This document shows, piece after piece, positions 1 through 64,000 of a DNA stretch of 64,000 nucleotides. The notes under the pieces were generated by a model. It searched no databases, was not told where the DNA came from, and saw only the letters and a program-made list of their open reading frames with translations. Each line of letters opens with the position of its first letter. Positions within the stretch are counted from its first letter, which is position 1. A program made the translations under genes and the position numbers. Source of the stretch: Candidatus Aminicenantales bacterium (GTDB taxonomy: Bacteria > Acidobacteriota > Aminicenantia > Aminicenantales > UBA8522); contig JBAQGA010000189.1 in assembly GCA_049287565.1 (NCBI GenBank), positions 15,626-79,625 on the forward strand, given 5' to 3'.

Positions 1-1
1 C

Positions 2-1879
2 TGGGCGCCCTGGTACACGCTCCACAAGATCATGGCCGGACTGCTCGATATGTACATCTATTGCGGGAATAAACAGGCGCTCGATGTCCTCACCGGGATG
101 GCCGCCTGGACGAAGGCGCGGATGGACAAGCTCGATGACGAAGCGATGCAACGGATGCTCAAGGTGGAACACGGCGGGATGACCGAAGTCCTGGCCAACC
201 TTTATGCCGTTACCGCAAACCCTGACCACCTCGCTTTGGCCCGGCGTTTCGATCACAAGGCCTTCCTCGATCCGCTGGCCGCCGGCCGCGACGAGCTCAA
301 AGGTCTTCATGTCAACACCCAGGTTCCCAAGGTGCTCGGGGCCGCCAGGGAGTACGAGCTGACCGGAGAGGAATTTTATCGTGATGTCGCCACCTACTTC
401 TGGGACGAAGTGGTCAACCATCGCTCTTACGTGACCGGCGGGACGAGCAACTACGAAGCCTGGCGGACCGACCCGGATGTCCTGGCCGCTGAAGTGAGCA
501 ACGCCAGCCACGAGACCTGCGTCACCTACAACATGCTCAGGCTCACGCGCCAGCTTTTCACCTGGAGCGCCGACCCGAAGCTCGCCGACTACTACGAGCG
601 CGCTCTGTTTAACGGTATTCTCTCGACCCAGGACCCGGCGACCGGCATGGTGATGTACTACGTGCCGATGGAATCCGGGTGGTACAAGACCTTCTGCACG
701 CCCAGCGATTCCTTCTGGTGCTGCACCGGCACGGGCGTCGAGAACCACGCCAAATACGGCGACAGCATCTATTTCCACGACGAGAACGCCCTTCTTGTCA
801 ATCTTTTCATCGCCAGCGAACTCGACTGGCCGGAGAAAGGTTTGATCATCCGGCAGGAAACAAATTTCCCGGAGGAGGAGAGGACTTCGCTCCATTTCAA
901 TTGTCAGAATGATGTCAACATCGAAGTGCGGATCCGGGTGCCTGACTGGGCAACCCGGGGTGTCGAGGTGAGGATCAACAATGAGCCTCAGATGGTCTCC
1001 GCCCGGCCGGGGAGCTATCTGACCATCGCCCGCACCTGGAAGAACGGCGACCGATTGACCCTGCGAACGCCGCTGCCGCTCCATCTCTGGCGGATGCCGG
1101 ACGACCCGAATATCGCGGCTGTCGTGTGCGGGCCGATCGTCCTGGCCGGAGAGCTCCCAACGGATGAATTGGCCAAGGAGAGAGTCTACGGACCTTATCA
1201 TGCTGACGGAAGGCCCGCCCCCGCTCCCGATCTCGTTCCCCCGGCTGAGAACCTCGAGGATTGGATAAAACCGCTCGCAGGCCGCCCATTGACCTTCCGA
1301 ATCTTCGGTGCCGGACGGCCGGACGATGTAACGCTCGTTCCTTTTTATACTCTTTTTGGGAAGCGCTATGCGCTCTATTGGAATTTCTATAGCGAAAAAA
1401 ATTGGGCTGAGGTCGAGGCCAAGCGTCGGACCCGTGCCGCCGAGGAAGCGGTCCGCCAGATCGCTATCCAGAAGCGACTGGTCGACCGGGTGGTGATCGG
1501 CCAGCCCGAATCGGAAAAAGAACACAACCTCCAATCTGAGAAGAGCTCTTCCGGGGAGCTCCGGGGAGAAAAATGGCGCCAGGCCGCTGACGGAGGCTGG
1601 TTCAGCTACGATGTCCGGGTCCTCCCCGGTCAACCCATGGTGCTTCTCTGCACCTACTGGGGAAGCGATGTCGGCCGCACCTTCGACATCCTCGTCGAGG
1701 GGACGAAAATCGCCACCCAGACGGTCAACGTGAACTTTCCCGGCGATTTCTTCGATGTGGAATATAAAATTCAGCCCGAGCTTGTTCGGGGAAAAGAAAA
1801 AGTCAGCGTCCGGTTTCAGGCTCCGGACGGAGGCACAGCGGGGGGCCTCTTCGGCTTGGTGATGCTCCGGGAAAGGTGA
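2..1879 (+). CDS. Glycoside hydrolase family 127 (DUF1680, HypBA1-like beta-L-arabinofuranosidase), 5' end cut by window edge
   Basis: Reading frame is open from nt 2 (WAPWYTLHKI...) so the gene starts upstream of the window; Cys-rich FWCCTGTGVENH motif typical of GH127 Zn/Cys active-site region; 615+ aa. Confidence 0.7.
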   Translation, partial: WAPWYTLHKIMAGLLDMYIYCGNKQALDVLTGMAAWTKARMDKLDDEAMQRMLKVEHGGMTEVLANLYAVTANPDHLALARRFDHKAFLDPLAAGRDELKGLHVNTQVPKVLGAAREYELTGEEFYRDVATYFWDEVVNHRSYVTGGTSNYEAWRTDPDVLAAEVSNASHETCVTYNMLRLTRQLFTWSADPKLADYYERALFNGILSTQDPATGMVMYYVPMESGWYKTFCTPSDSFWCCTGTGVENHAKYGDSIYFHDENALLVNLFIASELDWPEKGLIIRQETNFPEEERTSLHFNCQNDVNIEVRIRVPDWATRGVEVRINNEPQMVSARPGSYLTIARTWKNGDRLTLRTPLPLHLWRMPDDPNIAAVVCGPIVLAGELPTDELAKERVYGPYHADGRPAPAPDLVPPAENLEDWIKPLAGRPLTFRIFGAGRPDDVTLVPFYTLFGKRYALYWNFYSEKNWAEVEAKRRTRAAEEAVRQIAIQKRLVDRVVIGQPESEKEHNLQSEKSSSGELRGEKWRQAADGGWFSYDVRVLPGQPMVLLCTYWGSDVGRTFDILVEGTKIATQTVNVNFPGDFFDVEYKIQPELVRGKEKVSVRFQAPDGGTAGGLFGLVMLRER

Positions 1880-1883
1880 TAAA

Positions 1884-3959
1884 ATGAGAGCCATTATTCG
1901 ATCGATCGATGAGGAGGCTGACCAGATGAGAGTGAAAACTTGGCTTTTGACCATTGGCCTCGGGATGTTTCTTGTTCTGTCGCAGATATCGTGTCAGAAG
2001 AACGGGAGAACGGATTATCCTTACAGCGCTGTTCCTCTGGCGGCGGTCGAGCTCATCGACACATTCTGGGCGCCCCGCCTCGAGACCAACCGGGCGGTGA
2101 CGGTCCCGTTCGCCCTCGAGCAATCCGAGTCGACCGGCCGGATCAAGAACTTCGAGATCGCCGGCGGCGCCGCCCAGGGAACGTTCTGCTCGAAGTATCC
2201 TTTCGACGATTCCGATGTTTACAAGATCATCGAAGGCGCCGCTTATTTGCTGATGGTCCATCCGGACCCCGATCTCGAGAAAAAGGTCGACGAGACGATC
2301 GCCAAGATCGCCGCCGCCCAGGAGAAAGACGGCTATCTTTACACGGCCCGGACGATCGACCCGGCCCACCCGCCCGTCGATTGGGTGGGAGAGGGGCGGT
2401 GGTCAAACCTGTACATGAGCCATGAGCTCTATAACCTTGGCCATCTCTACGAGGCGGCGGTCGCCTACAACAGGGCGACGGGCAAAAAAAATCTCCTCAA
2501 TGTCGCTCTCAAGAGCGCGAACCTCGTTGACAGTGTCTTCGGTCCGGGAAAAAAACACGGGACCCCGGGTCACCAGGAGATCGAGATCGGACTGGTCAAG
2601 CTCTATCGCCTGACCGGGAAGAAAAAGTACCTCAACCTGGCCAAGTTCTTCCTGGACGAGCGGGGAAATTCCTCCGACCGCAAGCTCTACGGAGAATATT
2701 CCCAGGACCACAAGCCGATCGTCGACCAGACGGAGGCGGTCGGCCACGCCGTGCGGGCGATGTATATGTACTCCGGGATGACCGATGTGGCGGCCATCAC
2801 CGGGGACGAGGTCTACGTGCGTGCCCTGGACCGAATCTGGGATGATGTCGCCTATAAGAAGATGTATGTCACCGGCGGGATCGGGGCGGCCGGAGGGATC
2901 GAGGGCTTCGGCGCCGCTTACGACTTGCCCAATGCCACCGCCTATTGCGAGACCTGCGCCTCGATCGGCTATGTCCTCTGGAACTGGCGGATGTTTTTGC
3001 TAAAGGGCGATTCCCGGTACATCGATGTCCTGGAGCGAACACTCTATAATGCCTTCCTCTCGGGAGTCGGGATGAGCGGCGACCTTTTCTTCTATCCCAA
3101 CCCCCTCGAATCTTTCGGCCAGTATCGGCGCAGCCCTTGGTTCAACTGCGCCTGCTGTCCGAGCAACATCGTCCGCTTTGTGCCGGAGATCCCCGGATTC
3201 GTCTACGCGACCCGGGACGATTCCCTGTTCGTGAACCTATTCGTCTCCAGCCGGACGAGCCTCACCCTGGGGACCCGCATGGTCAGGGTCGAACAGCAGT
3301 CTCTCTATCCCTGGGAAGGTGAGGTCAAGATCATTCTTCACCCCGAGGAACCGGCCGATTTCGGCATCCATATCCGCGTCCCCGGATGGGCGGTCGGAAG
3401 GCCTGCGCCCGGAGACCTCTACCAGTACGCTGATTTTCAAGAAGGGGCGGTGACGGTGCGGGTTAACGGAGAAACCGTCACTCCGGAGCTCGAACAAGGC
3501 TACGTCCGTCTCAGGAGGACATGGAAGGACGGCGATGCGATCGAGGTCGGGTTCCCCATGCCTGTCCGGAGGATCGTGGCCAATGCTCTTGTCCAGGACG
3601 ATGCCGGAAAGGTCGCCTTGGAGCGCGGGCCGATCGTCTACTGCGCCGAATGGCCGGATAACAGTGGTCATGTCTCCAACCTTGTCCTGCTTGATGATAC
3701 CGTCTTGTCCGCCGAATACCGTGACGACCTGCTCAAAGGGGTGATGGTTGTCAAGGGAGAGGCCACGGCCCTTTCCGCCGGCCGCCGGGCCGGGCAGGTC
3801 GACCGGAGAAGACAGGAGTTTATCGCCATCCCATACTATGCCTGGGCCCACCGCGGGGAAGGTGAGATGACCATCTGGCTGCCCCGTGAAGAGTCGCTGG
3901 CCAGGCCGCTTCCCCGGCCGAGCATTGCTTCGACGAGCAAGGTCCGCGGGCCTTCATGA
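1884..3959 (+). CDS. Glycoside hydrolase family 127 (DUF1680) lipoprotein, second paralog
   Basis: NCACCPSNIVRF GH127 motif; N-terminal signal peptide with lipobox (LSQISC) if the start is the internal ATG at 1926 (GAGGAGG RBS); alternative ATG 1884 has AAGGTGA RBS. Confidence 0.7.
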   Translation: MRAIIRSIDEEADQMRVKTWLLTIGLGMFLVLSQISCQKNGRTDYPYSAVPLAAVELIDTFWAPRLETNRAVTVPFALEQSESTGRIKNFEIAGGAAQGTFCSKYPFDDSDVYKIIEGAAYLLMVHPDPDLEKKVDETIAKIAAAQEKDGYLYTARTIDPAHPPVDWVGEGRWSNLYMSHELYNLGHLYEAAVAYNRATGKKNLLNVALKSANLVDSVFGPGKKHGTPGHQEIEIGLVKLYRLTGKKKYLNLAKFFLDERGNSSDRKLYGEYSQDHKPIVDQTEAVGHAVRAMYMYSGMTDVAAITGDEVYVRALDRIWDDVAYKKMYVTGGIGAAGGIEGFGAAYDLPNATAYCETCASIGYVLWNWRMFLLKGDSRYIDVLERTLYNAFLSGVGMSGDLFFYPNPLESFGQYRRSPWFNCACCPSNIVRFVPEIPGFVYATRDDSLFVNLFVSSRTSLTLGTRMVRVEQQSLYPWEGEVKIILHPEEPADFGIHIRVPGWAVGRPAPGDLYQYADFQEGAVTVRVNGETVTPELEQGYVRLRRTWKDGDAIEVGFPMPVRRIVANALVQDDAGKVALERGPIVYCAEWPDNSGHVSNLVLLDDTVLSAEYRDDLLKGVMVVKGEATALSAGRRAGQVDRRRQEFIAIPYYAWAHRGEGEMTIWLPREESLARPLPRPSIASTSKVRGPS

Positions 3960-4047
3960 ATGGAAGGTAGATTGATAATTGAGCGGGCGGGAATGCGCCG
4001 CGACACCCATCCTATTGTCATCTTGAATGAGGGATTGGAGAAATAGC

Positions 4048-5748
4048 ATGGGAAAAAGGAAATTCGCGCTTGGGCTTGATTTCGGGACGAACTCCGTCCG
4101 GGCGCTCCTGGTCGACGTGGCCGACGGAGGAGAGTTGGCCACAGCGACCCACAATTACGAAACGGGCAGGGACGGGATCATCCTCGATTCCGCCGACCCC
4201 AACCTGGCGCGCCAGAACCCGGCCGATTACGTCCGCGGGACCGAGGCCGTCGTTCGATCGGTACTCTCCAAGGCAAAGAGAGCTGACCAGTCGTTCGATC
4301 CGTCCCGGATCATCGGTATCGGTGTTGACACGACCGGCTCCACTCCGCTTCCCGTGGACAACACCGGGACGCCGCTCGGCTTCCAAAAAAAATTCAAGAA
4401 CAATCCGAACGCCCAGGCCTGGCTCTGGAAGGACCACACCTCCTACGCCGAAGCGGCCATGATCACCGAGCTGGCAGCCGAGGAACATCCCGAGTACCTG
4501 GCGAAATGCGGGGGAACATATTCCTCGGAATGGTTCTTCAGCAAGATCTTTCACTGCCTGCGCGTTGATCCGGGGGTTTTCGACGCCGCCTCGAGCTGGG
4601 TGGAGTGCAGCGACTTCATCCCCGGTCTCCTCACCGGCATCACCGACCCCCTGGTCATGAAGAGAAGCCGCTGCGCCGCCGGCCACAAGGCCATGTTCAA
4701 CGACGCTTGGGGAGGGCTTCCGGCGGAGGATTTTCTGACCCGGCTTCACCCCAAGCTCGGCCGGCTCCGCCGGCGCCTCTATGAGAAGTCGTATTCGTCC
4801 GATAACGTCGCCGGAAAATTGACGCCGCAGTGGGCCCGCCGGACCGGCCTTCCGGCTGGACTGCCGGTCGCCGTCGGCGCCTTCGATGCCCACCTCGGGG
4901 CCGTCGGATCGGGAGCCCGGCCGGGCCGCCTGATCAAGATCATCGGGACGAGCACCTGCGATATCGCCGTCTGGCCCAACAGCCGGCCGCTGGCCGATAT
5001 CCCCGGGCTCTGCGGCATCGTCGACGGGTCGGTCCTGCCCGGCTATTTCGGGCTCGAAGCGGGGCAGTCGGCTGTGGGTGATATCTTCAACTGGTTTGTG
5101 AGCTATATCCGGCCCGGCGGCGCGGCCAAGGGCTCTCACCGGGTCCTGACGGCGGAAGCGGCCAAGCTCCGGCCCGGAGAATCCGGACTCCTCGCCCTCG
5201 ACTGGAACAACGGCAACCGGACCATCCTGGTGGACCAGCGGCTGACCGGCCTCCTTCTGGGTCAGACCCTCCACACCACACCGGGGGAGATCTACCGGAC
5301 GCTAATCGAGGCGACCGCCTTCGGCGCCCTGACCATCATCAACCGCTTCGAGGAATACGGCGTCAAGGTCTCCGAGATCATCAACTGCGGCGGTATCGCC
5401 GAGAAGAACGCGCTCCTGATGCAGATATACGCTGATGTGACCGGACGGGAGATGAAGATCGCCCGCTCCGGCCAGACCTGCGCCCTCGGTTCGGCTATCG
5501 CCGGTGCCGTGGTTGCCGGAAAGGCCAAAGGCGGGTATGATAGTTTCGGCGCGGCTCAGAGGGTCATGTGCGGGATCAAGCCCAGGAGTTTTCGGCCGAA
5601 CAGGGAAGCCCATAGAACTTACAGAGACTTGCATAAGCTCTACGCCCAGCTCCACGATGCCTTCGGCACGAAGACGTGGTCGGGAAACCTGCACAACGTG
5701 ATGAAAGACCTTCTGGCCGTCCGGGACCGGCAGAGAAGGAGCGGCTGA
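4048..5748 (+). CDS. araB: L-ribulokinase (FGGY carbohydrate kinase family)
   Basis: KFALGLDFGTNSVRALLVD N-terminal FGGY motif, ~565 aa, AraB-like throughout; GGAG RBS before ATG 4048; stop overlaps araD start (ATGA at 5746-5750). Confidence 0.85.
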   Translation: MGKRKFALGLDFGTNSVRALLVDVADGGELATATHNYETGRDGIILDSADPNLARQNPADYVRGTEAVVRSVLSKAKRADQSFDPSRIIGIGVDTTGSTPLPVDNTGTPLGFQKKFKNNPNAQAWLWKDHTSYAEAAMITELAAEEHPEYLAKCGGTYSSEWFFSKIFHCLRVDPGVFDAASSWVECSDFIPGLLTGITDPLVMKRSRCAAGHKAMFNDAWGGLPAEDFLTRLHPKLGRLRRRLYEKSYSSDNVAGKLTPQWARRTGLPAGLPVAVGAFDAHLGAVGSGARPGRLIKIIGTSTCDIAVWPNSRPLADIPGLCGIVDGSVLPGYFGLEAGQSAVGDIFNWFVSYIRPGGAAKGSHRVLTAEAAKLRPGESGLLALDWNNGNRTILVDQRLTGLLLGQTLHTTPGEIYRTLIEATAFGALTIINRFEEYGVKVSEIINCGGIAEKNALLMQIYADVTGREMKIARSGQTCALGSAIAGAVVAGKAKGGYDSFGAAQRVMCGIKPRSFRPNREAHRTYRDLHKLYAQLHDAFGTKTWSGNLHNVMKDLLAVRDRQRRSG

Positions 5749-6452
5749 TGCTCAGCGGCTTGAAAGAACAGGTCTGGCAGGCGAATCTGGACCTGGTGAG
5801 ATTCAACCTCGTGGCCCTCACCTTCGGCAACGCCAGCGGGCTGGACAGGCAGCGGGGGATCGTGGCCATCAAGCCCAGCGGCATCTCTTTTGAAGAGATG
5901 AAGCCCGCGGACATCGTTCTGGTGGACCTGGAAGGGAAGCGGGTCGAGGGCCGGCTGAGGCCCTCCTCCGACACACCCTCGCATCTCGAGATATACCGGG
6001 CTTTTGCCGGGATCGGGGGGATCGCTCATACCCACAGCGAGTACGCCACGGCATTCGCCCAGGCCGGCCGGGAGATCCCTTGTCTCGGCACGACCCATGC
6101 GGACGTATTCCACGGGGCCGTCCCGGTGACGCGAGCCATGAGGCCGGCCGAGGTCAGGAAAGATTACGAACGCAGCACCGGCAAGGTGATCGTCGAACGG
6201 TTCCGCAAGCTGGACCCGATCGACGTGCCCGGTGTTCTCGTGGTTTCGCACGGGCCATTCACCTGGGGGAAGGATGCCGCCGAGGCCGTACGAACCGGCC
6301 TGCTTCTGGAAAGGATCGCCAAAATGGCCCTGCTGACGCGGCTGCTCAAGCCCGGCGGGGTCCGTTTCCAGCGTTCTCTTTTGGACAAACATTTCCTTAG
6401 AAAACACGGGCCCGGAGCGTATTACGGGCAACGAATCGGAGGAAAGAGATGA
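5748..6452 (+). CDS. araD: L-ribulose-5-phosphate 4-epimerase (class II aldolase/adducin fold)
   Basis: 235 aa, FGNASGLDR...IKPSGI...HTHSEYATAF class II aldolase motifs; ATG overlaps araB stop; stop overlaps next ATG (ATGA at 6449-6452). Confidence 0.85.
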   Translation: MLSGLKEQVWQANLDLVRFNLVALTFGNASGLDRQRGIVAIKPSGISFEEMKPADIVLVDLEGKRVEGRLRPSSDTPSHLEIYRAFAGIGGIAHTHSEYATAFAQAGREIPCLGTTHADVFHGAVPVTRAMRPAEVRKDYERSTGKVIVERFRKLDPIDVPGVLVVSHGPFTWGKDAAEAVRTGLLLERIAKMALLTRLLKPGGVRFQRSLLDKHFLRKHGPGAYYGQRIGGKR

Positions 6453-7927
6453 AGAACATCCCGAAGTTGAAATTGGGCCTCATCGCCGTCAGCCGCGATT
6501 GCTTCCCGGTCGGTCTGTCGCGGAAGAGACGGGTCCAGGTGGCCCGGGAATGCCGGGCGAAGAAAATCCCGGTCATCGAGCTCCAGACCATCGTCGAGAA
6601 CGAGACCGATGTCCTCCAGGCCGAGCGGGAGCTGGAGGAGAAGGGAGTCAACGCCCTGGTCATCTTCCTCGGCAATTTCGGTCCCGAGGGTCCGGCCACG
6701 CTCCTGACCCAGAAGTTCGACGGTCCGGTGATGCTGGCCGCCGCCGCCGAAGAGACGGGCGAGGACCTGGTCGGCGGCCGCGGGGACGCCCTCTGCGGTT
6801 TGCTCAATGTGAGCTACAACGTCGGGCTGAGGCGCCTCCATCCCTATATCCCCGAGTACCCAGTGGGGAATGCCGCCGAAGTGGCCGAGATGATCGCCGG
6901 CTTCCTGCCGGTCGCCAGGATCATTCTGGGCTTGAAGAAGCTCAAAATTTTCTCCTTCGGCCCGCGGCCGCAGGACTTCCTGGCCTGCAATGCGCCGATC
7001 AAGGCCCTCTATGACATCGGTGTCGAGGTCATGGAGAACAGCGAGCTCGACCTATACGATATCTTTCTCTCGGCCAAGGGCGACCCCAGGATAAAAGCGG
7101 TCGCCCGGGACATGGCCAGGGAGCTCGGGCCGGGCCTGGCCTATCCCGACCTTCTCGCCAAGCTGGCTCGATATGAAGTCGCCCTGGTTAAATTTATGGG
7201 TGCCCATCTCGGTGCCTCCGAGTACGGTGTTTTTGCCAACAAGTGCTGGCCGGCCTTCGAAAAATATTTCGGCTTCGTTCCCTGCTATGTCAATTCGCGC
7301 CTGGCGGCGAGGGGAGTCCCGGTCTCCTGCGAGGTCGATATCTACGGCGCGCTGAGCGAGTACATGGCGATCTGCGCGACTGAACTGCCGGCGACCCTGC
7401 TCGACATCAACAACTCCGTACCCGGGGATATGTTCGCGGCCTCGCGGAAACGCCTCGGCTCCTACCGGCTGACCGACCTGTTCATGGGCTTCCACTGCGG
7501 CAACACGCCCTCGGTCTGCCTGATCGCCGGAGCCCTCAAGTATCAGCTCATCATGCATCGCCTGATGGAGGGCGGCAAGGAGCCGGATATCACCCGCGGT
7601 ACCATGGAAGGCCGTATCCGTCCCGGCGAGGTCACCATCTTCCGTCTCCAGTCCACTGCGGATACAAGACTCCAGTCTTACGTGGCCGAGGGAGAGGTGC
7701 TCGATATCGATCCCCGGTCGTTCGGCAGCATCGGGGTGTTCGGCATCCGGGAAATGGGGCGGTTCTACCGCCACGTCTTGATCGAAAAAAGATTCCCGCA
7801 TCACACCGCCGTCGCCTTTAAGCACTCCGGCCGGCCGCTCGTCGCCGCCGTGCGGATGCTGGGAGTGGAGGAGGTCTATTTCAACCGGCCGGCGAACCTG
7901 CCGTACCCGACCGAATTCCCCTTTTGA
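6449..7927 (+). CDS. L-fucose/L-arabinose isomerase family protein (putative non-canonical L-arabinose isomerase)
   Basis: 492 aa; N-terminal region resembles FucI/AraA-family isomerases (COG2407-like); translationally coupled to araB-araD; not the E. coli-type AraA sequence. Confidence 0.55.
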   Translation: MKNIPKLKLGLIAVSRDCFPVGLSRKRRVQVARECRAKKIPVIELQTIVENETDVLQAERELEEKGVNALVIFLGNFGPEGPATLLTQKFDGPVMLAAAAEETGEDLVGGRGDALCGLLNVSYNVGLRRLHPYIPEYPVGNAAEVAEMIAGFLPVARIILGLKKLKIFSFGPRPQDFLACNAPIKALYDIGVEVMENSELDLYDIFLSAKGDPRIKAVARDMARELGPGLAYPDLLAKLARYEVALVKFMGAHLGASEYGVFANKCWPAFEKYFGFVPCYVNSRLAARGVPVSCEVDIYGALSEYMAICATELPATLLDINNSVPGDMFAASRKRLGSYRLTDLFMGFHCGNTPSVCLIAGALKYQLIMHRLMEGGKEPDITRGTMEGRIRPGEVTIFRLQSTADTRLQSYVAEGEVLDIDPRSFGSIGVFGIREMGRFYRHVLIEKRFPHHTAVAFKHSGRPLVAAVRMLGVEEVYFNRPANLPYPTEFPF

Positions 7928-7981
7928 TATAAACGCACCCAGCATTGGGTCATTGCAAGGAACGCACTGACGAAGCAATCC

Positions 7982-7995
7982 CCCCCCGCGGGGGG
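7982..7995. repeat. Perfect 14-nt palindrome CCCCCCGCGGGGGG in the araA-like / dehydrogenase intergenic region
   Basis: Read directly: a C-run, GC, a G-run; lies 55 nt after the isomerase stop; no U-tract follows. Confidence 0.6.
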
Positions 7996-8024
7996 CGGGC
8001 TGAGAGAAAAGTTAAGACGGGAAG

Positions 8025-9059
8025 ATGAAGGCAGCGGTTCTTACGGGACTCCGTCGCGTCGAAATCCGGGAGGTCCCTCATCCGCTCTTGAAGAGTGACA
8101 CCGATGTGCTCATCCGGGTCGGCGCCATCGGCCTCTGCGGCTCGGACATTCATTATTATGCGGAGGGAAGGATCGGCGACCAGGTCGTGGAATACCCTTT
8201 CATTGTCGGCCACGAATGCGCCGGCACGGTCCTAAAGACCGCTCCCTCGGTCCGGGACCTGAAACCCGGGGACCGCGTCGCCGTCGACCCGGCAGTCGTC
8301 TGCGGCGTCTGTGACCAGTGCCTCGCCGGACGGCCGAACACCTGCCGCCGCCTCCTCTATCTCGGAACGCCGGGCCAGGCTTCCGGCGCCCTCTGCGAGT
8401 TCATCGTCATGCCGGAGCAAAATTGCCACCCCTTGCCCGAAGGCTTGTCCCTGGAGGAAGGCGTCCTCGTCGAGCCTATGAGCATCGCCCTCCATGGGAT
8501 GAGGATGGCAGGGGAGCCTGCACCGAAGACCGTCGCCGTCCTCGGTGCCGGGCCGATCGGCCTGAGTGTTGTCCTGGCCGCCCGGGCGGCCGGAGTCCAG
8601 ACGATCTACGTCACCGACAAGATTGAGGAAAGAGTGCAGGCTTCCCGGAAAGCGGGAGCGGCCTGGGCGGGTAACCCCGATCGGGAGGATATCGTCGAGG
8701 CTATCGGCAGGCTCTCACCCGGGCAGGTCGACGCGGTCTTTGAATGTTGCGGCGATCAGTCCGCCCTTAACCAGGCGGTCGCCCTCCTCAAACCCGGCGG
8801 CCGTCTCCTCATTATCGGTATCCCGGCCGTCGACCGAGTTTCCTTCGACATCCATTCCCTGCGGCGCAAGGAGCTTTCCCTCCACAACGTTCGCCGGCAA
8901 AGAGACTGTATTCGGGACACCATCGACCTCATTAGAAACAAGCAGGTGGAGGTGCGCTTCATGGCTACGCACACCTTCCGGATAGAGGATTCCCAAAAAG
9001 CCTTCGAGCTGGCCGCCGGCTGTCGCGACGGCATCATCCGGGCGGTCGTTCACCCCTGA
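8025..9059 (+). CDS. Zn-dependent alcohol/polyol dehydrogenase (MDR family, sorbitol/xylitol dehydrogenase-like)
   Basis: GHECAG catalytic Zn motif, CGVCDQC structural Zn motif, GAGPIGL Rossmann motif; 344 aa. Confidence 0.8.
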   Translation: MKAAVLTGLRRVEIREVPHPLLKSDTDVLIRVGAIGLCGSDIHYYAEGRIGDQVVEYPFIVGHECAGTVLKTAPSVRDLKPGDRVAVDPAVVCGVCDQCLAGRPNTCRRLLYLGTPGQASGALCEFIVMPEQNCHPLPEGLSLEEGVLVEPMSIALHGMRMAGEPAPKTVAVLGAGPIGLSVVLAARAAGVQTIYVTDKIEERVQASRKAGAAWAGNPDREDIVEAIGRLSPGQVDAVFECCGDQSALNQAVALLKPGGRLLIIGIPAVDRVSFDIHSLRRKELSLHNVRRQRDCIRDTIDLIRNKQVEVRFMATHTFRIEDSQKAFELAAGCRDGIIRAVVHP

Positions 9060-9099
9060 AAAAAGGCATCCTTGGGAGCGTATCCAAGAGGAGGATCAG

Positions 9100-9777
9100 A
9101 TGACTTATGAAGACATTGCCGGGATGATCGACCATTCTCTGCTCAAGCCCCACCTGACGGACCGGGAGATCGAGGAGGGCTGCCGCATCGCCAACGAGTA
9201 CAAAGTGGCCGCAGTTTGCGTCCGGCCGAGCGATGTCCGGCGGGCGGCCGAGATCTTGCGGGACAGCCCGGTCCGGGTGACGACCGTCATCGGTTTTCCC
9301 CACGGCTCGACGACGACGGCCGCCAAGGTCTGCGAAGCTGAAGAGGCCATCCGCAACGGTGCCGTCGAGCTCGACGTTGTCCTCAATATCGGCAAGCTCA
9401 AATCCAAAGACCATGATTATGTCAAAGCCGATCTCGAAGCCGTGACCGCCGCCGCCCACGATCGGAACGTCATCGTCAAGGTCATCTTCGAAAATGGCTA
9501 CCTGGATGACGGGGAGAAGATCGCCGCCTGCCGGATCGCGAGTGAGGTCGGCGTCGATTTTGTCAAGACAGCGACAGGATTCGGTCCGGGCGGGGCGGAG
9601 GATCGCGACCTGAAACTGATGAGAGAATACACCATCCCCTCTATCAAGCTCAAGGCGGCCGGGGGGATCAGGACGCTGGAGAGGGCGATCGAGGTCCGGG
9701 AACTGGGATGCAGCCGCATCGGCGCCACGGCCACGGTGGCCATTTTGGATGCCCTTAGAGAGAGGGGGGCGGTCTAG
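9100..9777 (+). CDS. deoC: Deoxyribose-phosphate aldolase
   Basis: 225 aa; MIDHSLLKP...VCV...KTATGF motifs typical of DeoC; GAGGAGG RBS. Confidence 0.85.
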   Translation: MTYEDIAGMIDHSLLKPHLTDREIEEGCRIANEYKVAAVCVRPSDVRRAAEILRDSPVRVTTVIGFPHGSTTTAAKVCEAEEAIRNGAVELDVVLNIGKLKSKDHDYVKADLEAVTAAAHDRNVIVKVIFENGYLDDGEKIAACRIASEVGVDFVKTATGFGPGGAEDRDLKLMREYTIPSIKLKAAGGIRTLERAIEVRELGCSRIGATATVAILDALRERGAV

Positions 9778-10247
9778 CGGATGATTCCCTTTATCAGGTG
9801 AGGGAAGAAGACGAAGACGCCGAATCGAAGGAATCGGCCGACAAAGCCGGTCGTCAGGAAAAGAGGGAAACTGATTCGGCAGATACCGGCGGTGATGCTG
9901 GTCCAGTAGAAGGGCGGAAATCCCAGGAAGGCGCTCGAGAAGAGTATGACTCCGGCCCCATAGCGCGAACGGGCGATCTTCGCCTGGACGGCCCGGATTT
10001 TCTCGCCCGGTTTCTTGATGGAAATCTTCAATATCCCCGCTGCAGCGAGATAAAAGATCGTCTTGCCGATCATCTGACCCAGTGTCGCCAGGAGGAGGAT
10101 CGGGATGGCCTGGGAGCGGGGTGTCAGAGCGGCCACCCAGACCAGATAGACCTCCATGATGTCGATGGGAAGGACACCCGCCACCAGGGAAACGATCAAG
10201 GTTGTGAGGTAGATTCCGTATTGGAGAAGGAGCGCCTCGAAGTTCAT
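9774..10247 (-). CDS. YqaA/DedA-family small inner-membrane protein
   Basis: 157 aa, 4 predicted TM; C-terminal YGAGVILFSS...CRISFPLFL...GRFLRF pattern resembles E. coli YqaA; 4-nt convergent overlap with deoC. Confidence 0.55.
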   Translation of the reverse strand: MNFEALLLQYGIYLTTLIVSLVAGVLPIDIMEVYLVWVAALTPRSQAIPILLLATLGQMIGKTIFYLAAAGILKISIKKPGEKIRAVQAKIARSRYGAGVILFSSAFLGFPPFYWTSITAGICRISFPLFLTTGFVGRFLRFGVFVFFPHLIKGIIR

Positions 10248-10500
10248 AGGCTCTGTTTGGGACTACAAAAGGAGAGCCGTCTAATTCCCTAAGTATTGAT
10301 AGGACAGGATAAAAAGTCAAATTTGAGAAGGAGCCCGGCCCTTGAATTTCCCTCCACCGCCCATTCCCTCATCCATATATACGGTTCAGCAGCTAAAAAA
10401 GTTGCTTCTGGGCAGCGCACCCAGGGGCGCCGGGCTTCGGAAATTTTTCCCCTCAAGGTCAACAAAGATATGGTATAAATAGGTGTCGAAAGAGGAAAAA

Positions 10501-12051
10501 ATGGCCTTCATCAGCATTTTTAACGATGTCCTGGGGCCGGTGATGCGGGGGCCGTCGAGCTCCCATACGGCCGGATCCTATCGCCTCGGCCGGATCGCCC
10601 GGTCCCTGCTCGGGGAAGAGCCGGTTTCGGCCGTTTTCACTTTCGACCCGGATGGCTCTTATGCCCGGACCTACAGAGAGCAGGGCGCCGATCTCGGATT
10701 CGCGGCCGGCCTCCAGGGGTGGCCGATTACAGATGAGCGCTTTCCACAGGCCCTCGAATCGGCCGCCCGGGCGGGGATGAAGATCGAGTTCCGGACGAAT
10801 CCTCTTCCTCTGGCCGATCATCCCAACACGGTCGAGATCAAACTCGTTGGGCGCCGGGGAAGACGGCTCAGGACGATCGGCCAATCAGTCGGCGGCGGTC
10901 TGGTCGTCGTGCGGCGGCTCGATGGCTGGGAAGTCGAAATAACGGGAAAAACCCATGATGTTCTGGTGATGTGTAAAGCTGCCGCCGTCCCCCGCTTGAA
11001 GGCGCCGGCCGGGCAGATGAAATCGCCTCCGAACGGAGTCATAGAGGTCATCCGCGGTGACAGGGCTCTGGTCCATTTCCAGAGTGCAGACGCCCTCGGC
11101 GAAGAGGACCTCGAAAGACTCCGCTCCCTGGACGGCGTTCAAGATATCCGGGCAGTCTCGCCCGTCTTCCATGTCCAGCGCGGCGGACCCCTCTTTTCCA
11201 GTGCCAAAGAGATACTCTCCCTGGCCGCGAGCCGCCGGGTCAGGCTCGGAAGATTGGCCCTGGCGTATGAGTCTCGTCTTCTCGGGCTCTCTGAAAAAGA
11301 GGCCAAGGAGGAGATGTTGAGACGTTGGGATATCATGGCCGCCGCGATCCGGAGCGGGCTCGGCGACCAGGACGTGAAGATGAAACTCCTCCGGCCGTCA
11401 GCGGCCGGGATCTTCAAAGTGGAAGCCGAGGGGCGGCTGGCCCTCGGCGGCCCGGCGACCCGGGCGGCGGCCCGGGCGATGGCCGTTCTTCACGTGAGCA
11501 ACAGCGGGGGGGTGGTCTGCGCCGCGCCGACCGGAGCTTCATCCGGCGTCATCCCCGGTGTCATGGCCACGCTGATTGAGACAAAGAAACTGTCATCTGA
11601 ACAAATCGCCCTGGCCCTTTTTGCAGCCTCGGCCGTCGGCCTGGTCATTGCCCGTCGGGCGACCTTCGCTGCCGAGGTGGCCGGCTGCCAGGTGGAGATC
11701 GGGGCGGCCGGCGCGATGGCCGCGGCCGCAGCCGTTGAGGCGATCGGCGGTTCCACCGAACTGGCCCTAGACGCAGCGGCCATCTCGCTCCAGAACAGCA
11801 TGGGATCGGTCTGCGACCTGGTGCAAGGCCTCTGTGAGATTCCCTGCCATACCCGTAACGCCGCTGCGGCCGCGGGTGCGCTGGTCTGCGCCGACCTGGT
11901 CCTCGGCGGGTACGTCAACCCGGTTCCTTTGGATGAGACCGTGGATGCAGTTTTCGCCGTCGGGAAAATGCTGCCCCGGGAACTGAGATGCACCTCGCTC
12001 GGGGGCTTGGCCGTGACTCCTTCGGCGCGGTGCCTGGCGCACCGGAAATGA
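10501..12051 (+). CDS. sdaA: L-serine dehydratase, Fe-S type, single-chain (beta-alpha fused)
   Basis: FISIFNDVLGPVMRGPSSSHTAGSYRLG N-terminal motif of L-SD beta domain, central ACT-like domain, C-terminal alpha-domain region; AGAGGA RBS before ATG 10501 (ORF track starts at upstream GTG 10483). Confidence 0.8.
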   Translation: MAFISIFNDVLGPVMRGPSSSHTAGSYRLGRIARSLLGEEPVSAVFTFDPDGSYARTYREQGADLGFAAGLQGWPITDERFPQALESAARAGMKIEFRTNPLPLADHPNTVEIKLVGRRGRRLRTIGQSVGGGLVVVRRLDGWEVEITGKTHDVLVMCKAAAVPRLKAPAGQMKSPPNGVIEVIRGDRALVHFQSADALGEEDLERLRSLDGVQDIRAVSPVFHVQRGGPLFSSAKEILSLAASRRVRLGRLALAYESRLLGLSEKEAKEEMLRRWDIMAAAIRSGLGDQDVKMKLLRPSAAGIFKVEAEGRLALGGPATRAAARAMAVLHVSNSGGVVCAAPTGASSGVIPGVMATLIETKKLSSEQIALALFAASAVGLVIARRATFAAEVAGCQVEIGAAGAMAAAAAVEAIGGSTELALDAAAISLQNSMGSVCDLVQGLCEIPCHTRNAAAAAGALVCADLVLGGYVNPVPLDETVDAVFAVGKMLPRELRCTSLGGLAVTPSARCLAHRK

Positions 12052-12078
12052 TCAACCGCTGAGCTCGGCTGCGGACTT

Positions 12079-12900
12079 CTAGCTGGTTCCTTTCTCCCGC
12101 CTCAACTTCTCCCGGGCTTCGGCGAACATCGGCTCGGCGTAGTCAGACGGCCAGGTGCGGTCCTCGAAACTCCGTTTCTCGATCAGCGTCAAGAAGCCCT
12201 TGAACTCCACGAAGTACGAACCATAGATGTGAAAGCTGTCCACGAGGTCGGCATAGCGGCCGACACGCACGGGACGGCCGGTCTTTTCCGCGATCCTTCC
12301 GGCGATGACGCGCTGCAGGTCGGTCAGGGCAAAGACATTCATGTAGGCCGCCTTGTAGGCGTCTCGCGAACGCCAGTGGGTATTCATGTTGAGGACGAGG
12401 CCATCCTTCTCGTCCGGAAGCAGCCGGCACCAGACCCGCTGCAGGCAGGGCGGGTCGTAGGTCGGGGGGTCATGCTTGGGGTTCCAGGTGATGGCCTGGG
12501 CCCGGCGGGAATGCCCCGCCTGGCTGAGTTTCTTGACGATATAGTTGACCTGGTCGATAACCGTGCCTTCGATCTCGTAGGCGAACAGGCGCTTGTGGTA
12601 AGTGTATGTCCACTTGCCTTCTTCCGGCGCGATCCAGTGGTCATGGACGCCGTCGACGACCTCCTGCCGATAGATCTCGAGGTCCTCCAGGCCGCCCGGG
12701 AAGGCGCGGTGGATGCGCGGCTCCAGGAAGGGGTCTTCCACCACCCACATCATCGTGCAGTCTTTGCTCGGCGGGTCGCCCGGCTTGTCGTATTCGGTCT
12801 CGATGGCCACCCCTTTCTCCCAGCAGGCCAGGACGGCCTTCTCCCAGGCTTCGGGCAAGGTCTTTCCGTGGACACAGAGCGTTGGAATCAGCCCTTGCAT
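12079..12900 (-). CDS. Thymidylate synthase (ThyA) superfamily protein, divergent
   Basis: SRRAQAITWNP...DPPC...HWRSRDAYKAAYMNVFALTDLQRVIAGRI aligns by eye with the ThyA SRRIIVSAWN...APCH...[20 protein letters not shown] core including the catalytic Cys; N-terminal half diverged. Confidence 0.55.
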   Translation of the reverse strand: MQGLIPTLCVHGKTLPEAWEKAVLACWEKGVAIETEYDKPGDPPSKDCTMMWVVEDPFLEPRIHRAFPGGLEDLEIYRQEVVDGVHDHWIAPEEGKWTYTYHKRLFAYEIEGTVIDQVNYIVKKLSQAGHSRRAQAITWNPKHDPPTYDPPCLQRVWCRLLPDEKDGLVLNMNTHWRSRDAYKAAYMNVFALTDLQRVIAGRIAEKTGRPVRVGRYADLVDSFHIYGSYFVEFKGFLTLIEKRSFEDRTWPSDYAEPMFAEAREKLRREKGTS

Positions 12901-12907
12901 CGGAACC

Positions 12908-13252
12908 TCACTTCTTCAGGAAAGCAGACACGAGGACCACGACTCCCACGGCGATCAGGATGAGCGGCCACCACTCCATGAACCCGATGAGATAAGAACC
13001 GCCGATGATCGCCAGGATGAGGCCGGCGGTGAGCCGTCCGCTGATCCCGCGCCGGCCTTCAGCCGAGAAAGCCCGGAGGAGCGCTTCGAGCAGGAATATC
13101 CCGCCCAATCCCACCAAAAAATAAGCCCACCAGTCCGCCCAGGAGATGCGGTCCATTTCGGTCAGGAGAAAGAGGACGCCGAGAAGGATTAAGATAAGGC
13201 CACCCGCTATTTTGGGATGATAATCCTGTTTTGTTTTGATATTTTCGTTCAT
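12908..13252 (-). CDS. Small membrane protein (LiaI/LiaF-TM-like), hypothetical
   Basis: 114 aa, 3-4 hydrophobic helices, no recognisable catalytic motif. Confidence 0.4.
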   Translation of the reverse strand: MNENIKTKQDYHPKIAGGLILILLGVLFLLTEMDRISWADWWAYFLVGLGGIFLLEALLRAFSAEGRRGISGRLTAGLILAIIGGSYLIGFMEWWPLILIAVGVVVLVSAFLKK

Positions 13253-13344
13253 CCCGTCTCTCCCGTTTTGAGTTGAGATTATCCTCCTATATCATAGCCG
13301 CCGCACCCGGTCAATGAGGCGGGAAAAAGGAGGGGGAGAAAAGA

Positions 13345-13392
13345 AAGGGGAGGGGGAGGGACATAGCCCCGGCCCCCTCCGGTCTTTTTGAT
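13345..13392 (-). terminator. Putative intrinsic terminator downstream of gdhA inside a 40-nt polypurine/polypyrimidine tract
   Basis: GGAGGGGG ... CCCCCTCC inverted repeat (8-bp G:C stem, ~16-nt loop) followed on the minus strand by CCTTTCTTTTCTCC; on the plus strand the same hairpin is followed by GGTCTTTTT. Confidence 0.4.
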
Positions 13393-13408
13393 AGGAAGGA
13401 ATTCCAGC

Positions 13409-14707
13409 TCAGGCTGCCCGCCCCAGGGCGGTCAGCGATTCCGCCACCCGGCCGACGCCCAGGATATAGGCGGCCTCCCTCATGGTGACGTTGTGTTTTT
13501 CCATCACGGCCACGACCTCCCAGAAAGCCTTTTTCATCTTTTTTTCGGTCTTTTCCCGGATCTCTTCCTCGGAAAAGAAGTAGCGCTGCAGGTCCTGCAC
13601 CCACTCCAAGTAGGAAACGGTGACCCCGCCAGCGTTGGCCAGGATATCCGGGGCGACGAGGACCTTCCTCTCTTTCAGGATCTCGTCCGCCTCCAGGGTC
13701 GTCGGGCCGTTGGCGCCCTCGAGGACGATCTTGGCCTTGACCGTATCGGCATTGTCCCGGTGGATCTGCCCTTCCACGGCGGCCGGGATGAGGATGTCAC
13801 AGGCGAAGGCGATGACGCCGTCGTTGTCGATCGGCTCGGTGCCGGGGAAATTGACGACGCTCCCCGTCTGGAGAACTTGCTTCTCCAGGGCGAACGGGTC
13901 GATCCCTTGGTCGCAGCGGATGCCGCCGAACATGTCTGTGACGGCGACGATCCGGCAGCCGGCCCGGTGGACCAGCTTGGCGATCGATGAGCCGACGTTG
14001 CCGAACCCGAGGATGGCCACCGTCTTTCCGGCAAGCGGGGTATCCAGGTGCCGGCAGGCTTCCTCCAGGACGAAAAACAGTCCGGTTCCGGTGGCCATCG
14101 CCCGGCCCAGAGAACCCCAGAGATTGACGGGCTTGCCGGTGACAACGGCGGGCTCCAGGTATCCTTGGCCCTGGCTGTAGGCGTCGGCAATCCAGGCCAT
14201 TGTCTGGGCGTTGGTGAACATGTCCGGCGCCGGGATATCCAAGTAAGGGCCGATGAAGTCCCTGATGGCGAAGATGTATTCTTTGGTCATCTTCTTGAGC
14301 TCGTTTTCCGACATCTTCAGCGGGTCGCAAATAATGGCCCCTTTGCCTCCTCCGAAGGGAAGATCGAGGACCGCGCATTTCCAGGTCATCCAGGAGGCCA
14401 AAGCCTTGCATTCGCTCAGCGACGCCTTCGGGCTGTAGCGGATGCCGCCCTTGGCCGGTCCGCGGACCCTGGAATGCTGGACCCGGAAGCCGGTGAAGGT
14501 CTCGGCCACCCCGCTGTCGAGGGTGATGGCCAGATGGACCGTCAGTTCCCGCTCGGGATGCTTGAGCCTCTGATAGACCCAGGGATCGAGGTCGAGGAAA
14601 TTGGCGGCTTGCTCGAACTGGAGAGTCGCCTCCAGGAACGGGTCATATTCCTTTTCTCTTAATTCCGGAAGAGGGCTGATGTACCTGATCTTGGCTTCGT
14701 CTTTCAT
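13409..14707 (-). CDS. gdhA: Glutamate dehydrogenase (Glu/Leu/Phe/Val DH family)
   Basis: 432 aa; GGIRYSPKASLSECKALASWMTWKCAVLDLPFGGGKGAI N-terminal catalytic motif and GFGNVG Rossmann motif. Confidence 0.9.
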   Translation of the reverse strand: MKDEAKIRYISPLPELREKEYDPFLEATLQFEQAANFLDLDPWVYQRLKHPERELTVHLAITLDSGVAETFTGFRVQHSRVRGPAKGGIRYSPKASLSECKALASWMTWKCAVLDLPFGGGKGAIICDPLKMSENELKKMTKEYIFAIRDFIGPYLDIPAPDMFTNAQTMAWIADAYSQGQGYLEPAVVTGKPVNLWGSLGRAMATGTGLFFVLEEACRHLDTPLAGKTVAILGFGNVGSSIAKLVHRAGCRIVAVTDMFGGIRCDQGIDPFALEKQVLQTGSVVNFPGTEPIDNDGVIAFACDILIPAAVEGQIHRDNADTVKAKIVLEGANGPTTLEADEILKERKVLVAPDILANAGGVTVSYLEWVQDLQRYFFSEEEIREKTEKKMKKAFWEVVAVMEKHNVTMREAAYILGVGRVAESLTALGRAA

Positions 14708-14720
14708 CGTCGTTCCCCCC

Positions 14721-14981
14721 TCAGTCGATTTCCTTGACCAGCAGCTTCAACAGCCGGTCATAACCCGATTTCTGGAATTGCAGGATGGGCACTTTTTTGC
14801 CATGATGATAGAGGTATTTGCCCTCGAGCCGGACTCTTTTTTTCGTCTTCGGATTTCGGGCGGCGATCTTGTGGACATCGGGCCAGGGGATGATTTCCGC
14901 CAGCTGGTCTTCGGCCGCCTCGGGAAGGGATTCTTCCCGGATGTCCTTGACGGCGCTGCCGGATTTTGAATGATTGCTCAT
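14721..14981 (-). CDS. Hypothetical small protein (86 aa), first gene of the predicted sigma-54 transcript
   Basis: ATG 14981 preceded by AAGGAGG RBS; the ORF-track N-terminus (15011) would lie inside the sigma-54 promoter so the internal start is preferred; no family recognised; 13-nt gap to gdhA. Confidence 0.45.
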   Translation of the reverse strand: MSNHSKSGSAVKDIREESLPEAAEDQLAEIIPWPDVHKIAARNPKTKKRVRLEGKYLYHHGKKVPILQFQKSGYDRLLKLLVKEID

Positions 14982-15014
14982 ATCGACCTCCTTATTAGAG
15001 CAGGCCAACATTAA

Positions 15015-15030
15015 AGCAATTCCCGTGCCA
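15015..15030 (-). promoter_or_regulatory. Predicted sigma-54 (RpoN) promoter TGGCACGGGAATTGCT (-24 GG / -12 GC)
   Basis: Minus-strand sequence TGGCAC-N5-TTGC matches the sigma-54 consensus TGGCACG-N4-TTGCW with correct spacing; about 35 nt upstream of the AAGGAGG-ATG of the small ORF and immediately downstream of a sigma-54-dependent regulator gene. Confidence 0.6.
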
Positions 15031-15133
15031 GAAGCTAAATTATTGATATGAAATAATATATGCTAAAAATAGATGAAGGATATTGCGTTTTGCGCTATTG
15101 CAATATGCAGTGATACTCCCCTGAGTCCGGACT

Positions 15134-16507
15134 TTATTGCTTTTCCCAGGCCTTGATTTTCCGGAAGAGGGAGGAAGGATGAATCCCCAGCACCTTGGCA
15201 GCCTGCGATCTGTTCTGGTTAACAGCTGCCAAAACTTTCTTGATATAGGCTTTCTCTAGTTTCTCTAAAGTCGGGAGCGAGTCGACAGGAACGATATCCT
15301 CGAACCCGGGGGAGTCGGGTATCTCCCGATATTCTCTGATTTCCGAGGGGAGATAGTTATACCGGACCTCCTCATCGGTATAGAGGGAGAGGACCCTTTC
15401 GATGATATTGCGGAGCTCCCGGGCATTGCCCGGCCAGGGATAAGCGAGGACGGCCTTGGCGGCTTCTTGGGAGATCCCTTTGTAGGCTCGTTTCAGCTCC
15501 TGGTTGAGCTCGCGGATGAACTGAAGGGCCAGGGGGACGATATCCTCCTGGCGCTCCCGCAGCGGTGGGATGACGATGGGCACGACATTCAGCCTGTAGA
15601 ACAGATCGGAGCGGAATTTGCCGCTCTCCGTGGCCTTGGCCAGGTCTATGTTCGTGGCGGCGATGACGCGGATGTTGACCTTGATCGGCTGGGTCCCTCC
15701 GAGGCGGTTGAACGTCCCTTCCTCCAACACCCGGAGCAGCTTGGCCTGGAGGTTGAACGACATATCCGCGATCTCGTCGAAGAAGATCGTCCCCTCGTCG
15801 CCCCTTTCCAGGAGCCCGATCTTCCTTTTGCGGGCATCGGTGAAAGCTCCGGCCTCGTAGCCGAACAGTTCACTCTCCAAGAGGTTCTCCGGAATGGCGG
15901 CGCAGTTGATCTCGACGATCGGCTTTTCCGCCCGCGGGCTGTGATAATGGACGGCCTTGGCCAGGAGCTCTTTTCCCGTCCCGCTCTCTCCCTGGAGGAG
16001 AACGGTCGTCCTATCGGCGGTGGCGACCCGTTTGGCCAGGCTGATGACCTCTTTCATTTTCCTGCTCTCGGCGATGATCCTTCCGAAGTAGTAGCGGCCC
16101 TTCTCCGATTCGAGATGCTCCAGGACCCGGATGCGGAGAGCCAGTGTTTCCAAGGCGCGATGGATAGTGTGCTTCAGGTCGCTAATCCGGAACGGCTTCA
16201 GCAGATAGTCATAGGCGCCGAGCTTCATCGATTCGACCGCCTTTTCCAGGATCTCATAGGCGCTCATCATGATGACGATCGTCTCCCGGTCGATGTCCTT
16301 GACGCGGCGCAAGACCTCGGTTCCCGAGATACCGGGGAGCATCAGGTCGAGAAGGATGAGCTGGGGCTTGTAGCGGACGACCATCTCCAGGGCCGCTTCC
16401 CCGGAATCGGCGACCAGGACCTCGTAATCCTCTTTCTCCAGCGCCTTCTTGAGGTTGTTCAGGGTCAGGATCTCGTCGTCGACGATCAGGATGGAGAACG
16501 TGCTCAA
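15134..16507 (-). CDS. Sigma-54-dependent response regulator (REC + AAA+ sigma-54 activator + Fis-type HTH, NtrC family)
   Basis: ILIVDDE...LDLMLPG receiver; GESGTGKE Walker A; ESELFGYEAGAFTDA sigma-54 interaction loop; C-terminal HTH. Confidence 0.9.
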   Translation of the reverse strand: MSTFSILIVDDEILTLNNLKKALEKEDYEVLVADSGEAALEMVVRYKPQLILLDLMLPGISGTEVLRRVKDIDRETIVIMMSAYEILEKAVESMKLGAYDYLLKPFRISDLKHTIHRALETLALRIRVLEHLESEKGRYYFGRIIAESRKMKEVISLAKRVATADRTTVLLQGESGTGKELLAKAVHYHSPRAEKPIVEINCAAIPENLLESELFGYEAGAFTDARKRKIGLLERGDEGTIFFDEIADMSFNLQAKLLRVLEEGTFNRLGGTQPIKVNIRVIAATNIDLAKATESGKFRSDLFYRLNVVPIVIPPLRERQEDIVPLALQFIRELNQELKRAYKGISQEAAKAVLAYPWPGNARELRNIIERVLSLYTDEEVRYNYLPSEIREYREIPDSPGFEDIVPVDSLPTLEKLEKAYIKKVLAAVNQNRSQAAKVLGIHPSSLFRKIKAWEKQ

Positions 16508-18651
16508 GAGATCACCTCCTCATCCTTGAGAGACACCCGGCCTTTCTGACGGATGGGCAGGAGGATGGAGAACGTCGCGCCTTTTCCCGCCTCGCTCCGG
16601 ACGGAGATCTCTCCGTCATGGTTCTTGATATACCTCAGGCTGATGCTCAGGCCGAGCCCGGTGCCCTGGCTCTTCTTGGTGGTGAAGAAGGGATCGAAGA
16701 TCTTCTTCAAATTCTCCGGGGGGATGCCGATGCCGGTGTCGCTGATCTGGATCTGGATCCGATCCTGAAACTTGACCTTGGAGGTCTCCGCATTGAGTTC
16801 GCCGCCCCCGGACATGGACTGAGCGGCGTTGATGAATATATTGGTCAGGACCTGGCGGATCTGGTTGAGGTCGGCGGTGACCTGGGGAAGACCTGCGGGA
16901 AGGACCTTCTCGATCCGGACGTTGCGGAAGATCGGCTGATGGCCGAGGAAGGACAGCGTGTCTTCGACGAGCTGGTTGATATTGATCTTGGTGAACTGCG
17001 GGGGTGTCGGCCGGGCGAAATTGAGAAGACCCCGGATCGTCTCGGAGATCCGATAGACATTCTCCAACACCACCTCGATCTCCTGCTTTTTGGCGGCTCC
17101 GGAGGTCTCATCCCGGAGGATTTCAAGATAGGAGGATATGCCCAGGAGCGGGTTGTTGATCTCGTGTGCCGCCCCGAGTGCCAGTTGGCTGAGGGCGGAA
17201 AGTTTTTCATAATCGGCCAGCTGGTGATGGAGCTTTTCGCGTTCAGTGACGTCCTCTATCAGGATGCTCACGCCGACTATCTGGCCGCGGGCATCCTCGA
17301 CGGGGAAGAACGAAAGATTGAAGAACTCCTCGCCGCGCCGGCGGTCGATCCGCTTCTTATCGATCCGATTGGGCCGGCCGCTGAGGATCGTCTTGTCGAA
17401 CGCCAGTTCGATGTCCTTATCGTTGAGCCAAGGCAGGGTCTGGAAGATGTTCTCGCCTTTCTTGAGTTCCGGCAGGTTGAAGAGCTGGCGGATTTCCTTG
17501 TTGAAATGAGTAATCCGACCGGAGGAGTCTAGACCGACGACGCCCAGGAAGATGCTGTCCACAAGGTTGGTGATATACTCCTCCGAGAGGCGGAGCTCCT
17601 CGGCCAGGAGCTCGCTCTCCTTCGCCCTTCTCTGGAGTTCGATGTTCATTACGTCCACTTCTTTTTTTTTCCCCCGGGCCTCTTCCAGGGCCCGGCGGAG
17701 GTCGGTGGTCAGTCGACGGAGGAGAGATGTCGTCCGCCTCGAGTTGAGGGTGGAGATAAAGACGAGAAGGACGAAGAACGGCAGGAAAAGGTAAAGGATG
17801 ATCCGGTTGACCTGCCGGAGGGGCAGGAGGGCTTCTTTAAGGTCTATTTCCGAGACAAGGTAGTCGGTGGAGCCCGGAATCTTAGCATAGGCGCAGAGCA
17901 CGCGCTGGCCGCGATAGTCGGTGTGCGTCTTAACCCCTTTCAGGCCCTCATGGGGATTCCCCTCTTTCTCCAGAAATCCCTTGTCGATGAGCGGGCGTCC
18001 GCCCAGCTTTGTTGGAGAAAGAAATATTCCCCGGTCGTCCGTCAGGAAGAGTTCGCTCGTTTCTCCGATCCTCAGGTCGAAAAGCAGGCCGTAGTAGCTC
18101 GGGAGGTCCAATCCGGCGGCAACAACTCCTACGATCTTGTCGTTGCGGTTGATCAGAGGGACGGAGAGGATCATGACGCTCGAGCCGACGATTTCCGAAA
18201 AGAAGATCCCCGAATTGAAGAACCTCCCTGCCCGGGAGGCCCGGAAGTATTCCCGGTCGGCGATCGTCCCGGATAGGTCGGTGTTGAGAGAGAGGATGAT
18301 GCGGCCTTCCAGGTTGGTGACGAGGATGAAGTCATACCATTTCATAGCGGCGAGGCGGGAGGCCAGAACCGGAGTCAGGCGCGGGACGTCCTCGGGGCCG
18401 TCGATGTCGAAATGGGAGAACGACTTCAGGTCGGTCTCGCGGTCCTGGAGAAAAACGGTGATGGTCTTGATGTTCTCGGCGACCGTCGCGGCCAAGCGGT
18501 CGTAGATCTGTCTCTTGATCAGGGACGAAACTTCGTAGTTGACGGCCAGGTAGAGAAGGAGGAACGGGCTGACGAAGAGGAGGATGGTCAGCAGGGTGTT
18601 CCTCGAGGTCAGCTTCCGGTAGTTCGTTTCTTCGTGGGCTTGAACCTTCAT
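16504..18651 (-). CDS. Sensor histidine kinase (periplasmic Cache-like domain, PAS, HisKA, HATPase_c)
   Basis: N-terminal TM plus a large periplasmic domain; HEINNPL H-box; GTGLGLSIS G2 box; 4-nt overlap with the downstream regulator. Confidence 0.85.
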   Translation of the reverse strand: MKVQAHEETNYRKLTSRNTLLTILLFVSPFLLLYLAVNYEVSSLIKRQIYDRLAATVAENIKTITVFLQDRETDLKSFSHFDIDGPEDVPRLTPVLASRLAAMKWYDFILVTNLEGRIILSLNTDLSGTIADREYFRASRAGRFFNSGIFFSEIVGSSVMILSVPLINRNDKIVGVVAAGLDLPSYYGLLFDLRIGETSELFLTDDRGIFLSPTKLGGRPLIDKGFLEKEGNPHEGLKGVKTHTDYRGQRVLCAYAKIPGSTDYLVSEIDLKEALLPLRQVNRIILYLFLPFFVLLVFISTLNSRRTTSLLRRLTTDLRRALEEARGKKKEVDVMNIELQRRAKESELLAEELRLSEEYITNLVDSIFLGVVGLDSSGRITHFNKEIRQLFNLPELKKGENIFQTLPWLNDKDIELAFDKTILSGRPNRIDKKRIDRRRGEEFFNLSFFPVEDARGQIVGVSILIEDVTEREKLHHQLADYEKLSALSQLALGAAHEINNPLLGISSYLEILRDETSGAAKKQEIEVVLENVYRISETIRGLLNFARPTPPQFTKININQLVEDTLSFLGHQPIFRNVRIEKVLPAGLPQVTADLNQIRQVLTNIFINAAQSMSGGGELNAETSKVKFQDRIQIQISDTGIGIPPENLKKIFDPFFTTKKSQGTGLGLSISLRYIKNHDGEISVRSEAGKGATFSILLPIRQKGRVSLKDEEVIS

Positions 18652-18662
18652 TTGGTCGACGG

Positions 18663-18674
18663 CCCCGCGCGGGG
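18663..18674. repeat. Perfect 12-nt palindrome CCCCGCGCGGGG immediately upstream of the sensor kinase start
   Basis: Read directly; same C-run/(GC)n/G-run architecture as the 7982-7995 palindrome; 12 nt upstream of the kinase ATG on the minus strand. Confidence 0.6.
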
Positions 18675-18775
18675 AAGTCCCATTTTATCAGAACCGGAAC
18701 AAAATGTAATGGTCTTGACCGGTCGCGGATATTGCCATAGCCGGGCTTATTAGTATAGAATAGGGCCAATTCGCC

Positions 18776-19654
18776 ATGACCGTCAGTGCCGTCGTCAGGT
18801 CCGTGAGGCCGGCCCAGTGGACCAAGAACCTCTTCGTCTTCGCGGCTCTGATCTTTGCCCAGAGGTTTTTCTCCGTCCCCCTGCTGCTCAAGACGGTCGG
18901 AGCCTTTTTCATATTTTGCCTGGTCTCCGGCGCCTTCTATATCTTCAATGACCTCCGCGACCGCGAGGAGGACCGGGCCCATCCCAAGAAATCGCAGCGG
19001 CCGATCGCCAAGGGGGAGATCCGTCCCAGCGAGGCGCTCGTCCTCTTTTTCCTGCTGGCCGCGATCGGCCTGGCGGCCGCTTTTTGCCTCGAGCGGAATT
19101 TTTTTCTGGCCGTCGGCATCTATTTCCTGCTGCAGATGGCTTATTCTCTCCGGCTGAAGCAAGTCGTCATCCTCGACATCTTCGTAATCGCCGCGGGATT
19201 CGTCATCCGGGTGGTGGCCGGCGGACTGGTCATCGCGGTGCCTATCTCCTCGTGGCTCCTGATTTGCACGACGCTTCTGGCCCTTTTGCTGTCGATGGGG
19301 AAGAGACGCCACGAGCTCACCATTCTCGAAGACCGGGCGGCCGAGCACCGCCCTATCCTCAAGGAATACAGCGCCTACCTGCTCGACCAGATGATCGCCG
19401 TGGTCACGGCGTCTACCCTGATCGCCTACTGCCTCTACACGATCTCAGAGGAGACCGTGCAGAAGTTCGGCACGTCGAATCTTATCTGGACGGCCCCCTT
19501 CGTCCTCTACGGCATTTTCCGGTATCTCTACCTGGTCCATCTCAAAGGCAAGGGCGGCAGCCCGGAAGAGATCATCATCCAGGACAAGCCGATGCTCTTG
19601 AACATCATGCTCTGGATCGGAGCGGTTATTCTCGTTCTCTATTTGAGAGAGTGA
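18776..19654 (+). CDS. UbiA-family prenyltransferase, decaprenyl-phosphate phosphoribosyltransferase-like
   Basis: WTKNLFVFAALIFAQ...FNDLRDREEDRAHPKK...PIA Asp-rich UbiA motifs, 8-9 TM, 292 aa. Confidence 0.7.
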   Translation: MTVSAVVRSVRPAQWTKNLFVFAALIFAQRFFSVPLLLKTVGAFFIFCLVSGAFYIFNDLRDREEDRAHPKKSQRPIAKGEIRPSEALVLFFLLAAIGLAAAFCLERNFFLAVGIYFLLQMAYSLRLKQVVILDIFVIAAGFVIRVVAGGLVIAVPISSWLLICTTLLALLLSMGKRRHELTILEDRAAEHRPILKEYSAYLLDQMIAVVTASTLIAYCLYTISEETVQKFGTSNLIWTAPFVLYGIFRYLYLVHLKGKGGSPEEIIIQDKPMLLNIMLWIGAVILVLYLRE

Positions 19655-20370
19655 AGGCTTTTCGGCTCCCGCTCGAGATGGAAGATGATGAGGCTCTGGA
19701 GCGCCTGGCTGATGGCCTTGAGCTGACCGGCTGAAAAAGGGGAGGCGCCCTCGCGGGGAGGGGCGTTTTTCTTGACCCATTCCAGGAAAGCGGGAAGTTC
19801 GGCCGGGGCCGTTTCTTTTTTGAGCGGCGCGCAGGCCGCGCAGTAAACGCCATCCATCCGGGGCGACAGCCAGCCGGATTCAACCAGCCGCTTCCGGCAC
19901 TTCTTGCAGCGCCGGAAATCGGGCAGGAGTCCGTTGATCTGGAGGAACCAGGCTTCGAAATACCGGCTCAAGAGCTCCAGGTCCCCCTTCTCCTTAATGG
20001 ACCGCAGGATCGACAAGAGAAGCCGGAAGACGAGGTCTTCGCTGGCGCGCGAGGGGAAAAATTCCTCGACGAGCTCGGCGAAATAGCCGAGCGTGCAGGA
20101 CGCCCGGTAATCCCGGTGTACCTCGAAGAAGGATTCGATGAGGTCCGCCTGGCTCACCGTCACCAGGTCCTTTCTCTCTTTCTCGTAATAGAAGACGTTG
20201 ACCAGCGACAGCGGCTCGAGGCTGCTGCCGAAGCGGTTGCCGAACTTGCGCGCCCCCTTGGCCACGCCGCGGAGCAATCCCTTATCCCGGCTGAAGAAGA
20301 CGACGACCTTGTCCTGGTCGCCGATATTGAAGCTGCGCAGGACGATGGCTTCGGTCTGGTCGAGAGGCAT
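19639..20370 (-). CDS. recO: DNA repair protein RecO
   Basis: 243 aa; AIVLRSFNIGDQDKVVVFFSRDKGLLRGVAKGARK N-terminal OB-fold signature; C-terminal CxxC...CxxC zinc finger; 16-nt convergent overlap with the UbiA gene. Confidence 0.85.
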   Translation of the reverse strand: MPLDQTEAIVLRSFNIGDQDKVVVFFSRDKGLLRGVAKGARKFGNRFGSSLEPLSLVNVFYYEKERKDLVTVSQADLIESFFEVHRDYRASCTLGYFAELVEEFFPSRASEDLVFRLLLSILRSIKEKGDLELLSRYFEAWFLQINGLLPDFRRCKKCRKRLVESGWLSPRMDGVYCAACAPLKKETAPAELPAFLEWVKKNAPPREGASPFSAGQLKAISQALQSLIIFHLEREPKSLHSLK

Positions 20371-20380
20371 GGACGGACGC

Positions 20381-21751
20381 TCAGGACACGAAAGTGATGT
20401 TCAGTGTCTTGATCTTCTCCCGGAGCTCTTTTTCGTCGAGCTTGAGATCGGAAGCAGACTGGGGGATGTCCCAGCCGTTTCTCATCAGGACGCCGTGGAT
20501 GTATCGTCTTTCGAAATGTTCCTTGGCCTTATCCAATGTCCGGTCATCCCGCCCCTCAAAAAAATCGGAGAAGTACTCGAGCTCGCGGGTTTCGACAAGT
20601 AGGGTGAGATGAGAGCCGTCGATGACGTCCTCGGGGACCATGATGACGAACCGTTCGATGACGTTCATCAACTCGCTGACGTTTCCGGGCCAAATATAGC
20701 GCAGGAAGGCCCCGAGGGCCTCCGGACTCATGGTTTTGGGCCTCTTGCCGTATTCCGCGGCGAAGTGCTTGAGGAAGTGGTCGATCAGGAGAGGAATGTC
20801 CTCGGACCTCTCCCTCAAAGGGGGCAGGGTCAGGGGTATAACGTTGAGCTTGAAGAAAAGGTCTTCCCGGAAGCGGCCTTTGGCGATGAGGTCGCGGAGG
20901 CTCCTGGAGGTCGCGGCCATAATGCGGCCCTCGAAGGAAAGGGGCGCCGCGGCCCCGAGCGGTTCGAAAGTCCGCTCGCTGATAGCCCGGAAAAGGCCGG
21001 CCTGGGTTTTCAAGCTCAGGTCGCCGACCTCATCGAGGAACAGTGTGCCTTCGTGGGCCAGCAATAGTTTTCCTTTCTTGTCCCGGGCGGCCTGGGGGAA
21101 CGCTCCCTTGAGATAACCGAACAGCTCCATCTCCATCAACTCATCGGGGACGGCCGAGCAGTTGACCTCAACGAACCGTTTTTCCCGGCGCTGGCTCTTC
21201 TGATGGATGAGGCGGGCGACCAGCTCCTTTCCAGTTCCATTCTCTCCGTAAATCAGAACTGTGCCGCCGGCGACCGCAGTCATTTCGATCTCTTTCCTGA
21301 GCTTCTGGATGGAAGGGCTTTCGCCGATGAGGTAATAGCGTCCGTGCTGGCGCTCGCGGAGCAGGAGATTCTCTTCCTCGAGCTTCTTCTGCCGGAGGGT
21401 GTTGCGGACGGTCAGGATGACCTTCTCGAGCGAGAGCGGTTTTTCCAGGAAATCATGAGCGCCGAGCTTGGTCGCGGTGACGGCCGTCTCGATCGTGCCG
21501 TGCCCGGAAATCATGACCACCGGCGGGCTCTCCTCCATAGCCTTGATCTTCTTAAGGACCTCGATGCCGCTCATCTTGGGAAGCCAGATGTCGAGAAGCA
21601 CCAGGTCGACGTTCTGGCTCTTCAGCATCTCCAGACCCAGCTCTCCCGATTCCACGGTCTTGGCCAGAAAGCCCTCGTCTTCCAGGATCCCTTTGAGCGA
21701 GGAACAGATGCTGGCTTCGTCGTCGATGATGAGGATATTCTCTTTGGTCAT
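20381..21751 (-). CDS. ntrX: Sigma-54-dependent response regulator, NtrX-like
   Basis: REC domain, GENGTGKE Walker A, ELFGY...GAF sigma-54 loop, C-terminal HTH; immediately downstream of an NtrY-like kinase with 4-nt overlap. Confidence 0.7.
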   Translation of the reverse strand: MTKENILIIDDEASICSSLKGILEDEGFLAKTVESGELGLEMLKSQNVDLVLLDIWLPKMSGIEVLKKIKAMEESPPVVMISGHGTIETAVTATKLGAHDFLEKPLSLEKVILTVRNTLRQKKLEEENLLLRERQHGRYYLIGESPSIQKLRKEIEMTAVAGGTVLIYGENGTGKELVARLIHQKSQRREKRFVEVNCSAVPDELMEMELFGYLKGAFPQAARDKKGKLLLAHEGTLFLDEVGDLSLKTQAGLFRAISERTFEPLGAAAPLSFEGRIMAATSRSLRDLIAKGRFREDLFFKLNVIPLTLPPLRERSEDIPLLIDHFLKHFAAEYGKRPKTMSPEALGAFLRYIWPGNVSELMNVIERFVIMVPEDVIDGSHLTLLVETRELEYFSDFFEGRDDRTLDKAKEHFERRYIHGVLMRNGWDIPQSASDLKLDEKELREKIKTLNITFVS

Positions 21752-23928
21752 GCGGGCAACTGAATGGTGAATTTGGCGCCGGTCGGCTGGATATTCTCCA
21801 CCCGGATCGATCCGTGGTGTTCACGGATGATCTGATTGACGATGGCCAACCCCAGGCCGGTGCCTTTTTTCTTGGTGGAAAAATAGGGCAGAAAAAGTTT
21901 GGTCTTGTCCTCGACCGAAATGCCCGGCCCCGTATCCGAGATCTCGATCGAGACCTGCTGTTGTTTTTTGTCGAAAACGGCCCGGACCCGGATCTTCCCT
22001 TTCTTGTTCATGGCCTCGATGGCGTTGTCGAAGATGTTGATCATGACCCTTTTGATCTGCTCCGGGTCGAGCTGGAGTGCGGCCGGGAGGTCAGGCGCCA
22101 CGTTGGCCTCGAACTCGACCTGGGCGAAGATGCCGCGGAAGAGTCCCACCGTCTGTTCGATAAGCGTACGCAGGTCGCCCGGCCTAAGCTCGACTTTGGG
22201 CATGCGGGCGAAGTTGGAGAATTCGTCGACCATGGACTTGATCGTCCGGGCTTCCTGGATAATCGTCCTCGCTCCCTCCTCGATCACCGTCGGGGAGTTC
22301 GGGTCCTGTCTTTTCAGCATCTTGATGATCCGTTCCGCCGAGAGCTGGATCGGCGTCAGCGGGTTCTTGATTTCGTGAGCGACTCGCTGGGCGACCTCTT
22401 TCCAAGTGGCGATCTTCTGGGCCTTGATGAGCTGGGTGAGGTTGTCAAAGACGACGATCATTCCCGAGAAATCGCCGTTGGCCTGGGGCAAAGGAGAGAG
22501 GGCCAAGGCCAGGGTTGTCGTCTGTCCATTGGAGACGATGTTGATCTCCTTGTCCGAAAGGCGGTACCTGTTCTTGATTCCCCAGGCGATGTTCTTGACG
22601 ATCTCCCCGTATTTTTCTTCGTTCAGGACCTCTTTGAATCCCTTGCCGATGGGATTCCGGTCTTCGATGGTCAGCATTTCCCGGGCCGAGGGATTGATGG
22701 TCGTGATCCTCCCCTCGGAATCGAGCGTGATGACACCGGTGGTGATGTTCTGAAGGACGGTCTCGATATACTGCTTCCGGTTCTCGAGCTCGGCGGTTTT
22801 CTGGGCGATGTGGAGCTGGCTGTCCCGGAGGTCGGAGATCATCTGGTTGAAGGAGTCGATGAGCGTCCCCAGTTCATCGGTGGCCGCGTCCTCGACCCGA
22901 ACGCTCAGGTTGCCCCGGGATACCTCCTTAGTCGCCTGGGCAAGCTTCTCGATCGGGACGGTGATTCCCCTGGCAAGATGGAGTCCGCTCCAGGAAGCAG
23001 CGAAGATGATGAGCAGGGTGATGAACATCAGGATGAAGACGTAAAAGGTCTTAACGGTGATCTTCTGGGGAGCGAGTAGACGGTATCTTTCCACGTAGGC
23101 GTTGATCGTGGTGAGCTTTTGCGTGAAGCTCTGGGGAAAGAACTTCCCCGCGGTCACCAGGACGTGACCGACGCCGGCCAGGTCGAAAGCGACACCCCGC
23201 CGGACCATCTCCCCGGTTCCCATCGGTTCGATGCTGCGGAAGAGGTCGCCCTGGCGGGCTCTCTCGACGAGATTCGGCTGGACGGATTTGTAATCTTGGA
23301 GAGGAAGTCCGGGGTTGAGATAGGTGAACAGCTCTTCCTCATCCAGGTAGATGCCGATCTCGTCGAGCTTGTATTCGTTGAGCTTCTCGCGGATGAAATC
23401 CCTCAGGAGCAGCCTGTTCTGCACCTGAACGAGCCTGCGGCTGCGGATGTCCCGGCTCAACTCGAGGGCGTAATGGTGGGCCGTCTCCTCGGCGTCTGCG
23501 TAGATTCCGTCGGCGACGCTCTGGGTGTCCGCGATCACGCGGTCGAAAGGCGTCTTGAACCAGAGCTCGATGTTCCGGCTGATGAGGTCGCTGGCGAAGA
23601 AAAAGAGCAGGAAAGTGGGGATGATGCTCAAGGCGATAAAAAACAGGACGAGTTTGGTCTTGAAGTGGGAGCCGACGATATTCCGCTTTCTTTCGAGGTA
23701 AAGCTTGACCAGGTTCCGGCCCAGGACGAAGAGGAGGACGAGGAAGAGGATCAGGACGATGACCTGCATCATGGACAGGAGAACGTTGGTTGCCGAGGTG
23801 GGGGAGAACTCTTGGGAGGCGCGGATGAAGTACTCGAGGGCGAAGAAGACGATGACGAGCAGGATGACGAAGGCCGCGATGAAACGCGGGCCTTTCTTTT
23901 TGGGCGTCTCCATCGGCCTAGCTCTCAT
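21748..23928 (-). CDS. ntrY: Sensor histidine kinase, NtrY-like (multi-TM N-terminus, HAMP, PAS, HisKA, HATPase_c)
   Basis: 726 aa; 4 N-terminal TM; HEIKNPLTPIQLSAERI H-box; GTGLGLAIV G2 box. Confidence 0.65.
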   Translation of the reverse strand: MRARPMETPKKKGPRFIAAFVILLVIVFFALEYFIRASQEFSPTSATNVLLSMMQVIVLILFLVLLFVLGRNLVKLYLERKRNIVGSHFKTKLVLFFIALSIIPTFLLFFFASDLISRNIELWFKTPFDRVIADTQSVADGIYADAEETAHHYALELSRDIRSRRLVQVQNRLLLRDFIREKLNEYKLDEIGIYLDEEELFTYLNPGLPLQDYKSVQPNLVERARQGDLFRSIEPMGTGEMVRRGVAFDLAGVGHVLVTAGKFFPQSFTQKLTTINAYVERYRLLAPQKITVKTFYVFILMFITLLIIFAASWSGLHLARGITVPIEKLAQATKEVSRGNLSVRVEDAATDELGTLIDSFNQMISDLRDSQLHIAQKTAELENRKQYIETVLQNITTGVITLDSEGRITTINPSAREMLTIEDRNPIGKGFKEVLNEEKYGEIVKNIAWGIKNRYRLSDKEINIVSNGQTTTLALALSPLPQANGDFSGMIVVFDNLTQLIKAQKIATWKEVAQRVAHEIKNPLTPIQLSAERIIKMLKRQDPNSPTVIEEGARTIIQEARTIKSMVDEFSNFARMPKVELRPGDLRTLIEQTVGLFRGIFAQVEFEANVAPDLPAALQLDPEQIKRVMINIFDNAIEAMNKKGKIRVRAVFDKKQQQVSIEISDTGPGISVEDKTKLFLPYFSTKKKGTGLGLAIVNQIIREHHGSIRVENIQPTGAKFTIQLPA

Positions 23929-24688
23929 TGGGCTCTTCCGAAGCCAGGAAATCGCGGTAGTTCTCGGGGGTGATACGGATGTCCTGGAGGACGGCGCCCC
24001 GGGACCCGAGCGGCTTGGCCTTCTGCCCGTTGATGGTCAGGCCGAAGCCCCCGGCGTTGCCGACGTACAGGAGAACTTCCCGTTCGGCCGTGACCTCGAG
24101 CGATTCCCCCACGGCCTTGACACCATCCCAGATAGATTCCCCATCGGCATAGACATGGAGCCAAGTCTCTTCGATGAAATCGATCCGGAGACGAAGCCCC
24201 CTGATCTCTTCGACCACCTCCTCCTGCGGCGGCGATTTAGGGATCGCCACCGGATGGCTGGCCGGCAACTTGGTTTCCTGCAATGCCGGCGGTTCCTTCC
24301 CCGGTGACAGAGAAAATACATAGAGAAGGGCCAGCCCTAGGGTGACGACTGCGATAGCCGCGGCCACGAATATCATCTTCTTCCGCGTGAAGACCGGGGG
24401 ATGCCTTCGGGACGGCGCCTTGTTTTCTTTTTCTCTGTCTTGGTGTTGCTCTTCGAAGGTCTGCATTTCCTGGTATTTGTTGAGCACCTGGTGCTCGTCG
24501 ATGCCGATGCTCTTGGCATAGGAGCGCAGAATGGCCCGGACAAAGAACGCCCCGGGGAGGCGGTCGAGCTGATCTTCCTCAATAGCCTGGAGAAACCTCA
24601 GGCTGATCCGCGTGGAGTCGGCGATCTCTCGGAGAGAGATTCCCCTGAGTTCACGCTCTCGCCGGAGTTCCTGCCCGAGGGAAGCCAT
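23918..24688 (-). CDS. rodZ: RodZ-like cytoskeleton protein (XRE-type HTH, TM, DUF4115)
   Basis: N-terminal LRRERELRGISLREIADSTRISLRFLQAIEE HTH, a single TM, C-terminal LRLRIDFIEETWLHVYADGE...LTINGQ DUF4115-like domain. Confidence 0.65.
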   Translation of the reverse strand: MASLGQELRRERELRGISLREIADSTRISLRFLQAIEEDQLDRLPGAFFVRAILRSYAKSIGIDEHQVLNKYQEMQTFEEQHQDREKENKAPSRRHPPVFTRKKMIFVAAAIAVVTLGLALLYVFSLSPGKEPPALQETKLPASHPVAIPKSPPQEEVVEEIRGLRLRIDFIEETWLHVYADGESIWDGVKAVGESLEVTAEREVLLYVGNAGGFGLTINGQKAKPLGSRGAVLQDIRITPENYRDFLASEEPNES

Positions 24689-24695
24689 TGAAAAA

Positions 24696-24724
24696 ATTGT
24701 AGGCTAATCCCGCGGAAGTGTCAA
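24696..24724 (-). promoter_or_regulatory. Predicted sigma-70 promoter TTGACA-N17-TACAAT directing a leaderless rodZ transcript
   Basis: On the minus strand: TTGACA (24724-24719), 17-nt spacer, TACAAT (24701-24696); the expected TSS about 7 nt downstream coincides with the rodZ ATG at 24688. Confidence 0.5.
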
Positions 24725-24973
24725 CAAATGGCTCGGGGTATGGGTTCGAAGGCCCGCAAATTTCCCCCGGCGAGGGAAATTCGCTTATTTCCTCGGCTCG
24801 CTCTCCGCTTCGTGGATCCCTGCCCATTCGCCTCCGGATGACCTTCTCGCCCATACCCCTCGCCTTGGGGAAAAGAAGGCGGGCAGTCGTCGGCGGACTT
24901 CCTCACCGACCTTTCCGGAGACATCGACCTTTTTCCTATAGCCACACCTTTTATCATATAATATTGACGTCCA

Positions 24974-25606
24974 ATGGACCTTAAATGGGCTGTTCGGCTG
25001 CAGGAAGAACTCGCCTCCCGTTTGGTCCTGGAATGGACAGGGGACGAAGTCCGGCTGGTCGGCGCGGCCGACTGTTCCTATGACTGGAAGGGGAAGCGCA
25101 TCGGTGCCGCAGCCGTCGTTATGGCTCTGCCCAGCCTTGAGATCGTGGAGACGGCGCAGACGGTTCGCCGTGTTTCGATGCCTTACATTCCGGGATTTCT
25201 GTCTTTCCGAGAAGGTCCGGCCTATCTGGACATCGTGCCTAAGCTCGGCTGCCGGCCCGATGTCATGCTCTTCGACGGCAACGGGATCGCCCATCCGAGG
25301 AAAATGGGCTTGGCCTCTCATGTCGGTGTCATGCTGGATATCCCCACCATCGGCTGTGCCAAAACGGCCTTCTTCCCGTTCCGCCCGCCCGCGGAAAAAC
25401 GGGGCTCCTATACGGTCTATAAGAATAGGCAAGGGGAAAGAGTCGGGGCCTGCCTGAGGACCAGAGCCGGCGTCAAACCGGTGTTTGTCTCACCCGGCCA
25501 TCGCACCGACATGAGGCTGGCCAGGAAGGTCGTTCTCGATTGTTCACGCCTTCGCATCCCCGAACCCCTCCGGGAGGCTCACCGCCTGAGCCGGGGGATC
25601 TTCTAG
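24974..25606 (+). CDS. nfi: Endonuclease V (deoxyinosine 3' endonuclease)
   Basis: MPYIPGFLSFREGP...FDGNGIAHPRKMGLASHVGV...PTIGCAK nearly collinear with E. coli Nfi. Confidence 0.9.
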   Translation: MDLKWAVRLQEELASRLVLEWTGDEVRLVGAADCSYDWKGKRIGAAAVVMALPSLEIVETAQTVRRVSMPYIPGFLSFREGPAYLDIVPKLGCRPDVMLFDGNGIAHPRKMGLASHVGVMLDIPTIGCAKTAFFPFRPPAEKRGSYTVYKNRQGERVGACLRTRAGVKPVFVSPGHRTDMRLARKVVLDCSRLRIPEPLREAHRLSRGIF

Positions 25607-26463
25607 ATTTTGAGGAATCGGGATAGAGAGCTCAAGCTTCCCAATCCCCCCATGAGGACTCCGCCGAGGACTATGCCCAGGGCTTGAGACAGGGAGAGGT
25701 AGCGGAAGTTGATGATCTCCTGGAGGGCCCCCAGAGAGTGGCCGAGGTAGAGGGGAAAAAGCTTCACCAAAAGAAAAAGCAGGCCCAGAGAGAGGGTACT
25801 ACCCAGGATTCCGAGGGTGACGCCTTCCAGGAGAAAGGGCAGCCGGATGAAGGTATTGGTCGCCCCGACGAACCGGAGGATCTCGATCTCCCCTTGGCGG
25901 GCGAAAACGTTGAGGCGGATGACATTGGAGACGATGAAAAAGGAGGCCAGGATGAGGATCCCTCCGAGGAAGAATCCGATGGCTCTGGCCAAGCGGCTCA
26001 GCGACTGCATCTTCTGTACCCAATCCCGGTTGAACTGGACGTCCTCCACTCCCTTGGTGTTCTTGATGTCCTCGATGAACCCGAGGATCTCGTTGGACAT
26101 GAAGGCCTTCTTCTGCAGGGTCGCCTCGAACGAAGGGGGAAAAGGATTGGTGCCCAGGTTCTGGAGGATTTCCCGGAGCTCGGGGAAGTTTTTCTGAAAT
26201 CGTTCCCGGGCCTGTTGGGAGCTGACGCGGTTCACCCGGACGACGTAGGGCGAGGATCTGATGCGCTGCTCGATATGGCTCAGGTCAGCAACCGTAGCGT
26301 TGGGGGAGAGGAAAAAAACCACCATCATATTTTCGGACGTCTGGTCGGCGATGTGCTGGAGATTGTTGGACAGGGAAAAGAAGACGCCCAGAATAAGGAA
26401 GGAAAGACAGATGATGGTGATGGAGAGGAGGTTCCGCGTTCTGTACTGCCAGAGGTTGTTCAA
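25603..26463 (-). CDS. ftsX: Cell division permease-like protein FtsX
   Basis: 286 aa; an N-terminal TM, a periplasmic domain and a C-terminal 3-TM FtsX module; immediately downstream of ftsE. Confidence 0.8.
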   Translation of the reverse strand: MNNLWQYRTRNLLSITIICLSFLILGVFFSLSNNLQHIADQTSENMMVVFFLSPNATVADLSHIEQRIRSSPYVVRVNRVSSQQARERFQKNFPELREILQNLGTNPFPPSFEATLQKKAFMSNEILGFIEDIKNTKGVEDVQFNRDWVQKMQSLSRLARAIGFFLGGILILASFFIVSNVIRLNVFARQGEIEILRFVGATNTFIRLPFLLEGVTLGILGSTLSLGLLFLLVKLFPLYLGHSLGALQEIINFRYLSLSQALGIVLGGVLMGGLGSLSSLSRFLKI

Positions 26464-26483
26464 GGCGTCGCGGGAGAAGTACC

Positions 26484-27197
26484 TTATCTTTTGGAGGATG
26501 GCAGGACCTCCTTGCCGATGATCTTTCCCTTGAAAAGAAACAGGATCTTGTCGCCGAAGTGGCGGATCAGTTCTTTGTCATGGCTGCAGATGATGACGGA
26601 CGTGCCCCGCTTATTGATCTCCTTGAAGACTCCCATAATCTCAGCGGCCAGCTCGGGGTCGAGGTTTCCGGTCGGTTCGTCGGCCAGCAGGATCCGGGGC
26701 TCATTCACCACCGCCCGGGCGATGGCCACCCGCTGTTGCTCTCCATAAGAGAGATGGGACGGATACTCCCACATTTTCTGATGGAGGTTGACCAGCCGCA
26801 GGGCGTTGAACACGCGGCGCCGGATTTCTTTGAGGGAGACGCCGAGGACATGGAGGCCGATGGCCACGTTTTCAAAAACTCTTTTGTGGAAGAGCAGCCT
26901 GAAATCTTGGAAGACGATGCCCATCGTCCGGCGCAACTTGTAGATCCGGTGGTCGGGAAGCCGCAGGATGTTGATGCCGTCGACGACGATCTGCCCTCGG
27001 GTAGGCAGGATTTCGCGGAAGATGATCTTGAGCAAGGTGGATTTTCCGGAGCCGCTGGGGCCGGTGATGAACCAGAAGTCCCCCTTCAAGACATGGATGT
27101 TGATGTCGAGCAAAGCCCAATGGCCTTCCTGATATTGCTTCGAGACATGATAGAGCTCGATCATGACGGCGCGGTCGGCGGTGTTCAGCTCGGTCAC
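26484..27197 (-). CDS. ftsE: Cell division ATP-binding protein FtsE (ABC ATPase)
   Basis: GPSGSGKST Walker A, LSYGEQQRVAIARA ABC signature, LLADEPTGNLD Walker B; likely true start is the internal ATG 27164 (MIELYHVSKQY); the ORF-track GTG 27197 sits 3 nt after a TATAAT hexamer. Confidence 0.9.
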   Translation of the reverse strand: MTELNTADRAVMIELYHVSKQYQEGHWALLDINIHVLKGDFWFITGPSGSGKSTLLKIIFREILPTRGQIVVDGINILRLPDHRIYKLRRTMGIVFQDFRLLFHKRVFENVAIGLHVLGVSLKEIRRRVFNALRLVNLHQKMWEYPSHLSYGEQQRVAIARAVVNEPRILLADEPTGNLDPELAAEIMGVFKEINKRGTSVIICSHDKELIRHFGDKILFLFKGKIIGKEVLPSSKR

Positions 27198-27256
27198 GGA
27201 TTATAGCATATCGAATGGGGGATTCATAGAAGAGAGAAGGGCGGAAGAAAGAGCGC

Positions 27257-27409
27257 TCAACGGGCAAAAAGATACATGAACCAGCCGAAGGCTAGCGCCC
27301 CGGCAACCATGATCAAGAACAGCGAAAGCCCGTATTTAACCCGACTCTTCCGGTCATCCCGGCGGAGAAGCGCAAGCACGACGGAGACGAAGAAGGCATA
27401 GACAATCAT
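27257..27409 (-). CDS. Small (50 aa) two-TM membrane peptide, below the ORF-track length cutoff
   Basis: ATG 27409..TGA 27257 translates to MIVYAFFVSVVLALLRRDDRKSRVKYGLSLFLIMVAGALAFGWFMYLFAR; fills the otherwise non-coding 235-nt gap between ftsE and the upstream membrane protein; no strong SD. Confidence 0.25.
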   Translation of the reverse strand: MIVYAFFVSVVLALLRRDDRKSRVKYGLSLFLIMVAGALAFGWFMYLFAR

Positions 27410-27432
27410 GGAGATAAGATGGCTCTGCAGGA

Positions 27433-27795
27433 TCACCGCTTTTTCCCCTTAGCGATATCGTAGGCATCGAGGGCGATGAGATAATTCAGCAGACCGGCGC
27501 CGGCGATATAGGCTGTCCCGAACTCGAAAGTGGCCCGCTCTAAAGAACCCTGGCCGAACATGAGGAGGCGGGCCAGAGCGTAGACGAGGAAATTGCCGAG
27601 ATCGGCGAAAAAGGCCAGGATGGTAAGCGGATTATCCGTCTGGAAAGGATAGATCCGGCCGCCCATGACCAGACCGATGGCCGTCATGGCGCCGATGGAG
27701 ACGAAAAAGGCCAGGCCGCGCCAGAGCTTTTTCTGGAGGATATGCCCGAGGCCGGGGATGAGCCAGCCGGCGATAAGACAGGATATTTCTTTCAT
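27433..27795 (-). CDS. Hypothetical membrane protein (120 aa)
   Basis: 3-4 hydrophobic helices (LIAGWLIPGLGHIL...); family not recognised. Confidence 0.4.
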   Translation of the reverse strand: MKEISCLIAGWLIPGLGHILQKKLWRGLAFFVSIGAMTAIGLVMGGRIYPFQTDNPLTILAFFADLGNFLVYALARLLMFGQGSLERATFEFGTAYIAGAGLLNYLIALDAYDIAKGKKR

Positions 27796-27854
27796 GGACT
27801 TCGAAGCTAGAAATCATAAAGGAAACGGGGAGGCAAATCAAGTATAATGAGCAA

Positions 27855-28682
27855 ATGCCCGAGCTTCCGGAAGTCGAGACGATCGTCCGCTGCCTCCGTC
27901 CGCATCTCTGCGGCCTCCAGGTCCGCTCCGTCCATTTGCTGTTTCCGCCGATAGTCCGAGACCCGGGACGTCTTCCGCTCGAGAAGCTCGTCGGTCGTCG
28001 GGTCAGCGGCCTGCGCCGGCGCGGCAAAATGATCCTGTTGGATTTCTCCGGCGGACTGACTCTCATTGTTCATCTCAGGATGACCGGCCAGCTCATCTTC
28101 TGTGATCGAAACGCCCCTCCCGATAAGCATACGCATTTCATTCTGTGCCTCAGGAGATCGCCCCGGGAACTCCGCTTCCGGGATGTGCGGAAGTTCGGGT
28201 TCATCCGGGCGGTGCGGACGGCCGAGGCGGAGCGGACCCGGGAGCTCAGTCTTCTCGGCCCGGAGCCGCTGGGGCTCGGCAGGAACGCTTTCCTCGAGAG
28301 GCTCCGGGGCCGACGCGGCCGGCTCAAGGGTCTTCTCCTCAACCAGCGGGTGCTCGCGGGCATCGGCAATATCTATGCCGACGAGATCCTCTACGAAGCC
28401 GGTCTTCATCCCCGAACGGATATCTCACGCCTGGGCCGCCGGCGCCTGGAGAGACTCTATACCGCTGTTTCCAGAGTCCTTGACGAGGCCATCGCCTTCA
28501 AGGGCACGACGGTGCGCGACTTCCGGGACGGCCTCGGGTTCGAGGGGCTGTTTCAGAATCGATTGCGGGTTTATGGACGGGAAGGGGAACCCTGCCGGCG
28601 CTGCGGGGGCCGGCTCAGGCGCATCCGTCTCTCCGGAAGGAGCACGCATTTTTGCCCGCGCTGTCAGCGTCGCCGGGTTTGA
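27855..28682 (+). CDS. mutM: Formamidopyrimidine-DNA glycosylase
   Basis: MPELPEVETIVR N-terminal catalytic Pro/Glu; C-terminal CRRCGG...CPRCQ zinc finger; 275 aa. Confidence 0.9.
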   Translation: MPELPEVETIVRCLRPHLCGLQVRSVHLLFPPIVRDPGRLPLEKLVGRRVSGLRRRGKMILLDFSGGLTLIVHLRMTGQLIFCDRNAPPDKHTHFILCLRRSPRELRFRDVRKFGFIRAVRTAEAERTRELSLLGPEPLGLGRNAFLERLRGRRGRLKGLLLNQRVLAGIGNIYADEILYEAGLHPRTDISRLGRRRLERLYTAVSRVLDEAIAFKGTTVRDFRDGLGFEGLFQNRLRVYGREGEPCRRCGGRLRRIRLSGRSTHFCPRCQRRRV

Positions 28683-28707
28683 CAGAATCGAGGTAATCGT
28701 TATAATT
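28679..28707 (+). promoter_or_regulatory. Predicted sigma-70 promoter with perfect consensus TTGACA-N17-TATAAT
   Basis: TTGACA at 28679-28684 (overlapping the mutM stop codon), a 17-nt spacer, TATAAT at 28702-28707; about 70 nt upstream of the ferritin-like gene with a GAGGAGG RBS. Confidence 0.6.
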
Positions 28708-28778
28708 GCTAATGCTGTTCTCCGACGAGAGTCGCCAGCCCGGACCGAGCCGGACATTCTGAGAGGAGGAATCAGGTC

Positions 28779-29231
28779 ATGAAGTTCGGAAATTTCAAGG
28801 ATATTATGCAATTCGCCATCGAGCGCGAAGAGGAAGCCGCCAGGAACTACGGCAAGTTGCGGTCAATCGCCAAGGAAGAAGCCGCCAAGAGGCTTCTGGG
28901 CGATCTCCAGCAGGAGGAGATGAACCACAAGAAGATCCTTCAGGGGCTGACCAAGGTCAAGATCGAGGCGACGACTTCCAAAAACGTGAAGGACCTGATG
29001 ATCAGTGATTATCTGGTCGAAGAGCCGCTTACCCCGGACATGAATTTCCAGGACCTCCTGATCTTTGCGGCCAAGAAAGAAAAAAAGGCCGCCGACCTGT
29101 ATTCCGATCTCGCCAAGAGATCCTCGACCAAGAACCACAAGGCACTGTTCGAGTTCCTGGCCAAGCAGGAGAAAGCCCATAAGCTGCGCCTCGAGCTCGA
29201 GTACGAAAAACATGTCCTCTGGGAGGATTGA
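28779..29231 (+). CDS. Ferritin-like diiron-carboxylate protein (rubrerythrin/COG1633-like), paralog A
   Basis: 150 aa; two E...ExxH pairs (EEMNHKK; EKAHKLRLE) in a four-helix-bundle pattern; GAGGAGG RBS; paralogous to 42005..42514 and 48837..49331. Confidence 0.6.
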
Positions 29232-29280
29232 GCCGCCTCCCCGGGCAGCTGGCGATCAATATCCAGCAAGGAGACACGAC

Positions 29281-29442
29281 ATGGAAAAATGGGAATGCCA
29301 GGCCTGTGGCTACATCTACGATCCCGAAAAGGGAGACCCCGATAACGGCGTCGCTCCGGGAACCCCGTTCGAGGAACTTCCTGAAGACTGGGTGTGTCCC
29401 CAGTGTGGCGTGGGCAAGGAGTTTTTCCAGAAGCTCTCCTGA
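29281..29442 (+). CDS. Rubredoxin
   Basis: 53 aa; [12 protein letters not shown]...[14 protein letters not shown] with the two CxxCG knuckles; AAGGAG RBS; absent from the ORF-track annotation frame as a separate gene. Confidence 0.85.
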
Positions 29443-29475
29443 GCTTTTGCCGACCGCGGGGATCAAGGGATTCAA

Positions 29476-30678
29476 ATGAAAACCGTCATCATCGGCAACG
29501 GCCTGGCCGGGACCATGGCCGCCAAGACAGTGCGGGAACTCGATTCTCAAGTGGAGGTCCTGATTTTCGCCGAAGAGAGGTACCATTACTATCCCCGGCC
29601 TAACCTCATCGAGTATATCGCCGGCAAACTGCCCTACGAGCGCTTATTTGCCTTTTCCGAGGGGTGGCATGTTCGCCAGAAGATCGACATCCGGCTCGGG
29701 ACTGCCGTCCGCAAGATCCACCCGCGATCCCGGGAAATCGAGTTGGAGGGAGGTGGGCGCGATTCTTATGATAAGCTGTTGATTGCCAACGGCGCCTCTT
29801 CGTTCATCCCCCCCATCAAGGGAGCAGATCAACGAGGCGTCTTCTCCCTGCGGACTCTGGATGATGCCCAGGCCATCCTTGACGGCCTCCAAAGCCACCA
29901 TCAAGTGGCCGTCATAGGAGGCGGTCTGCTCGGGCTCGAGATCGCCCGGGCCATCCGGTCACGCGGTGCCGAGGTGGAGGTGGTGGAATTTTTCGACCGC
30001 CTGCTGCCTCGCCAGCTCGACACTCAGGGAGCATCACTCCTCCGGAGCCAGATCGAGAGCCAGGGCATCCGGATTCGCCTCGGCGTCGCTACCGAAGAGA
30101 TTCTCGGTAATGGGGAGACGAAAGGGCTCAAGCTGAAGGGCGGCCCTGAGGTCAAAGCCGACATGGTCGTCATCGCCGCCGGCGTGCGGCCGAACCTAGG
30201 GCTGCCCCAGGACGCCGGGTTGGCCACGGACCGCGGGCTGGTGGTGGATGATCGGCTGCGGACGAGCCACCCCCAAGTATTTGCCGCAGGAGACAGTATC
30301 CAGCATCGGGGAAAAGTGTACGGTATCATCCCCGCCTCATTCGAACAGGCGCGCACAGCCGCCTACAATATCATGGGAGAGGACAAGAAGTACGAGGGAA
30401 CGGTTCCAGCTAACACCCTCAAGGTGGCCGGCCTATATGTCACTTCGGTGGGCCTAGTGAATCCCGAAGGAGAAGGATTCGAGGAGGTCAGGAACTACAA
30501 GAAAGAAGAGGGAATCTATAAGAAGATCGTTCTTCAGGACGGCGCCCTGGTGGGATCCATCTGGATGGGGACAAAGAAGGGCGTCAACGAGATTGCCCGC
30601 GCTGTAACCGCAAAGGCCAAGATCAGTCAATGGATCAACACCCTGCTTGACGACAGCTTCGATTTTTCAGTGCTATGA
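29476..30678 (+). CDS. NAD(P)H:rubredoxin oxidoreductase (FAD pyridine-nucleotide disulfide oxidoreductase family)
   Basis: VIIGNGLAG FAD motif; second VAVIGGGLLGLE NAD motif; 400 aa; directly downstream of rubredoxin. Confidence 0.7.
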   Translation: MKTVIIGNGLAGTMAAKTVRELDSQVEVLIFAEERYHYYPRPNLIEYIAGKLPYERLFAFSEGWHVRQKIDIRLGTAVRKIHPRSREIELEGGGRDSYDKLLIANGASSFIPPIKGADQRGVFSLRTLDDAQAILDGLQSHHQVAVIGGGLLGLEIARAIRSRGAEVEVVEFFDRLLPRQLDTQGASLLRSQIESQGIRIRLGVATEEILGNGETKGLKLKGGPEVKADMVVIAAGVRPNLGLPQDAGLATDRGLVVDDRLRTSHPQVFAAGDSIQHRGKVYGIIPASFEQARTAAYNIMGEDKKYEGTVPANTLKVAGLYVTSVGLVNPEGEGFEEVRNYKKEEGIYKKIVLQDGALVGSIWMGTKKGVNEIARAVTAKAKISQWINTLLDDSFDFSVL

Positions 30679-31700
30679 GATTCAGGTCAGTCTCCCTTAT
30701 TCTTATTCTCGTACTCGGGGGCCTGCTATTCTGCCCGCCGGCCTTCTCTCAGTACAATCTCAGCGGCTGGCTTTCGGCCCGGTATGAAAAGGGGAAGGCC
30801 CAGGATGATTTTCCCAAAGGGACTTTCGGCTGGGTCAAGGCGGGTCTCTTCTTCAGCGGACGAGCCGTGACCATCTTCAATTACAACCTCGAGGTTCAGT
30901 TCAAAGCAGAGGACCGGGTGGAGATCGAAGAAGCCTGGTTCGGGATCAATCCCTCAGAGACCTTTCAGCTGAAGCTCGGGTTCTACCTCGTGCCCTTCGG
31001 TAGATACAACACGGCCAACCGTCCTTATCAGACTCCCTTCATCCAGACTCCCCTGCTGCAGGCCCACCTCTACCCGGAGAGCTGGCGGGATATCGGTGTT
31101 CTGGCGGAGGGCCGATGGGGATACTTCGGTTATTCGATGTATCTGGGGAATGGCCTGCGCGAAGGCAAAACACTGCAGGACGGCCAACAGTTCAAGGACA
31201 ATAACGGCAACAAAGCCGCCGGCGGACGGCTCTCCCTGAGATTGGAAGAAAGTTTCGAAGTCGCCGGTTCCTATTACCGCGGCAAGTATGACGACGCCTC
31301 CGAGAGAGAACTGAAACTTTACGGCGCCGACGCCAGCTGGAGCAGCCAGGGCTTTCTCCTTCTCTACGAATACGGCAAGGCCGACGTCGATAACCCGGCC
31401 GGCTTCGGCCAGGGCAGGGCCGAAGGTCATTTTGGCATGGCCTCGCTGAACATCAGCAAATTCACGGCGCTGGCCAGCTACCAAACCCTTGAATACGAAG
31501 ACCCCTATCACGGATGGGATCCTCTTGATCCTCTGGCTATCACTGTCGGGATAGCGGAAAATATCCACCGCTGGGCCGTCGCCCTAGTCTACTCGCCGGC
31601 CCCCAATTTCAGGTTCGAGGTTGAGTACGATTTCAACCGGGAGAAGCCGGTCGAGCTCGACAACGATGTATTCCTAGCCCGGGTGTCGCTTATATTCTGA
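30675..31700 (+). CDS. Outer-membrane beta-barrel protein (porin-like), hypothetical
   Basis: Signal peptide; alternating amphipathic beta-strand pattern rich in Y/G/N; C-terminal ...VSLIF aromatic terminus typical of BAM substrates. Confidence 0.5.
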   Translation: MRFRSVSLILILVLGGLLFCPPAFSQYNLSGWLSARYEKGKAQDDFPKGTFGWVKAGLFFSGRAVTIFNYNLEVQFKAEDRVEIEEAWFGINPSETFQLKLGFYLVPFGRYNTANRPYQTPFIQTPLLQAHLYPESWRDIGVLAEGRWGYFGYSMYLGNGLREGKTLQDGQQFKDNNGNKAAGGRLSLRLEESFEVAGSYYRGKYDDASERELKLYGADASWSSQGFLLLYEYGKADVDNPAGFGQGRAEGHFGMASLNISKFTALASYQTLEYEDPYHGWDPLDPLAITVGIAENIHRWAVALVYSPAPNFRFEVEYDFNREKPVELDNDVFLARVSLIF

Positions 31701-31728
31701 CCGATAGAAATACGGAGAAAGGAATCGT

Positions 31729-33054
31729 ATGGCCAACGTCGTCGTTCTCGGCGTCCAGTGGGGAGACGAAGGCAAGGGCAAGGTCGTCGACCTGCTGACA
31801 CCGGCATTCGAGGTGATCGGTCGCTATCAGGGCGGCCATAACGCCGGCCATACGGTTTATATCGGAGGCCGGAAAATCGTCCTCCACCTGATCCCCTCCG
31901 GCATCCTGCATCCGGGGAAGCTGTGCGTCATCGGCAACGGTGTCGTCTTCAATCCGCGGGCGTTCCTGGAAGAGAAGGCCACGCTCGAGAAATTCGACGT
32001 GGCCATCGACGACCGCCTGGTCATCAGCCGGAATGCCCATCTTATCCTCCCTTATCATCTCCAGGCCGAAAAGATCGCCGAGGAGAGAAAAGGCTTAAGG
32101 AGGATCGGCACCACCAGCCTGGGGATCGGGCCCGCCTATGAAGACAAGGTCGCCCGTTGCGGCATCCGCGTCGGCGACCTCCTCGACCTGGTCGTCTTCC
32201 GGGAGAAGCTCACCGTGAACCTGGAAGAGAAAAACGCGCTCTTCCGCGCGTCCGGACGTCCAGCCCTTGACCTCGAGGAGATCTTTCAAGAGTATGCGGG
32301 CTATGCCTCGAAGATCACCCCGTATATCGGCGATGTCTCGTTGCTGCTCCACCGGAAGATGCGCGAGGGCAGTTCGATCTTGTTCGAAGGCGCCCAGGGC
32401 GCGTTGCTGGATATCGATCACGGCACCTACCCCTATGTCACGTCATCCAATTCCACCGCCGGAGGAGCCGCCACGGGTCTGGGTGTGGGCCCGACTCGGA
32501 TCGATTTTGTCCTCGGCGTTGGCAAGGCCTACACGACCCGTGTCGGCGGCGGCGCCTTCCCGACCGAGATCCAGGATGAGTGCGGTTGTCTGATCTCGGA
32601 GCGGGGCAATGAGTTCGGCGCCACCACCGGCCGGCCCCGTCGCTGCGGCTGGCTGGACGTCGTGGCCGTGGCCCACAGCTGCCGCGTCAACGGCATCGAC
32701 AAGCTCGTCCTGACTAAGCCGGACATCCTGGACGTTTTTCAGGAGATCCCGGTATGTATCGGTTATGAATACAAAGGGGAGGCGCTCGATGCCTTTCCCA
32801 CCGAGCCATGGATTCTGGAGAAAGTCGTCCCCAATTACAGGATGATGAAGGGCTGGCAAACGCCCATCCATCGGCTCACCGACCGGCGGCGGCTCCCGCC
32901 CGCTTTCCTTGATTATATCAAACTGATCGAGGACTCTGTCGAAGCCAGGGTCTGCCTCATCTCGACGGGGGTGGAAAGAAAGGACTCCATCCTCGTCGAC
33001 GAGGAAATCGAGGGAGTGGTCGACCTCGAACGGGTGAGGAAGGAGCTGGCCTGA
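31729..33054 (+). CDS. purA: Adenylosuccinate synthetase
   Basis: VVVLGVQWGDEGKGKVVD P-loop and GGHNAGHTV motifs; 441 aa. Confidence 0.95.
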   Translation: MANVVVLGVQWGDEGKGKVVDLLTPAFEVIGRYQGGHNAGHTVYIGGRKIVLHLIPSGILHPGKLCVIGNGVVFNPRAFLEEKATLEKFDVAIDDRLVISRNAHLILPYHLQAEKIAEERKGLRRIGTTSLGIGPAYEDKVARCGIRVGDLLDLVVFREKLTVNLEEKNALFRASGRPALDLEEIFQEYAGYASKITPYIGDVSLLLHRKMREGSSILFEGAQGALLDIDHGTYPYVTSSNSTAGGAATGLGVGPTRIDFVLGVGKAYTTRVGGGAFPTEIQDECGCLISERGNEFGATTGRPRRCGWLDVVAVAHSCRVNGIDKLVLTKPDILDVFQEIPVCIGYEYKGEALDAFPTEPWILEKVVPNYRMMKGWQTPIHRLTDRRRLPPAFLDYIKLIEDSVEARVCLISTGVERKDSILVDEEIEGVVDLERVRKELA

Positions 33055-33091
33055 GCTTTCCCGGATCAATGCCGATGAAAAGGAGCGGGTT

Positions 33092-34306
33092 ATGAAAATC
33101 GACGCCAAAGAAGCCCGTCAAGAAGTGCTCAAGGACATCATCCGGGAGCTTCACCATGGAGGGAACCTGGATGACCAGAAAAAACGCTTTGCCGAACTGA
33201 TCAAGGATGTCAGTCCGACCGAGATCTCGGAGATGGAGCAGAAGCTGATCGAGGAAGGCCTGCCCGAGGATGAGGTCAAGAGGTTGTGTGACGTCCACGT
33301 CCAGGTCTTCAAAGAGTCGCTCGAGGGACAGCCCCTTCCCGCCGCGATCCCGGGCCATCCCCTGCACACTCTGATGGCGGAAAACCGGGCGCTCGAGAAG
33401 ATCCTGGGGGAACTCAAGGGCCTTCTGGATCGACTCTCAGCCACGGAAGGCGGGACCGGCCTCGAGAGCCTCCGGGGCGATCTCCGGTCCAGCTTGGAAA
33501 GGCTCGCCGCCGTGGAAAAACACTACCTCAGGAAAGAAAACCAGCTCTTCCCTCTCCTCGAGGCCAGGGGAATGAGCGGTCCCTCCAAGGTCATGTGGGC
33601 GATCCATGATGACATCCGGGCGATGCTGCGGGAGTTCCGCGGGCTGCTCGTTACGGACAAAGCCTCCGAGCTCATCGCGGTGGGCCGCCGGCTCTCGGAG
33701 ATGATGTCCGACATGATCTATAAAGAGGAAAAAATCCTGCTGCCGATGAGCCTCGAGACCCTGTCCGATGAGGATTGGGCCCGGGTGAGGAAAGGTGAGG
33801 AGGAGATCGGCTACGCCTGGGTGACGCCGGGGACCGAATGGAAGCCGGCGGTCAGGGCCGCTGATCTTACGCCGTTGCCGGAATCCTATCGTCCCGCCGC
33901 ATCGCTCTCCCTCGATACGGGAAGGCTGACGCCGGAGCAGATCAACCTTCTGCTCAAGAACCTGCCCGTCGATGTCACTTATGTCGATGAGACGGACACG
34001 GTCCGGTATTATTCGGCCGGCGCCGAGCGCATCTTTCCACGGAGTCCGGCGGTAGTCGGTCGGAAGGTCCAGAACTGCCATCCTCCGGACAGCGTCCACA
34101 TGGTCAACCGCATTCTCGAGGCCTTCCGGGCCGGCCGTCGCGATGTCGCCGAGTTCTGGATCCAGTTGAAGGGACGATTCATCTCTATTCGATATTTTGC
34201 TGTTCGCGACGGGCAGGATCACTACAAAGGATGTCTCGAAGTCAGTCAGGACGTCACGGCCATCCGCGAGCTCCGGGGCGAACAGCGCCTGCTCGATTGG
34301 AAATGA
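33092..34306 (+). CDS. DUF438 / hemerythrin-like HHE / PAS domain protein (putative O2/NO/redox sensor without output domain)
   Basis: N-terminal DUF438-like region (EISEMEQKLIEEGLPEDEVKRLCDVHVQVFKE); central H...H...E hemerythrin-like cation-binding pattern; C-terminal PAS fold (VTYVDETDTVRYYS...). Confidence 0.6.
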   Translation: MKIDAKEARQEVLKDIIRELHHGGNLDDQKKRFAELIKDVSPTEISEMEQKLIEEGLPEDEVKRLCDVHVQVFKESLEGQPLPAAIPGHPLHTLMAENRALEKILGELKGLLDRLSATEGGTGLESLRGDLRSSLERLAAVEKHYLRKENQLFPLLEARGMSGPSKVMWAIHDDIRAMLREFRGLLVTDKASELIAVGRRLSEMMSDMIYKEEKILLPMSLETLSDEDWARVRKGEEEIGYAWVTPGTEWKPAVRAADLTPLPESYRPAASLSLDTGRLTPEQINLLLKNLPVDVTYVDETDTVRYYSAGAERIFPRSPAVVGRKVQNCHPPDSVHMVNRILEAFRAGRRDVAEFWIQLKGRFISIRYFAVRDGQDHYKGCLEVSQDVTAIRELRGEQRLLDWK

Positions 34307-34324
34307 TAAAAAAGGAGTTTTTAG

Positions 34325-34513
34325 ATGCCATCCAAAACCAAGAAAAAGCCGGCTCAAAAAGCCAAGAAAGGCGATGCTTACGAGTGCCGGGTCTGCGGCT
34401 ATCGCATCGTTGTCGATCAAGCCTGCGGCTGCGCCGAAGAGCATGCCTTTATCTGCTGCGATCAGCCGATGAAAAAAAAGGCCAAAAGGCCGCCTGAGTC
34501 CGCTTCGGAATGA
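34325..34513 (+). CDS. Desulforedoxin-like Cys-cluster mini-protein with lysine-rich tails
   Basis: 62 aa; AYECRVCGYRIVV...CGC...ICCDQPM resembles the desulforedoxin CxxC...CC metal site; K-rich N- and C-termini; AAAGGAG RBS. Confidence 0.45.
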   Translation: MPSKTKKKPAQKAKKGDAYECRVCGYRIVVDQACGCAEEHAFICCDQPMKKKAKRPPESASE

Positions 34514-34569
34514 TCGGATCTCCGACCTGCCGGAGTCGGGATAACGGATTCAGACAGGGGAGGTGAGGG

Positions 34570-35457
34570 ATGAGGGGACGGGTGTTCTCTATCGTGGATG
34601 TTTTTGCCGAGGAAAAGTACGCCGGCAATCAGCTGGCGGTCGTGCGCCGGGGCGATGAGCTCGCCCCCGGCGCCATGCAGAAAATCGCCCGCGAGATCAA
34701 TTTTTCCGAGACAACGTTTATCATCGGAGATGCCAAGCGCCGGGGGGGCTTCGACGTGCGCATTTTCACGCCCACCGCGGAGCTTCCCTTCGCCGGCCAT
34801 CCCACCCTCGGCACCGCCTACGTCATCCAGCAGGACCTCATCCGAAAAGCGGTTCGGAAGGTCGTTCTCAACTTCAAGGTCGGGCCCATCCCGGTGACCT
34901 TCAGCTATCGTCAGGGAAAGCCCGGCGTCCTCTGGATGAGGCAGATCGAGCCCCGGTTCGGGCAGACCATGGATGCCCGGCGCGTAGCGCCCGTGCTCGA
35001 CCTGAAGGCGGGCGACCTGCTCCCGGAGCACCCGGTGCAGGAGGTCTCGACGGGCATCCCCTTCGTGATCGTTCCGGTAAGGACGCTGGAGGCGGTCAAA
35101 CGGAGCCGCTTCCGGCCCGAAAAACTGGCCGGCTTGACGACCGACAGCCGGGGAAAAGCATTTCTCCTCTTCTCGCCCCAGACCTACAGTGCCCGCAACG
35201 ACCTCAACGTCCGGGTTTTTGCCCAGTGCTATGGTGTGGCCGAGGACCCGGCCACGGGAAGCGCCAACGGCTGCCTGGCCGGTTACCTCGTTCGCCACCG
35301 TTTCTTCGGAAAGGAAAAGATCGACATCCGGGTCGAACAGGGAAATGAGATCGGCCGGCCGTCGTTGCTCCTGCTCAGAGCCGGAGAGACGGCGGGGAGG
35401 ATCGAGGTTCTTGTGGGCGGCCGGGTCGTTCTGGTCGCCCGGGGAAAACTGGTCTGA
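34570..35457 (+). CDS. PhzF-family isomerase (phenazine biosynthesis-like protein)
   Basis: VDVFAEEKYAGNQLAVV...FSETTFI...PFAGHPTLGTAYV PhzF/YddE motifs; 295 aa. Confidence 0.8.
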   Translation: MRGRVFSIVDVFAEEKYAGNQLAVVRRGDELAPGAMQKIAREINFSETTFIIGDAKRRGGFDVRIFTPTAELPFAGHPTLGTAYVIQQDLIRKAVRKVVLNFKVGPIPVTFSYRQGKPGVLWMRQIEPRFGQTMDARRVAPVLDLKAGDLLPEHPVQEVSTGIPFVIVPVRTLEAVKRSRFRPEKLAGLTTDSRGKAFLLFSPQTYSARNDLNVRVFAQCYGVAEDPATGSANGCLAGYLVRHRFFGKEKIDIRVEQGNEIGRPSLLLLRAGETAGRIEVLVGGRVVLVARGKLV

Positions 35458-35582
35458 GCGCCCGGGCGGATAATCACTAGTAATCCTATAAGATTAGTTG
35501 TATTCGGTTGGCAAAAGGTGTAATATTGACTGTATAATGACCGCGTTTCCGGTCCCGAAGACGGCCCGGAAAAGGCGAAAGC

Positions 35583-37328
35583 ATGATGATCAAAGACCTG
35601 TCCGTGATGATCGCCGGCAAGGCGGGCGATGGTGTTCTATTCACCGGCAATGTCCTGGCCAAGCTCTTCAAACGCCAGGGCTGGGAAGTCGCCACTTACC
35701 GTGATTTTCCTTCGAACATTCGCGGCGAAAACACCTGCTACACGGTCCGCGCCTCTTGGGACAAGATCTATGGCTTGGGAGACCGGGTGGATATCCTGAT
35801 GGCCTTTGACTGCGAGGCTATCCTGGCCCATCTTCCCGAAATCGCCGAAAATGGGATCGTCTTCTGCGACGGTGAGGGAGTCGCGGACCTTCCGCCGGAG
35901 AAAACCCGGGGAAAGACATTCCACCGTTTTCTCCTCCGTTCACTGTCCCGGGAGAAGTTCGGTCAGGAAATCTTCAAGAACATGATCGCCCTCGGTGCCT
36001 TGAGCCATGTCCTTGACCTCGACCGTTCAAGCCTCGAGCGAATCATTTCCGAGATGTTCTTAAAGAGGAAAGGGGAAGACGTCGTCCAGATAAACATCCG
36101 GGCGGCATCCTTCGGCTGCGAGAAGGCGCGGGAGATTACGGCTGAAACAGAACGGCATCCGCTGGCGAGAAAAGGGGATGGCGACCGGATCCTCATCTCC
36201 GGAGACGAAGCTGTCGGCCTTGGCGCCCTGGCCGCCGGGTGCCGCTTTTTTGCCGCCTACCCCATCTGTCCCGCTTCCGAGATCGGTCAAGAGCTCGTTC
36301 TTCATATGCCGGAGTTTAGCGGTGTTGTCGTCCAGACAGAGGACGAGCCGGCGGCTCTCAACATGGCCATCGGAGCGGCCTTTGCCGGCGCCCGGGCGAT
36401 GACCGCGACGTCCGGGCCCGGAGCGTCCCTGATGATGGAAGCGTTCAGCTTGGCGGGGATGATGGAGATTCCGGTCGTCGTCGCCCATGTTCAGCGTATG
36501 GGACCGGCCACCGGGATGCCGACCAAGAGCCAGCAGGGCGATGTCCTGCAGTGGATCTTCGGGTCGCACGGCGAATTCCCCCGCATCGTCCTGACGCCGG
36601 GGACAGTGGGGGAGTGTTTCGAATTGTCGGTCAAGGCCTTCAACCTGGCCGAAAAATACCAGTGTCCCGTCATCATCCTGACCGAGCTTGACATGGGCCA
36701 GAACTACCGGACGACCCGGTCGTTCGACCTCTCCGCCGTCCGAATCGACCGAGGCAAACTGTTGCGTCGCGAGGAGCTTCTGGATATCGCGGATTTCAAA
36801 CGGTACGAACTCACCGCCGACGGAATCTCGCCCCGGTCTCTTCCGTCCTATAAGAACGGCATCCACCTCGCCGAAAGCCTGGAGCATGATGAGAGAGGCT
36901 ACCGCGATGAAGACCCGGCGAACCGCCTGCGGATGATGGACAAGCGCATGCACAAGTTCGACCGGGCAGCCGCAGACCTGCCCACTCCCCGTCTGTGGGG
37001 CTCCCAAAAGGCCGATGTCGGGTTCATCGCTTTCGGTTCCACGCTGGGCGCCGTTCTCGAGGCCATGGACCAGCTCGGGGAAAAGAAAGTGCCCTCCCGG
37101 TTTCTCCAACTGCGGACGCTCTGGCCCTTTCCGGCCGCCGCGGTCCGGGAATTTCTGGCGGAGAGCCGGGATGTTTTTGTCGTCGAGCATAATTATGAAG
37201 GTGAGCTCGCCACCCTGATCAAGAGTCAGATCAGCCCCTGCGGAGAGCTGAAGAACATCGTCAGCTCCTCGACCCGGACGTTCACACCCCGGGATATCGT
37301 CGACCCCGTCCTCGAGGCGGCCCGATGA
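35583..37328 (+). CDS. korA: 2-oxoacid:ferredoxin oxidoreductase, alpha subunit (gamma-alpha fused, KorA-like)
   Basis: N-terminal gamma-like domain (MIAGKAGDGVLFTGNVLAK) fused to alpha domains; 581 aa; 4-nt overlap with the beta subunit. Confidence 0.8.
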   Translation: MMIKDLSVMIAGKAGDGVLFTGNVLAKLFKRQGWEVATYRDFPSNIRGENTCYTVRASWDKIYGLGDRVDILMAFDCEAILAHLPEIAENGIVFCDGEGVADLPPEKTRGKTFHRFLLRSLSREKFGQEIFKNMIALGALSHVLDLDRSSLERIISEMFLKRKGEDVVQINIRAASFGCEKAREITAETERHPLARKGDGDRILISGDEAVGLGALAAGCRFFAAYPICPASEIGQELVLHMPEFSGVVVQTEDEPAALNMAIGAAFAGARAMTATSGPGASLMMEAFSLAGMMEIPVVVAHVQRMGPATGMPTKSQQGDVLQWIFGSHGEFPRIVLTPGTVGECFELSVKAFNLAEKYQCPVIILTELDMGQNYRTTRSFDLSAVRIDRGKLLRREELLDIADFKRYELTADGISPRSLPSYKNGIHLAESLEHDERGYRDEDPANRLRMMDKRMHKFDRAAADLPTPRLWGSQKADVGFIAFGSTLGAVLEAMDQLGEKKVPSRFLQLRTLWPFPAAAVREFLAESRDVFVVEHNYEGELATLIKSQISPCGELKNIVSSSTRTFTPRDIVDPVLEAAR

Positions 37329-38185
37329 AAGAAAAACGAGGCTTCCAGCTCACCACTCCCACCTGGTGCAAAGGCTGCGGCCTGTTCGGCGTTTTCGACG
37401 CCCTCAAGAACGCAGCCGCATCGCTCGACCTCGAGCCCGAGGACCTGGTCATCGTCACCGGGATCGGCTGCCACGGCCGGCTGAACAATTATTTCCACGC
37501 CTACGGTTTCCACGGCCTCCATGGCCGCACCATGCCGGTGGCCGCCGGGATCAAACTGGTCAACCCGCTCCTTCAGGTGGTGGCCGTCAGCGGCGACGGC
37601 GATGCCTACTCGATCGGCCTGGGCCATTTCCTCCATGCCCTCCGCAAGAATATCGGTCTCACCTATGTGGTCGTTGACAACCGCATTTATGCTTTGACCC
37701 AAGGACAGGCTTCGCCGACGACGGACTTCGGAACGGTCACCCTCTCCACGCCTTTCGGCTCCAAGGATTTTCCCATCGACGGGGCGGCGCTCGCCCTGGC
37801 GGCCGGCGGGACCTTCATCGCCCGCGGTTTTTCCGGCGAGGTGGCCCATCTGGCATCCCTCATCGAGCGGGGAATGAGGCACGACGGATTCGCCCTGATC
37901 GATATCCTCAGCCCCTGCGTCACCCAGAACAAGGTGAATTCTTATGATTGGTACCGGAAGCATGTCTTCCACGTGGAGGATATCCCGGATTACAACCCTC
38001 GAGACAAAGCCAAAGCATGGGACGCTTTGAGCAGCCCGGAGAAGATCGCCATCGGCTTGATTTATGAAGAGGGCAAGCCGTCCTTCGAGGAGCTCGTCCT
38101 TCCCGACGTCAAAAAGCCGATCGCCTCGCTCGACCTCGAAGTCAATCGTCCGCGGCTGCAGAGAATCATCGAGAGATTTCGTTGA
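37325..38185 (+). CDS. korB: 2-oxoacid:ferredoxin oxidoreductase, beta subunit (TPP-binding)
   Basis: TWCKGCGLFGV...GIGCHGR...SGDGD TPP-binding beta-subunit motifs. Confidence 0.85.
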   Translation: MKEKRGFQLTTPTWCKGCGLFGVFDALKNAAASLDLEPEDLVIVTGIGCHGRLNNYFHAYGFHGLHGRTMPVAAGIKLVNPLLQVVAVSGDGDAYSIGLGHFLHALRKNIGLTYVVVDNRIYALTQGQASPTTDFGTVTLSTPFGSKDFPIDGAALALAAGGTFIARGFSGEVAHLASLIERGMRHDGFALIDILSPCVTQNKVNSYDWYRKHVFHVEDIPDYNPRDKAKAWDALSSPEKIAIGLIYEEGKPSFEELVLPDVKKPIASLDLEVNRPRLQRIIERFR

Positions 38186-38191
38186 GAAGAC

Positions 38192-38204
38192 GAACGTGAT
38201 ACAA
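38192..38204 (+). promoter_or_regulatory. Possible extended -10 promoter (TGaTACAAT) internal to the kor-nfu junction
   Basis: TGATACAAT at 38196-38204 followed by AAGGAG RBS and the nfu ATG 38230; weak -35. Confidence 0.3.
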
Positions 38205-38229
38205 TACATTTCTTAAGGAGCGAGATGAG

Positions 38230-38448
38230 ATGAAAGAGAAAGTTGAAGCGGCCTTGAACAAGGTCCGGCCCGCCCTGATGGCCGACGGCGGAAATGTCGA
38301 GCTCGTTGACGTCCAGGATGGAGTGGTCAAGGTGAAGCTCACCGGTGCCTGCAGCGGCTGTCCGATGTCCCAGATGACCCTGAAAATGGGGATCGAAAGG
38401 CTCTTGAAGAAGGAAGTCCCGGAAGTCAAGGAGGTCGTCGCCGTCTGA
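38230..38448 (+). CDS. NifU-like C-terminal domain protein (Nfu-type Fe-S carrier)
   Basis: 72 aa; [21 protein letters not shown]...GACSGCPMS CxxC motif. Confidence 0.8.
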
Positions 38449-38460
38449 GACGGCTTTCAT

Positions 38461-39657
38461 TTGCCGATCAGGGCCATGAAGCGGGTTTATCTCGATCACA
38501 TTGCGGCCACACCCCTGGATCCCCAGGCCGTGGAGGCAATGCTCCCTTATCTAGGGGAAAAGTATGGCAATCCCCAGAGTCTCCATTCCGCCGGGCAGGA
38601 AGCGCTGGGGGCTGTCCAGGAAGCACGCTCGCGGGTCGCCCGGTTGATCGGCGCCGAGGAAAATGAGATCTTCTTCACCTCCAGCGGTTCGGAGGCCAAC
38701 AATTTCGCCGTCAAGGGAATGGCCCTGGCCCGGCGGGATAGGAATCGGCATCTCGTTGTCTCGGCCATCGAGCACCAATCCGTCCTCCATTCCGTCAAGA
38801 GCTTGGAGAAGTTCGGTTTTTCCTCGACTTTGGTCCCCGTCGACCGGGACGGCCTGGTCGATCCGGAGGACGTCAAGCGGGCCCTCAAGAAGGAGACGGC
38901 GCTCGTTTCCGTGATCCTGGCCTCGAGCGAGGTGGGGACGATCGAGCCCCTGGCCGAGATCGCCCGGGTCTGTCGTTCGGCGGGGATTCCGCTCCACACC
39001 GACGCTGTGGCGGCCGCCGGCAACATCCCGCTGGAGGTCCGGGAACTCGATGTCGACGCCCTGAGCCTGGCCGCCGACCAGTTCTACGGGCCCAAGGGGA
39101 GCGGCGCTCTTTTCCTAAGGAAAGGGACGCGGATCCTGCCTTTCATCGACGGTGGCATCCAGGAAGGCGGCCGCCGCAGCGGGACGGAGAACGTCGCCGG
39201 GATCGTCGGGATGGGCCAGGCGGCCGAACTCGCCCTGACGAAATTGGCCGAACGCGGTGAGAGGCTGAGCTCCCTTCGCGACAGACTGATCGAGCATCTT
39301 CCCCAAAAGGTGGGCCGGGTCTATCTGACGGGACACCGGGAAAAACGGCTGCCTCATCATGCCAGCTTCTGCGTCGAGTTCATCGAGGGCGAGTCCATGC
39401 TCCTGAACCTGGACATGAAGGGGATCGCCGCCTCGAGCGGCTCGGCCTGCACCTCGCGGGCGCTCAAAGCCTCCCACGTGCTCCTGGCCATGGGCATCGA
39501 TCATGCTCTGGCCCAGGGATCGCTGGTCTTCAGCCTGATCGACAACACGACGGCCGCGGATATCGATTATCTCCTGGATGTCTTCCCGCCTATCATCGAC
39601 CGGCTGAGGAAGATGTCGCCCCTCTACACCAAATTTCTGGAGGAGAACGAGAAATGA
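38461..39657 (+). CDS. Cysteine desulfurase (NifS/IscS class)
   Basis: Class-V aminotransferase fold, SSGSACTS active-site Cys loop; 398 aa. Confidence 0.9.
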   Translation: MPIRAMKRVYLDHIAATPLDPQAVEAMLPYLGEKYGNPQSLHSAGQEALGAVQEARSRVARLIGAEENEIFFTSSGSEANNFAVKGMALARRDRNRHLVVSAIEHQSVLHSVKSLEKFGFSSTLVPVDRDGLVDPEDVKRALKKETALVSVILASSEVGTIEPLAEIARVCRSAGIPLHTDAVAAAGNIPLEVRELDVDALSLAADQFYGPKGSGALFLRKGTRILPFIDGGIQEGGRRSGTENVAGIVGMGQAAELALTKLAERGERLSSLRDRLIEHLPQKVGRVYLTGHREKRLPHHASFCVEFIEGESMLLNLDMKGIAASSGSACTSRALKASHVLLAMGIDHALAQGSLVFSLIDNTTAADIDYLLDVFPPIIDRLRKMSPLYTKFLEENEK

Positions 39658-40235
39658 TCTATACCGATAAAGTCATGGACCATTTCCAGAATCCCCGCAA
39701 CGTCGGGGTGATCAAAGATGCCGACGGCATCGGTCAGGTCGGCAATCCCGTCTGCGGCGATATGATGACCTTCAGCATTAAAGTCCAAGAGAACAAGCTC
39801 AAGGACGTCAAGTTCCAGACCTTCGGCTGCGGAGCGGCCATCGCCGTTTCCAGCATCGTCAGCGAGATGGCCATGGGCAAAAGCCTGGAAGAAGCCATGA
39901 AGATCACCAACGAGATCGTGGCTCAGGAACTCGGCGGCCTGCCCAAGAACAAGCTGCACTGCTCCAACCTGGGAGCCGATGCTCTGCACGCCGCGATCGA
40001 GGACTATAAGAAAAAACAAAAGAAAAAAGACGAGGTCGCTTCGAATGCCGATAAAGAAACGGACCTGCAATCCAAGAAATGCTACTGTCCCTATTGCGAT
40101 GGTCCTCTGGAGGGGATGGAGGCCATTTGCTCGACCTGTCACAGGGTCCTTGAGGAGTGCCCGCACTGCGGCGGCCTCACCAAGAAGGGGGATCTGAAAT
40201 GTGCCAAGTGCGGAGCCGACCTGGTACCCGAATAA
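39654..40235 (+). CDS. IscU/NifU-type Fe-S scaffold fused to a C-terminal double zinc-ribbon
   Basis: N-terminal ~125 aa IscU (GNPVCGD...GCGAAI...HCSNLG), K-rich linker, then CYCPYC..CSTC..CPHC..CAKC (four CxxC pairs). Confidence 0.8.
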   Translation: MIYTDKVMDHFQNPRNVGVIKDADGIGQVGNPVCGDMMTFSIKVQENKLKDVKFQTFGCGAAIAVSSIVSEMAMGKSLEEAMKITNEIVAQELGGLPKNKLHCSNLGADALHAAIEDYKKKQKKKDEVASNADKETDLQSKKCYCPYCDGPLEGMEAICSTCHRVLEECPHCGGLTKKGDLKCAKCGADLVPE

Positions 40236-40300
40236 GCTTTTTCCCAAAGCTAAGCAGATCCCGCGGGCGAGCCTTTCCCCAAGAGGAGCGGAGAGAGACG

Positions 40301-40534
40301 GTGAAAGCAGGCGCAACGCTGGATTGCTTCGGGCTCCTTTGTCCGATGCCCATCATCCAAACGGCCAAGAAGATCAAAGAATTGAGAATCGGCGAGGTCC
40401 TCGAGATCGTTTCCACCGATGAGGGTATCAAGGTCGACATGCCGGCCTGGTGCAAAATGACAGGTCAACAATTCCTCGGGCAGGAGCAGGACGGTGATGT
40501 CTACCGCGTCTATATCCGCAAGCTCAAGGATTAA
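40301..40534 (+). CDS. TusA-like sulfurtransferase (SirA/YedF/YeeD family)
   Basis: 77 aa from GTG 40301 (GGAGAGAGA RBS); LDCFGLLCPMPIIQTAKKI with CPxP motif. Confidence 0.6.
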   Translation: MKAGATLDCFGLLCPMPIIQTAKKIKELRIGEVLEIVSTDEGIKVDMPAWCKMTGQQFLGQEQDGDVYRVYIRKLKD

Positions 40535-40550
40535 GGGACGGCGAAACATC

Positions 40551-41456
40551 GTGACCAAGGACGAAATCATCGATCGGATCCGTAAGCTCCGGAAAGAGCG
40601 AAAGGCGGTCATCCTGGCCCACAACTACCAGATCGGCGAGGTCCAGGACATCGCCGACTACACCGGCGACTCCCTGGGATTGAGCCAGGAAGCTGCCAGG
40701 AGCGAGGCCGAAGTGATCGTCTTCTGCGGCGTCCATTTCATGGCTGAGACGGCGGCCATCCTCTCTCCCCAAAAAGCCGTCCTTCTGCCTGATGCGGGGG
40801 CCGGATGCCCGATGGCCGACATGATCACCGCCCAGGAACTCCGCGACTGGAAGGCCGGATACCCGGGCCGGCCGGTCGTCTGTTATGTCAACACCACCGC
40901 CGAGGTCAAGGCCGAATCCGACATCTGCTGCACCTCGTCCAATGCCGTCAAGGTGGTGAATTCCATCCCCGAGGAGGAGATCCTTTTCGTCCCCGACAAG
41001 AATCTGGCCGCCTATGCCGCCCGCCAGACCCGAAAGAAGATCATCGCCTGGGACGGCTATTGCTATGTCCATAACCAGATCCTGACGGCGGATGTCCAGG
41101 CCAGGAAAAAGGAACATCCGAAGGCCGAGATCTGGGTCCATCCCGAGTGCCGGCCCGAAGTGATCGACCTGGCCGATAAGGTTATCTCCACGGGTTTCAT
41201 GGTGAAAGCGGCGCGGGAGACTACGGCTGCAGAAGTCCTCGTCGGCACCGAGGTCGGGATCCTTCATCGGTTGCGGAAAGAGAACCCGCGAACGGCGTTC
41301 TTCCCCGTCAAGGACTTGGCTTTTTGTTCGAACATGAAAAAGATCACTCTCCTTAAGGTCCGGCAGGCCTTGGAGGAGATGAGATACCGGATCGACGTCC
41401 CCGCGGCGATCAGCCGGAAAGCGAGAGGGGCCATCGAGAAAATGATCACCCTATAG
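40551..41456 (+). CDS. nadA: Quinolinate synthase
   Basis: 301 aa from GTG 40551; AVILAHNYQ...VHFMAETA...HPEC NadA motifs; the ORF-track N-terminal extension overlaps tusA and is rejected. Confidence 0.9.
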   Translation: MTKDEIIDRIRKLRKERKAVILAHNYQIGEVQDIADYTGDSLGLSQEAARSEAEVIVFCGVHFMAETAAILSPQKAVLLPDAGAGCPMADMITAQELRDWKAGYPGRPVVCYVNTTAEVKAESDICCTSSNAVKVVNSIPEEEILFVPDKNLAAYAARQTRKKIIAWDGYCYVHNQILTADVQARKKEHPKAEIWVHPECRPEVIDLADKVISTGFMVKAARETTAAEVLVGTEVGILHRLRKENPRTAFFPVKDLAFCSNMKKITLLKVRQALEEMRYRIDVPAAISRKARGAIEKMITL

Positions 41457-41465
41457 GAGGTTTCC

Positions 41466-41969
41466 ATGAACAAGAAGACCGAAGACAACGTAAAGGCGGC
41501 CTTTGCCGGTGAGAGCCAGGCCCACATGAGGTACAAGGCTTTTGCCGATGCCGCGGAAAATGAGAAGTTCGCCAACGTGGCCCGCCTGTTTCGGGCCAAC
41601 AGCTACGCCGAGCAAGTCCATGCCACCAATCACCTCAAGACCTTGGCCGGAATCCGGAAGACGGCCCAGAACCTGCAGGAGGCGGTGGACGGGGAGAACT
41701 ACGAAGTCAAGGACATGTACCCGGCCTTCAAATCCATGGCCGAAGCCGAGGGCGAGAAGACGGCCGTGTTCTGGTTTAACGCCGCCTTGGAAGCGGAGAA
41801 GATCCATGCCGGCTTGTATAAAAAGGCCAAAGAAGCCGTGGACAAGGGCCAGGACCTCGCCTATTTTCCCATCCATATCTGCAGTGTCTGCGGATTCACG
41901 GTCGAAGGCGATGCCCCCGACAAGTGCCCTGTCTGCGGCGCTCCCAAAGAGAAGTTCATCAAGTATTGA
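41466..41969 (+). CDS. rbr: Rubrerythrin (diiron domain + C-terminal rubredoxin-like domain)
   Basis: AFAGESQAHMRY...E..H diiron motifs; C-terminal CSVCG...CPVCG. Confidence 0.9.
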   Translation: MNKKTEDNVKAAFAGESQAHMRYKAFADAAENEKFANVARLFRANSYAEQVHATNHLKTLAGIRKTAQNLQEAVDGENYEVKDMYPAFKSMAEAEGEKTAVFWFNAALEAEKIHAGLYKKAKEAVDKGQDLAYFPIHICSVCGFTVEGDAPDKCPVCGAPKEKFIKY

Positions 41970-42004
41970 GGCCGGTTCCAGGGTGCGTCTGAAAGGAGAA
42001 TGCT

Positions 42005-42514
42005 ATGGCCTTAAACACGAAACTGCGGCCCTATGAGGTCTTGGCCGTCGCCATCCGGTCGGAGATCGAGGCGGCGGATTTCTACGCCAGGCTCCTGGCT
42101 CGGGTCAAGAACATCCTGCTCCAGCAGAAGCTGAAGTTCCTCGTCCTGGAGGAGAAAAAGCACCGCAAGATCCTGGAGAGGCTCCATTCCCAGCGCTTTC
42201 CTGATGTTGTGCTCAAGGTTCCTGAGAAAACGGTTCGGCCTCGGCCGAAGACAGCTCTGGATGAGAAGAGCTCCATCCTCGAGCTCTTCCAGGCGGCCCT
42301 GGAAGCGGAGAAGGCGGCCGAAACGTACTACAAAGACGCCCAGGGAGTGGTCAAAGACGTCGGGAGCAAGAAGATACTCGAATACCTGAGCCGGGTCGAG
42401 CGCAGCCATTACTTCCTGATCAAGTCGGAGATCGATCTTCTCGGCCGGTTCCCCGATTATTATGATGTCGAGGATTTCCACCTCGGTCAGGACCTCTTTC
42501 ACGTCGGCCCTTGA
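42005..42514 (+). CDS. Ferritin-like diiron-carboxylate protein (COG1633-like), paralog B
   Basis: 169 aa; EIEAADFY...EEKKHRKILE...EAEKAAETYY...ERSHYF E/ExxH pattern. Confidence 0.55.
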   Translation: MALNTKLRPYEVLAVAIRSEIEAADFYARLLARVKNILLQQKLKFLVLEEKKHRKILERLHSQRFPDVVLKVPEKTVRPRPKTALDEKSSILELFQAALEAEKAAETYYKDAQGVVKDVGSKKILEYLSRVERSHYFLIKSEIDLLGRFPDYYDVEDFHLGQDLFHVGP

Positions 42515-42580
42515 GGGTTTTTTCTTACACTAAGGATTAGTAAATGGGCCCCGTCACAATTCGGCCAATGGTATCTGAGC

Positions 42581-43243
42581 ATGGAGCGCGCTAAGGAACG
42601 GATCGGGAAGATCATCCGCGTCCTCCGGCGGGAATATCCCCGGAGTCGCACGGCGCTCGAGTTCGAAACGCCCCTCCAGATCCTGATCGCCACCATCCTG
42701 GCGGCCCAGTGTACGGACGAGAGGGTCAACCGGATCACGCCCGCTCTTTTCCGGAAATATCCAACTGCGGCGGCCTTGGCCGCGGCTGACCGGCAGGAGC
42801 TCGAGGCGGAGATCCGGCCGACCGGGTTTTTCCGCAACAAGGCCAAGAGCATCAGCGGCGCCGCCCGGAAGATCGTCGAGGACTTCGGCGGGGAGGTGCC
42901 GGCGAACATGGCCGACCTCGTCACCCTCCCCGGCGTGGCCCGGAAAACGGCCAACATCGTCCTCTCCTCCGGCTACGGCATCGCCGAGGGGATTGCCGTC
43001 GATACCCACGTCAAGCGGCTCTCCGGCCGGCTCGGACTGAGCCGACAGAGCGATCCCGAGAAGACCGAACGCGATCTTATGAAGCTCGTCCCCAAAAAGG
43101 ACTGGCTCGATTTTAACTACATGCTGGTCAACCACGGCCGGAAGGTTTGCCAGGCTCGTAAACCGCGCTGCCCGGCTTGCCCTCTCCGAAACCTTTGTCC
43201 CTCGGCGGTGAAACTCTTTCCGGGACTCAAGACCAAGTCATGA
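42581..43243 (+). CDS. nth: Endonuclease III
   Basis: HhH-GPD motif (LPGVARKTANIVL) and C-terminal CQARKPRCPACPLRNLC [4Fe-4S] cluster loop. Confidence 0.9.
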   Translation: MERAKERIGKIIRVLRREYPRSRTALEFETPLQILIATILAAQCTDERVNRITPALFRKYPTAAALAAADRQELEAEIRPTGFFRNKAKSISGAARKIVEDFGGEVPANMADLVTLPGVARKTANIVLSSGYGIAEGIAVDTHVKRLSGRLGLSRQSDPEKTERDLMKLVPKKDWLDFNYMLVNHGRKVCQARKPRCPACPLRNLCPSAVKLFPGLKTKS

Positions 43244-43301
43244 ACGCCCATTCCCTGGCAACGGGAAACGGACGTCCAGAGGCGTTTTCCAGATCCTGTC
43301 T

Positions 43302-43817
43302 TCAGGTTTCTTTTCCCGAGATTCTTTCGTCCAATTTCCTGCGTAAAGCCTCTCTTTTGTCCTTGGTGTCTAAATAGATCTGGAGGTTGAGGATTTCCTC
43401 GGCGATGGCGTTCGCCACCTGATTTATAGCGGCCGCGCCTCCCTCTCTTTTAAAATCTTCGCCCGTGATATCGTGGACAAAGAAAAGTAGCTCCCGATTG
43501 ATCACGGGTCCGAGCATGCCTCCGGGGTCTGGAACAATGACCAGCTTGGTTATGGCCAGGATGCGGCTAAGGCGAGCATAAAAAACCGCGTCGATTTCAC
43601 CCGCCTCCCGCGCTTTCCTGAGCTCGGAAGCCATCTTGAGAAGAGTCGGTTCCAGATCGTCCGTGGTCCCCTTCGTAACCATATCCCGGAAGCTGACGAT
43701 GAACAGGTCGAGGAGTACATAACCGGTCTTCTCTTTGGCGTTGGCCGGATTGTCCATGGCCGCGAGATTAAAAGAAAAAAGAGCCAGAAATCCGAACAGC
43801 AATATCTTTTTCGCCAT
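43302..43817 (-). CDS. Secreted hypothetical protein (signal peptide), last gene of the ECF sigma operon
   Basis: MAKKILLFGFLALFSFNLAA signal peptide if start 43817; no family recognised. Confidence 0.45.
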   Translation of the reverse strand: MAKKILLFGFLALFSFNLAAMDNPANAKEKTGYVLLDLFIVSFRDMVTKGTTDDLEPTLLKMASELRKAREAGEIDAVFYARLSRILAITKLVIVPDPGGMLGPVINRELLFFVHDITGEDFKREGGAAAINQVANAIAEEILNLQIYLDTKDKREALRRKLDERISGKET

Positions 43818-43818
43818 C

Positions 43819-44376
43819 TCATACCTCCTTGGAATCATATTTGAATAACAGGAGTGCGCGCTCGATCGCTCTTTCTTTGAAGAGGATCTCCATTTTTTGA
43901 TCGAGGCTCAAACGCGGAACCTTGACGGGCCCCGCCGGAATAGAAATCCCTTGTTCCTCCCGCCTTTTAATCTTTTCGGCTGAGACCAGCACCCGCCGGA
44001 CCGATTCGGCCAGCCTGGATGTCTCGGTTTGGCCGAGGGGTGCCGTCGCGTTCTCTCTTGGGCGATAAGAGAATCCGGGAAGTTGACCGAGGGCAGATGC
44101 AAGGGCCTTGAATTCTGGCGGCGGGCCCGCTCCAGGACGTTTCAGAATAGAAAAGAAGATCCCCGCCATGATCAAGACCAGGACCGTTGCAAGCACAGGG
44201 ACGGCTCTTACCTGGGAAAGAATGGGCGGCTTTTTGCCGCCGGCCTCCCCCTTGAGGTGGGTCTCCACCCTGTCCCGGAAATTTCTGGTGCGGAAGAAGG
44301 CCAGGCCATCTTCTTCTTCCTGTCTTATCAAGGCAGAGATGTCCCCGAAATCATGATCCGTCAGGTCATTTTTCAT
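43819..44376 (-). CDS. Putative membrane-anchored anti-sigma factor
   Basis: 185 aa, a single central TM (VPVLATVLVLIMAGIFFSIL), overlaps the ECF sigma stop by 11 nt. Confidence 0.5.
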   Translation of the reverse strand: MKNDLTDHDFGDISALIRQEEEDGLAFFRTRNFRDRVETHLKGEAGGKKPPILSQVRAVPVLATVLVLIMAGIFFSILKRPGAGPPPEFKALASALGQLPGFSYRPRENATAPLGQTETSRLAESVRRVLVSAEKIKRREEQGISIPAGPVKVPRLSLDQKMEILFKERAIERALLLFKYDSKEV

Positions 44377-44848
44377 CGTTCCCCTCGTTCATGCCATCCA
44401 GCACCGCCCTGCGGGCGCGGTTCAGACGGGACATCACCGTCCCTTGCTTGAGGCCCAGGGTTTCGACCAGCTCTGCATAAGAAAGGTGTCCGTACTCCCG
44501 CAAGACAAAGACCTCCTTTTGTTTTCCCGGAAGGCGACGGACAGCCTCTTTGAGTTTGACCAGGCGTTCCCGTGTATCCAAGTGCTCGTGCTGATTGGGA
44601 TTCTCCCGGGCATCGTCCGAAGTCACGCTCCTCTGAAAAAGACGGAAGAGCCGCCTTTCTTTCTGATGGTCGAGGCAGGTGTTCCGGGCGATCCGAAGTA
44701 GCCACGCTCTCAGGGCGGCGGGCTCGTGGACCGATCCGATCTTACGAAAGGCCTTGAGGTAGACTTCCTGGGTCAGATCTTCGGCATCTAACGGATTCCG
44801 GGAGAATCCCAGGCAGATCCGGAAGACGTCTTCCCGGTAGGTCATCAT
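44366..44848 (-). CDS. ECF (group 4) RNA polymerase sigma factor
   Basis: Sigma-2 (DLTQEVYLKAFRK) and sigma-4 (LSYAELVETLGLKQGTVMSRLNRAR) regions; preferred start ATG 44848 has a GAGGAA SD (ORF track extends to 44902). Confidence 0.8.
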   Translation of the reverse strand: MMTYREDVFRICLGFSRNPLDAEDLTQEVYLKAFRKIGSVHEPAALRAWLLRIARNTCLDHQKERRLFRLFQRSVTSDDARENPNQHEHLDTRERLVKLKEAVRRLPGKQKEVFVLREYGHLSYAELVETLGLKQGTVMSRLNRARRAVLDGMNEGNDEK

Positions 44849-44909
44849 TTCCTCAGTTAGGCGAGCCGCTTTTTCTGTCCTTGCCATGCGTCTTGTGTTC
44901 ATTAGGAAA

Positions 44910-44934
44910 GACGACCCACGATGAAAAATATTCC
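44910..44934 (-). promoter_or_regulatory. Predicted ECF-type autoregulatory promoter GGAAT-N16-CGTC
   Basis: Minus-strand GGAAT (44934-44930) and CGTC (44913-44910) with a 16-nt spacer, upstream of the ECF sigma gene; resembles the ECF -35 GGAAC / -10 CGTC-type consensus. Confidence 0.4.
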
Positions 44935-45070
44935 ATTTCGAGACCGGGAATCAAGAGGCGGTCCTCTCTCGCCCGCTAATACGCAGCCCGCAGTGGAGGA
45001 TTCTTTCTTTCCGGCAAAGATATCGATATAATGAAAGAGGTTCTATTTTTTATAGGCCAGAGGAATTCGG

Positions 45071-46081
45071 ATGATCAAAGAGGCCATGCTCTGGCGCGTC
45101 CTGGAAGAGGGGAAGGTCGAGTGTTTCCTCTGCGCCCATCGCTGTCAGGTCGCGGTGGGCAAGTTCGGCGTCTGCGGCGTCCGCGAGAACCGGGATGGGA
45201 AGCTCATCACCCGCGTCTACGGGGAGGTTATCGCCGCCCATATCGACCCGATCGAGAAAAAGCCCCTCTATCATTTCCTGCCGGGGACGACCTCGTTCTC
45301 CATCGCCACGGTCGGCTGCAACTTCCGGTGTCCTTTCTGCCAGAACTGGCAGATCTCCCAGGTGACCAAGAAAGACAAGCGCTTTGCCGACGGCCAGGCG
45401 CTCTCTGCAGAGGAGATCGTGCGAGCCGCCCGGACGCGGGGCTGCCGCAGCATCTCCTATACCTATACCGAGCCGACCATCTTCTTCGAATATGCCTACG
45501 ACACGGCCCGGTTGGCCCGGAGCGCCGGGCTGGCCAACGTCTTTGTCACCAACGGGTATATGACGGCCGAGGCGCTACGGACGATCCGGCCCTTTCTCGA
45601 TGCGGCCAACGTCGACCTCAAGGCCTTCCGGGATGAGACCTATAAAAAGATCTGCGGCGCCCGGCTTCAGCCCGTCCTCGATTCGGTCCGCCTGATGCAT
45701 GAGCTCGGCATCTGGGTGGAGGTGACCACACTCGTCGTCCCGGCTCTGAATGACAGCGATAAAGAACTCGGAGATATCGCCCGCTTCATCGCCTCCGTCA
45801 ATCCGGAGATCCCCTGGCACATCAGCCGTTTCCATCCCGACTACGAATACGATCAGGCGGCGGCGACACCCTTGGAGAGTCTCCGGAAAGCCCGTTCACT
45901 GGGGAAGGAAGCGGGATTGAAATATATCTATATCGGCAATGTCTGGGGGGAGTCGGAGAATACGGATTGCTCTGAATGCGGAAGGACGCTACTCCGCCGG
46001 AGTGGGTTTTCTATCGAGGAGAACAGGATTCATGGGGGGAAATGCTCTTTTTGCGGCGCTCCCGTCGCCGGCGTTTTTTGA
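45071..46081 (+). CDS. AmmeMemoRadiSam-system radical SAM enzyme (PFL-activase-like)
   Basis: CNFRCPFCQNW CX3CX2C motif plus the N-terminal CFLCAHRC...CGVREN Cys cluster characteristic of this subfamily. Confidence 0.8.
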   Translation: MIKEAMLWRVLEEGKVECFLCAHRCQVAVGKFGVCGVRENRDGKLITRVYGEVIAAHIDPIEKKPLYHFLPGTTSFSIATVGCNFRCPFCQNWQISQVTKKDKRFADGQALSAEEIVRAARTRGCRSISYTYTEPTIFFEYAYDTARLARSAGLANVFVTNGYMTAEALRTIRPFLDAANVDLKAFRDETYKKICGARLQPVLDSVRLMHELGIWVEVTTLVVPALNDSDKELGDIARFIASVNPEIPWHISRFHPDYEYDQAAATPLESLRKARSLGKEAGLKYIYIGNVWGESENTDCSECGRTLLRRSGFSIEENRIHGGKCSFCGAPVAGVF

Positions 46082-46129
46082 GCCTATACAAAAAATGACA
46101 GGGAGAGGAGGAATCGACCAAACGGCTTT

Positions 46130-46833
46130 CTATAAAGCCGCCAGCCATGCCTCGATGGCCTCGAGGTGGAGCGAAACCACCTCGTCCAGGCTCTTCGGTT
46201 CCTTCCGCCGGCTTTCTCGACGGAACGCGGCGACGGTCCTGTCGATATCGAGCCAGGTCGAGAGAAGCCCATGGTGAGAGGAAGAACCCGGATCGAACGG
46301 CTGAGTTTCACCCAGGGATAGAATGTCTGCGGCTGTAAATCCCTTTCCTCCCAGTTTTTTCAGCATTTTTTCATAGACCGCCGCATAAACCGCATCAAAA
46401 TGGAAATAAAGCTCCACGCCTTGAGAATCCAGGTATGATTCGACCGTCCCGTCCGCGCCGAAGTGCCCGAGGCAGTCGGGATGGAGAGGCATGGACGCAT
46501 ATTTTTCCCGGCCTTCCTTGTCGGTAATCTGTCCGAGCGGGTAGAGACGGCAGACTAAAGGACGGTCGGGATGAACCCCGCAGCCCCTGGAGTCGAGGAA
46601 AATGCAGCTCCCGTCCGGCTTGTTGCGCAGAACGATCCCCCCCTCTTCGGTGCAGGTGCGGTGGAAATCGGTGGTCGTGATGCCAAGATTCCGGGCAAGA
46701 CGGAGGGCCTCGTAGGGGGCCACCCGGATAGCCTTGTTGAAGCAGCAGGCGCTGCAGACTTGGCACTTGAAAGAAAAGGGGCTCTCTTTCTTCAGGTCGA
46801 AGACGAGCGCCGTGGGAAATCCGGCTTGATCCA
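46130..46833 (-). CDS. YkgJ-family CxxCxxCC cysteine-cluster protein (UPF0153)
   Basis: KCQVCSACCFNK motif; AGGAGG RBS 11 nt before internal ATG ~46833; the ORF-track upstream extension to 47149 is low-complexity and rejected; coordinates +/-1. Confidence 0.6.
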
Positions 46834-46966
46834 TGGGTGGATCGACCTCCTGCTCTGAGCGGCCCGGAATCCTACAATAGGAGGCAATGGTTGTCAACCG
46901 GTTCGGCCGGAGTCCCCGCGATACCGAATTCGTGATAGAATAAAGAGAAAGAACAGAAGGACGGAT

Positions 46967-47392
46967 ATGGACGAGAAATTCAGGTTCCTTGACCACACGG
47001 CCGACGCCAAATTCCAGGCCTTCGGCCGCACGCTCGAGGAAGCCTTCGCCAACGCCGCCCTGGCCACCGTCTCCCTGATGTGGGAGCCGGAGAAGGTGGA
47101 GAAAAAAGTCGACCATCCGATGAGCGTCCAAGGTCGGGACCTGGAACAACTGCTTGTCCGATTTCTAGGAGAGGTCATTTATTTGTGGGAGACCCGGTCC
47201 TTTCTGACGGCGGCGGCCGAAAACATCGTCATCGAGCCGGCCGGAGACGGTTTCCATCTCCACGCTCTTTTCCAGGGCGATGACCGGCCCGAGAAATACG
47301 CGATCTTTGGTGAGGTCAAGGCCGTCACTTACAACGAAATGAAGATCGGACGCGGCCGCCCCGTCTCCGTTCAGGTGGTGCTGGATATTTGA
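46967..47392 (+). CDS. Archease
   Basis: 141 aa; FRFLDHTADAKFQAFGRTLEEAF N-terminal signature of archease. Confidence 0.8.
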   Translation: MDEKFRFLDHTADAKFQAFGRTLEEAFANAALATVSLMWEPEKVEKKVDHPMSVQGRDLEQLLVRFLGEVIYLWETRSFLTAAAENIVIEPAGDGFHLHALFQGDDRPEKYAIFGEVKAVTYNEMKIGRGRPVSVQVVLDI

Positions 47393-47400
47393 GGTGAGAT

Positions 47401-48822
47401 ATGGAGCTCCTCAGAAAAAGTGATTTCGTCTGGGAAATTCCCCCCCACGGGGAGATGAAGGTCCCGGCGACGATCTATGCCTCGTCGCGCCTGTTGGAAA
47501 GCGTCAGGAACGACCTGACCCTGCAGCAGGCCCGGAATGTCGCCTGCCTGCCGGGCATCCAGCGGATGTCCTACGTCATGCCCGACGGCCACCAGGGCTA
47601 CGGCTTTCCGATCGGCGGGGTGGCGGCCTTCGATCTGGACCAAGGGATCATCTCGCCGGGAGGGGTTGGCTACGACATCAATTGCGGGGTGAGGCTGCTG
47701 CGGACTGATTTCTCGGAGAGAGACATCGCCGCGAAACGGAAGGAGCTCCTGGCCGAGATCTTTAAGGAGGTGCCGGCCGGAGTGGGGAAGGGCGGGATCA
47801 CCCGGCTCAGCCGGAACGTGCTCAAGGATATCCTGATCAAGGGCGCCGAATGGGCCGTCGAGAACGGCTACGGTGCCAAGGACGACCTGCTGATGACCGA
47901 GGAATACGGCCGGATGAAGGACGCCGATCCCGCCGGGGTTTCGCCACGCGCTCTGGAAAGAGGCATCCCCCAGCTTGGTACGCTCGGCGCGGGAAACCAC
48001 TTTTTGGAAATCCAGAAGGTCTCCGATATCTATGACCAGGCACTGGCTCGAATTTTCGGCATCCGGGCCATCGGCCAGGTTATGGTCATGATCCACTGCG
48101 GCAGCCGCGGCCTCGGCCACCAGGTCGCCACCGACTATATCGAGCTCATGGAGAACAGGTTCGGGACACGGGGGCTTCCCGACAGGGAATTGATCAATGC
48201 GCCCGTCCGGTCGCCGCTCGGCCGGCAGTATTACAAGTCCATGTGCGCCGCGGTTAATTACGCTTTCGCCAACCGCCAGATGATCGCCCACTGGGTTCGG
48301 GAAGTCTTTTCCAGGGTCATGGGCTGCGCCAAGGATATGAGTCAGGTCTATGACGTCTGCCACAACGTCGCCAAGATCGAAAGGCATCTGATCGAAGGGA
48401 AGGAGCGCGAGGTCTGCGTCCACCGCAAGGGTGCGACCCGGAGCTTCGGCCCGGGTCGGCCGGAGATCCCCGAGGTTTACCGGCCGCACGGTCAGCCGGT
48501 GATCATCCCCGGCAGCATGGGGACGGCATCCTATCTTCTTGTCGGTACCGCGGAAGCCGAAGGATTGAGTTTTAGCTCGACGGCCCACGGCGCCGGAAGG
48601 CTCATGTCCCGGCATGAGGCGCTTCGCCGCTTCCGCGGCGAGCAGATCCGCGACGAGCTGCAGAGGAAGGGGATCGAGCTCCAGTCGACGAGCTGGAAAG
48701 GGGTGGCCGAAGAAGCGCCAGGCGCCTATAAGGATGTAGACGAAGTGGTCAGGGTTTCCCACGAGGTTGGGATCGGCCGGCTGGTCGCCCGGGTCGTCCC
48801 GATGGGAGTGATGAAAGGATAA
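47401..48822 (+). CDS. rtcB: RNA-splicing ligase RtcB
   Basis: MPDGHQGYGFPIGGV and NHFLE... metal-binding His motifs; 473 aa; directly downstream of archease. Confidence 0.9.
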   Translation: MELLRKSDFVWEIPPHGEMKVPATIYASSRLLESVRNDLTLQQARNVACLPGIQRMSYVMPDGHQGYGFPIGGVAAFDLDQGIISPGGVGYDINCGVRLLRTDFSERDIAAKRKELLAEIFKEVPAGVGKGGITRLSRNVLKDILIKGAEWAVENGYGAKDDLLMTEEYGRMKDADPAGVSPRALERGIPQLGTLGAGNHFLEIQKVSDIYDQALARIFGIRAIGQVMVMIHCGSRGLGHQVATDYIELMENRFGTRGLPDRELINAPVRSPLGRQYYKSMCAAVNYAFANRQMIAHWVREVFSRVMGCAKDMSQVYDVCHNVAKIERHLIEGKEREVCVHRKGATRSFGPGRPEIPEVYRPHGQPVIIPGSMGTASYLLVGTAEAEGLSFSSTAHGAGRLMSRHEALRRFRGEQIRDELQRKGIELQSTSWKGVAEEAPGAYKDVDEVVRVSHEVGIGRLVARVVPMGVMKG

Positions 48823-48836
48823 ACCCACATCACCGG

Positions 48837-49331
48837 TCAGGTGATGACCTTGTCAATGTCCTTCTCGGCGTAATCCTCGAACTGAAGAGCCAGCGTGTAT
48901 TCGCTGCGCAGCATGAGATAGTGGCTGTTTTCGACATGACTCAGGTAGACGAGCATTTTTTTGTTCGGTTCCGGGACCCTCTTGGCGAGAGCGGCATAGA
49001 AATCCCGGGCTGATTTCTCCCCGTTCATCGCCTGTCCGAGGATGTCGGCCAGGCTTGAGGACGGCTTGATGACGACCGCGGGGAGGAGGCGCTGGTCCAC
49101 GGTCTTGGGGATCTCGGGCTTTTCTTTCCCGTAGAGGGAGGCAAACATCCGTCTGAGGATCTCCTTGTGTTTTCTTTCTTCCAGAGCCAGGACCCGGAAT
49201 TTTTCCTTGAGCAGGGGGTTTTTCAGCCGGCCGGCCATCCTCGTGTAGATTGTGTTGGCGTCCATTTCCGCCCTGATGGCGTAGCCCAGCAGCTTTTTTA
49301 CGGATTGTCTAGCGATACTGATCATGAACAT
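48837..49331 (-). CDS. Ferritin-like diiron-carboxylate protein (COG1633-like), paralog C
   Basis: 164 aa; EERKHKEIL and ENSHYLM ExxH pairs; similar in length and pattern to paralogs A and B. Confidence 0.55.
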   Translation of the reverse strand: MFMISIARQSVKKLLGYAIRAEMDANTIYTRMAGRLKNPLLKEKFRVLALEERKHKEILRRMFASLYGKEKPEIPKTVDQRLLPAVVIKPSSSLADILGQAMNGEKSARDFYAALAKRVPEPNKKMLVYLSHVENSHYLMLRSEYTLALQFEDYAEKDIDKVIT

Positions 49332-49510
49332 CTCCTTTAGAAACCTAAAAGATACACCAATGGCCAGGAGAGTGCAATCCTTCCGCCCCCCATTTCAAGA
49401 GAGAGTGGGTGGCATGGCGCTAGTCCCCGCCCGCCCGCAGCCGATGGTGGTGGGTGGGTGGGTCTTGGGCGAGGACGGACGGGGACGCGCCATGACAGGT
49501 CCCGCGAGCT

Positions 49511-51217
49511 CTACCTCAGCTTCTTCTTGAGCCGGCTCCAGGGGAGACAGTTCAAGATGTCCTTTTTTTCCAGCCAGGCGCGCCGCGCGATGCCGACGCC
49601 GAAGCGCATCATCCCGAGCCCCTCGGCCGAATGAGTATCCGTGCCGAGCGAGATCATGACACCGAGGTCCCTGGCTCGCTTGAGATAGAACTCGTTGAGG
49701 TCCAAGCGGTCGTAGTAAGAATTGAGCTCGAGGGCCTTACCGAGGCGCCGGGCGCCTGCCAGGACGGCCTCCAGGTCGACCTCATATCCCTCCCGCCCCG
49801 AGATCAGTCGGCCCGTCGGGTGGCCGATGATGTCAAGATGGGGATTCTCCATGGCCTTGAGCATCCGGGCGGTGACGTTCTTCTTGAATCCGGAGTGGAT
49901 CGATCCCACGACGACGTCGAGCCGGGCCAGGAGGTGATCGGGGAAGTCGAGCGAGCCGTCGGCCAGGATATCCATCTCCGTCCCCTTCAGAAGCCGGATT
50001 CCCTTCAACCGTCTATTGAGCGCCTCGATCTCCTTCATCTGCCGGCGGAGCCGGTCGGGCGTCAGACCGCCGGCATACTTAGCCGCCTGGCTGTGGTCGC
50101 AAATGGCGATGTAGGTGTAGCCGCGCCGGCGAGCGAGATCGGCTAGGCCCGAGAGGCTGACATGGCCGTCGCTCCAGTCCGAATGGACGTGGAGGTCGCC
50201 CCGGATATGGGCGTTAGCGATGAGATCCGGCAGCCGGCCTTCGAGGGCCAGTTCGATTTCGCCCCGGTCCTCGCGCATCTCGGGCGGGATGAAAGGAAGG
50301 CCCAGGACGGCGTAGACCTCGCTCTCGTCCCGGCCGGCGATTTTCCTGGAGCCGCGGAAGACGCCGTACTCGGAGATCTTGAGCCCTTTGTCCTTGGCCA
50401 GGCCGCGGAGCTTGATATTGTGGGCTTTTGAGCCGGTGAAATACTGGAGGGCGGCCCCGTACTCCTGGTCGGCGACGATGCGGAGGTCGACCTGGCGCTC
50501 ACCTGTCTCGGTCGCGATCATGACCGAGCCTTTTGTTGTGCCCGCTGCGAGAACACGGCTGATTCTGGGGAACCGGGTGAAATAGCGGACGATCGAGGCG
50601 CCGTCCTTTCCGCCGGCCAGGATATCGATATCGCCGACGGACTCCTTCATCCGGCGGAGCGAACCGGCCGGGGAGAGGCGGCCGATCCCCGGAGCGCCGG
50701 CCAGATAGGCGATGATGTCCTCGGCCACGGCCAGGGCCTCGTAGATGGGGATCCGCTCCTGGGCTTTCTCGTAGATTTCGATCCCTTTGCGGATGTTCTC
50801 CACTTTCTTGTCGCCCATTCCGTGGAGGGAGGCGAGGGTGCCATCCCGGATAGCCCTTTTCAGGTCGGCGATTCCCTGGACGCCGAGCTCTTTCTGCATC
50901 AGGTGGACCGTCTTGGCGCCGAGATTCTGGACGTTGAGGAGCTCGAAGAGCGATTCGGGGATACCGGAGAGGGCGTCCCGGTGTTTTTTCATCCGGCCGG
51001 TCTGGACGTATTCCTCGATCTTCGAGGCGATGCCGCTGCCGATGCCCTCGATCTCCTCCAGCCGCTTTTCGCGGGCGACGGTCTCGATGTCTTCGCTCAG
51101 GTCCTCGAGAATGCGGGCGGCCTTGCGGTAGGCGAGGATTTTAAATGGCAGTTCTCCCTTGATCTCCAGCGCGTCGGCGATACGGGAAAAAATCGCGGCC
51201 ACTTCCTTGTTTCTCAT
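49511..51217 (-). CDS. polX: DNA polymerase X family protein with C-terminal PHP phosphoesterase domain
   Basis: N-terminal MRNKEVAAIFSRIADALEIKGE...FKILAYRKAAR HhH PolX signature; C-terminal HVHSDWSDG PHP motif. Confidence 0.85.
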   Translation of the reverse strand: MRNKEVAAIFSRIADALEIKGELPFKILAYRKAARILEDLSEDIETVAREKRLEEIEGIGSGIASKIEEYVQTGRMKKHRDALSGIPESLFELLNVQNLGAKTVHLMQKELGVQGIADLKRAIRDGTLASLHGMGDKKVENIRKGIEIYEKAQERIPIYEALAVAEDIIAYLAGAPGIGRLSPAGSLRRMKESVGDIDILAGGKDGASIVRYFTRFPRISRVLAAGTTKGSVMIATETGERQVDLRIVADQEYGAALQYFTGSKAHNIKLRGLAKDKGLKISEYGVFRGSRKIAGRDESEVYAVLGLPFIPPEMREDRGEIELALEGRLPDLIANAHIRGDLHVHSDWSDGHVSLSGLADLARRRGYTYIAICDHSQAAKYAGGLTPDRLRRQMKEIEALNRRLKGIRLLKGTEMDILADGSLDFPDHLLARLDVVVGSIHSGFKKNVTARMLKAMENPHLDIIGHPTGRLISGREGYEVDLEAVLAGARRLGKALELNSYYDRLDLNEFYLKRARDLGVMISLGTDTHSAEGLGMMRFGVGIARRAWLEKKDILNCLPWSRLKKKLR

Positions 51218-51274
51218 CGTTCCCCTATAGTGTAACAGAGATTGGGCGAAAAATGGGCGAATTGAAGACTCGAG

Positions 51275-51303
51275 TTGACATTTCTTGAGACTGTTTCTAT
51301 TTT
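51275..51303 (+). promoter_or_regulatory. Predicted sigma-70 promoter TTGACA-N17-TATTTT upstream of the tandem thyX-like gene (near-leaderless)
   Basis: TTGACA 51275-51280, 17-nt spacer, TATTTT 51298-51303; ATG at 51313 only about 10 nt downstream. Confidence 0.35.
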
Positions 51304-51312
51304 AAGACAATC

Positions 51313-52833
51313 ATGAAGGTCGTTCTAGCGGGTTACAATGTCGATAAAGAGGTCATCGACGACCTCAAGCGCCATTCCCCGCCGCGGGACGACGTAACGC
51401 CGGAGACTTTGTCCGCGTCCTACGCCCGCATTTCCCGCGATCCCCGCCCGGCCGACGAGCTCCGGGCCGTCGCCCGCCGTGAGGTGGAGCGGGCCCGCCG
51501 CTCCAACCAGACCATCATCTTCAAAATGGGGCACCACTCGGTGGCCGAACATGCCGTCTTCAATTTCGATATCATCGGCCTGAGCCGGTTGGCCCTGGAG
51601 GAGATCGAGAAGTTCCGGCTCTGCTCCTACACCGAAAAGTCGCAGCGCTACATCATGCTGGGCGATGATTTCGTCGTCCCCGAAGAGGTCCGGAAAGCGC
51701 GGCTGGAGAGGGTCTTCCTGAAGACCATCCGGGCACAGAACGCTCTCTACCACTCCCTTTACTCCAGATTGAAGCCATACCTTTTTATTAAATACAAGGA
51801 CCTCGCTCAAGACCCCCGGAACCACCCTGTCCTCGAAGGCTGGGCGAAAGAGGACGCCCGGTACGTGGTCAGCCTAGCGACCGAGGGCCAGGTCGGCCTG
51901 ACCATCAACGCCCGTAACCTCGAGCTCCTGATTCGGCGGTTTGCCGCCAAAAAAATGGCCGAGCTCCGGGAACTGAACCAACGGATCTACCGGCTGGCCA
52001 AGGAAGTCGCCCCCTCCATCATCCTTTTCACCGAGGCGTCGGATTTTGACGCCCGGACGTATGGGGAGCTGGAGGATGCGGCCCGGACCCTTTTTGAGAG
52101 GACGAAAGGCCGACCGAGGAAAGAGTCTCCCGCCGTCCGGAGCGGTGAGGAGTCCGTATCCTTGGCGGACACGACACCGGGGGGAGACGACCGGATCCTA
52201 GCGGCCATCCTCCATACGGCCAGCTCGATGCCCTACGAACAGGGCCTGAGGAGAGTCCGGTGGATGACACCGGCCGAGAAGAAGGATCTGGTCAAGACGG
52301 CCTTCCGCCGCCAGGAGTTTTACGATTTCCCCCTCCGCGAATTCGAATTTGCCGACCTGACCTTCTCGCTGGTCGTCTCGGCTTCCTGCTTCGCCCAGCT
52401 CAAGCGCCACCGTATGGCCACGCTGACCTGCCAGAGATATGATCCCGCGCTCGGGGTCACTGTGCCACCGACTGTTGAGGAGGTTGGCGCCGAACCCGAG
52501 TTCCGGCGGATGGTCGGCCAGACGGAAGAAACGCACGCGCTACTTCAAAAAAAGATCGGACCGGAGGCGGCCGCTTACGTGCTGATGAACGCACATCGCC
52601 GCCGCGTCCTGTTCAAAGTCAATGTCCGGGAACTCTATCACATCTCCCGGCTCCGCGAAGATCCCACGGCGCAATGGGAGATCAGGGAGGCCGTCGGCCG
52701 GATGTCCGCGCTGGCCCGTAAGGAAGTGCCCTTGAGTTGTCTTCTCCTCGGAGGGAAAAACCGGTATCCCGGCATCTACCGAAAAGTATTCGGCATGAAT
52801 CCCAGGTTGTCCTCGCCCAAGCTCCTCAAATAA
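51313..52833 (+). CDS. Tandem-duplicated flavin-dependent thymidylate synthase (ThyX)-like protein
   Basis: The first half has GHHSVAEHAVFNF...KFRLCSYTEKSQRY, which is ThyX-like with a Ser but RHR replaced by KFR; the second half has LKRHRMATLTCQRY and AQWEIRE, which is ThyX-like with RHR intact but Ser replaced; 506 aa is about twice ThyX size. Confidence 0.6.
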   Translation: MKVVLAGYNVDKEVIDDLKRHSPPRDDVTPETLSASYARISRDPRPADELRAVARREVERARRSNQTIIFKMGHHSVAEHAVFNFDIIGLSRLALEEIEKFRLCSYTEKSQRYIMLGDDFVVPEEVRKARLERVFLKTIRAQNALYHSLYSRLKPYLFIKYKDLAQDPRNHPVLEGWAKEDARYVVSLATEGQVGLTINARNLELLIRRFAAKKMAELRELNQRIYRLAKEVAPSIILFTEASDFDARTYGELEDAARTLFERTKGRPRKESPAVRSGEESVSLADTTPGGDDRILAAILHTASSMPYEQGLRRVRWMTPAEKKDLVKTAFRRQEFYDFPLREFEFADLTFSLVVSASCFAQLKRHRMATLTCQRYDPALGVTVPPTVEEVGAEPEFRRMVGQTEETHALLQKKIGPEAAAYVLMNAHRRRVLFKVNVRELYHISRLREDPTAQWEIREAVGRMSALARKEVPLSCLLLGGKNRYPGIYRKVFGMNPRLSSPKLLK

Positions 52834-52862
52834 GGCCCCGCCTGACTGGCGACAAACGAATC

Positions 52863-52890
52863 TTGACAAGACCCTTGATTAGAAGATAAT
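52863..52890 (+). promoter_or_regulatory. Predicted sigma-70 promoter TTGACA-N16-GATAAT upstream of the APC-Usp permease
   Basis: TTGACA 52863-52868, 16-nt spacer, GATAAT 52885-52890, about 45 nt before ATG 52938. Confidence 0.35.
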
Positions 52891-52937
52891 GCTTAGCTCA
52901 GAGATCAGGGGAGAATAAAAACGAAGGAAACTCCGCC

Positions 52938-55292
52938 ATGAAAAATGGCCTGCGGCCCGAAGAAAACGAAAAAAAGCCCGTCACCGAGCTGGCCCGGGAC
53001 ATGAGCCTGATGCATGTGACCATGATCGGCGTCGGGGCTATGATCGGGGCCGGGATATTCGTCCTGACGGGTATCGCCGCCGGTGTCGCCGGGCCGGCTT
53101 TGATCCTTGTCTTTCTTCTCAACGGTTTCGTCACCGGATTGACGGCCATGTCGTATGCGGAGCTCGGGTCCTGTTTTCCGGAGGCCGGCGGCGGGTATCT
53201 CTGGGTCAAGCAAGCTCTTCCCCAGCCTAACGGTTTTCTGTCAGGATGGGTCAGTTGGTTCGCCCATGCCGTCGCCTGCAGCCTGTATGCCGTTGCCTTC
53301 GGGGCTTTCAGCGTCGACCTGCTATCTGTCGCCGGCATTGATGTCGGCAGGCTCGTCTCTCCCTTGGGTGTCCATGAAGAGCCGCACGTCCTGGCCGCCA
53401 AACTGATCGCCGTCTGCATCACGCTGCTTTTTGTCTATATAAACTATCGCGGCGCCAAAGAGACAGGGCAAGCGGAATCCGTCGTCACTATGCTCAAGCT
53501 CATCATCATCGGGCTCTTCATCGCTTTCGGCGTCTATGCCATCTTCGCCGGGAAAGTCGATCATCCTTGGCAGAGCCAGTTCAGCGGCTTTTTTCAAAAG
53601 GGGCCGCTCGGCATCATCATTGCCATGGGGCTGACTTTCATCGCCTTCGAAGGTTACGAGATCATCGCCCAGTGCGGGGAAGAGGTGAAAAATCCGAAGC
53701 GGAACATTCCTCGCTCGATCTTTCTCTCACTTCTGATCGTCTTGCCCATCTACCTGCTGGTCGCTTTTGTCGCTCTCGGAGCCGTCGCCCCGGAAGGAAA
53801 CGTACCGACCTGGCAGTATCTCGGGCAGAAAGGTGAGTTGGCGATGATAGAGGCGGCCGAGCACTTCATGATGGGCAAATTGGGGAGAATCATCTTTTTA
53901 ATCGGCGGGCTGTTCTCGACCATGTCCGCCCTCAATGCCACGGTTTATTCCTCATCCAGGGTCAGCTTCGCCATGGGCCGTGATCACAATCTTCCCGGCC
54001 TGTTCGCCAAGATACATCAAAAGAAGAGGACTCCCCACTTGGCCGTTTTCATTTCCGGCGGGCTGATTATCCTGATGGCCGTGGCCCTGCCGATCGAGGA
54101 CATCGCCAGCGCCACCGACGCCATGTTCCTCCTTCTTTTTATTTTCGTCAACTTGGCGGTCATCAACCTTCGCAAGAACCGTCCGGACCTCGACCGCGGT
54201 TTCAAAGTTCCTCTATTTCCCATCATCCCGATTGTGGCGACCTTCCTGAACCTGGTTCTGGCCGTTTTTCTGTTTTTCTACCGGCCTCTGGGGATCTTTG
54301 TCTGTGTGGGTTATCTCGTCTTCGGCATCCTTCTTTACTATTTCTACTCGCGAAAGAAAGAATTCGTGGCCAAGGCCGTGCCCGTCGTTCATGCCGAGCA
54401 TCCCCTCACAGTCCCCGATCCGCGTCATTTCCACATCATCGTCCCAGTGGCCAATGAAAAAACCGTCGGCCAGCTGCATGGGGTTGCCGTTCCCCTCGCC
54501 AAGGCCTATCAGGCGGATATCACCGCCCTCAACGTGATCCAGGTTCCCGCCCAGCTCCCGCCGAGCGAAGGACGCAAGTACATCAGCCGGTCGCGGGACC
54601 TCCTCGCCAAAGCCGTGGACTATGCCGAGAAAGAGGACATCCCCGTCTATTCTTTGGTCAAGCTGACCCATAATGTTCCCAAGGCCATTATCGAGACCTG
54701 CACGGCACGGAAGATCGACCTGATGATCCTTGGCTGGGAGGGTGAGAAGAGCGCTTACGACCGGGTCTTCGGAACCAAGCTCGACGAGATCATCCTCAAT
54801 ACGGTCTGCGACCTCGCTCTCATCTGTCGGGCGCCCTCCCCTGATGTGGAGATTGGCAGAGTCCTGATTCCGGTGAGCAACATCCGTTATGCCATCCTCT
54901 CGCTCAAGATGGCCGAAGCTCTCCGCCCGGATCAGGGCACTCCCATCGTCCTTTTTCACGCGACTTATCAAGAGGATATTGAGGCCGTCCAGAGCCGCTT
55001 CAGAAATGACCTTATGAAGATGAAGGATGAGGTCACTCCCGAGCGCTACCAGGTACTCGTCAGGAAAACAACGAGTGTTCTCGGCGCCATCCTGACCGAG
55101 ATCCAGTACCGAGACCTGCTCATCATGGGGGCGCCTGAAGAAGGGCTGGTCCGGAGGGCGCTGTTCGGGGATCTTCCCGTCCGGATCGCTCAAGAGACCG
55201 AGGTCCCGTTGATCCTGACCAAAAAGTACACCGGACATGTCAAGTCCTGGTTCCAGAAATTTTTCGGGTCCCGGAAGACGATGTTAGATTGA
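52938..55292 (+). CDS. APC-family amino acid permease fused to C-terminal tandem universal stress protein (UspA) domains
   Basis: ~12 TM with N-terminal MIGVGAMIGAGIFVLTG APC motif; the ~300 aa C-terminal cytosolic region has two Usp-like repeats (HIIVPV...LILGWEG; VLIPV...LLIMG). Confidence 0.75.
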   Translation: MKNGLRPEENEKKPVTELARDMSLMHVTMIGVGAMIGAGIFVLTGIAAGVAGPALILVFLLNGFVTGLTAMSYAELGSCFPEAGGGYLWVKQALPQPNGFLSGWVSWFAHAVACSLYAVAFGAFSVDLLSVAGIDVGRLVSPLGVHEEPHVLAAKLIAVCITLLFVYINYRGAKETGQAESVVTMLKLIIIGLFIAFGVYAIFAGKVDHPWQSQFSGFFQKGPLGIIIAMGLTFIAFEGYEIIAQCGEEVKNPKRNIPRSIFLSLLIVLPIYLLVAFVALGAVAPEGNVPTWQYLGQKGELAMIEAAEHFMMGKLGRIIFLIGGLFSTMSALNATVYSSSRVSFAMGRDHNLPGLFAKIHQKKRTPHLAVFISGGLIILMAVALPIEDIASATDAMFLLLFIFVNLAVINLRKNRPDLDRGFKVPLFPIIPIVATFLNLVLAVFLFFYRPLGIFVCVGYLVFGILLYYFYSRKKEFVAKAVPVVHAEHPLTVPDPRHFHIIVPVANEKTVGQLHGVAVPLAKAYQADITALNVIQVPAQLPPSEGRKYISRSRDLLAKAVDYAEKEDIPVYSLVKLTHNVPKAIIETCTARKIDLMILGWEGEKSAYDRVFGTKLDEIILNTVCDLALICRAPSPDVEIGRVLIPVSNIRYAILSLKMAEALRPDQGTPIVLFHATYQEDIEAVQSRFRNDLMKMKDEVTPERYQVLVRKTTSVLGAILTEIQYRDLLIMGAPEEGLVRRALFGDLPVRIAQETEVPLILTKKYTGHVKSWFQKFFGSRKTMLD

Positions 55293-55298
55293 GTCGAC

Positions 55299-57389
55299 GT
55301 GTCCATCCTCCACAAATCCAAGCAGCTCAAGAAAGAGCTTGGATTTTTCAACGTTTACGCCATCGCCACCGGAGCGACGATCGCCTCCGGCTTCTTCCTG
55401 CTCCCCGGACTCGCCGCCGCGCAGGCCGGCCCGGCGGTCGTATTGAGCTACTTGATCGCCGCTTTCCCCGTCATTCCCGCCATCTTCAGCATGGCGGAAC
55501 TGTCCACCGCGATGCCCCGGGCCGGGGGGATCTATTATTTTCTCGATAGGAGCATGGGACCGTTCTGGGGGACGCTCGGAGGAGTGGGGACCTGGCTAGC
55601 GCTCATCCTCAAGGCCGCTTTTGCTCTCATCGGCATCGGGGCCTACCTGAGTGTTTTCCTGCCGCAGATTCCCCTCCTGCCGCTGACGGCCGGATTCGCC
55701 TTTTTCTTCGGTTTGCTCAATCTCCTGGGCGCGAAAAAAACCGGGACTTTTCAGGCCTTTCTCGTCCTCGGATTGCTCGTCCTTCTCATCTGGTTCGTCG
55801 GGACGGGCCTTCCCGTGATCAGGCTGGACCGTTTCTTGGGCTTCTTTGACCGAGAATTCAGGACGATACTCGGAACCGCCGGGATGGTTTTTGTGAGCTA
55901 CATCGGTCTGACCCAGATCGCCAGCGTTTCCGAGGAGGTCAAGAACCCGGAGAGGAACATCCCCAGAGGCATGTTGGCCGCCTTCGGTACGGCCCTGTTC
56001 GTCTATCTCGTAGGCACATTTATCATGGTCGGCGCCTTGCCGTCCGCCGAGCTCGCCGGTGACCTCACTCCCGTCGCCACCACCGCCGGCGTCACCGTCG
56101 GACGATGGGGAATGATCGTAGTCAGCGTCGCAGCCATCCTGGCTTTCTTTTCGGTAGCCAATGCCGGGATCCTGAGCGCTTCCCGCTACCCCCTCGGCAT
56201 GAGCAGGGACCATCTCATGCCGCGATTTTTCCGCAACCTGACCGGGCAGAAGGTTCCGCGGAACTCGATCTTCATCACCGTCGTCCTGATCCTCGTCGTC
56301 TTGTTTTTTCTCAACCCGGTCAAGATCGCCAAACTGGCCAGCGTATTCCAGCTTTTTCTGTTCGCCCTGAGCTCGCTGGCCGTCATCATCATGAGGGAGA
56401 GCCGGATCGATTCCTACGACCCCGGATTCCGCTCGCCGTTTTATCCGTGGATACAGGTCTTTGGGATCCTGGCTTCTTTTTGGCTGATCGTCGAAATGGG
56501 CTGGACTCCCGTCCTTTTCACCTTAGGCCTGACGGCCGTGGGGTCCGGGTGGTATTTTTATTACGGCCGGAAGCGGGTGGTCCGAAGCGGTGCCATCTAC
56601 CATATTTTTTCCCGGCTGGGAGAGCGCCGTTTCGATGGACTGGACCGCGAACTCCGGGGAATCCTGAAGGAAAAGGGAGTCAGGGAGCGAGATCCTTATG
56701 ATATCGTCATCGCCAGAGCCCCGGTCATCGACTTTCATCAGCCCCTGAACTTCGATGAGGTCGTCCGTCAGGCCGCCACGAAGCTGGCCGAGACGTTGAA
56801 GGTCAACCGGCACATTTTTGAGGAGGGTTTTATGGAGGGCACTCGCGTCGGAGCCACGCCGGTCTCCCATGGGGCCGCCCTTCCTCACCTCCGGCTTCCC
56901 GATATCCATCATCCCGAACTCATCATCGTCCGCTCGTCCGCCGGTGTCAAGGTGGACGTCGACGATGAGTGCCTGGGCGAACATGCCTCTCCCTTTCCCG
57001 TCCATGCGTTTTTCTTCCTCGTCAGCCCGGAGGAAGACCCCGGACAACACCTCCGCATCCTGGCCCAGATCGCCAGCCATGTGGACGACGAGTCGTTCAT
57101 CAACCGCTGGTTATCGGCCGAGGATTCCCACGACCTCAAGGAGATACTGCTTCGGGACGATCGATATCTGATCCTGACCCTGCGTTCCGGAGAGAAATCA
57201 GCCGTCCTGTCGGGCCGGTTGGTCTCGGAGTTGCATCTTCCCAAAGGCTGCTTGATTGCTCTGATTCACAGAAAAGGGGAGACGATCATCCCCACGGGAG
57301 ATACGCGGCTCGAAGAAGAGGACAGCTTGACGATCATCGGCTATCCGGAAGTGATCAAAGATCTCTATTTGCTCTACGCCGAGGAATAG
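55299..57389 (+). CDS. APC-family amino acid permease fused to C-terminal PTS EIIA(Ntr)-like and TrkA-C (RCK_C) domains
   Basis: GTG start; 12 TM with YAIATGATIASGFFLLPG motif; C-terminal HLRLPDIHHPELIIV EIIA-type-2-like segment with conserved His, then a TrkA-C-like segment (LSGRLVSELHLPKGCLIALIHRKGETIIPTGDTRLEEEDSLTIIG). Confidence 0.7.
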   Translation: MSILHKSKQLKKELGFFNVYAIATGATIASGFFLLPGLAAAQAGPAVVLSYLIAAFPVIPAIFSMAELSTAMPRAGGIYYFLDRSMGPFWGTLGGVGTWLALILKAAFALIGIGAYLSVFLPQIPLLPLTAGFAFFFGLLNLLGAKKTGTFQAFLVLGLLVLLIWFVGTGLPVIRLDRFLGFFDREFRTILGTAGMVFVSYIGLTQIASVSEEVKNPERNIPRGMLAAFGTALFVYLVGTFIMVGALPSAELAGDLTPVATTAGVTVGRWGMIVVSVAAILAFFSVANAGILSASRYPLGMSRDHLMPRFFRNLTGQKVPRNSIFITVVLILVVLFFLNPVKIAKLASVFQLFLFALSSLAVIIMRESRIDSYDPGFRSPFYPWIQVFGILASFWLIVEMGWTPVLFTLGLTAVGSGWYFYYGRKRVVRSGAIYHIFSRLGERRFDGLDRELRGILKEKGVRERDPYDIVIARAPVIDFHQPLNFDEVVRQAATKLAETLKVNRHIFEEGFMEGTRVGATPVSHGAALPHLRLPDIHHPELIIVRSSAGVKVDVDDECLGEHASPFPVHAFFFLVSPEEDPGQHLRILAQIASHVDDESFINRWLSAEDSHDLKEILLRDDRYLILTLRSGEKSAVLSGRLVSELHLPKGCLIALIHRKGETIIPTGDTRLEEEDSLTIIGYPEVIKDLYLLYAEE

Positions 57390-57523
57390 AAATTGGACTT
57401 GGCCGTTTTCCTTCCTACCCAGCCGAGAGAGCGAAGATACCCATTGAGGCGACGGAGTTCTCCGGCTGGACGCGTTTTCTGTTTTCTCTGAAGGAAGGTC
57501 AGAAGGGAGTCGGTCTTGAGGAT

Positions 57524-58771
57524 CTATTCAAGAATGAACTTAAAGAACTTTTTCTTCCCGACTTTTAGAATATGTTCCTTTTTTTCGGTAGTATTTAATT
57601 TGTAATTGATATCATCGATTCTTTGGCCGTCCAAATAGACGCCCCCCTGCTGCATGACCCTTTTTGCTTCTCCCCGGGAGGGAAAGATTTTGAGGCTCAT
57701 CATGATATCGATAAGTGGCTGCTTGCGGCGGATACCTGCCGAGTCAGACACCTTAGCCGTGTTGACCATTGTCACCTTGAGATCCGTCGGCGTCTCTTTC
57801 CTCTTATGGATGCGGTCGAACTCCTCAGCCGCTTTATCGGCTTCCTCCGGCCCCCAAAAATCCGTGATGATCATCTTGGCTAGCTGGGTTTTGAGGTCCC
57901 GGGGATTCACTCCGCCCGCCTCTGCTTCTTTTTTCCAGGTCTCGATCTGCGGCGTGGCGATATCGGTGAGAAGTTCGTAGTACCGGTACATCAACGGGTC
58001 GGAAACGGACATGATCTTGCCGAAGATTTCCTTGGCCGGCTCGGTGATGCCGACATAGTTGCTCAGGGACTTGCTCATCTTCTCGACCCCGTCGAGGCCC
58101 TCGAGAAGCGGCATGGTCAGGACCACCTGAGGTGCCTGCCCGTACTCCCGCTGGATGTCGCGCCCGACCAGGAGGTTGAACTTCTGGTCGGTTCCGCCGA
58201 GCTCGACGTCGGCCTCGAGCGCCACCGAGTCATAGGCCTGCATCAAAGGATAGAGGATTTCATGGACGGAAATGGGGACACCCTCTCGGAGACGTTTGGT
58301 GAAGTCGTCCCTCTCCAGGAGCCGCGCGACCGTGTACTTGGCCGTCAAATGGATGATGTCGAAACTCGAAAGCGCCCCCAACCAGCGGGAGTTGAAATCG
58401 ATGATGGTCTTCTCGCGGCTGAGGATCTTGTAGACCTGGGCTTTGTAGGTCTCGGCGTTCTTGAGGATCTCCTCCTTTGTCATGGCCGGCCGCGTCGCCG
58501 ACCGTCCCGACGGGTCGCCGATGAGACCGGTGAAGTCGCCGACGAGGAAGATGACGTCGTGGCCGAGATCCTGGAAGTGTTTCATCTTCCGGAGAAGGAC
58601 GGTGTGGCCGAGATGGATGTCCGGAGCCGTGGGGTCGAAGCCGACTTTCACCCGGAGAGGCTTTTTGTCTCGGAGGGAGCGGGCGATCTTGGAGCGGAGT
58701 TCATCCTCCTGGATGATCTCGACGGCCCCCTTCTGCAGGTAGGCGAGCTGTTCCTCGACAGACTTGCTCAT
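57524..58771 (-). CDS. tyrS: Tyrosine--tRNA ligase
   Basis: HLGH (DIHLGHT) and KMSKS motifs, C-terminal S4 domain. Confidence 0.95.
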   Translation of the reverse strand: MSKSVEEQLAYLQKGAVEIIQEDELRSKIARSLRDKKPLRVKVGFDPTAPDIHLGHTVLLRKMKHFQDLGHDVIFLVGDFTGLIGDPSGRSATRPAMTKEEILKNAETYKAQVYKILSREKTIIDFNSRWLGALSSFDIIHLTAKYTVARLLERDDFTKRLREGVPISVHEILYPLMQAYDSVALEADVELGGTDQKFNLLVGRDIQREYGQAPQVVLTMPLLEGLDGVEKMSKSLSNYVGITEPAKEIFGKIMSVSDPLMYRYYELLTDIATPQIETWKKEAEAGGVNPRDLKTQLAKMIITDFWGPEEADKAAEEFDRIHKRKETPTDLKVTMVNTAKVSDSAGIRRKQPLIDIMMSLKIFPSRGEAKRVMQQGGVYLDGQRIDDINYKLNTTEKKEHILKVGKKKFFKFILE

Positions 58772-59409
58772 GCGTCCCTGATGAAAACCCGTCTTCCCCG
58801 GACCTCGATGCGGCCCTCAAAAAACAGCTGGACCGCCTGGGGATAGATCTTGTGTTCCTCGACCAGGATCCGGGCGGCCAGCGTCTCTTCGTTATCGTCT
58901 TGGAGGATGGGGACCACGGCCTGGAGGATGATCGGTCCCATGTCCACCTCTTCGGCGACGAAATGCACGGTCGGTCCGGAATAACGGACTCCCCAGTCGA
59001 TGGCCTTCTGTTGGACGTGGAGTCCGGGGAACGAAGGAAGAAGCGCCGGGTGGATGTTCATGCAGCGGTTCTTGAATTCGCGGCAGAAATACGGGGACAG
59101 GATCCTCATGTATCCGGCCAGGCAAACCAGGTCGACGTCGCGCTTCCGGACCTCGCGGATCGCTTGCTTGTCGTACTCCTCCCGGCTGGGAAACAGCTTG
59201 GGATTCAGGTAGAGCGCCTCCAGCCCGGACTCACGGGCGGTCAGGAGACCCGGCGCCGTCTCGACATTGCTGAAGACGAGCGAGATCGAAGCATTGATCC
59301 GGCCCGCCGTGACGGCCTCGTGGATGGCCCGGAAATTGGACCCGCGGCCGGATAAAAAGACGGCGATCCGGCCTCTCTTCTTGGGGCTGACGAAAGTCTC
59401 TTCGGCCAT
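58768..59409 (-). CDS. purN: Phosphoribosylglycinamide formyltransferase
   Basis: RIAVFLSGRGSNFRAI motif; GGAGAAAGG RBS before ATG 59409 (ORF track extends to 59439). Confidence 0.9.
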   Translation of the reverse strand: MAEETFVSPKKRGRIAVFLSGRGSNFRAIHEAVTAGRINASISLVFSNVETAPGLLTARESGLEALYLNPKLFPSREEYDKQAIREVRKRDVDLVCLAGYMRILSPYFCREFKNRCMNIHPALLPSFPGLHVQQKAIDWGVRYSGPTVHFVAEEVDMGPIILQAVVPILQDDNEETLAARILVEEHKIYPQAVQLFFEGRIEVRGRRVFIRDA

Positions 59410-59435
59410 GGATCGATCCTTTCTCCAGAGCGAGT

Positions 59436-60308
59436 TCACAACTTCAGGAACAGCCCTATTTTAACCGAATAACCGCTGAAATCAACCGTCGCTTCCCGGA
59501 CGTCGCGGACGCCCTCGCCGCCTGGCTCTTCAGGATGGAGGGCCATCCGGGGTTGCCAGAAGTCGATGTCGGGCCGGTACTCATCATAGGTATAGAGACG
59601 GCCGCTCTCCCCCAGGTCGTCCTCGCCCTCGAAACCGGAAACCTTGGCCCAGCGGACCTCCGCCTCGGCGAAAAAACCCAGTGATTTATCAAACGCGTAG
59701 CTCAGGCCGAGTCCTCCTAGGTAGCCCACCCGGCTGGCCCTGGCGTTGTCGTAAACAGTGTAGCCAAAACGGGCGGCCTCCGCCTTCTTATTAACCTCGC
59801 GGACGATGCATCTCGCGAACATGCTTCCCAGACCGCCACGGAGATAGGCATTGAATTTCTGGCCGAGGGGCAGAAAAGCATAAGCGGACAGGAAGACAGG
59901 ATAGGCGCTGATCTTGGTCGGCCTGGCGTAGTCGAAGAGAACCCCGTCCTGACGGATGGGAAGCAGCGTCTGTTTCTCGTCGAGCGACGCGAAGGCATAC
60001 CCGGCGCCGATACCCAAAGCCAGCCATCGCGAGAAGGACAATAACAGCTCGGCCTCGAAATCGATCCCGAGATGGAGCGAGGCGGCGCTTTCGCCCTCCA
60101 TGCTCATGTTCGGATAGGCCTCCACCTGGCGCTTCCATCCTTCCCGCCATCCGGCGAGGGTGCGATTGACCTCATCCGCTTTCAGCCACCCGAGTCCTGA
60201 CGAAAGCCTGAGGGTGAGGTCGAAACCGGAGGAAAGGGAAGGGAAAAGGAAGGAAACGGTTGCCAGGATGGCGATGGTCTTGAACCTCTTCATCTTTGAC
60301 GAGCCCAA
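59436..60308 (-). CDS. Outer-membrane beta-barrel protein, hypothetical
   Basis: Signal peptide (MKRFKTIAILATVSFLFPSLSSG), beta-strand-rich Y/G/S composition; sits between purL and purN. Confidence 0.45.
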   Translation of the reverse strand: MGSSKMKRFKTIAILATVSFLFPSLSSGFDLTLRLSSGLGWLKADEVNRTLAGWREGWKRQVEAYPNMSMEGESAASLHLGIDFEAELLLSFSRWLALGIGAGYAFASLDEKQTLLPIRQDGVLFDYARPTKISAYPVFLSAYAFLPLGQKFNAYLRGGLGSMFARCIVREVNKKAEAARFGYTVYDNARASRVGYLGGLGLSYAFDKSLGFFAEAEVRWAKVSGFEGEDDLGESGRLYTYDEYRPDIDFWQPRMALHPEEPGGEGVRDVREATVDFSGYSVKIGLFLKL

Positions 60309-60314
60309 TCCTTA

Positions 60315-62519
60315 TCAGACCGAGAGAGCCTCGGGGATGGCCCTTTTCCAGGCTTCATAAAGCTGCTCCACAGACAAACGGATGATCTCCCGGCCGTCCT
60401 GCCGGATGACGAGCTGCTTTCCTCCGATCTGACCGATCGCTTTCGCCGGGATGCTTCTTTCCTCGACCAACCTCAAGAGCCGGGGGAGATGCCGGGCGGC
60501 GACGCTGACCAGGAGCCTCGATTGGCTTTCAGAAAAGAGCCAGGCATCCGGGCGGATTCTGTCGTCGAGCTCGATAACACAGCCGACTCTTCGGCTGTTC
60601 AACAGACAGCTTTCGGCGGCACACACGGCCAACCCGCCCTCGGAGAGGTCGTGGGCCGACCGGATCAGCCTCTTTTTGATAGCCTCACGGCAGAGATCCT
60701 GGACAGCCTTTTCCCGTTTCAGGTCAATGCCGGGAGGCCGGCCTTTCTCCAGGCCGTGAATGGTGCGGAGATACTCCGACCCTCCGAGCTCCTCTTTCGT
60801 CTCGCCAAGGAGAACGACGGTGTCGCCGTCTTCTTGGAAGCCCGGGCCGACCAGCTTAGCGAGGTCGTCGATCAGTCCGACGACACCCAAAACCGGCGTC
60901 GGATGGATGGAGATGCCCTCGGTGTCATTATAGAAACTGACGTTTCCGCCCGTGACCGGGATCTCGAAAGTCCGGCAGGCCTCGGCCAGGCCCTCGATGA
61001 CGTGCTTGAACTGCCACATGACCTCGGGCTTTTCGGGATTGCCGAAATTCAGACAATTGGTGACGCCGAGGGGAGCCGCTCCGACACAGGCCAGGTTGCG
61101 GCAGGCCTCCGCCACGGCAATGGCCCCGCCGGTCCAGGGATCAAGGTAACAGTAGAGCGCGTTCCCGTCGAGGGTCATGGCCAATCCCTTTTTCTGGCCT
61201 TTGATCCGCAACACGGCCGCGTCGGCTCCCGGCAGAAGCACCGTGTTCGTCTGGACCATGTGGTCGTATTGGCGGAAGACCCATTCTTTATCGGCGATGG
61301 TCGGAGAGGCCATCAGCTTGAGGAGGACGGAATGGAGGTTCTCGGGCGGGGGAGGGAGGGTGAGTTGCTGCGCCGATCGGAAGGAGGCCGGCTTCCGGGC
61401 GGGCCGCCGGTAAACGGGACACAGGTTGACGACAGCGTCCACCGGGACATCGACGACCGTCTCGCCCCGGAAGGACGCCTTCAAGTTCCGCTCGGCGGTG
61501 ACTTCGCCGATGGGGACCGCGTCCAGATCCCATTTGGCGAAGACTTTCTGGACCTCGGCCAAGTTCTCCCTCCTGGCCACGATCAGCATCCTTTCCTGGG
61601 ATTCGGAGAGCATGATCTCGTAAGGAGTCATGCCTTCTTCCCTCTGGGGGACGAGGTCGAGGTTGATGGCAATGCCTGTTCCCGATTTGGCAGGCATCTC
61701 CGTGGTCGAGCAGGTCAGACCGGCCGCTCCCATATCCTGGATTCCCACGATCAGCCCTTTCTGCATGACTTCCAAGCAGGCTTCCAGGAGCAGCTTCTCT
61801 TTGAACGGGTCTCCCACCTGGACATTGGGCCGCTTCTGCTCGGTCTCTTTCCCGAACTCGGCCGAGGCCATGGTTGCGCCGTGGATGCCGTCCCTTCCCG
61901 TCTTTGACCCGACGTAGAGGACAGGGTTGCCGGCACCTTCGGCCTTGGCGTAAAAAACCTTCTCTTTTTCCACCAGGCCCAAGCAGAAAACATTGACCAG
62001 TGGATTCTTGGAATAGACCTCGTGAAAATAGACCTCGCCCCCGACCGTGGGAACGCCGATGGAATTCCCGTAAGAGGAGATCCCCGCGATAACCCCGTCC
62101 ATGATGGCCCTGTTCCTGGGAGTGGCGAGCGGGCCGAAACGCAGCGAATCCAGCAAAGCGATCGGCCGGGCCCCCATAGTGAAAATATCTCGCAGGATCC
62201 CGCCGACGCCGGTGGCCGCGCCCTGGAAGGGCTCGATAAAAGAAGGATGGTTGTGGGATTCGATCTTGAAGACAACGGCCAGCCCATCGCCGATGTCGAT
62301 GATGCCGGCGTTCTCCCCGGGTCCCTGGATGACCCGCTTCCCTTTGGTGGGAAGCTTCCTGAGGAAGTTTTTTGAGCTCTTGTAGCTGCAGTGCTCCGAC
62401 CACATCAGGGAGAAGATCCCGAGCTCGGTGAGGTTTGGTTCCCGTCCGACGAGGGCGACGATCCTCTCGTATTCCTCGAGAGTCAGGTTGTGGTCGGCGA
62501 GCAGTTTGGGGTCGATCAT
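60315..62519 (-). CDS. purL: Phosphoribosylformylglycinamidine synthase subunit PurL
   Basis: 734 aa; SEHCSYKSS and ESHNHPS motifs. Confidence 0.95.
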
Positions 62520-63198
62520 GATCGGATCAGGGATTCGAAGATCAGCCGGCCGTCCTGGCTGCCGAGGGACGCTTCCGAGGCTCTCTCCGGGTGGGGCATC
62601 ATGCCCATGACGTTGCCGCGCCGGTTGATCAGCCCGGCGATGGCCGCCGCCGAGCCGTTGACGTTCGCTGCCTCGGTCGTCTCTCCTTTTTCATCGACAT
62701 AGCGGAGGACGACCTGACCCTGCTCCTCCAGCTTGGCCAGATTTTCGGGTGGAGCGAAAAAGTGGCCGTCGAAGTGGGCGATCGGGATGCGGAGGACCTG
62801 ACCTCGCTGGGCCAGGCGGGTGAACGGGGTCCCCGGATTGTCTATGCGGAGTTGGACGAACTGGCAGAGGAACTTGAGGTTCTTGTTCCTCAGCATTGCC
62901 CCGGGGAGCAGCCCGAGCTCGAGGAGCACCTGGAACCCATTGCAGATCCCCAGGATCATCCCTCCCCGGTCGGCGAACTCGGCAACCTCCTGCATCAGCG
63001 GAGAAAAGCGGGCGATGGCACCCGACCGCAGATAATCACCGTAGGAAAACCCGCCCGGCAGGACGACGCAATCGACATTCTGGAGGTCGTGGTTCTTATG
63101 CCAGAGGAAAACGGTCTCCTGGCCGAGCACATCCCTGAGGACATAGAAAGTATCGTAATCGCAATTCGAACCGGGGAAGATGACCACGCCGAACTTCA
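62516..63198 (-). CDS. purQ: Phosphoribosylformylglycinamidine synthase subunit PurQ (glutaminase)
   Basis: [15 protein letters not shown] and GICNGFQ class-I GATase triad motifs; likely TTG start at 63198 immediately after the purS stop; the ORF-track upstream extension is in the purS region and rejected. Confidence 0.85.
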
Positions 63199-63209
63199 AG
63201 GGGTCAAAC

Positions 63210-63461
63210 CTATCTTTCTTCTCCCAGGATCTCCCAGGTGAACTTCTCGATGATCGGGTTGGCCAGGACCTTGTCAGCGATCTCCGGGACGACGTGGCGG
63301 GCCTGCTCTTCCGTAATGCCGTCGAGTGCGATCTCGAAGACCTTGCCCTGCCGGACATCCTTGACGAATCCGTAGCCTAGGGTGAGAAGCGCGTTCTTCA
63401 CCGTCTGCCCCTGGGGGTCGAGGACGCTTTCTTTGAAGGAAACGAGGATTCTAACTCGCAT
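63210..63461 (-). CDS. purS: Phosphoribosylformylglycinamidine synthase subunit PurS
   Basis: 83 aa [30 protein letters not shown]... typical PurS; start overlaps the purB stop by 11 nt. Confidence 0.8.
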
Positions 63462-64000
63462 GCCCGAGGACCCTTTCGAAGATATAATCGATCTTGTCGA
63501 GATATGCGTCGAGCGTGAAGCAGGCGGCGATCTCCTGAGGCGTGAGGATGGCCAGGATGTCCTTATCCGCCAACAGAAGGTCTTTGAAGCTGAGGTCCTC
63601 TTTCCAGACGCGCAGGCTCGACCGCTGGACAAGTTCGTAGGCCTGCGGCCTGGGAATGTTCTTGTCGGTGAGGGCGATGAGGACGCGCTGGCTGAAGACG
63701 AGCCCTTTGGTCGCCTCGATGTTCGCCTTCATCCGGTCTTCGTGGACGACCCAGTTCCGGATGATGTCGACCGTTTCCGAGAGCAGATAATCGGCCAGGA
63801 TGAAGGAGTCGGGAAAGATGATCCGTTCGGCCGAGGAATGGGAGATATCGCGTTCATGCCAAAGGGGGATATTCTCGAGCGCCACCAGAAGATTTCCCCG
63901 CAGGATCCGGGAGAGCCCGGTGATCCTCTCGGCCCGCACCGGATTCTTTTTATGGGGCATAGAGGACGACCCTTTTTGGCCTTTGGTGAAGGGCTCTTCC
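63451..64000 (-). CDS. purB: Adenylosuccinate lyase, C-terminal part (gene start beyond window end)
   Basis: MPHKKNPVRAE motif and ADSL C-terminal domain; the ORF runs to the window edge. Confidence 0.9.
   Translation of the reverse strand, partial: EEPFTKGQKGSSSMPHKKNPVRAERITGLSRILRGNLLVALENIPLWHERDISHSSAERIIFPDSFILADYLLSETVDIIRNWVVHEDRMKANIEATKGLVFSQRVLIALTDKNIPRPQAYELVQRSSLRVWKEDLSFKDLLLADKDILAILTPQEIAACFTLDAYLDKIDYIFERVLGHAS

Follow-up and report, generated by a model that had tools for sequence, protein, structure and literature searches.

Thymidylate synthases of the methanogen type (NCBIfam model TIGR03283; e.g., ORF59 of Methanobacterium virus PhiF1) are the closest described relatives of the protein analyzed here. 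The characterization of thymidylate synthases from archaea has been called "scarce" (PMC9931769). Going by its title, the report on the Methanobacterium enzyme describes it as "putative" (Krone 1994, via PMC9931769), and in archaea the enzyme class still has this status. In the literature searched, no report was found of a purified member of the clade making dTMP.

Phage hydroxymethylases of the ThyA superfamily have been studied in more mechanistic terms. In T4 dCH, Asp145 activates the hydrating water and the D145N variant is inactive, Ser94, which corresponds in tertiary structure to Val93, binds a water, and the C-terminal lid of ThyA is absent (PMC6400193). Where E. coli has Leu143, an acidic residue (L143D/E) correlates with hydroxymethyl products, a bulky hydrophobic residue there is thought to keep water out, and Asn at the position of Asn177 corresponds to uracil over cytosine (PMC13326640). 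Near the genes of phage hydroxymethylases, a dTTPase gene, the gene of a dedicated dNMP kinase or hypermodification genes are found (PMC8989533). As for the coexistence of ThyA and ThyX, both are found together in Mycobacterium genomes (PMC3352284), in Mycobacterium tuberculosis as two unrelated thymidylate synthases at separate loci (PMC3352284, PMC2386288), and of genomes in general it has been stated that "some have both" (PMC1971073).

The ThyA-like gene and its family

The gene is located at positions 12079..12900 on the minus strand of the window (the whole analyzed stretch of DNA, 64 kb) and encodes 273 aa plus stop from an ATG start codon. Its codon-position GC (0.61/0.41/0.84) agrees with that of the other window genes. 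A Shine-Dalgarno ribosome-binding site, GAGG (12906..12909, minus strand), can be read 5 nt before the ATG and overlaps the TGA stop codon of a small ORF situated immediately upstream (12908..13252, minus strand; gap 7 nt). According to the Pfam match, the product of this ORF, 114 aa in length, is a small membrane protein containing a LiaF-TM domain; related JGI contigs also have the ORF upstream of the homologue, and the two genes are probably co-transcribed. A Pfam scan of the window also showed genes for glutamate dehydrogenase, serine dehydratase and a two-component system near the ThyA-like ORF. For Aminicenantes, an operon tie to genes for folate or nucleotides was rejected, since the neighbors are unrelated and synteny extends only among the closest relatives. 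A prophage or recent-transfer origin was rejected as well, because GC content and codon usage fit the window and homologues occur Aminicenantes-wide. The label of thymidylate synthase is already in the public record and is not new: the identical protein MFZ2054690.1 in the NCBI database bears the name "thymidylate synthase", and the IMG annotation is the same.

Membership in the ThyA superfamily, which the original prediction had proposed by eye, was confirmed by Pfam PF00303 (Thymidylat_synt; residues 87-230, 38.5 bits, cut-off 24.3) and by hhalign comparison of the family profile with E. coli ThyA (96.9% probability, residues 76-231). The protein has the thymidylate synthase fold, in which the central sheet carries the catalytic Cys. 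Its top NCBIfam match is TIGR03283, with query residues 9-228 aligned to model positions 2-196 of 201, and the score of 113.9 bits lies below the cut-off of 174.55. Other members of the family reach 100-154 bits on this model, and the TIGR03283-positive controls (P0278-P0285), taken from a homologue search that was seeded with the PhiF1 methanogen-type enzyme and gave 9 proteins, reach 186-245 bits. The models of canonical ThyA (TIGR03284/PRK01827) give only 17-31 bits against cut-offs of 108-405 (for TIGR03284, 23.6 against 108.35). Searches with the HMM of the query's family gave the highest mutual scores with TIGR03283 members (86-121 bits), followed by the SPO1 dUMP hydroxymethylase (55), E. 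coli ThyA (51.5) and T4 dCH (32.5). In a neighbor-joining tree the methanogen-type enzymes are the neighbors of the query's family; this tree is crude, with two canonical ThyA sequences only and without bootstrap, and does no more than back up the HMM scores. A viral fold search in BFVD returned generic thymidylate synthase matches only. Judging from these sequence comparisons, the protein falls outside canonical bacterial ThyA and belongs to a very large sister family of TIGR03283, which agrees with the "archaeal-type" option named in the original prediction. Since the score is under the TIGR03283 equivalog cut-off, the functional annotation is one transferred from a sister family.

The methanogen-type enzymes are homologous to the query over the full length, share with it an N-terminal half shorter than that of bacterial ThyA, and have in common with it the motifs YTY-x-x-R, [D/E/H]-x-P-C-L, R-S-x-D and S-x-H-I-Y and the Asn at the N177 position. 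The query differs from them in being about 55-60 aa longer, in the loop T-x-Y-D-x-x-x-D-P-x-S-x-D at the site of the ThyA Arg21 loop, in two additional helices at the C-terminus, which carry a conserved Arg248, and in having Glu80 where the methanogen enzymes have Gln. Canonical ThyA (E. coli and L. casei TS) has only 14-20% identity with the query, with the catalytic Cys, SRR, R-S-x-D, Asn177, His207, Tyr209 and Tyr94 in common; the N-terminal half, previously described as unlike bacterial ThyA, indeed cannot be aligned by sequence, and approximately E. coli residues 66-78 are missing. Among the phage enzymes, SPO1 gp29 and T4 gp42 have Asp at the Leu143 position as in the query, and SPO1 gp29 additionally shares the Asn at the N177 position and the Y-x-x-R-L motif; the query's Asn at the N177 position is Asp in T4 dCH. 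Neither a closest relationship to SPO1 gp29 nor, by ORF clustering and Pfam scans of the window's genes, a phage or hypermodification context was found, and, in contrast to these phage enzymes, the query is encoded in a cellular, housekeeping setting.

The family comprises 223 clusters at 50% identity (E < 1e-30), and its hosts, mostly bacteria as opposed to the methanogens of TIGR03283, belong to Aminicenantes, Planctomycetota, Verrucomicrobiota, Omnitrophota, CPR, DPANN and Crenarchaeota. A very large archaeal-type ThyA family lying below the curated equivalog cut-off is thereby brought out; no biochemically characterized member was found in the literature searched. The best 120 homologues are 79-93% identical to the ThyA-like protein (66-91% for ThyX), and the gene is under strong purifying selection. 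A pattern scan of GTDB genomes, which covers approximately half of the family and gives taxonomic breadth and not frequencies, detected at least 120 loci, with a true homologue at each of the 120 listed; the presence of DPANN and CPR lineages with reduced genomes among them suggests a core function. In some homologues, inteins are inserted exactly before the catalytic Cys. Inteins at such sites are typical of essential enzymes of replication and nucleotide metabolism. Gene order gives further support: in Phycisphaerae and Sedimentisphaerales, the homologue is located on the same strand as genes for NrdR and an ATP-cone protein.

Active-site residues and the predicted reaction

Conservation of residues was counted in 104 representatives of the 50%-identity clusters. 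The core motifs indeed occur where they had been described earlier, namely, SRR at residues 131-133, WNP at 139-141, DPPC at 149-152 and HWRSRD at 175-180. According to the alignments, the predicted catalytic nucleophile is Cys152 (E. coli Cys146; codon 12445..12447, minus strand), which is present in 102 of the 104 sequences. The SRR motif Ser131-Arg132-Arg133 (12502..12510, minus strand) corresponds to E. coli Arg126/Arg127, the arginines through which ThyA holds the partner subunit's dUMP phosphate (R132 in 100/104, R133 in 97/104). Arg177-Ser178-Arg179-Asp180 (12361..12372, minus strand) matches E. coli Arg166, Ser167 and Asp169, with R177 in 101/104, S178 in 103/104 and D180 in 102/104. 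His224-Ile-Tyr226 (12223..12231, minus strand; H224 in 96/104, Y226 in 91/104) is equivalent to His207/Tyr209, which contact the deoxyribose 3'-OH. The segment Tyr99-Thr100-Tyr101-His102-Lys103 (12592..12606, minus strand) contains the YTY motif common to methanogen-type ThyA, Tyr101 being equivalent to E. coli Tyr94 and Thr100 to Val93 (Y99 in 101/104, T100 in 93/104, Y101 in 103/104).

The selector of uracil over cytosine is Asn188 (E. coli Asn177; codon 12337..12339, minus strand), which is Asn in 100 of the 104 aligned sequences; both the uracil-specific Asn and the pterin-orienting Asp (D169, here Asp180) are thus in place. A cytosine-specific hydroxymethylase was rejected on the ground that the N177 position has Asn and not Asp (PMC13326640, PMC6400193), and a flavin-dependent 5-hydroxy-dCMP synthase (RB69 gp48, HY126 AfhB) on the ground that the D169 and N177 positions are Asp and Asn.

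In the hhalign comparison, the register at residues 76-84 conflicts with the helix order of the AF2 model, and the equivalents of Glu58, Trp80, Trp83 and Arg21 were left unplaced; His86 probably stands in place of Trp80. The alignable nucleotide-binding and catalytic residues, as read from the sequences, are near-invariant in the family, which does not extend to the Arg21 and Glu58 equivalents that could not be placed. A check of the folate and dUMP-phosphate ligands, suggested in the original prediction, therefore gave a divided result: R132, R133, R177, S178 and Asp180 are kept, and the Arg21 loop is replaced, with no Arg21 equivalent identified. A pseudogene or inactive copy was rejected, since both the catalytic residues and the whole sequence are strongly conserved.

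Taken together with the family placement, these residues make it probable that the gene product is a functional thymidylate synthase belonging to the archaeal (methanogen-like) ThyA branch and that the gene was vertically inherited in Candidatus Aminicenantes; the most likely function is dTMP synthesis. From the observed fold, placement and conservation we infer the chemistry, cofactor and product as follows. By analogy with classical ThyA, the enzyme would be a folate-dependent homodimer, in which the dUMP phosphate is gripped by Arg177, Ser178 and, from the partner subunit, Arg132' and Arg133', the deoxyribose 3'-OH is held by His224 and Tyr226, and the O4/N3 edge of uracil is read by Asn188. 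The thiolate of Cys152 would attack C6 of dUMP, and 5,10-methylene-tetrahydrofolate, its pterin oriented by Asp180, would transfer the methylene onto C5. Tyr101 would then take off the C5 proton via a water, and the pterin hydride would reduce the exocyclic methylene, giving dTMP and dihydrofolate. The enzyme would operate beside a tandem ThyX, an arrangement that parallels the mycobacterial pair of ThyA and ThyX.

Coexistence with ThyX and the folate genes of the window

The ThyX gene (51313..52833, plus strand) encodes a tandem two-domain protein of 506 aa in which PF02511 (Thy1) matches twice (212 bits), and TIGR02170 gives 136 bits over two domains against a cut-off of 87.9. A protein of 100% identity is listed by NCBI as FAD-dependent thymidylate synthase. 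The tandem ThyX represents a fusion with complementary degenerate motifs; on this sequence evidence, it is apparently intact. The predicted coexistence with the ThyA-like gene is thus real, the two genes lying 39 kb apart and not adjacent, and they also occur on one contig in a related genome. The presence of ThyA and ThyX in one genome is unusual but has precedents; in mycobacteria, however, ThyA is canonical and ThyX has a single domain, whereas the present pair combines an archaeal-type ThyA with a tandem-fused ThyX. Against the main reading, a second dTMP synthase is formally redundant in a genome with a complete ThyX.

The original prediction took the coexistence as a hint that one of the two enzymes makes a product other than dTMP. 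This step finds no support, given the intact alignable residues of the ThyA-like protein, the methanogen-type thymidylate synthases as its nearest family, the ThyX score above the cut-off and the mycobacterial precedent. Clustering with archaeal-type ThyA with all residues intact, together with an inactive ThyX, had been named as the outcome that would speak against the idea; the family does cluster next to archaeal-type ThyA and its alignable residues are intact, but ThyX is apparently intact too. Three points keep the idea alive, namely, the sub-cut-off TIGR03283 score, the Asp at the Leu143 position and the absence, in the literature searched, of a report on a purified clade member that makes dTMP. 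If the protein is a plain thymidylate synthase, the gene is an ordinary, correctly annotated housekeeping gene of a candidate phylum, and Aminicenantes are one further lineage with both ThyA and ThyX.

As noted earlier for dihydrofolate reductase, no FolA-type gene was detected in the 64-kb window by tblastn, nor was one found in the 8-kb loci of at least 120 homologues. This absence is hardly informative, since the window makes up a small part of the genome, and the same applies to the 8-kb loci. PurN is encoded in the window (222.8 bits).

The folate side of the pocket and other possible reactions

On the folate side, the protein shows several differences from bacterial ThyA: Leu143 is replaced by Asp149, His147 by Leu, Gln165 by Trp and probably Trp80 by His86, the equivalents of G173 and F176 diverge too, and a ThyA-type C-terminal tail is absent, with the two helices carrying Arg248 in its place. 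Cofactor binding is accordingly expected to differ in detail. One unlikely reading goes further and regards the protein as a true dTMP synthase that uses a modified pterin, in the way that methylene-H4MPT has been proposed for methanogen ThyA, or does not release dihydrofolate, which would explain a tolerance of FolA lack. The divergence of the pterin side (at the equivalents of L143, H147, Q165, G173 and F176) and the different C-terminus are consistent with it, as are the published accounts in which methanogens use H4MPT or sarcinapterin for making dTMP (PMC9723798, PMC9012536, PMC9931769) and the absence of FolA-type genes from the window and from the loci of at least 120 homologues, which is, however, uninformative at 64 kb or 8 kb. 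Against it, the hosts are bacteria with folate-type enzymes, the window contains PurN and ThyX, no hint of methanopterin synthesis was found, and Asp180, the ligand of pterin N3/2-NH2 in ThyA, is conserved.

The second reading concerns Asp149 (codon 12454..12456, minus strand), which stands where E. coli has Leu143 and T4 dCH has Asp145; in the family, this position is D in 59, H in 18 and E in 12 of the 104 sequences. In genomes that keep ThyX, the ThyA-like enzyme would then be a cellular dUMP hydroxymethylase, or would complete catalysis by means of some nucleophile or reductant in place of the folate hydride, the methylene being trapped by water or another nucleophile, and dTMP would come from ThyX alone. 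We consider this quite improbable. Asp149 and Asn188 do reproduce the pair found at the same columns in SPO1 gp29, the residue pattern of a dUMP hydroxymethylase, and the water activation by Asp145 of T4 dCH and the correlation of L143D/E with the product (PMC6400193, PMC13326640) point the same way. The hydroxyl of Thr100 beside the catalytic Tyr is comparable to Ser94 of T4 dCH, the ThyA-type C-terminal lid is missing, SPO1 gp29 outscores the query on the methanogen-type HMM (84 against 72 bits), and ThyX is apparently intact here and co-conserved in a second genome.

However, D, E or H at the Leu143 position and the Thr also occur in proteins that pass TIGR03283 (215-245 bits) and are therefore traits of the clade. 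To our knowledge, methanogens have no ThyX. The Asp149 feature thus appears to be a clade marker and no pointer to a different reaction. The protein lacks the bulky hydrophobic residue expected of a thymidylate synthase at this position, as do the TIGR03283-passing proteins, and this expectation may not be a defining one for the archaeal branch. As far as can be read from the alignments, the archaeal-type ThyA clade shares with the phage hydroxymethylases the acidic residue at the Leu143 position, the hydroxyl by the catalytic Tyr and the absence of the C-terminal lid; such a clade-wide acidic residue limits the trust that can be placed in this marker, derived from phage work, for telling hydroxymethylating from methylating enzymes.

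Further evidence for thymidylate synthase and against hydroxymethylation is that the query's family has a housekeeping-like character, occurs very widely and is conserved by vertical descent, and its HMM favors methanogen-type thymidylate synthases over SPO1 gp29. Phage-type companion genes were not found either: no phage nucleotide-pool or hypermodification genes recur near the homologues (ORF clustering, among the 120 loci listed), and Pfam scans of the window's genes found no phage nucleotide-pool genes near the query. We know of no cellular role of 5-hmdUMP. If the hydroxymethylase reading were true, 5-hydroxymethyl-dUMP or a derivative would be made by free-living bacteria of several phyla.

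An enzyme for another nucleotide (dCMP, CMP or UMP) or an inactive or regulatory paralogue is highly improbable: the CMP hydroxymethylase MilA was nearly level with thymidylate synthases in the profile search against PDB (58.3 and 63.5 bits), but Asn188 argues against cytosine and Asp180 against the flavin 5-hydroxy-dCMP synthases (PMC13326640), Ser178, His224 and Tyr226 are kept as in deoxynucleotide enzymes, and the near-invariant catalytic Cys and phosphate arginines, with the 79-93% identity of the best 120 homologues, exclude a decaying or inactive copy.

The thyA-like gene and its protein family

The thyA-like ORF (12079-12900, minus strand) starts with ATG and encodes a protein of 273 aa. 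Upstream lies a small ORF (12908-13252, minus strand) for a 114-aa LiaF-TM membrane protein; it ends 7 nt ahead of the thyA-like ATG, and its stop codon overlaps the GAGG ribosome-binding site of the thyA-like gene. The GC content at the three codon positions (0.61/0.41/0.84) is typical for genes of the window. A match to PF00303 (thymidylate synthase) above the cut-off was found in Pfam for residues 87-230, and searches of PDB sequences returned only thymidylate synthases (TS) and CMP hydroxymethylase. The ORF is a genuine gene, and the catalytic-core motifs named in the original prediction are present in it.

The NCBI database contains the exact protein (MFZ2054690.1) under the title [quoted passage not shown]. 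Among its best 120 homologues (79-93% identity), all named ones belong to Aminicenantes and are called thymidylate synthase; the protein is thus an already annotated member of a known enzyme kind. Since the base composition is uniform throughout the window and the named homologues are from Aminicenantes, the gene looks vertically inherited and housekeeping, which argues against its recent import. In addition, the thyA-like genes of three MAGs designated "uncultured Eubacteriales bacterium" (L049, L082, and L098) share 83-90% identity with that of Aminicenantes, and two of these MAGs (L049 and L082) also have the Aminicenantes gene order; the bins are probably mislabelled.

The top curated match of the protein was TIGR03283, the NCBIfam equivalog of methanogen-type thymidylate synthase (113.9 bits, model positions 2-196 of 201), with a score below the cut-off of 174.55; canonical ThyA models gave no more than 31 bits. 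Members of the query family from other lineages also remained under the cut-off (100-154 bits), whereas relatives (P0278-P0285) of ORF59 of a Methanothermobacter virus, annotated as methanogen-type thymidylate synthase, passed it with 186-245 bits. The profile of the query family scored these methanogen-type controls at 86-121 bits, SPO1 gp29 (phage dUMP hydroxymethylase) at 55 bits, E. coli ThyA at 51.5 bits, and T4 dCMP hydroxymethylase (T4 dCH) at 32.5 bits, and a simple neighbour-joining tree agreed with this order. By these sequence comparisons, the protein belongs to a large family that is sister to methanogen-type ThyA and branches deeply, apart from canonical ThyA. The archaeal type, one of the options in the original prediction, was therefore the right one, although the protein itself falls short of the equivalog threshold.

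Of 1.84 billion cluster representatives searched, 1223 matched at E ≤ 1e-3 and 223 at E ≤ 1e-30. Scanning of GTDB species genomes with a degenerate DNA pattern for the RS[RN]D...MN motif detected at least 120 loci, and all 120 of those listed contained a true homologue. The taxa represented included Planctomycetota (Pirellulales, Sedimentisphaerales, Phycisphaerae, Brocadiaceae), Aminicenantes and other Acidobacteriota, Verrucomicrobiota, Omnitrophota, Armatimonadota, Clostridia, one CPR bacterium, and archaea (DPANN, Crenarchaeota, one Asgard archaeon). It deserves attention how large and widespread this subfamily is in bacteria and archaea, given that it is not known to have a characterised member and is missed by the curated equivalog model.

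With an HMM of methanogen-type ThyA, SPO1 gp29 (gene 29; L123:14101-15252) scored 84 bits, the query 72 bits, and E. coli ThyA 46 bits; the Y-G-E-R-L-R motif is also shared by SPO1 gp29. The SPO1 hydroxymethylase may be derived from the archaeal-type branch.

Active site and probable reaction

Residues were counted in 104 representatives of 50%-identity clusters, with E. coli ThyA equivalents taken from alignments. The catalytic Cys152 (C146) is conserved in 102/104 sequences, Arg132 and Arg133 (R126 and R127) in 100/104 and 97/104, Arg177 (R166) in 101/104, Ser178 (S167) in 103/104, Asp180 (D169) in 102/104, Asn188 (N177) in 100/104, His224 (H207) in 96/104, Tyr226 (Y209) in 91/104, and Tyr101 (Y94) in 103/104. 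At the N177 position, Asn indicates a uracil substrate and Asp a cytosine one, while Asn at the D169 position marks flavin-dependent 5-hydroxy-dCMP synthases (PMC13326640). Under these rules, Asn188 argues against a cytosine substrate and Asp180 against the 5-hydroxy-dCMP synthase type, so that the substrate is predicted to be dUMP and the protein would not be of the hydroxylase type. The protein is probably a functional archaeal-type thymidylate synthase that would methylate dUMP by the classical ThyA mechanism, with ThyX acting in parallel.

Comparison of the predicted structure gave scores of 22.0 with a flavin-dependent dCMP hydroxylase (9iqc), 21.7 with the MilA CMP hydroxymethylase, 18-19.3 with canonical TS, and 17.3 with T4 dCH. 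The N-terminal half had been described as unlike bacterial ThyA; this is true of its appearance, but in the model it is still a TS fold in a shortened form. Unlike in ThyA, the final ~45 residues form two helices in place of the C-terminal tail, with Arg248 kept in 84/104 representatives, and a conserved T-x-Y-D-x-x-x-D-P-x-S-x-D loop stands where ThyA has its Arg21 loop. For residues 76-84, the hhalign register conflicts with the model's helix order. Among the active-site residues, those equivalent to N177, D169, R126/R127, R166, and S167 are conserved, but equivalents of Glu58, Trp80, Trp83, and Arg21 were not placed. That the protein makes dTMP with an atypical cofactor, or binds its cofactor in an atypical way, appears unlikely. 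Archaeal thymidylate synthases have seldom been characterised experimentally, the Methanobacterium enzyme is described as "putative", and cofactors were assigned by inference (PMC9931769, PMC9012536, PMC9723798); the functional annotation of the branch as a whole is thus based on homology and cell-extract work.

The position of Leu143 is occupied by a bulky hydrophobic residue in methylases and by Asp or Glu in hydroxymethylases (PMC13326640, PMC6400193); in T4 dCH, Asp145 activates the hydrating water, and D145N is inactive (PMC6400193). The query has Asp149 here, in a register anchored by the adjoining Pro-Pro-Cys, and the family contains Asp in 59, His in 18, and Glu in 12 of the 104 representatives. 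In addition, Thr100 replaces Val93 of E. coli ThyA. The Asp149/Asn188 pair is shared with SPO1 gp29 and at first sight favours the non-dTMP product hinted at in the original prediction. However, all seven TIGR03283-passing proteins share these traits, with D, E, or H in place of Leu143 and Thr preceding the catalytic Tyr, which indicates that the feature is ancestral to the archaeal-type branch and, as judged from these alignments, not a sign of a changed product. The hint of other chemistry thus lacks support, and a cellular dUMP hydroxymethylase or other methylene-trapping enzyme is slightly less probable still than a cofactor variant. The occurrence of this "hydroxymethylase marker" across presumed methylases of the archaeal branch is worth keeping in mind. 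Use of another substrate, or an inactive paralogue, is very improbable.

Non-methylase signatures are present in two phage proteins annotated as thymidylate synthases. In Bacillus phage G gp319 (L124:365-1411), the N177 and L143 positions are both Asp, as in dCMP hydroxymethylases; in Mycobacterium phage Candle gp74 (L126:482-1480), the D169 position is Asn, which marks 5-hydroxy-dCMP synthases, with Asn retained at N177.

Coexistence with ThyX, gene context, and inteins

The ThyX gene (51313-52833, plus strand), located 39 kb from the thyA-like gene, encodes 506 aa with two Thy1 domains, as predicted; the protein scores above the ThyX equivalog cut-off and has a 100% identical entry in NCBI. 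Its N-terminal half (KFRLCSYTEKSQRY) has lost RHR and retained S-x-R-Y; its C-terminal half (RHRMATLTCQRY) has retained RHR and lost the Ser, and the motif there is shortened by two residues. In ThyX, residues of each active site are contributed by different subunits. The complementary degenerate motifs suggest a fused pseudo-dimer with half as many active sites and, together with the equivalog score, allow ThyX to be taken as functional rather than inactive. Among the best 120 relatives, identity ranges were tighter for the thyA-like protein (79-93%) than for ThyX, which is kept at 66-91% across Aminicenantes and Acidobacteriota. A related genome contains both genes on one 112-kb contig, ~47 kb apart, so their coexistence is maintained and is no assembly accident. 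Mycobacteria also carry ThyA and ThyX (PMC3352284, PMC2386288), and "some have both" (PMC1971073). No FolA-type DHFR was detectable in the 64-kb window, in line with the original prediction, and neither ThyX nor FolA was found within 8 kb in any of the 120 loci listed.

In several homologues, an intein is inserted exactly before the catalytic Cys, e.g., DPA/CFCAG...SHN/CLQSFW in P0125 and P0135 (slashes mark the junctions); other long representatives (650-736 aa) are P0138, P0168, P0186, P0220, and P0236. Such insertions are typically seen in essential proteins of replication and nucleotide metabolism. Among the papers listed in a literature search, none dealt with natural ThyA inteins.

In Aminicenantes, the thyA-like gene lacks functional neighbours that are conserved; only in the closest relatives is it preceded, as here, by a response regulator, a small ORF, glutamate dehydrogenase, and the LiaF-TM ORF, in this order. 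The LiaF-TM/thyA-like pairing is retained in related contigs (L127, 2646-2993). In Phycisphaerae and Sedimentisphaerales, a conserved series of same-strand genes begins with a membrane-anchored ORF, followed by the thyA-like gene and then by genes for a PpiC-like protein, NrdR, and an ATP-cone protein, the last three named by reading the sequence without a family search. This block, which weakly ties the thyA-like gene to deoxynucleotide metabolism, occurs in L001, L004, L005, L017, L021, L028, L035, L038, L086, L105, and L117, among other loci. Its membrane-anchored ORF (196 aa) is apparently different from LiaF-TM and abuts or overlaps the thyA-like start; genes read in the same way as riboflavin synthase and PdxA lie upstream, divergently transcribed.

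Just upstream of ThyX are genes of an RtcB-family RNA ligase (47401-48822, plus strand) and a PolX DNA polymerase/3'-5' exonuclease (49511-51217, minus strand); PolX also adjoins ThyX in a related JGI contig.

Follow-up and report, generated by a model that had tools for sequence, protein, structure and literature searches.

Very probably, a sensor kinase, its response regulator, an enhancer and a sigma-54 promoter form one module that drives a small ORF together with a glutamate dehydrogenase (GDH) gene, and the 86-amino-acid-residue product of the small ORF acts as a physical partner of the GDH. The type of circuit is already known; the new part is the accessory partner protein. The DNA analysed was a 64,000-nucleotide stretch from a Candidatus Aminicenantales bacterium, called the window below, and it was compared with 42 related genomes of the Aminicenantes. 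The features of the locus are as follows.

16504 to 18651, minus strand: sensor histidine kinase, 715 aa (Pfam dCache_1, PAS, HisKA and HATPase_c)
15134 to 16507, minus strand: NtrC-family response regulator or enhancer-binding protein, 457 aa (Pfam, sequence)
15080 to 15112, minus strand: upstream activator sequence (putative enhancer), CTGCATATTGCAATAGCGCAAAACGCAATAT (anchored comparison, matrix)
15035 to 15070, minus strand: conserved A/T-rich block, presumed DNA-bending element (columns -32 to -5 conserved)
15015 to 15030, minus strand: sigma-54 (-24/-12) promoter, TGGCACGGGAATTGCT (motif scan, matrix, conservation)
15003 to 15005, minus strand: predicted transcription start (standard sigma-54 promoter geometry)
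14987 to 14993, minus strand: Shine-Dalgarno sequence AAGGAGG of the small ORF (sequence)
14721 to 14981, minus strand: 86-aa protein of an uncharacterised family, probable GDH partner (sequence, natural fusion)
13409 to 14707, minus strand: glutamate dehydrogenase, 432 aa, hexameric 50-kDa class (Pfam and PDB matches)
13337 to 13380, minus strand: terminator-like hairpin GGAGGGGG…CCCCCTCC, then CCTTTCTTTTCT (fold, sequence)

The minus strand reads TGGCACGGGAATTGCT at 15030-15015. With the consensus YTGGCACGrNNNTTGCW (GG at -24 and GC at -12), the GG was placed at 15029-15028 and the GC at 15017-15016, 10 bp apart. Nowhere else in the 64-kb window was TGGCAC-N5-TTGCW matched perfectly, and allowing one mismatch gave three matches against 0.83 expected. 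A promoter matrix built from 40 other species only, with the window excluded, gave 26.5 bits at this site and 11.4 bits at the next-best site in the window. The earlier note on this DNA, which had read a -24/-12 promoter here and suggested such a matrix scan, thus gave the sequence and coordinates of the promoter correctly, and the AAGGAGG and ATG that it placed downstream were found at 14993-14987 and 14981. GGAGG precedes the small-ORF ATG in the related loci too. Standard geometry predicts a transcription start 12-13 nt 3′ of the GC element and a 5′ UTR of about 22-24 nt. A 96-aa ORF starting from the ATG at 15011 was rejected, since it begins 5′ of the predicted start (~15005-15003) and the orthologues are 77-90 aa in length.

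Each of the 41 loci with upstream DNA has one copy of the motif TGG-N9-TGC, placed 37-64 nt 5′ of the ATG of the small ORF, while the background of 0.286 per kb predicts 0.36 chance matches. Among 41 sequences (40 related loci and the window; L012, with TGGCAT-N5-TTGCA, was checked separately), the -24 element was TGGCAC in 25, TGGCAT in 12, TGGCCC in 3 and TGGTCC in 1, and the -12 element was TTGCA in 23, TTGCT in 13 and another sequence in 5. The GG and GC elements are invariant in the related loci and the 5-nt spacer between them varies freely. In the sole outgroup locus, L043 from Ca. Fischerbacteria, the -12 element is degenerate (TCTCA). A six-frame translation of the window showed no RpoN-box motif, and no paper linking Aminicenantes with sigma-54 was found in the literature.

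Gene order is conserved as well. Of 41 loci with upstream DNA, 40 have kinase, regulator, small ORF and GDH in this order, and in 40 of 41 the regulator gene stops 100-250 nt 5′ of the promoter. GDH comes after the small ORF in all 41 loci that have downstream DNA. The remaining locus, L010, has no kinase or regulator gene within 1.27 kb upstream and keeps enhancer, promoter, small ORF and GDH together. These comparisons lend strong support to the proposal, made in the earlier note, that an enhancer-dependent sigma-54 promoter would place the small ORF and GDH under the control of the neighbouring two-component pair.

The spacer at 15031-15133 had been described as AT-rich and 122 nt long. It is indeed AT-rich, with a GC content of 34% in 15000-15099 against 59% across the window, and its length is 103 nt. 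An upstream activator sequence was to be sought there, and a candidate with a conserved position was found at 15112-15080. It is a dyad-symmetric block of about 30 bp that comprises four TTGCAA-like hexamers, at -79, -72, -64 and -57 counted from the T of TGGCAC. The block directly follows the regulator stop codon and is centred about 92 bp 5′ of the predicted transcription start. A sigma-54 enhancer is expected to be a dyad about 80-150 bp from the start site, and 15112-15080 fits on both counts. In the anchored comparison of 41 sequences the enhancer-promoter distance was fixed within 1 nt, and in L041 the enhancer is a perfect 27-bp palindrome, TTGCAATTTGCAATATTGCAAATTGCAA. The enhancer matrix from the 40 other species gave 33.6 bits on the minus strand and 32.0 bits on the plus strand, and the next unrelated site in the 64 kb gave 4.6; the enhancer and promoter matrices showed no second target in this range.

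Between enhancer and promoter lies the conserved A/T-rich block, presumably an IHF/HU site or a region of intrinsic curvature. It contains TATCAATAATTTA at 15048-15036, a perfect match to the IHF core WATCAANNNNTTR. At this offset (-18) the core is perfect in 5 of 41 sequences and has at most one mismatch in 14 of 41; 17 other sequences carry a core match reversed in orientation at offset -30. IHF or HU genes were not found within the window.

According to Pfam, the regulator contains a Response_reg (REC) domain, a Sigma54_activat AAA+ domain (PF00158, E 8.5e-69) and a Fis-type HTH_8 domain. Its TTG start overlaps the stop codon of the kinase gene. The loop GAFTDA was found in 39 of 39 orthologues with a readable loop, the 40th giving no match; GAFTDA is listed as a tolerated, functional variant of the GAFTGA-type loop (PMC4641369). 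The best NCBIfam model was AtoC for the regulator (417 bits, cut-off 714) and AtoS for the kinase (305 bits, cut-off 646). Although these were the best matches, AtoS/AtoC orthology was rejected on these scores.

The pair had been labelled NtrB/NtrC-like and its target transcript nitrogen-responsive, and neither description is supported at the locus. The kinase is a transmembrane dCache protein scoring 95 bits against the NR(II)/NtrB model NF008293 (cut-off 240), and the regulator scored 393 bits against the NtrC model TIGR01818 (cut-off 558.6) and 322 against PRK10923 (cut-off 620). The TIGR01818 match covers regulator residues 6-391 and profile positions 1-382 of 463, ending before the DNA-binding C-terminus. 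Nothing at the locus points to a nitrogen response, and no PII or glnA genes were found nearby. A separate NtrY/NtrX-like pair is located 5 kb from the locus.

The kinase has a first transmembrane segment at residues ~17-41, a periplasmic dCache_1 domain at ~42-280 and a second transmembrane segment at ~280-304, followed by PAS, HisKA and HATPase_c domains (Pfam and hydropathy). Its orthologues, with 53-93% identity, are encoded directly upstream of the regulator in the related loci. The large periplasmic Cache domain described in the earlier note is present as dCache_1, but the accompanying idea of an amino-acid ligand was not borne out by the published dCache_1AA motif. The AA_motif of dCache_1AA domains is Y121-x4-R126-x-W128-Y129 … Y144 … D173 in PctA numbering (PMC8915833). 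The kinase residues at these positions, mapped by hand from the motif spacing and not by structural alignment, are G128, R133, Y135, F136, F151 and D182. Across 34 orthologues, conservation reaches 90% or more only at R133, Y135 and F136; D182 is not a conserved position. An amino-acid sensor of the dCache_1AA type was thus rejected: the carboxylate-binding Arg alone is kept, Y121 is replaced by Gly, W128 by Tyr and Y144 by Phe, and the Asp is not conserved.

The GDH matched ELFV_dehydrog_N (PF02812, E 2.1e-51) and ELFV_dehydrog (PF00208, E 6.7e-74). Its PDB matches were Thermotoga maritima 1b3b (E 1.4e-126), 1euz (E 3.5e-125) and RocG 3k92 (E 8.5e-111). It falls in the Thermotoga/Thermococcus/RocG-GudB branch, whose members matched with E 1e-126 to 1e-111, whereas the E. 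coli-type NADP GdhA branch matched with E ~1e-50, and the name gdhA previously given to the gene is loose. Against NCBIfam GdhA_Arch it scored 488 bits, below the cut-off of 750. N-terminal alignment showed a conserved extension of about 18 residues. The hairpin 3′ of the gene is G+C-rich and would mark the end of the two-gene transcript; 27 of 41 sequences (40 related loci and the window) have a comparable hairpin and T-run no more than 120 nt from the stop codon of GDH. The simple terminator scan did not flag this hairpin. The same scan found no terminator between the regulator gene and the small ORF, so read-through from the kinase-regulator operon could contribute to expression.

The small ORF, which runs from the ATG at 14981 to 14721, is separated by 13 nt from the GDH ATG at 14707, just as the earlier note had it; the partner role of this ORF was missed there. 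The 86-aa protein had no Pfam or NCBIfam match, no homologues were detected beyond the Aminicenantes lineage save a shorter form in Ca. Fischerbacteria, and a search with a medium-confidence model found no structural relatives. An IIPWPD motif lies in its acidic, disordered N-terminal half; a beta-hairpin and a helix are predicted in the C-terminal half, which is basic (pI 10.1; …GKKIPILQFQKSGYDKLLKLLVKEI). The gap to GDH is 2-30 nt across the related loci. One clade encodes the small protein and GDH as an in-frame fusion of 521 aa. At least 36 contigs, drawn from four sources, carry this fusion in 13 sequence variants, and its junction retains the entire GDH N-terminal extension. Because of this fusion, we infer that the 86-aa protein is a physical partner of GDH, a detachable N-terminal module or a small subunit. 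We put at about even the chance that it is an unrecognised subunit or detachable N-terminal domain of hexameric GDH, confined to the Aminicenantes apart from the shorter Ca. Fischerbacteria form. If so, it would dock beside the N-terminal extension and modulate the enzyme's activity, its assembly or its binding of partners, and it would be made in fixed proportion to GDH from an operon gated by sigma-54 and a Cache kinase.

Put together, these parts would make up a regulatory module that is complete in itself and is conserved throughout the uncultured Aminicenantes. The membrane histidine kinase would sense an extracytoplasmic signal via its periplasmic double-Cache domain, with the cytoplasmic PAS domain as a possible second input, and would phosphorylate the AtoC-like NtrC-family response regulator with its GAFTDA loop. 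The regulator would bind and assemble on the 30-bp dyad enhancer with its four TTGCAA-like hexamers, the IHF-site-like A/T-rich block would bend the DNA, and the AAA+ ATPase would open the closed sigma-54 RNA polymerase complex at TGGCAC-N5-TTGCT, making transcription sigma-54 dependent in vivo. This would yield a two-gene mRNA with a short leader and an intrinsic terminator at its end, coding for the 86-aa protein and a RocG/Thermotoga-type GDH, with which the small protein would act physically. Aminicenantes have been described as peptide and amino-acid fermenters using GDH (PMC4897734). It is slightly better than an even bet that GDH is induced here for glutamate breakdown in a bacterium of this kind. 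Several points speak against the module as described: the IHF consensus is perfect in only 5 of 41 sequences, L043 has its degenerate -12 element, no rpoN, IHF or HU genes were found in the window, the regulator gene and the small ORF have no terminator between them, the A/T-rich block resembles a sigma-70 -10 region, and the kinase departs from the amino-acid motif.

The -24/-12 match could be a coincidence; transcription of the small ORF and GDH would then start at sigma-70 promoters within the AT-rich spacer or reach them by read-through of the regulator gene. A sigma-70-like pair, TTAGCA-16-AATAAT, does lie at 15066-15039 on the minus strand, where the A/T-rich block resembles a sigma-70 -10 region, and the lack of a terminator 3′ of the regulator gene and of an RpoN-box motif in the window translation agrees with this explanation. 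We nevertheless regard it as extremely unlikely: the -35-like region of the pair is not conserved among the related loci, all 41 species have the -24/-12 motif where chance predicts 0.36, its GG and GC do not vary while the spacer drifts, and it is accompanied by a dedicated enhancer-binding protein and a phased enhancer. The promoter could also be genuine but served by an activator encoded elsewhere, e.g. a true nitrogen regulator, the adjacent pair then controlling another target. L010, which lacks the two-component genes upstream, would fit such an arrangement, as would a second regulator with a sigma-54-type AAA+ domain 5 kb from the locus. This neighbour, however, had no HTH_8 match and carries the loop GAFPQA, and a Thr-to-Pro change in the loop is inactivating in NifA (PMC4641369). 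An activator from elsewhere is improbable, given that 40 of 41 loci have the regulator gene close 5′ of the promoter, that the enhancer directly follows the regulator stop codon and that the 64 kb showed no second enhancer or promoter target.

The 86-aa protein could instead feed back on the circuit, as an anti-activator of the regulator, in the way that PspA acts on PspF and HrpV on HrpS, or as a small DNA-binding protein at the enhancer. Like pspA, the 86-aa gene is first in a sigma-54 operon beside an activator gene, and the basic C-terminal half with its predicted beta-hairpin and helix would suit such a role. The four genes co-occur, and therefore co-occurrence alone cannot separate a feedback regulator from a GDH partner. 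Three observations speak against feedback: 13 variants, on at least 36 contigs, have the small protein fused to the N-terminus of GDH; the small ORF of L010 stays with GDH though the two-component genes are absent; and the gap to GDH is always 2-30 nt. A feedback role is thus unlikely, and the reading of the small protein as a GDH partner within the sigma-54 module is preferred.

B. subtilis rocG is controlled by sigma-54 (SigL) and RocR, which couple amino-acid availability to glutamate catabolism (PMC10404663; PMC3162934). Sigma-54 control of COG0334 is reported to be typical of Bacillota (PMC12316311), and Geobacter offers a precedent for sigma-54 control of GDH (PMC2725144). Like rocG, the Aminicenantes gene encodes a GDH of the same structural branch behind a -24/-12 promoter that would need an enhancer-binding protein. 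RocR is a one-component protein with PAS, AAA+ and HTH domains and no receiver, whereas the activator here would be the response regulator of a dCache kinase. The rocG enhancer lies downstream of the gene, while the Aminicenantes enhancer precedes the predicted start by ~92 bp. The operon here also has an extra small protein and comes from a different phylum. A RocR/rocG-type system was thus rejected in view of the receiver domain, cognate kinase and upstream enhancer, although the sigma-54-GDH logic and the GDH branch are shared.

In E. coli AtoS/AtoC, which acts on the sigma-54 atoDAEB promoter, a kinase and an NtrC-family regulator likewise adjoin the single catabolic operon that they activate. 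AtoC binds a dyad of two inverted TGCA/TTGC-rich sites, e.g. GCTATGCAGAAATTTGCACA (PMC3118216). Unlike AtoS, the kinase here has a dCache_1 domain as its periplasmic sensor. The AtoC site is a 40-bp palindrome and the enhancer here is 30 bp long, with four TTGCAA hexamers at 7-8 bp spacing; AtoS/AtoC target acetoacetate catabolism and the Aminicenantes pair would target GDH. With NtrC the regulator shares the order REC, AAA+ and Fis-type HTH and, presumably, the activation mechanism. NtrC sites contain TGCA, as do the enhancer half-sites here. NtrB is cytoplasmic, but the Aminicenantes kinase spans the membrane and has its Cache domain in the periplasm. GDHs whose activity or signalling depends on a second polypeptide are represented by the GdhA-GdhB hetero-complex of Thermus thermophilus and by B. 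subtilis RocG, which binds GltC. Both are of the same 50-kDa hexameric class as the GDH described here (3aoe, 3k92). In contrast to GdhB and GltC, the probable partner here is an unrelated protein of 86 aa, whose gene lies immediately 5′ of GDH and which is fused to the enzyme in one clade.

Domain content (Pfam) and the sequence itself bore out the architecture described in the earlier note, which comprised a kinase, a regulator, a -24/-12 motif, an 86-aa ORF and a glutamate dehydrogenase (GDH) gene.

Elements of the GDH module in the window
18651-16504, minus strand: sensor kinase (Pfam dCache_1, PAS, HisKA and HATPase_c)
16507-15134, minus strand: response regulator (Pfam Response_reg, Sigma54_activat with E 8.5e-69, and HTH_8)
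about 15110-15080, minus strand: predicted enhancer block CTGCATATTGCAATAGCGCAAAACGCAATAT, from the promoter-anchored alignment of 41 sequences
15030-15015, minus strand: -24/-12 motif TGGCACGGGAATTGCT
14993-14987, minus strand: AAGGAGG before the small ORF, read from the sequence
14981-14721, minus strand: small ORF of 86 aa, with its ATG at 14981 preceded by AAGGAGG
14707-13409, minus strand: GDH, a 432-aa ORF (Pfam, both Glu/Leu/Phe/Val dehydrogenase domains)
13380-13337, minus strand: terminator-like element, a G+C-rich hairpin with a T-rich run after it, detected by folding

The small ORF ends 13 nt before the start of GDH. The spacer at 15031-15133 is AT-rich as had been described (34% GC vs 59% for the window), but it is 103 nt long rather than 122 nt.

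Homologues of the small protein (n = 104, alignment A1) were of near-constant length, and the few named homologues, together with the genome loci, pointed to Aminicenantes. An A1-based scan of one genome per species gave 42 loci, nearly all labelled Aminicenantes or Saccharicenans. The regulator gene was located directly upstream of the small ORF in 40 of the 41 loci with upstream DNA, GDH followed directly in all 41 loci with downstream DNA, and the gap between small ORF and GDH was 2-30 nt in all loci. The module was also found in Candidatus Fischerbacteria RBG_13_37_8 (L043 6001-11047), from another candidate phylum. Its small ORF encodes 64 aa without the IIPWPD motif, its promoter keeps TGGCAT with a degenerate -12 element (TCTCA instead of TTGCW), and its kinase gene appears frameshifted.

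The near-consensus sigma-54 promoter was confirmed in both sequence and coordinates, and it is the sole perfect TGGCAC-N5-TTGCW within 64 kb. In every locus with upstream DNA, the interval from the stop codon of the regulator gene to the small-ORF ATG contained exactly one TGG-N9-TGC, lying 37-64 nt 5' of that ATG. The background of this pattern was 0.286 per kb in 960 kb of related loci; 41 were observed in the promoter zones vs 0.36 expected. Among 41 sequences (40 loci and the window), the -24 element was TGGCAC in 25, TGGCAT in 12, TGGCCC in three and TGGTCC in one, and the -12 element was TTGCA in 23, TTGCT in 13 and another sequence in five, while the five bases separating them varied freely. 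A motif kept in every locus around a freely varying spacer is the pattern that would be expected of a working sigma-54 promoter. Two one-mismatch sites were rejected and are probably non-functional: 41049-41064 (+) is inside nadA (40494-41456), and 19253-19268 (+) is inside a divergently transcribed UbiA-family prenyltransferase gene (18776-19654).

The earlier note had proposed 15031-15133 as the place to look for inverted repeats acting as an upstream activator sequence, and the dyad was found there. When 41 sequences were aligned on the promoter, a conserved upstream block appeared. It contains (T)TGCA(A) four times, at -79, -72, -64 and -57 relative to the T of TGGCAC, and no species departs from these positions by more than 1 nt. 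The block of the Saccharicenans locus L041 is a perfect 27-bp palindrome, TTGCAATTTGCAATATTGCAAATTGCAA. An enhancer matrix built from the other 40 species and scanned over the window scored the block at 33.6 and 32.0 bits on its two strands, confirming its dyad symmetry. The next unrelated site scored only 4.6 bits, so the block would be the regulator's single predicted target within the window.

An A/T-rich block, consensus TTTATTTTCAATAAGTTA, is conserved between the enhancer and the promoter. Positions 15048-15036 of the window (TATCAATAATTTA) match the IHF core WATCAANNNNTTR exactly. At that offset the core was perfect in 5 of 41 sequences and had at most one mismatch in 14 of 41, and it occurred reversed, 12 nt further upstream, in 17 other sequences of the 41. 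We infer that the block acts as a DNA-bending element, through either an IHF/HU site or intrinsic curvature. Regular-expression searches of the six-frame translation of the 64 kb gave no match for IHF/HU genes or for rpoN in the window.

Judging from the GC at 15017-15016, transcription should start at about 15005-15003 on the minus strand. This excludes the ATG at 15011, from which a 96-aa ORF can be read, as it lies upstream of the predicted start; the orthologues begin at the later ATG. The hairpin after GDH was missed by a simple terminator scan and detected by folding, and 27 of the 41 sequences (the window and 40 related loci) have a comparable hairpin with a T-rich run after GDH. Rfam and tRNA scans found no known RNA element in the window, so none appears to be involved. 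In the Aminicenantales MAG locus L010 (1-1270), an unrelated 277-aa ORF replaces the kinase and regulator genes upstream, and enhancer, promoter, small ORF and GDH are retained together. This arrangement would mark these four as the regulated unit.

Since a regular-expression search of the six-frame translation found no GAFTGA motif in the window, the regulator sequence was inspected directly, and its sigma-54 contact loop was read as GAFTDA. The same loop was kept in 39 of 39 regulator orthologues with a readable loop, and GAFTDA is among the functional loop variants in a Desulfovibrio regulome study (PMC4641369). The best model for the regulator was AtoC (417 bits, cut-off 714), and NtrC TIGR01818 gave 393 bits (cut-off 558.6) over residues 6-391, ending short of the DNA-binding C-terminus. 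The kinase scored 305 bits with AtoS, its best model (cut-off 646), and 95 bits with NR(II)/NtrB (cut-off 240). With the kinase below the NR(II)/NtrB cut-off and the regulator below that of NtrC, neither ranks as an orthologue of NtrB or NtrC, and the label NtrB/NtrC was not supported.

Hydropathy placed transmembrane segments of the kinase at ~17-41 and ~280-304, so residues 42-280 are predicted to be periplasmic. The amino-acid motif published for dCache_1 (PMC8915833) reads YxxxxRxWY…Y…D. The corresponding residues of the kinase are G, R133, Y135, F136 and F151, and its candidate Asp, D182, was not conserved among 34 orthologues. It thus fails the motif, and the amino-acid ligand that had been suggested found no support; the conserved Arg would be compatible with a carboxylate ligand. 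A sequence search of the sensor domain against solved structures gave marginal matches only (KinD, E 0.014; heliorhodopsin, on the TM segment), with no ligand clue. Nor did a clue come from the 10 proteins that a sensor-domain homologue search returned, which yielded the Fischerbacteria and split-kinase loci. The split kinase belongs to one clade (L044 6001-8183 and L045 1314-2902) and consists of two overlapping ORFs, a 275-aa TM and dCache protein and then a 452-aa PAS-kinase starting 4 nt before the stop of the former. Two independent assemblies show this split, and 7 contigs encode the 275-aa protein.

A second two-component pair, at 20381-23928 (-), adjoins recO and is kept upstream of recO in related loci. 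Its kinase is NtrY-like (NtrY_N, HAMP and PAS). Its regulator has a sigma-54-type AAA+ domain with the loop GAFPQA (Thr to Pro) and no HTH_8 match; a Thr-to-Pro change in this loop was reported as inactivating in NifA (PMC4641369). Loop and missing HTH_8 match together suggest that this regulator is NtrX-like and probably no sigma-54 activator.

The 86-aa protein had no match in Pfam or NCBIfam, and its profile matched only 18 of 1.84 billion representative proteins, all 18 being of 41-90 aa. It is a basic protein (pI 9.6) whose N-terminal half is acidic and whose C-terminal half is basic. In the AlphaFold2 model the N-terminus is disordered, and residues 56-85 form a beta-hairpin and a helix (pLDDT ~80 there, 65 overall). 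In L031 7001-8566 (CAZYMU010000007.1) the small ORF is continuous with GDH, with no stop codon between them, as a 521-aa ORF. This protein falls in a cluster of 13 distinct sequences of 517-521 aa (P0133-P0145), which have substitutions in GDH as well as in the small-protein part and the junction. With 13 such variants on at least 36 contigs, drawn from four sources (NCBI, JGI, Logan and ENA), the fusion is real and no assembly error. At the junction, the conserved N-terminal extension of GDH is preserved in full, with its invariant Tyr9 and Pro12 (GDH N-terminal alignment A2). When the junction was used as a query for homologues, no additional fusions came up, only short fragments of GDH. Gene fusions usually link proteins that work together, and on that argument we infer that the 86-aa protein acts jointly with GDH; in the simplest case it would be a detachable N-terminal module or a small subunit of the enzyme.

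The GDH was most similar to the enzymes of Thermotoga, Thermococcus and Pyrococcus (E 1e-126 to 1e-120) and to B. subtilis RocG and GudB (E ~1e-111), and was far from E. coli-type NADP enzymes (E ~1e-50), so the name gdhA is not supported. The proposed nitrogen-responsive control found no support either. Aminicenantes are on record as fermenters of peptides and amino acids that use GDH (PMC4897734), and the window also encodes a serine dehydratase, amino-acid permeases and a 2-oxoacid:ferredoxin oxidoreductase. These observations tip the balance slightly towards catabolic induction of GDH.

Among other genes of the window, adjacent amino-acid permeases at 55299-57389 (+) and 52938-55292 (+) have unusual C-terminal additions, a PTS EIIA-2 domain plus TrkA_C in one and a universal stress protein domain in the other. 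Two proteins encoded on the 3' side of the GDH terminator, at 12079-13252 (-), are conserved in the closest relatives only. One is a membrane protein of 114 aa resembling LiaF/LiaI; the other, of 273 aa, matches thymidylate synthase only weakly (E 9e-10). A ThyX-type (Thy1) gene with two matched stretches is located at 51313-52833. At 32-3959 (+), a tandem pair of GH127 beta-L-arabinofuranosidase-like genes precedes those for an FGGY sugar kinase and an isomerase, forming a sugar-utilisation cluster unrelated to the GDH circuit.

Anoxic sediments, aquifers and digesters harbour Aminicenantes in abundance. To our knowledge no member has been cultured, so regulation in this lineage is known from sequence alone. 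The module offers a complete, testable signal-to-gene circuit for the group, with sensor, activator, enhancer, bending element, promoter, operon and terminator, and each predicted cis element is backed by conservation across ~40 species. As a circuit it adds one more example to a well-known, textbook kind, and the finding is therefore solid but unsurprising. The sole new component of the circuit is the apparently GDH-linked small protein without known relatives. GDH stands at the junction of carbon and nitrogen metabolism, and we know of few protein partners for it. No papers linking Aminicenantes with sigma-54 were found in the literature searched. Sigma-54 control of GDH has been described for B. 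subtilis rocG with RocR (PMC10404663, PMC3162934), for Bacillota generally (PMC12316311) and for Geobacter (PMC2725144). The present circuit would extend it to a phylum beyond these, with another type of activator.

Follow-up and report, generated by a model that had tools for sequence, protein, structure and literature searches.

Positions 38230 to 41456 of the window (the whole 64,000-nucleotide stretch of Candidatus Aminicenantales DNA analysed here) probably form the core of a conserved operon encoding an Fe-S cluster assembly machine of the A. fulgidus type. The IscU scaffold encoded there carries a C-terminal extension which, as judged from profiles and a structure model, is likely to be a 45-residue acidic tandem zinc ribbon, tethered to IscU via a flexible linker. 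Comparison with related loci shows that the ribbon is dedicated to this type of IscU as its partner, being either fused to it or the product of the gene that follows. It appears to be a so far undescribed additional part of a little-understood, probably cysteine-independent system for Fe-S assembly.

The five genes of the original prediction (nfu, nifS-like, iscU with its tail, tusA and nadA) were all found, in that order and on the + strand. The nfu gene (38230..38448) encodes a 72-residue Nfu-type Fe-S carrier with a CSGC motif, related to the C-terminal domain of NifU (PF01106, E 4e-32). It is followed by a nifS/iscS homologue of class I fold (38476..39657; PF00266, 216.8 bits, E 5.9e-64), whose longest ORF begins at TTG 38461, and by the iscU gene for a protein of 193 residues (39654..40235; NifU_N at residues 3-124, E 1.5e-49). 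Then come the gene for a 77-residue TusA-type sulfur carrier (40301..40534; PF01206, E 7.6e-24) and nadA (40551..41456), encoding the [4Fe-4S] enzyme quinolinate synthase of 301 residues (NF006878, 426.5 versus a cutoff of 294). The starts of these last two genes, both GTG, were set by homologue alignments, the longer ORFs being over-extended. The overlapping junctions that had been predicted exist between nifS and iscU (ATGA at 39654-39657, the sole true overlap in the operon) but not before tusA and nadA, which follow gaps of 65 and 16 nt and start at GTG 40301 and GTG 40551, respectively. As far as operon content goes, HscAB, Fdx and IscR are not encoded. The flanking genes are syntenic: subunits of a 2-oxoacid:ferredoxin oxidoreductase upstream (35583..38185, + strand; Pfam POR_N, POR and TPP_enzyme_C), and a rubrerythrin, a rubrerythrin-like gene and a putative nth (endonuclease III) downstream (41466..43243, + strand), the two rubrerythrin-family genes being named from Pfam and nth from its translation.

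The IscU/NifU_N scaffold core occupies residues 1-118 (39654..40007, + strand; PF01592, E 1.5e-49) and scores 193.4 with TIGR03419 (NifU_clost), above the cutoff of 187.9. The cluster ligands C34, D36, C59, H102 and C103 are all present, and invariant in the homologue alignment. The closest solved protein is NifU-1 of A. fulgidus (4eb5_C, 191.6 bits). A Lys-rich flexible linker (residues 119-142, 40008..40079, + strand), variable in length and sequence among relatives and unrelated across phyla, leads to the tail (residues 143-193, 40080..40235, + strand). The tail contains four CxxC knuckles, C145/C148 (CPYC), C159/C162 (CSTC), C169/C172 (CPHC) and C183/C186 (CAKC), whose eight Cys are invariant, and an additional Cys, C143. 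Its pattern is C-x2-C-x10-C-x2-C-x6-C-x2-C-x10-C-x2-C, mostly with a ninth Cys. All four CxxC pairs announced for the extension are thus real, and the fusion is foreign to canonical IscU; the first pair, given as CYCPYC, is one CxxC knuckle preceded by the extra Cys (C-x-C-P-Y-C). A stop codon between 40020 and 40080, which would have made the tail a separate ORF, does not occur, and the frame is open from core to tail with zero stops within 39654-40232.

The tail scores 21.5-24.4 with DZR (PF12773; gathering score 27.3) and 21.9-24.4 with Zn_ribbon_3 (PF13248; gathering score 27), the second ribbon alone reaching 27.3 with the latter. Many tail homologues have precomputed DZR matches. The rubredoxin (PF00301) and RUBY_RBDX (PF21349) profiles gave no match to the tail at E up to 10, a rubredoxin query sequence did not match it, and PDB fold and sequence searches with the tail retrieved generic Zn fingers only. 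In the structure model the protein resembles beads on a string, with pLDDT below 50 in the linker (residues 130-141) and 62-81 in the tail, where the predicted short strands would be compatible with ribbons. The two Cys4 sites may bind two metal ions. All 120 fused tails compared are acidic (mean net charge -5.6), and stand-alone ribbons are mildly so (mean -0.95, range -6 to +4).

A scan of the genome collection gave 110 confirmed matches. Among the best 80 loci, core and tail share one frame in all 79 with the core on the contig, and the tail is present in each of the best 120 protein clusters (67-100% identity); it is therefore kept in close relatives. The eight-Cys 10/6/10 spacing is found in 169/183 family members. 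The tail is hence no product of chance. The ninth Cys is present in 112 of the 120 fused clusters, the other eight, which may not be independent events, all having a His at the adjacent position; it is absent from 12/56 stand-alone members. The same fusion, with unrelated linkers, occurs in contigs labelled WOR-3, Chloroflexota, Planctomycetes, Latescibacterota and WS2, and the IscU-ribbon fusion has arisen several times. The tail is thus not confined to the source genome and is a separate gene in anaerobes of other phyla, two points missed in the original prediction. The stand-alone gene (57-70 residues) lies directly 3' of iscU in 8/8 contexts, often overlapping it. A metagenome motif scan located iscU upstream of the ribbon in 78/78 evaluable loci (41 fused, 37 split), two further loci lying at contig edges and none lacking iscU. 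The existence of this separate-gene form is the main evidence that the ribbon works with IscU. In the metagenome loci nfu is found upstream in 17/19 fused versus 0/22 split cases, and outside the Aminicenantes-type lineage the gene order nifS-iscU-dzr-dsrE2-like-tusA is recurrent. Genes for rubredoxin, ferredoxin, rubrerythrin or glutaredoxin recurrently adjoin the ribbon module.

The NifS-like protein has a degenerate PLP-binding motif, SLAADQFYGPKG (39064..39099, + strand), the canonical counterpart of which is S-x-S-[AG]-H-K-x-Y-GPKG. Alignment with PDB 9wep and a canonical copy places SLAADQ of the window protein against SFSAHK or SLSAHK of active enzymes, i.e. Lys is replaced by Gln, His by Asp and Ser by Ala. 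Three further PLP ligands, equivalent to Q183, S203 and H205, have likewise given way to other residues. The catalytic-loop motif SSGSACTS is retained (39433..39456, + strand), as is the loop Cys in 145/145 related copies. The aminotransferase class V fold is kept, with PDB IscS matches up to E 1e-120 and a match of 362 bits to 4eb5_A, and the score with TIGR03402 (FeS_nifS), 487.1, is below the cutoff of 530.75. Another residue stands in place of the PLP lysine in 146/146 evaluable copies next to iscU, and the lysine is missing in 2/3 further loci, i.e. 148/149 in total; the exception is one WS2 locus in which the iscU-adjacent copy retains HK. In nearly all cases the ribbon has a lysine-less NifS beside it, a pairing counted among ribbon loci only, and in many cases TusA and a DsrE2-like protein as well.

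In A. fulgidus IscS an Asp (Asp199) occupies the lysine site; this protein has no desulfurase activity and serves as a Cys ligand donor (PMC8918507, PMC7585200). As in the A. fulgidus IscS2-IscU complex (4EB5, 4EB7, 4R5F), the Schiff-base Lys is lost in the window protein (Gln here) and the Cys loop is kept, although the replacement residues differ, N-D in A. fulgidus versus D-Q here. With its lysine replaced, its Cys loop kept and its pairing with IscU, the window protein may be assigned, from its sequence, to the inactive IscS type. Because the PLP lysine is missing and because of this likeness, the NifS-like protein probably cannot make persulfide from cysteine. The lysine loss is no proof that all sulfur-mobilising activity is gone. 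The A. fulgidus IscU, in contrast, has 153 residues and no Cys-rich tail, and a zinc-ribbon, TusA or DsrE partner is undescribed in that system.

The isc1 cluster of M. acetivorans (MA0806-MA0811) is also similar, with a lysine-less IscS1 and a large IscU1 of 24.2 kDa (PMC7585200), followed by a DsrE-superfamily gene and a SirA(TusA)-like gene (PMC7585200, including the Fig. S1 legend). Its module architecture equals that of the bacterial split and fused clusters, the IscU1 extension being compared by size only. In contrast to the latter, iscU precedes iscS in this as yet uncharacterised cluster. Three-domain NifU of the NIF system (IscU-like N-terminal, central [2Fe-2S] and C-terminal Nfu domains) likewise has a Cys-rich module C-terminal to an IscU-like domain, and here the Nfu module is encoded in the same operon. 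As a Cys-rich module and Nfu accompany the IscU-like domain, the three functional positions of NifU are all occupied. However, in place of a BFD-like [2Fe-2S] domain the tail is predicted to form two zinc ribbons in tandem, Nfu has a gene of its own, and the TIGR02000 (NifU proper) score of 145.7 is below the cutoff of 273.3. The minimal ISC system (MIS), defined by a desulfurase and a scaffold with the carrier absent (PMC12192291), shares with this operon the NifS-like/IscU-like pair, the lack (at the operon level) of HscAB, Fdx and IscR, the occurrence in anaerobes and the TIGR03419-type IscU. The present operon differs from MIS in having Nfu, the zinc ribbon and TusA in addition, and a 'desulfurase' devoid of the lysine.

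The TusA protein is well supported by PF01206 (83.8 bits versus a cutoff of 28.6). Its LDCFGLLCPMP motif contains the CPxP cysteine and a second Cys (LDC...CPMP). A CPxP carrier of the TusA family encoded beside an IscS-family protein recalls the E. coli IscS-TusA relay, but the window TusA differs from that of E. coli by its second Cys and by a score of 56.1 with the equivalog NF001423, below the cutoff of 78. With the TusAs encoded in the split nifS-iscU-dzr-dsrE2-tusA clusters it shares 54-58% identity. In NadA, the Cys of GAGCPMA, GYCYVHN and AFCSNMK are candidate [4Fe-4S] ligands. In genome loci of Aminicenantes type its gene is always located 3' of the fusion (74/74), and so it is in one locus labelled Latescibacterota. 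The tusA gene lies between scaffold and nadA in 51 of these 74 genomes, and it is missing, with nadA kept, in the other 23. At split-form loci of other phyla, tusA is next in 15/24 and nadA in 0/24. On these neighbourhoods and the sequence likeness, tusA is best regarded as part of the nifS-iscU-ribbon module and not as a companion of nadA, and the dedicated TusA-NadA link initially proposed is not supported. The ties of NadA genes to Fe-S or sulfur-mobilisation genes in B. subtilis NifS-NadA and plant SufE3-NadA are comparable. Unlike the present operon, these two systems and E. coli IscS-TusA need an active PLP desulfurase.

We propose that the ribbon would act in cis on a (NifS-like)2(IscU)2 complex, and that this complex would receive its sulfur in the form of sulfide or of sulfane sulfur bound to TusA (and DsrE2) instead of by cysteine/PLP chemistry, with NadA as a co-expressed [4Fe-4S] client. 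The earlier suggestion that the tail is a docking or redox module is reasonable. Its most likely specific role, which we put forward only tentatively, is that of a rubredoxin-like two-site electron-transfer module; the tail would then do the work that falls to ferredoxin in ISC or to the central domain in NifU. The making of a [2Fe-2S]2+ or [4Fe-4S]2+ cluster from Fe2+ and sulfide requires that two electrons be removed, and from sulfane sulfur that two be supplied. It counts against this role that zinc ribbons with Cys4 sites mostly hold Zn and have a structural part, that Pfam groups the tail with DZR/Zn_ribbon and not with rubredoxin/RUBY_RBDX, and that PDB searches give generic Zn fingers only. 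A true rubredoxin or ferredoxin is often encoded in the same cluster, so that the tail need not be an electron carrier, and the redox reading is further weakened since the stand-alone forms are only mildly acidic and 12/56 of them lack the ninth Cys. In favour of the electron-transfer role, redox genes recur beside the module, and such a role would address the question of what donates electrons in MIS-type systems, to which reviews have no answer (PMC13066941).

The same zinc-ribbon similarities could mean that the tail is a purely structural adaptor with two Zn(Cys)4 sites that carries no electrons, iron or sulfur, an explanation of fairly low probability. In the manner of the HscB/DnaJ Zn domain or of small accessory factors of the ISC system, it would dock IscU on the NifS-like dimer, on a second IscU, or on Nfu, NadA or TusA, and stabilise or gate the complex. 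Repeated fusion and translational coupling point to physical association only, the Pfam similarity is to DZR and Zn_ribbon families, the structural matches are all Zn fingers, and the separate rubredoxin or ferredoxin genes of several clusters could meet the redox need. However, an adaptor alone explains neither the near-exclusive pairing of the ribbon with lysine-less NifS nor the commonness of the ninth Cys and the adjacent His in fused clusters without it. The ninth Cys, with the adjacent His where it is lacking in fused clusters, agrees with a direct handling of sulfur, iron or the cluster by the tail, which we consider unlikely. The extra Cys, possibly together with ligand-exchanging Cys of the first knuckle, might take sulfane sulfur from TusA/DsrE2 and pass it to IscU, in a SufU- or SufE-like manner, or the two Cys4 sites might deliver two Fe or briefly hold the nascent cluster. 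The co-conserved TusA and DsrE2-like carriers agree with such handling, and the iron donor and sulfur route of MIS-type systems are unresolved in the literature (PMC13066941). Against it, Cys4 ribbon sites normally grip metal tightly, tusA is absent from many loci, 12/56 stand-alone members dispense with the ninth Cys, and the eight Cys-to-His clusters are perhaps not independent.

Less probable still is the relay that was first envisaged, in which persulfide made by NifS from cysteine passes via TusA specifically to NadA, where the cluster would be built in situ, the tail being the docking site of the relay. The plant SufE3-NadA fusion is a precedent for dedicated sulfur supply to NadA, and tusA does stand between scaffold and nadA here and in most related genomes (51/74). 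B. subtilis NifS-NadA is another precedent for dedicated supply (PMC13066941), and iscSU2 of M. acetivorans adjoins nadA. However, the NifS-like protein lacks the PLP lysine and the three other PLP ligands, nadA stays adjacent in the 23 genomes devoid of tusA, tusA and the ribbon accompany iscU in other phyla with nadA adjacent in 0/24 split-form loci, and the window TusA is orthologous to those of the split clusters.

It is conceivable, though improbable, that lysine-less NifS, IscU, the Cys8 ribbon and TusA (with a DsrE2-like protein elsewhere) constitute a self-contained, cysteine-independent Fe-S pathway common to many uncultured anaerobic phyla and to Methanosarcina isc1. Sulfide or TusA/DsrE2 sulfane sulfur would be its input, the NifS-like protein would act only as a ligand or carrier through its Cys loop, and the scaffold would find in the ribbon its missing partner for two electrons (or two iron ions). 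The way in which a minimal NifS/IscU pair makes Fe-S clusters in anaerobes is an open question, and reviews offer no explanation of the inactive IscS of A. fulgidus type (PMC13066941, PMC8918507). This locus, together with its relatives, suggests a specific, small and readily expressed candidate third component of NifS/IscU systems, fused to the scaffold or encoded by the adjoining gene and nearly always accompanied by lysine-less NifS, and also indicate a recurrent TusA/DsrE2 link to NifS/IscU/ribbon systems. A vague question can thus be narrowed to the metal of the ribbon, its redox behaviour and its effect on assembly. It is also of note that pipelines label such NifS homologues 'cysteine desulfurase' despite the missing catalytic lysine.

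Five + strand genes lying in the same direction fill positions 38230–41456, and all five members of the order predicted originally (nfu, nifS, iscU with a C-terminal tail, a tusA-like gene and nadA) were found by family matches. They are nfu (38230–38448; PF01106, with a CSGC motif), a nifS/iscS homologue (38476–39657; PF00266), iscU with its tail (39654–40235; 193 aa, NifU_N over residues 3–124, TIGR03419 at 193.4 bits, above the cutoff), a tusA-type gene (40301–40534; PF01206, with a CPMP motif) and nadA (40551–41456; NF006878, 426.5 bits). The overlapping junctions claimed in that prediction stood for nifS and iscU, which share an ATGA, and not for the others, which came from over-extended ORFs; alignment with homologues places GTG start codons at 40301 for tusA and at 40551 for nadA. 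The order in the lineage is 2-oxoacid:ferredoxin oxidoreductase, nfu, nifS, iscU-ribbon, tusA in some loci, nadA, two rubrerythrin-family genes and a putative nth, a series in which Fe-S enzymes are joined by oxidative-stress genes. Scanning the window for Rfam families and tRNAs gave no matches, so that no NAD riboswitch is indicated 5' of nadA, and a promoter and terminator scan gave no decisive signal.

The IscU core, a Lys-rich linker (residues 119–142) and the tail share one reading frame uninterrupted by any stop, and in the tail the four predicted CxxC pairs (C145/C148, C159/C162, C169/C172 and C183/C186) are preceded by an additional cysteine, C143. A scan with the tail alignment of one genome per GTDB species found 110 genomes, and among the best 80 of these, almost all labelled Aminicenantes, core and tail are in one frame in all 79 loci with the core on the contig. 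The tail is thus not a separate ORF, nor is it missing from close relatives: the 120 best protein clusters (67–100% identity, 185–196 aa) all carry it, and an identical protein from a Candidatus Aminicenantales MAG is on deposit as ‘NifU’. An alignment of 43 sequences shows eight cysteines, P146, Y147 and G150 to be invariant, and the spacing C-x2-C-x10-C-x2-C-x6-C-x2-C-x10-C-x2-C is found in 169 of 183 family members. In one of two AlphaFold models, both of only moderate confidence (pLDDT 67 and 71), the linker is disordered (pLDDT <50, residues 130–141) and the tail folds separately (pLDDT 62–81), and the tail is accordingly modelled as a domain on a tether. Part of the linker is coded by an A-rich tract, AAGAAAAAACAAAAGAAAAAAGAC (40008–40034). 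Tracts of this kind favour slippage, perhaps here as programmed frameshifting, and a change of frame would yield a tail-less IscU. The residue two positions before CPYC (40080–40094 in the window) is a cysteine in 112 of the 120 fused clusters, and all eight clusters without this ninth cysteine have a histidine one position before CPYC; this looks like a ligand swap, but the eight clusters may be related.

The same ribbon also exists as a separate gene. A tail-only query of 1.84 billion representative proteins gave no match at E 1e-10 and mostly generic multi-ribbon proteins, and among its matches were proteins of 57–70 aa with the same motif. In all eight genomic contexts examined, the small ribbon gene comes directly 3' of, and often overlaps, a tail-less iscU (127–136 aa); for two of them the contig end truncates the upstream gene, whose remainder reads as an IscU C-terminus. 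The usual split order is nifS, iscU, ribbon, DsrE2-like (PF13686) and tusA, often followed by a rubredoxin, ferredoxin, rubrerythrin or glutaredoxin gene. The stand-alone ribbons are on contigs labelled WOR-3, Planctomycetota, Actinomycetota (Anoxymicrobiaceae) and Chloroflexota, and further fusions on contigs labelled WOR-3, Planctomycetes, Chloroflexi, Latescibacterota and WS2. Related sequences are mostly from MAGs or metagenome contigs, and the taxon labels of these may be in error. The search for IscU homologues with C-terminal zinc ribbons that had been proposed as a check therefore succeeded both within the lineage and beyond it, and the fusions under other phylum labels rule out a tail peculiar to this genome or to Aminicenantes. 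The linkers of these fusions are unlike one another in length and in composition, so fusion occurred more than once. A DNA pattern matching the Cys9 motif exactly was run over metagenome contigs, and the 80 loci analysed (41 fused, 37 split and 2 at a contig edge) do not give a population estimate of the fused to split ratio, since the pattern needs the ninth cysteine and exact spacing. In none of the 80 was iscU absent upstream of the ribbon, the two contig-edge loci being set apart. These contexts establish the ribbon as a partner dedicated to IscU of this kind. NCBIfam has no curated model for it, no solved structure represents the family (PDB Foldseek and HMM matches are generic Zn fingers, E >0.1), and literature searches on IscU/NifU with a zinc ribbon and on TusA/DsrE with IscU gave no account of the fusion or of the module. 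Hundreds of such proteins are present in databases, annotated just as NifU, zinc-ribbon protein or cysteine desulfurase. Regarding labels, contig DATKXS010000094.1, with 90–100% identical genes, is labelled Candidatus Desulfaltia (Desulfobacterales in the NCBI taxonomy), in conflict with a 100% identical IscU protein record (P0001) and nearly all syntenic loci, labelled Aminicenantes; many related loci bear the placeholder label ‘uncultured Eubacteriales’.

The NifS homologue was compared by alignment with PDB 9wep, the structure of an active enzyme, and with the canonical copy of L128, a related fused locus. The window protein has SLAADQFYGPKG where active enzymes have SFSAHKMYGPKG and SLSAHKFYGPKG: the Schiff-base lysine is replaced by Gln and the preceding His by Asp, with Ala at the positions that correspond to S203 and Q183. 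Its TIGR03402 score is 487, below the cutoff of 531. Across 147 related loci the lysine position is occupied by Q (123), S (8), L (4), T (3), M (3), P (2) or E, R and N (1 each), and the only Lys is that of an additional nifS copy in L128, downstream of tusA. The loop cysteine (SSGSAC) is retained in 145 of 145. Among three extra loci from named phyla, two have a lysine-less copy, and the WS2-labelled locus L213 is the sole departure from the rule that the iscU-adjacent copy is lysine-less. The ribbon was thus shown to come with a lysine-less NifS, a link read in one direction only, from ribbon-bearing loci. In L213 (1640–3999) two tandem nifS genes lie 5' of an iscU-ribbon fusion; their N-terminal halves are identical, including the HK motif, and their C-terminal halves differ, a pattern that gene conversion or a chimeric assembly could explain. 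L128 (1669–5236) has DsrE2-like and TusA genes and, directly 3' of tusA, the canonical second nifS (SLSAHK, Q183 present) followed by an aconitase gene. This suggests that a separate active desulfurase may serve TusA, where present. Replacement of the lysine is also the condition of A. fulgidus IscS, in which Asp199 takes its place, PMP is bound and desulfurase activity is absent, and which is proposed to supply one Cys ligand of the IscU-bound [2Fe-2S] cluster (PMC8918507; PMC7585200). The IscU partner of that inactive IscS is the closest solved protein to the window IscU.

A persulfide relay from NifS through TusA to NadA had been proposed, and it does not agree with a NifS devoid of the lysine, nor with the distribution of tusA, which goes with the module. 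The window TusA shares 54–58% identity with its counterparts in split clusters, and the IscU core 70–76% with most of the IscUs there (44% with one), so that tusA has been inherited as part of the nifS-iscU-ribbon module. In split metagenome loci tusA follows in 15/24, DsrE2-like plus tusA in 10/24 and nadA in 0/24, with nfu upstream in 0/22; the corresponding figures for fused loci are 23/28, 3/28, 24/28 and 17/19. The ribbon module is thereby shown to include often TusA and a DsrE2-like protein. In Aminicenantes-type genome loci nadA follows in 74/74, and tusA is absent from 23 of these. From this analysis nadA is best read as a co-expressed Fe-S client, comparable to the NifS-NadA case of B. 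subtilis (PMC13066941) and to M. acetivorans, where iscSU2 adjoins nadA. The linkage reaches beyond contigs labelled Aminicenantes, as a Latescibacterota-labelled contig (L211, 2815–5516) has a lysine-less nifS, an iscU-ribbon fusion and an adjoining nadA, without tusA or nfu. An ORF of about 90 aa with a STAS domain (PF01740, 26.1 bits), absent from the window, lies between tusA and nadA or replaces tusA in some Aminicenantes-type loci (L039, 6471–6740; also L024, L026, L033, L042, L050 and L055) and occurs in 9/28 fused metagenome loci. The window TusA and those of the related loci L081, L083, L086, L087 and L090 have a second conserved cysteine five residues before the CPxP cysteine (LDC-x-GL-x-CPMP; 40319–40342 in the window), at a position where E. 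coli TusA has Ala. In L090, a Chloroflexota split cluster, the gene directly 3' of tusA (2228–2524) encodes 98 aa like the C-terminal part of ‘MobB/FeS domain-containing’ proteins (NF011062, E 4.9e-14), a possible tie to molybdenum cofactor synthesis.

By gene content the operon fits a NifS/IscU system of the minimal ISC (MIS) type, probably of the A. fulgidus subtype, here with an undescribed and widespread accessory domain or protein, the ribbon, a recurrent TusA/DsrE2 link and, in this lineage, Nfu and NadA. Likened by gene content and IscU1 size, isc1 of M. acetivorans (a lysine-less IscS1, an oversized IscU1 of 24.2 kDa, a DsrE-superfamily gene and a SirA-like gene) extends the module to Archaea, where it has already been noted in passing, not studied. 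The two Cys4 sites of the ribbon would bind two metal ions and the domain would act in cis on the NifS-like/IscU complex, with sulfur coming from sulfide or carrier-bound sulfane sulfur rather than from cysteine.

Cluster assembly from Fe2+ and sulfide requires that two electrons be removed, and from sulfane sulfur that two be supplied. Electron transfer is the role that we favour for the ribbon, tentatively. The central redox domain of three-domain NifU holds the same position as the tail, the recurrent redox genes beside the module fit this role, and so does the acidic character of the fused tails (120/120, mean charge -5.6). Such character is shared with electron carriers and with acidic proteins docking on IscS. 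A purely structural Zn adaptor, itself doubtful, is nearly as likely as electron transfer. That the tail handles sulfur, iron or the cluster directly is improbable: the ninth cysteine of 112/120 fused clusters, with the adjacent histidine in the other eight, would suit such a role, but this cysteine is missing in 12 of 56 stand-alone members. For the fused form, the acidity of every tail also makes a nucleic-acid-binding regulator unlikely, though some stand-alone members may have such a role.

Nine kb upstream of the operon the window holds a classical oxidative-stress trio (28779–30678), made of a rubrerythrin-like gene (28779–29231), a canonical rubredoxin gene (29281–29436), whose product shares 75% identity with its counterpart in split cluster L081, and a rubredoxin:NAD+ reductase-like gene (29476–30678). 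The organism thus has a separate rubredoxin system, which could exchange electrons with the module. Further downstream, a 506-aa ORF (51313–52833) is matched by the ThyX (Thy1) profile in two stretches and so seems to be a flavin-dependent thymidylate synthase of double length.
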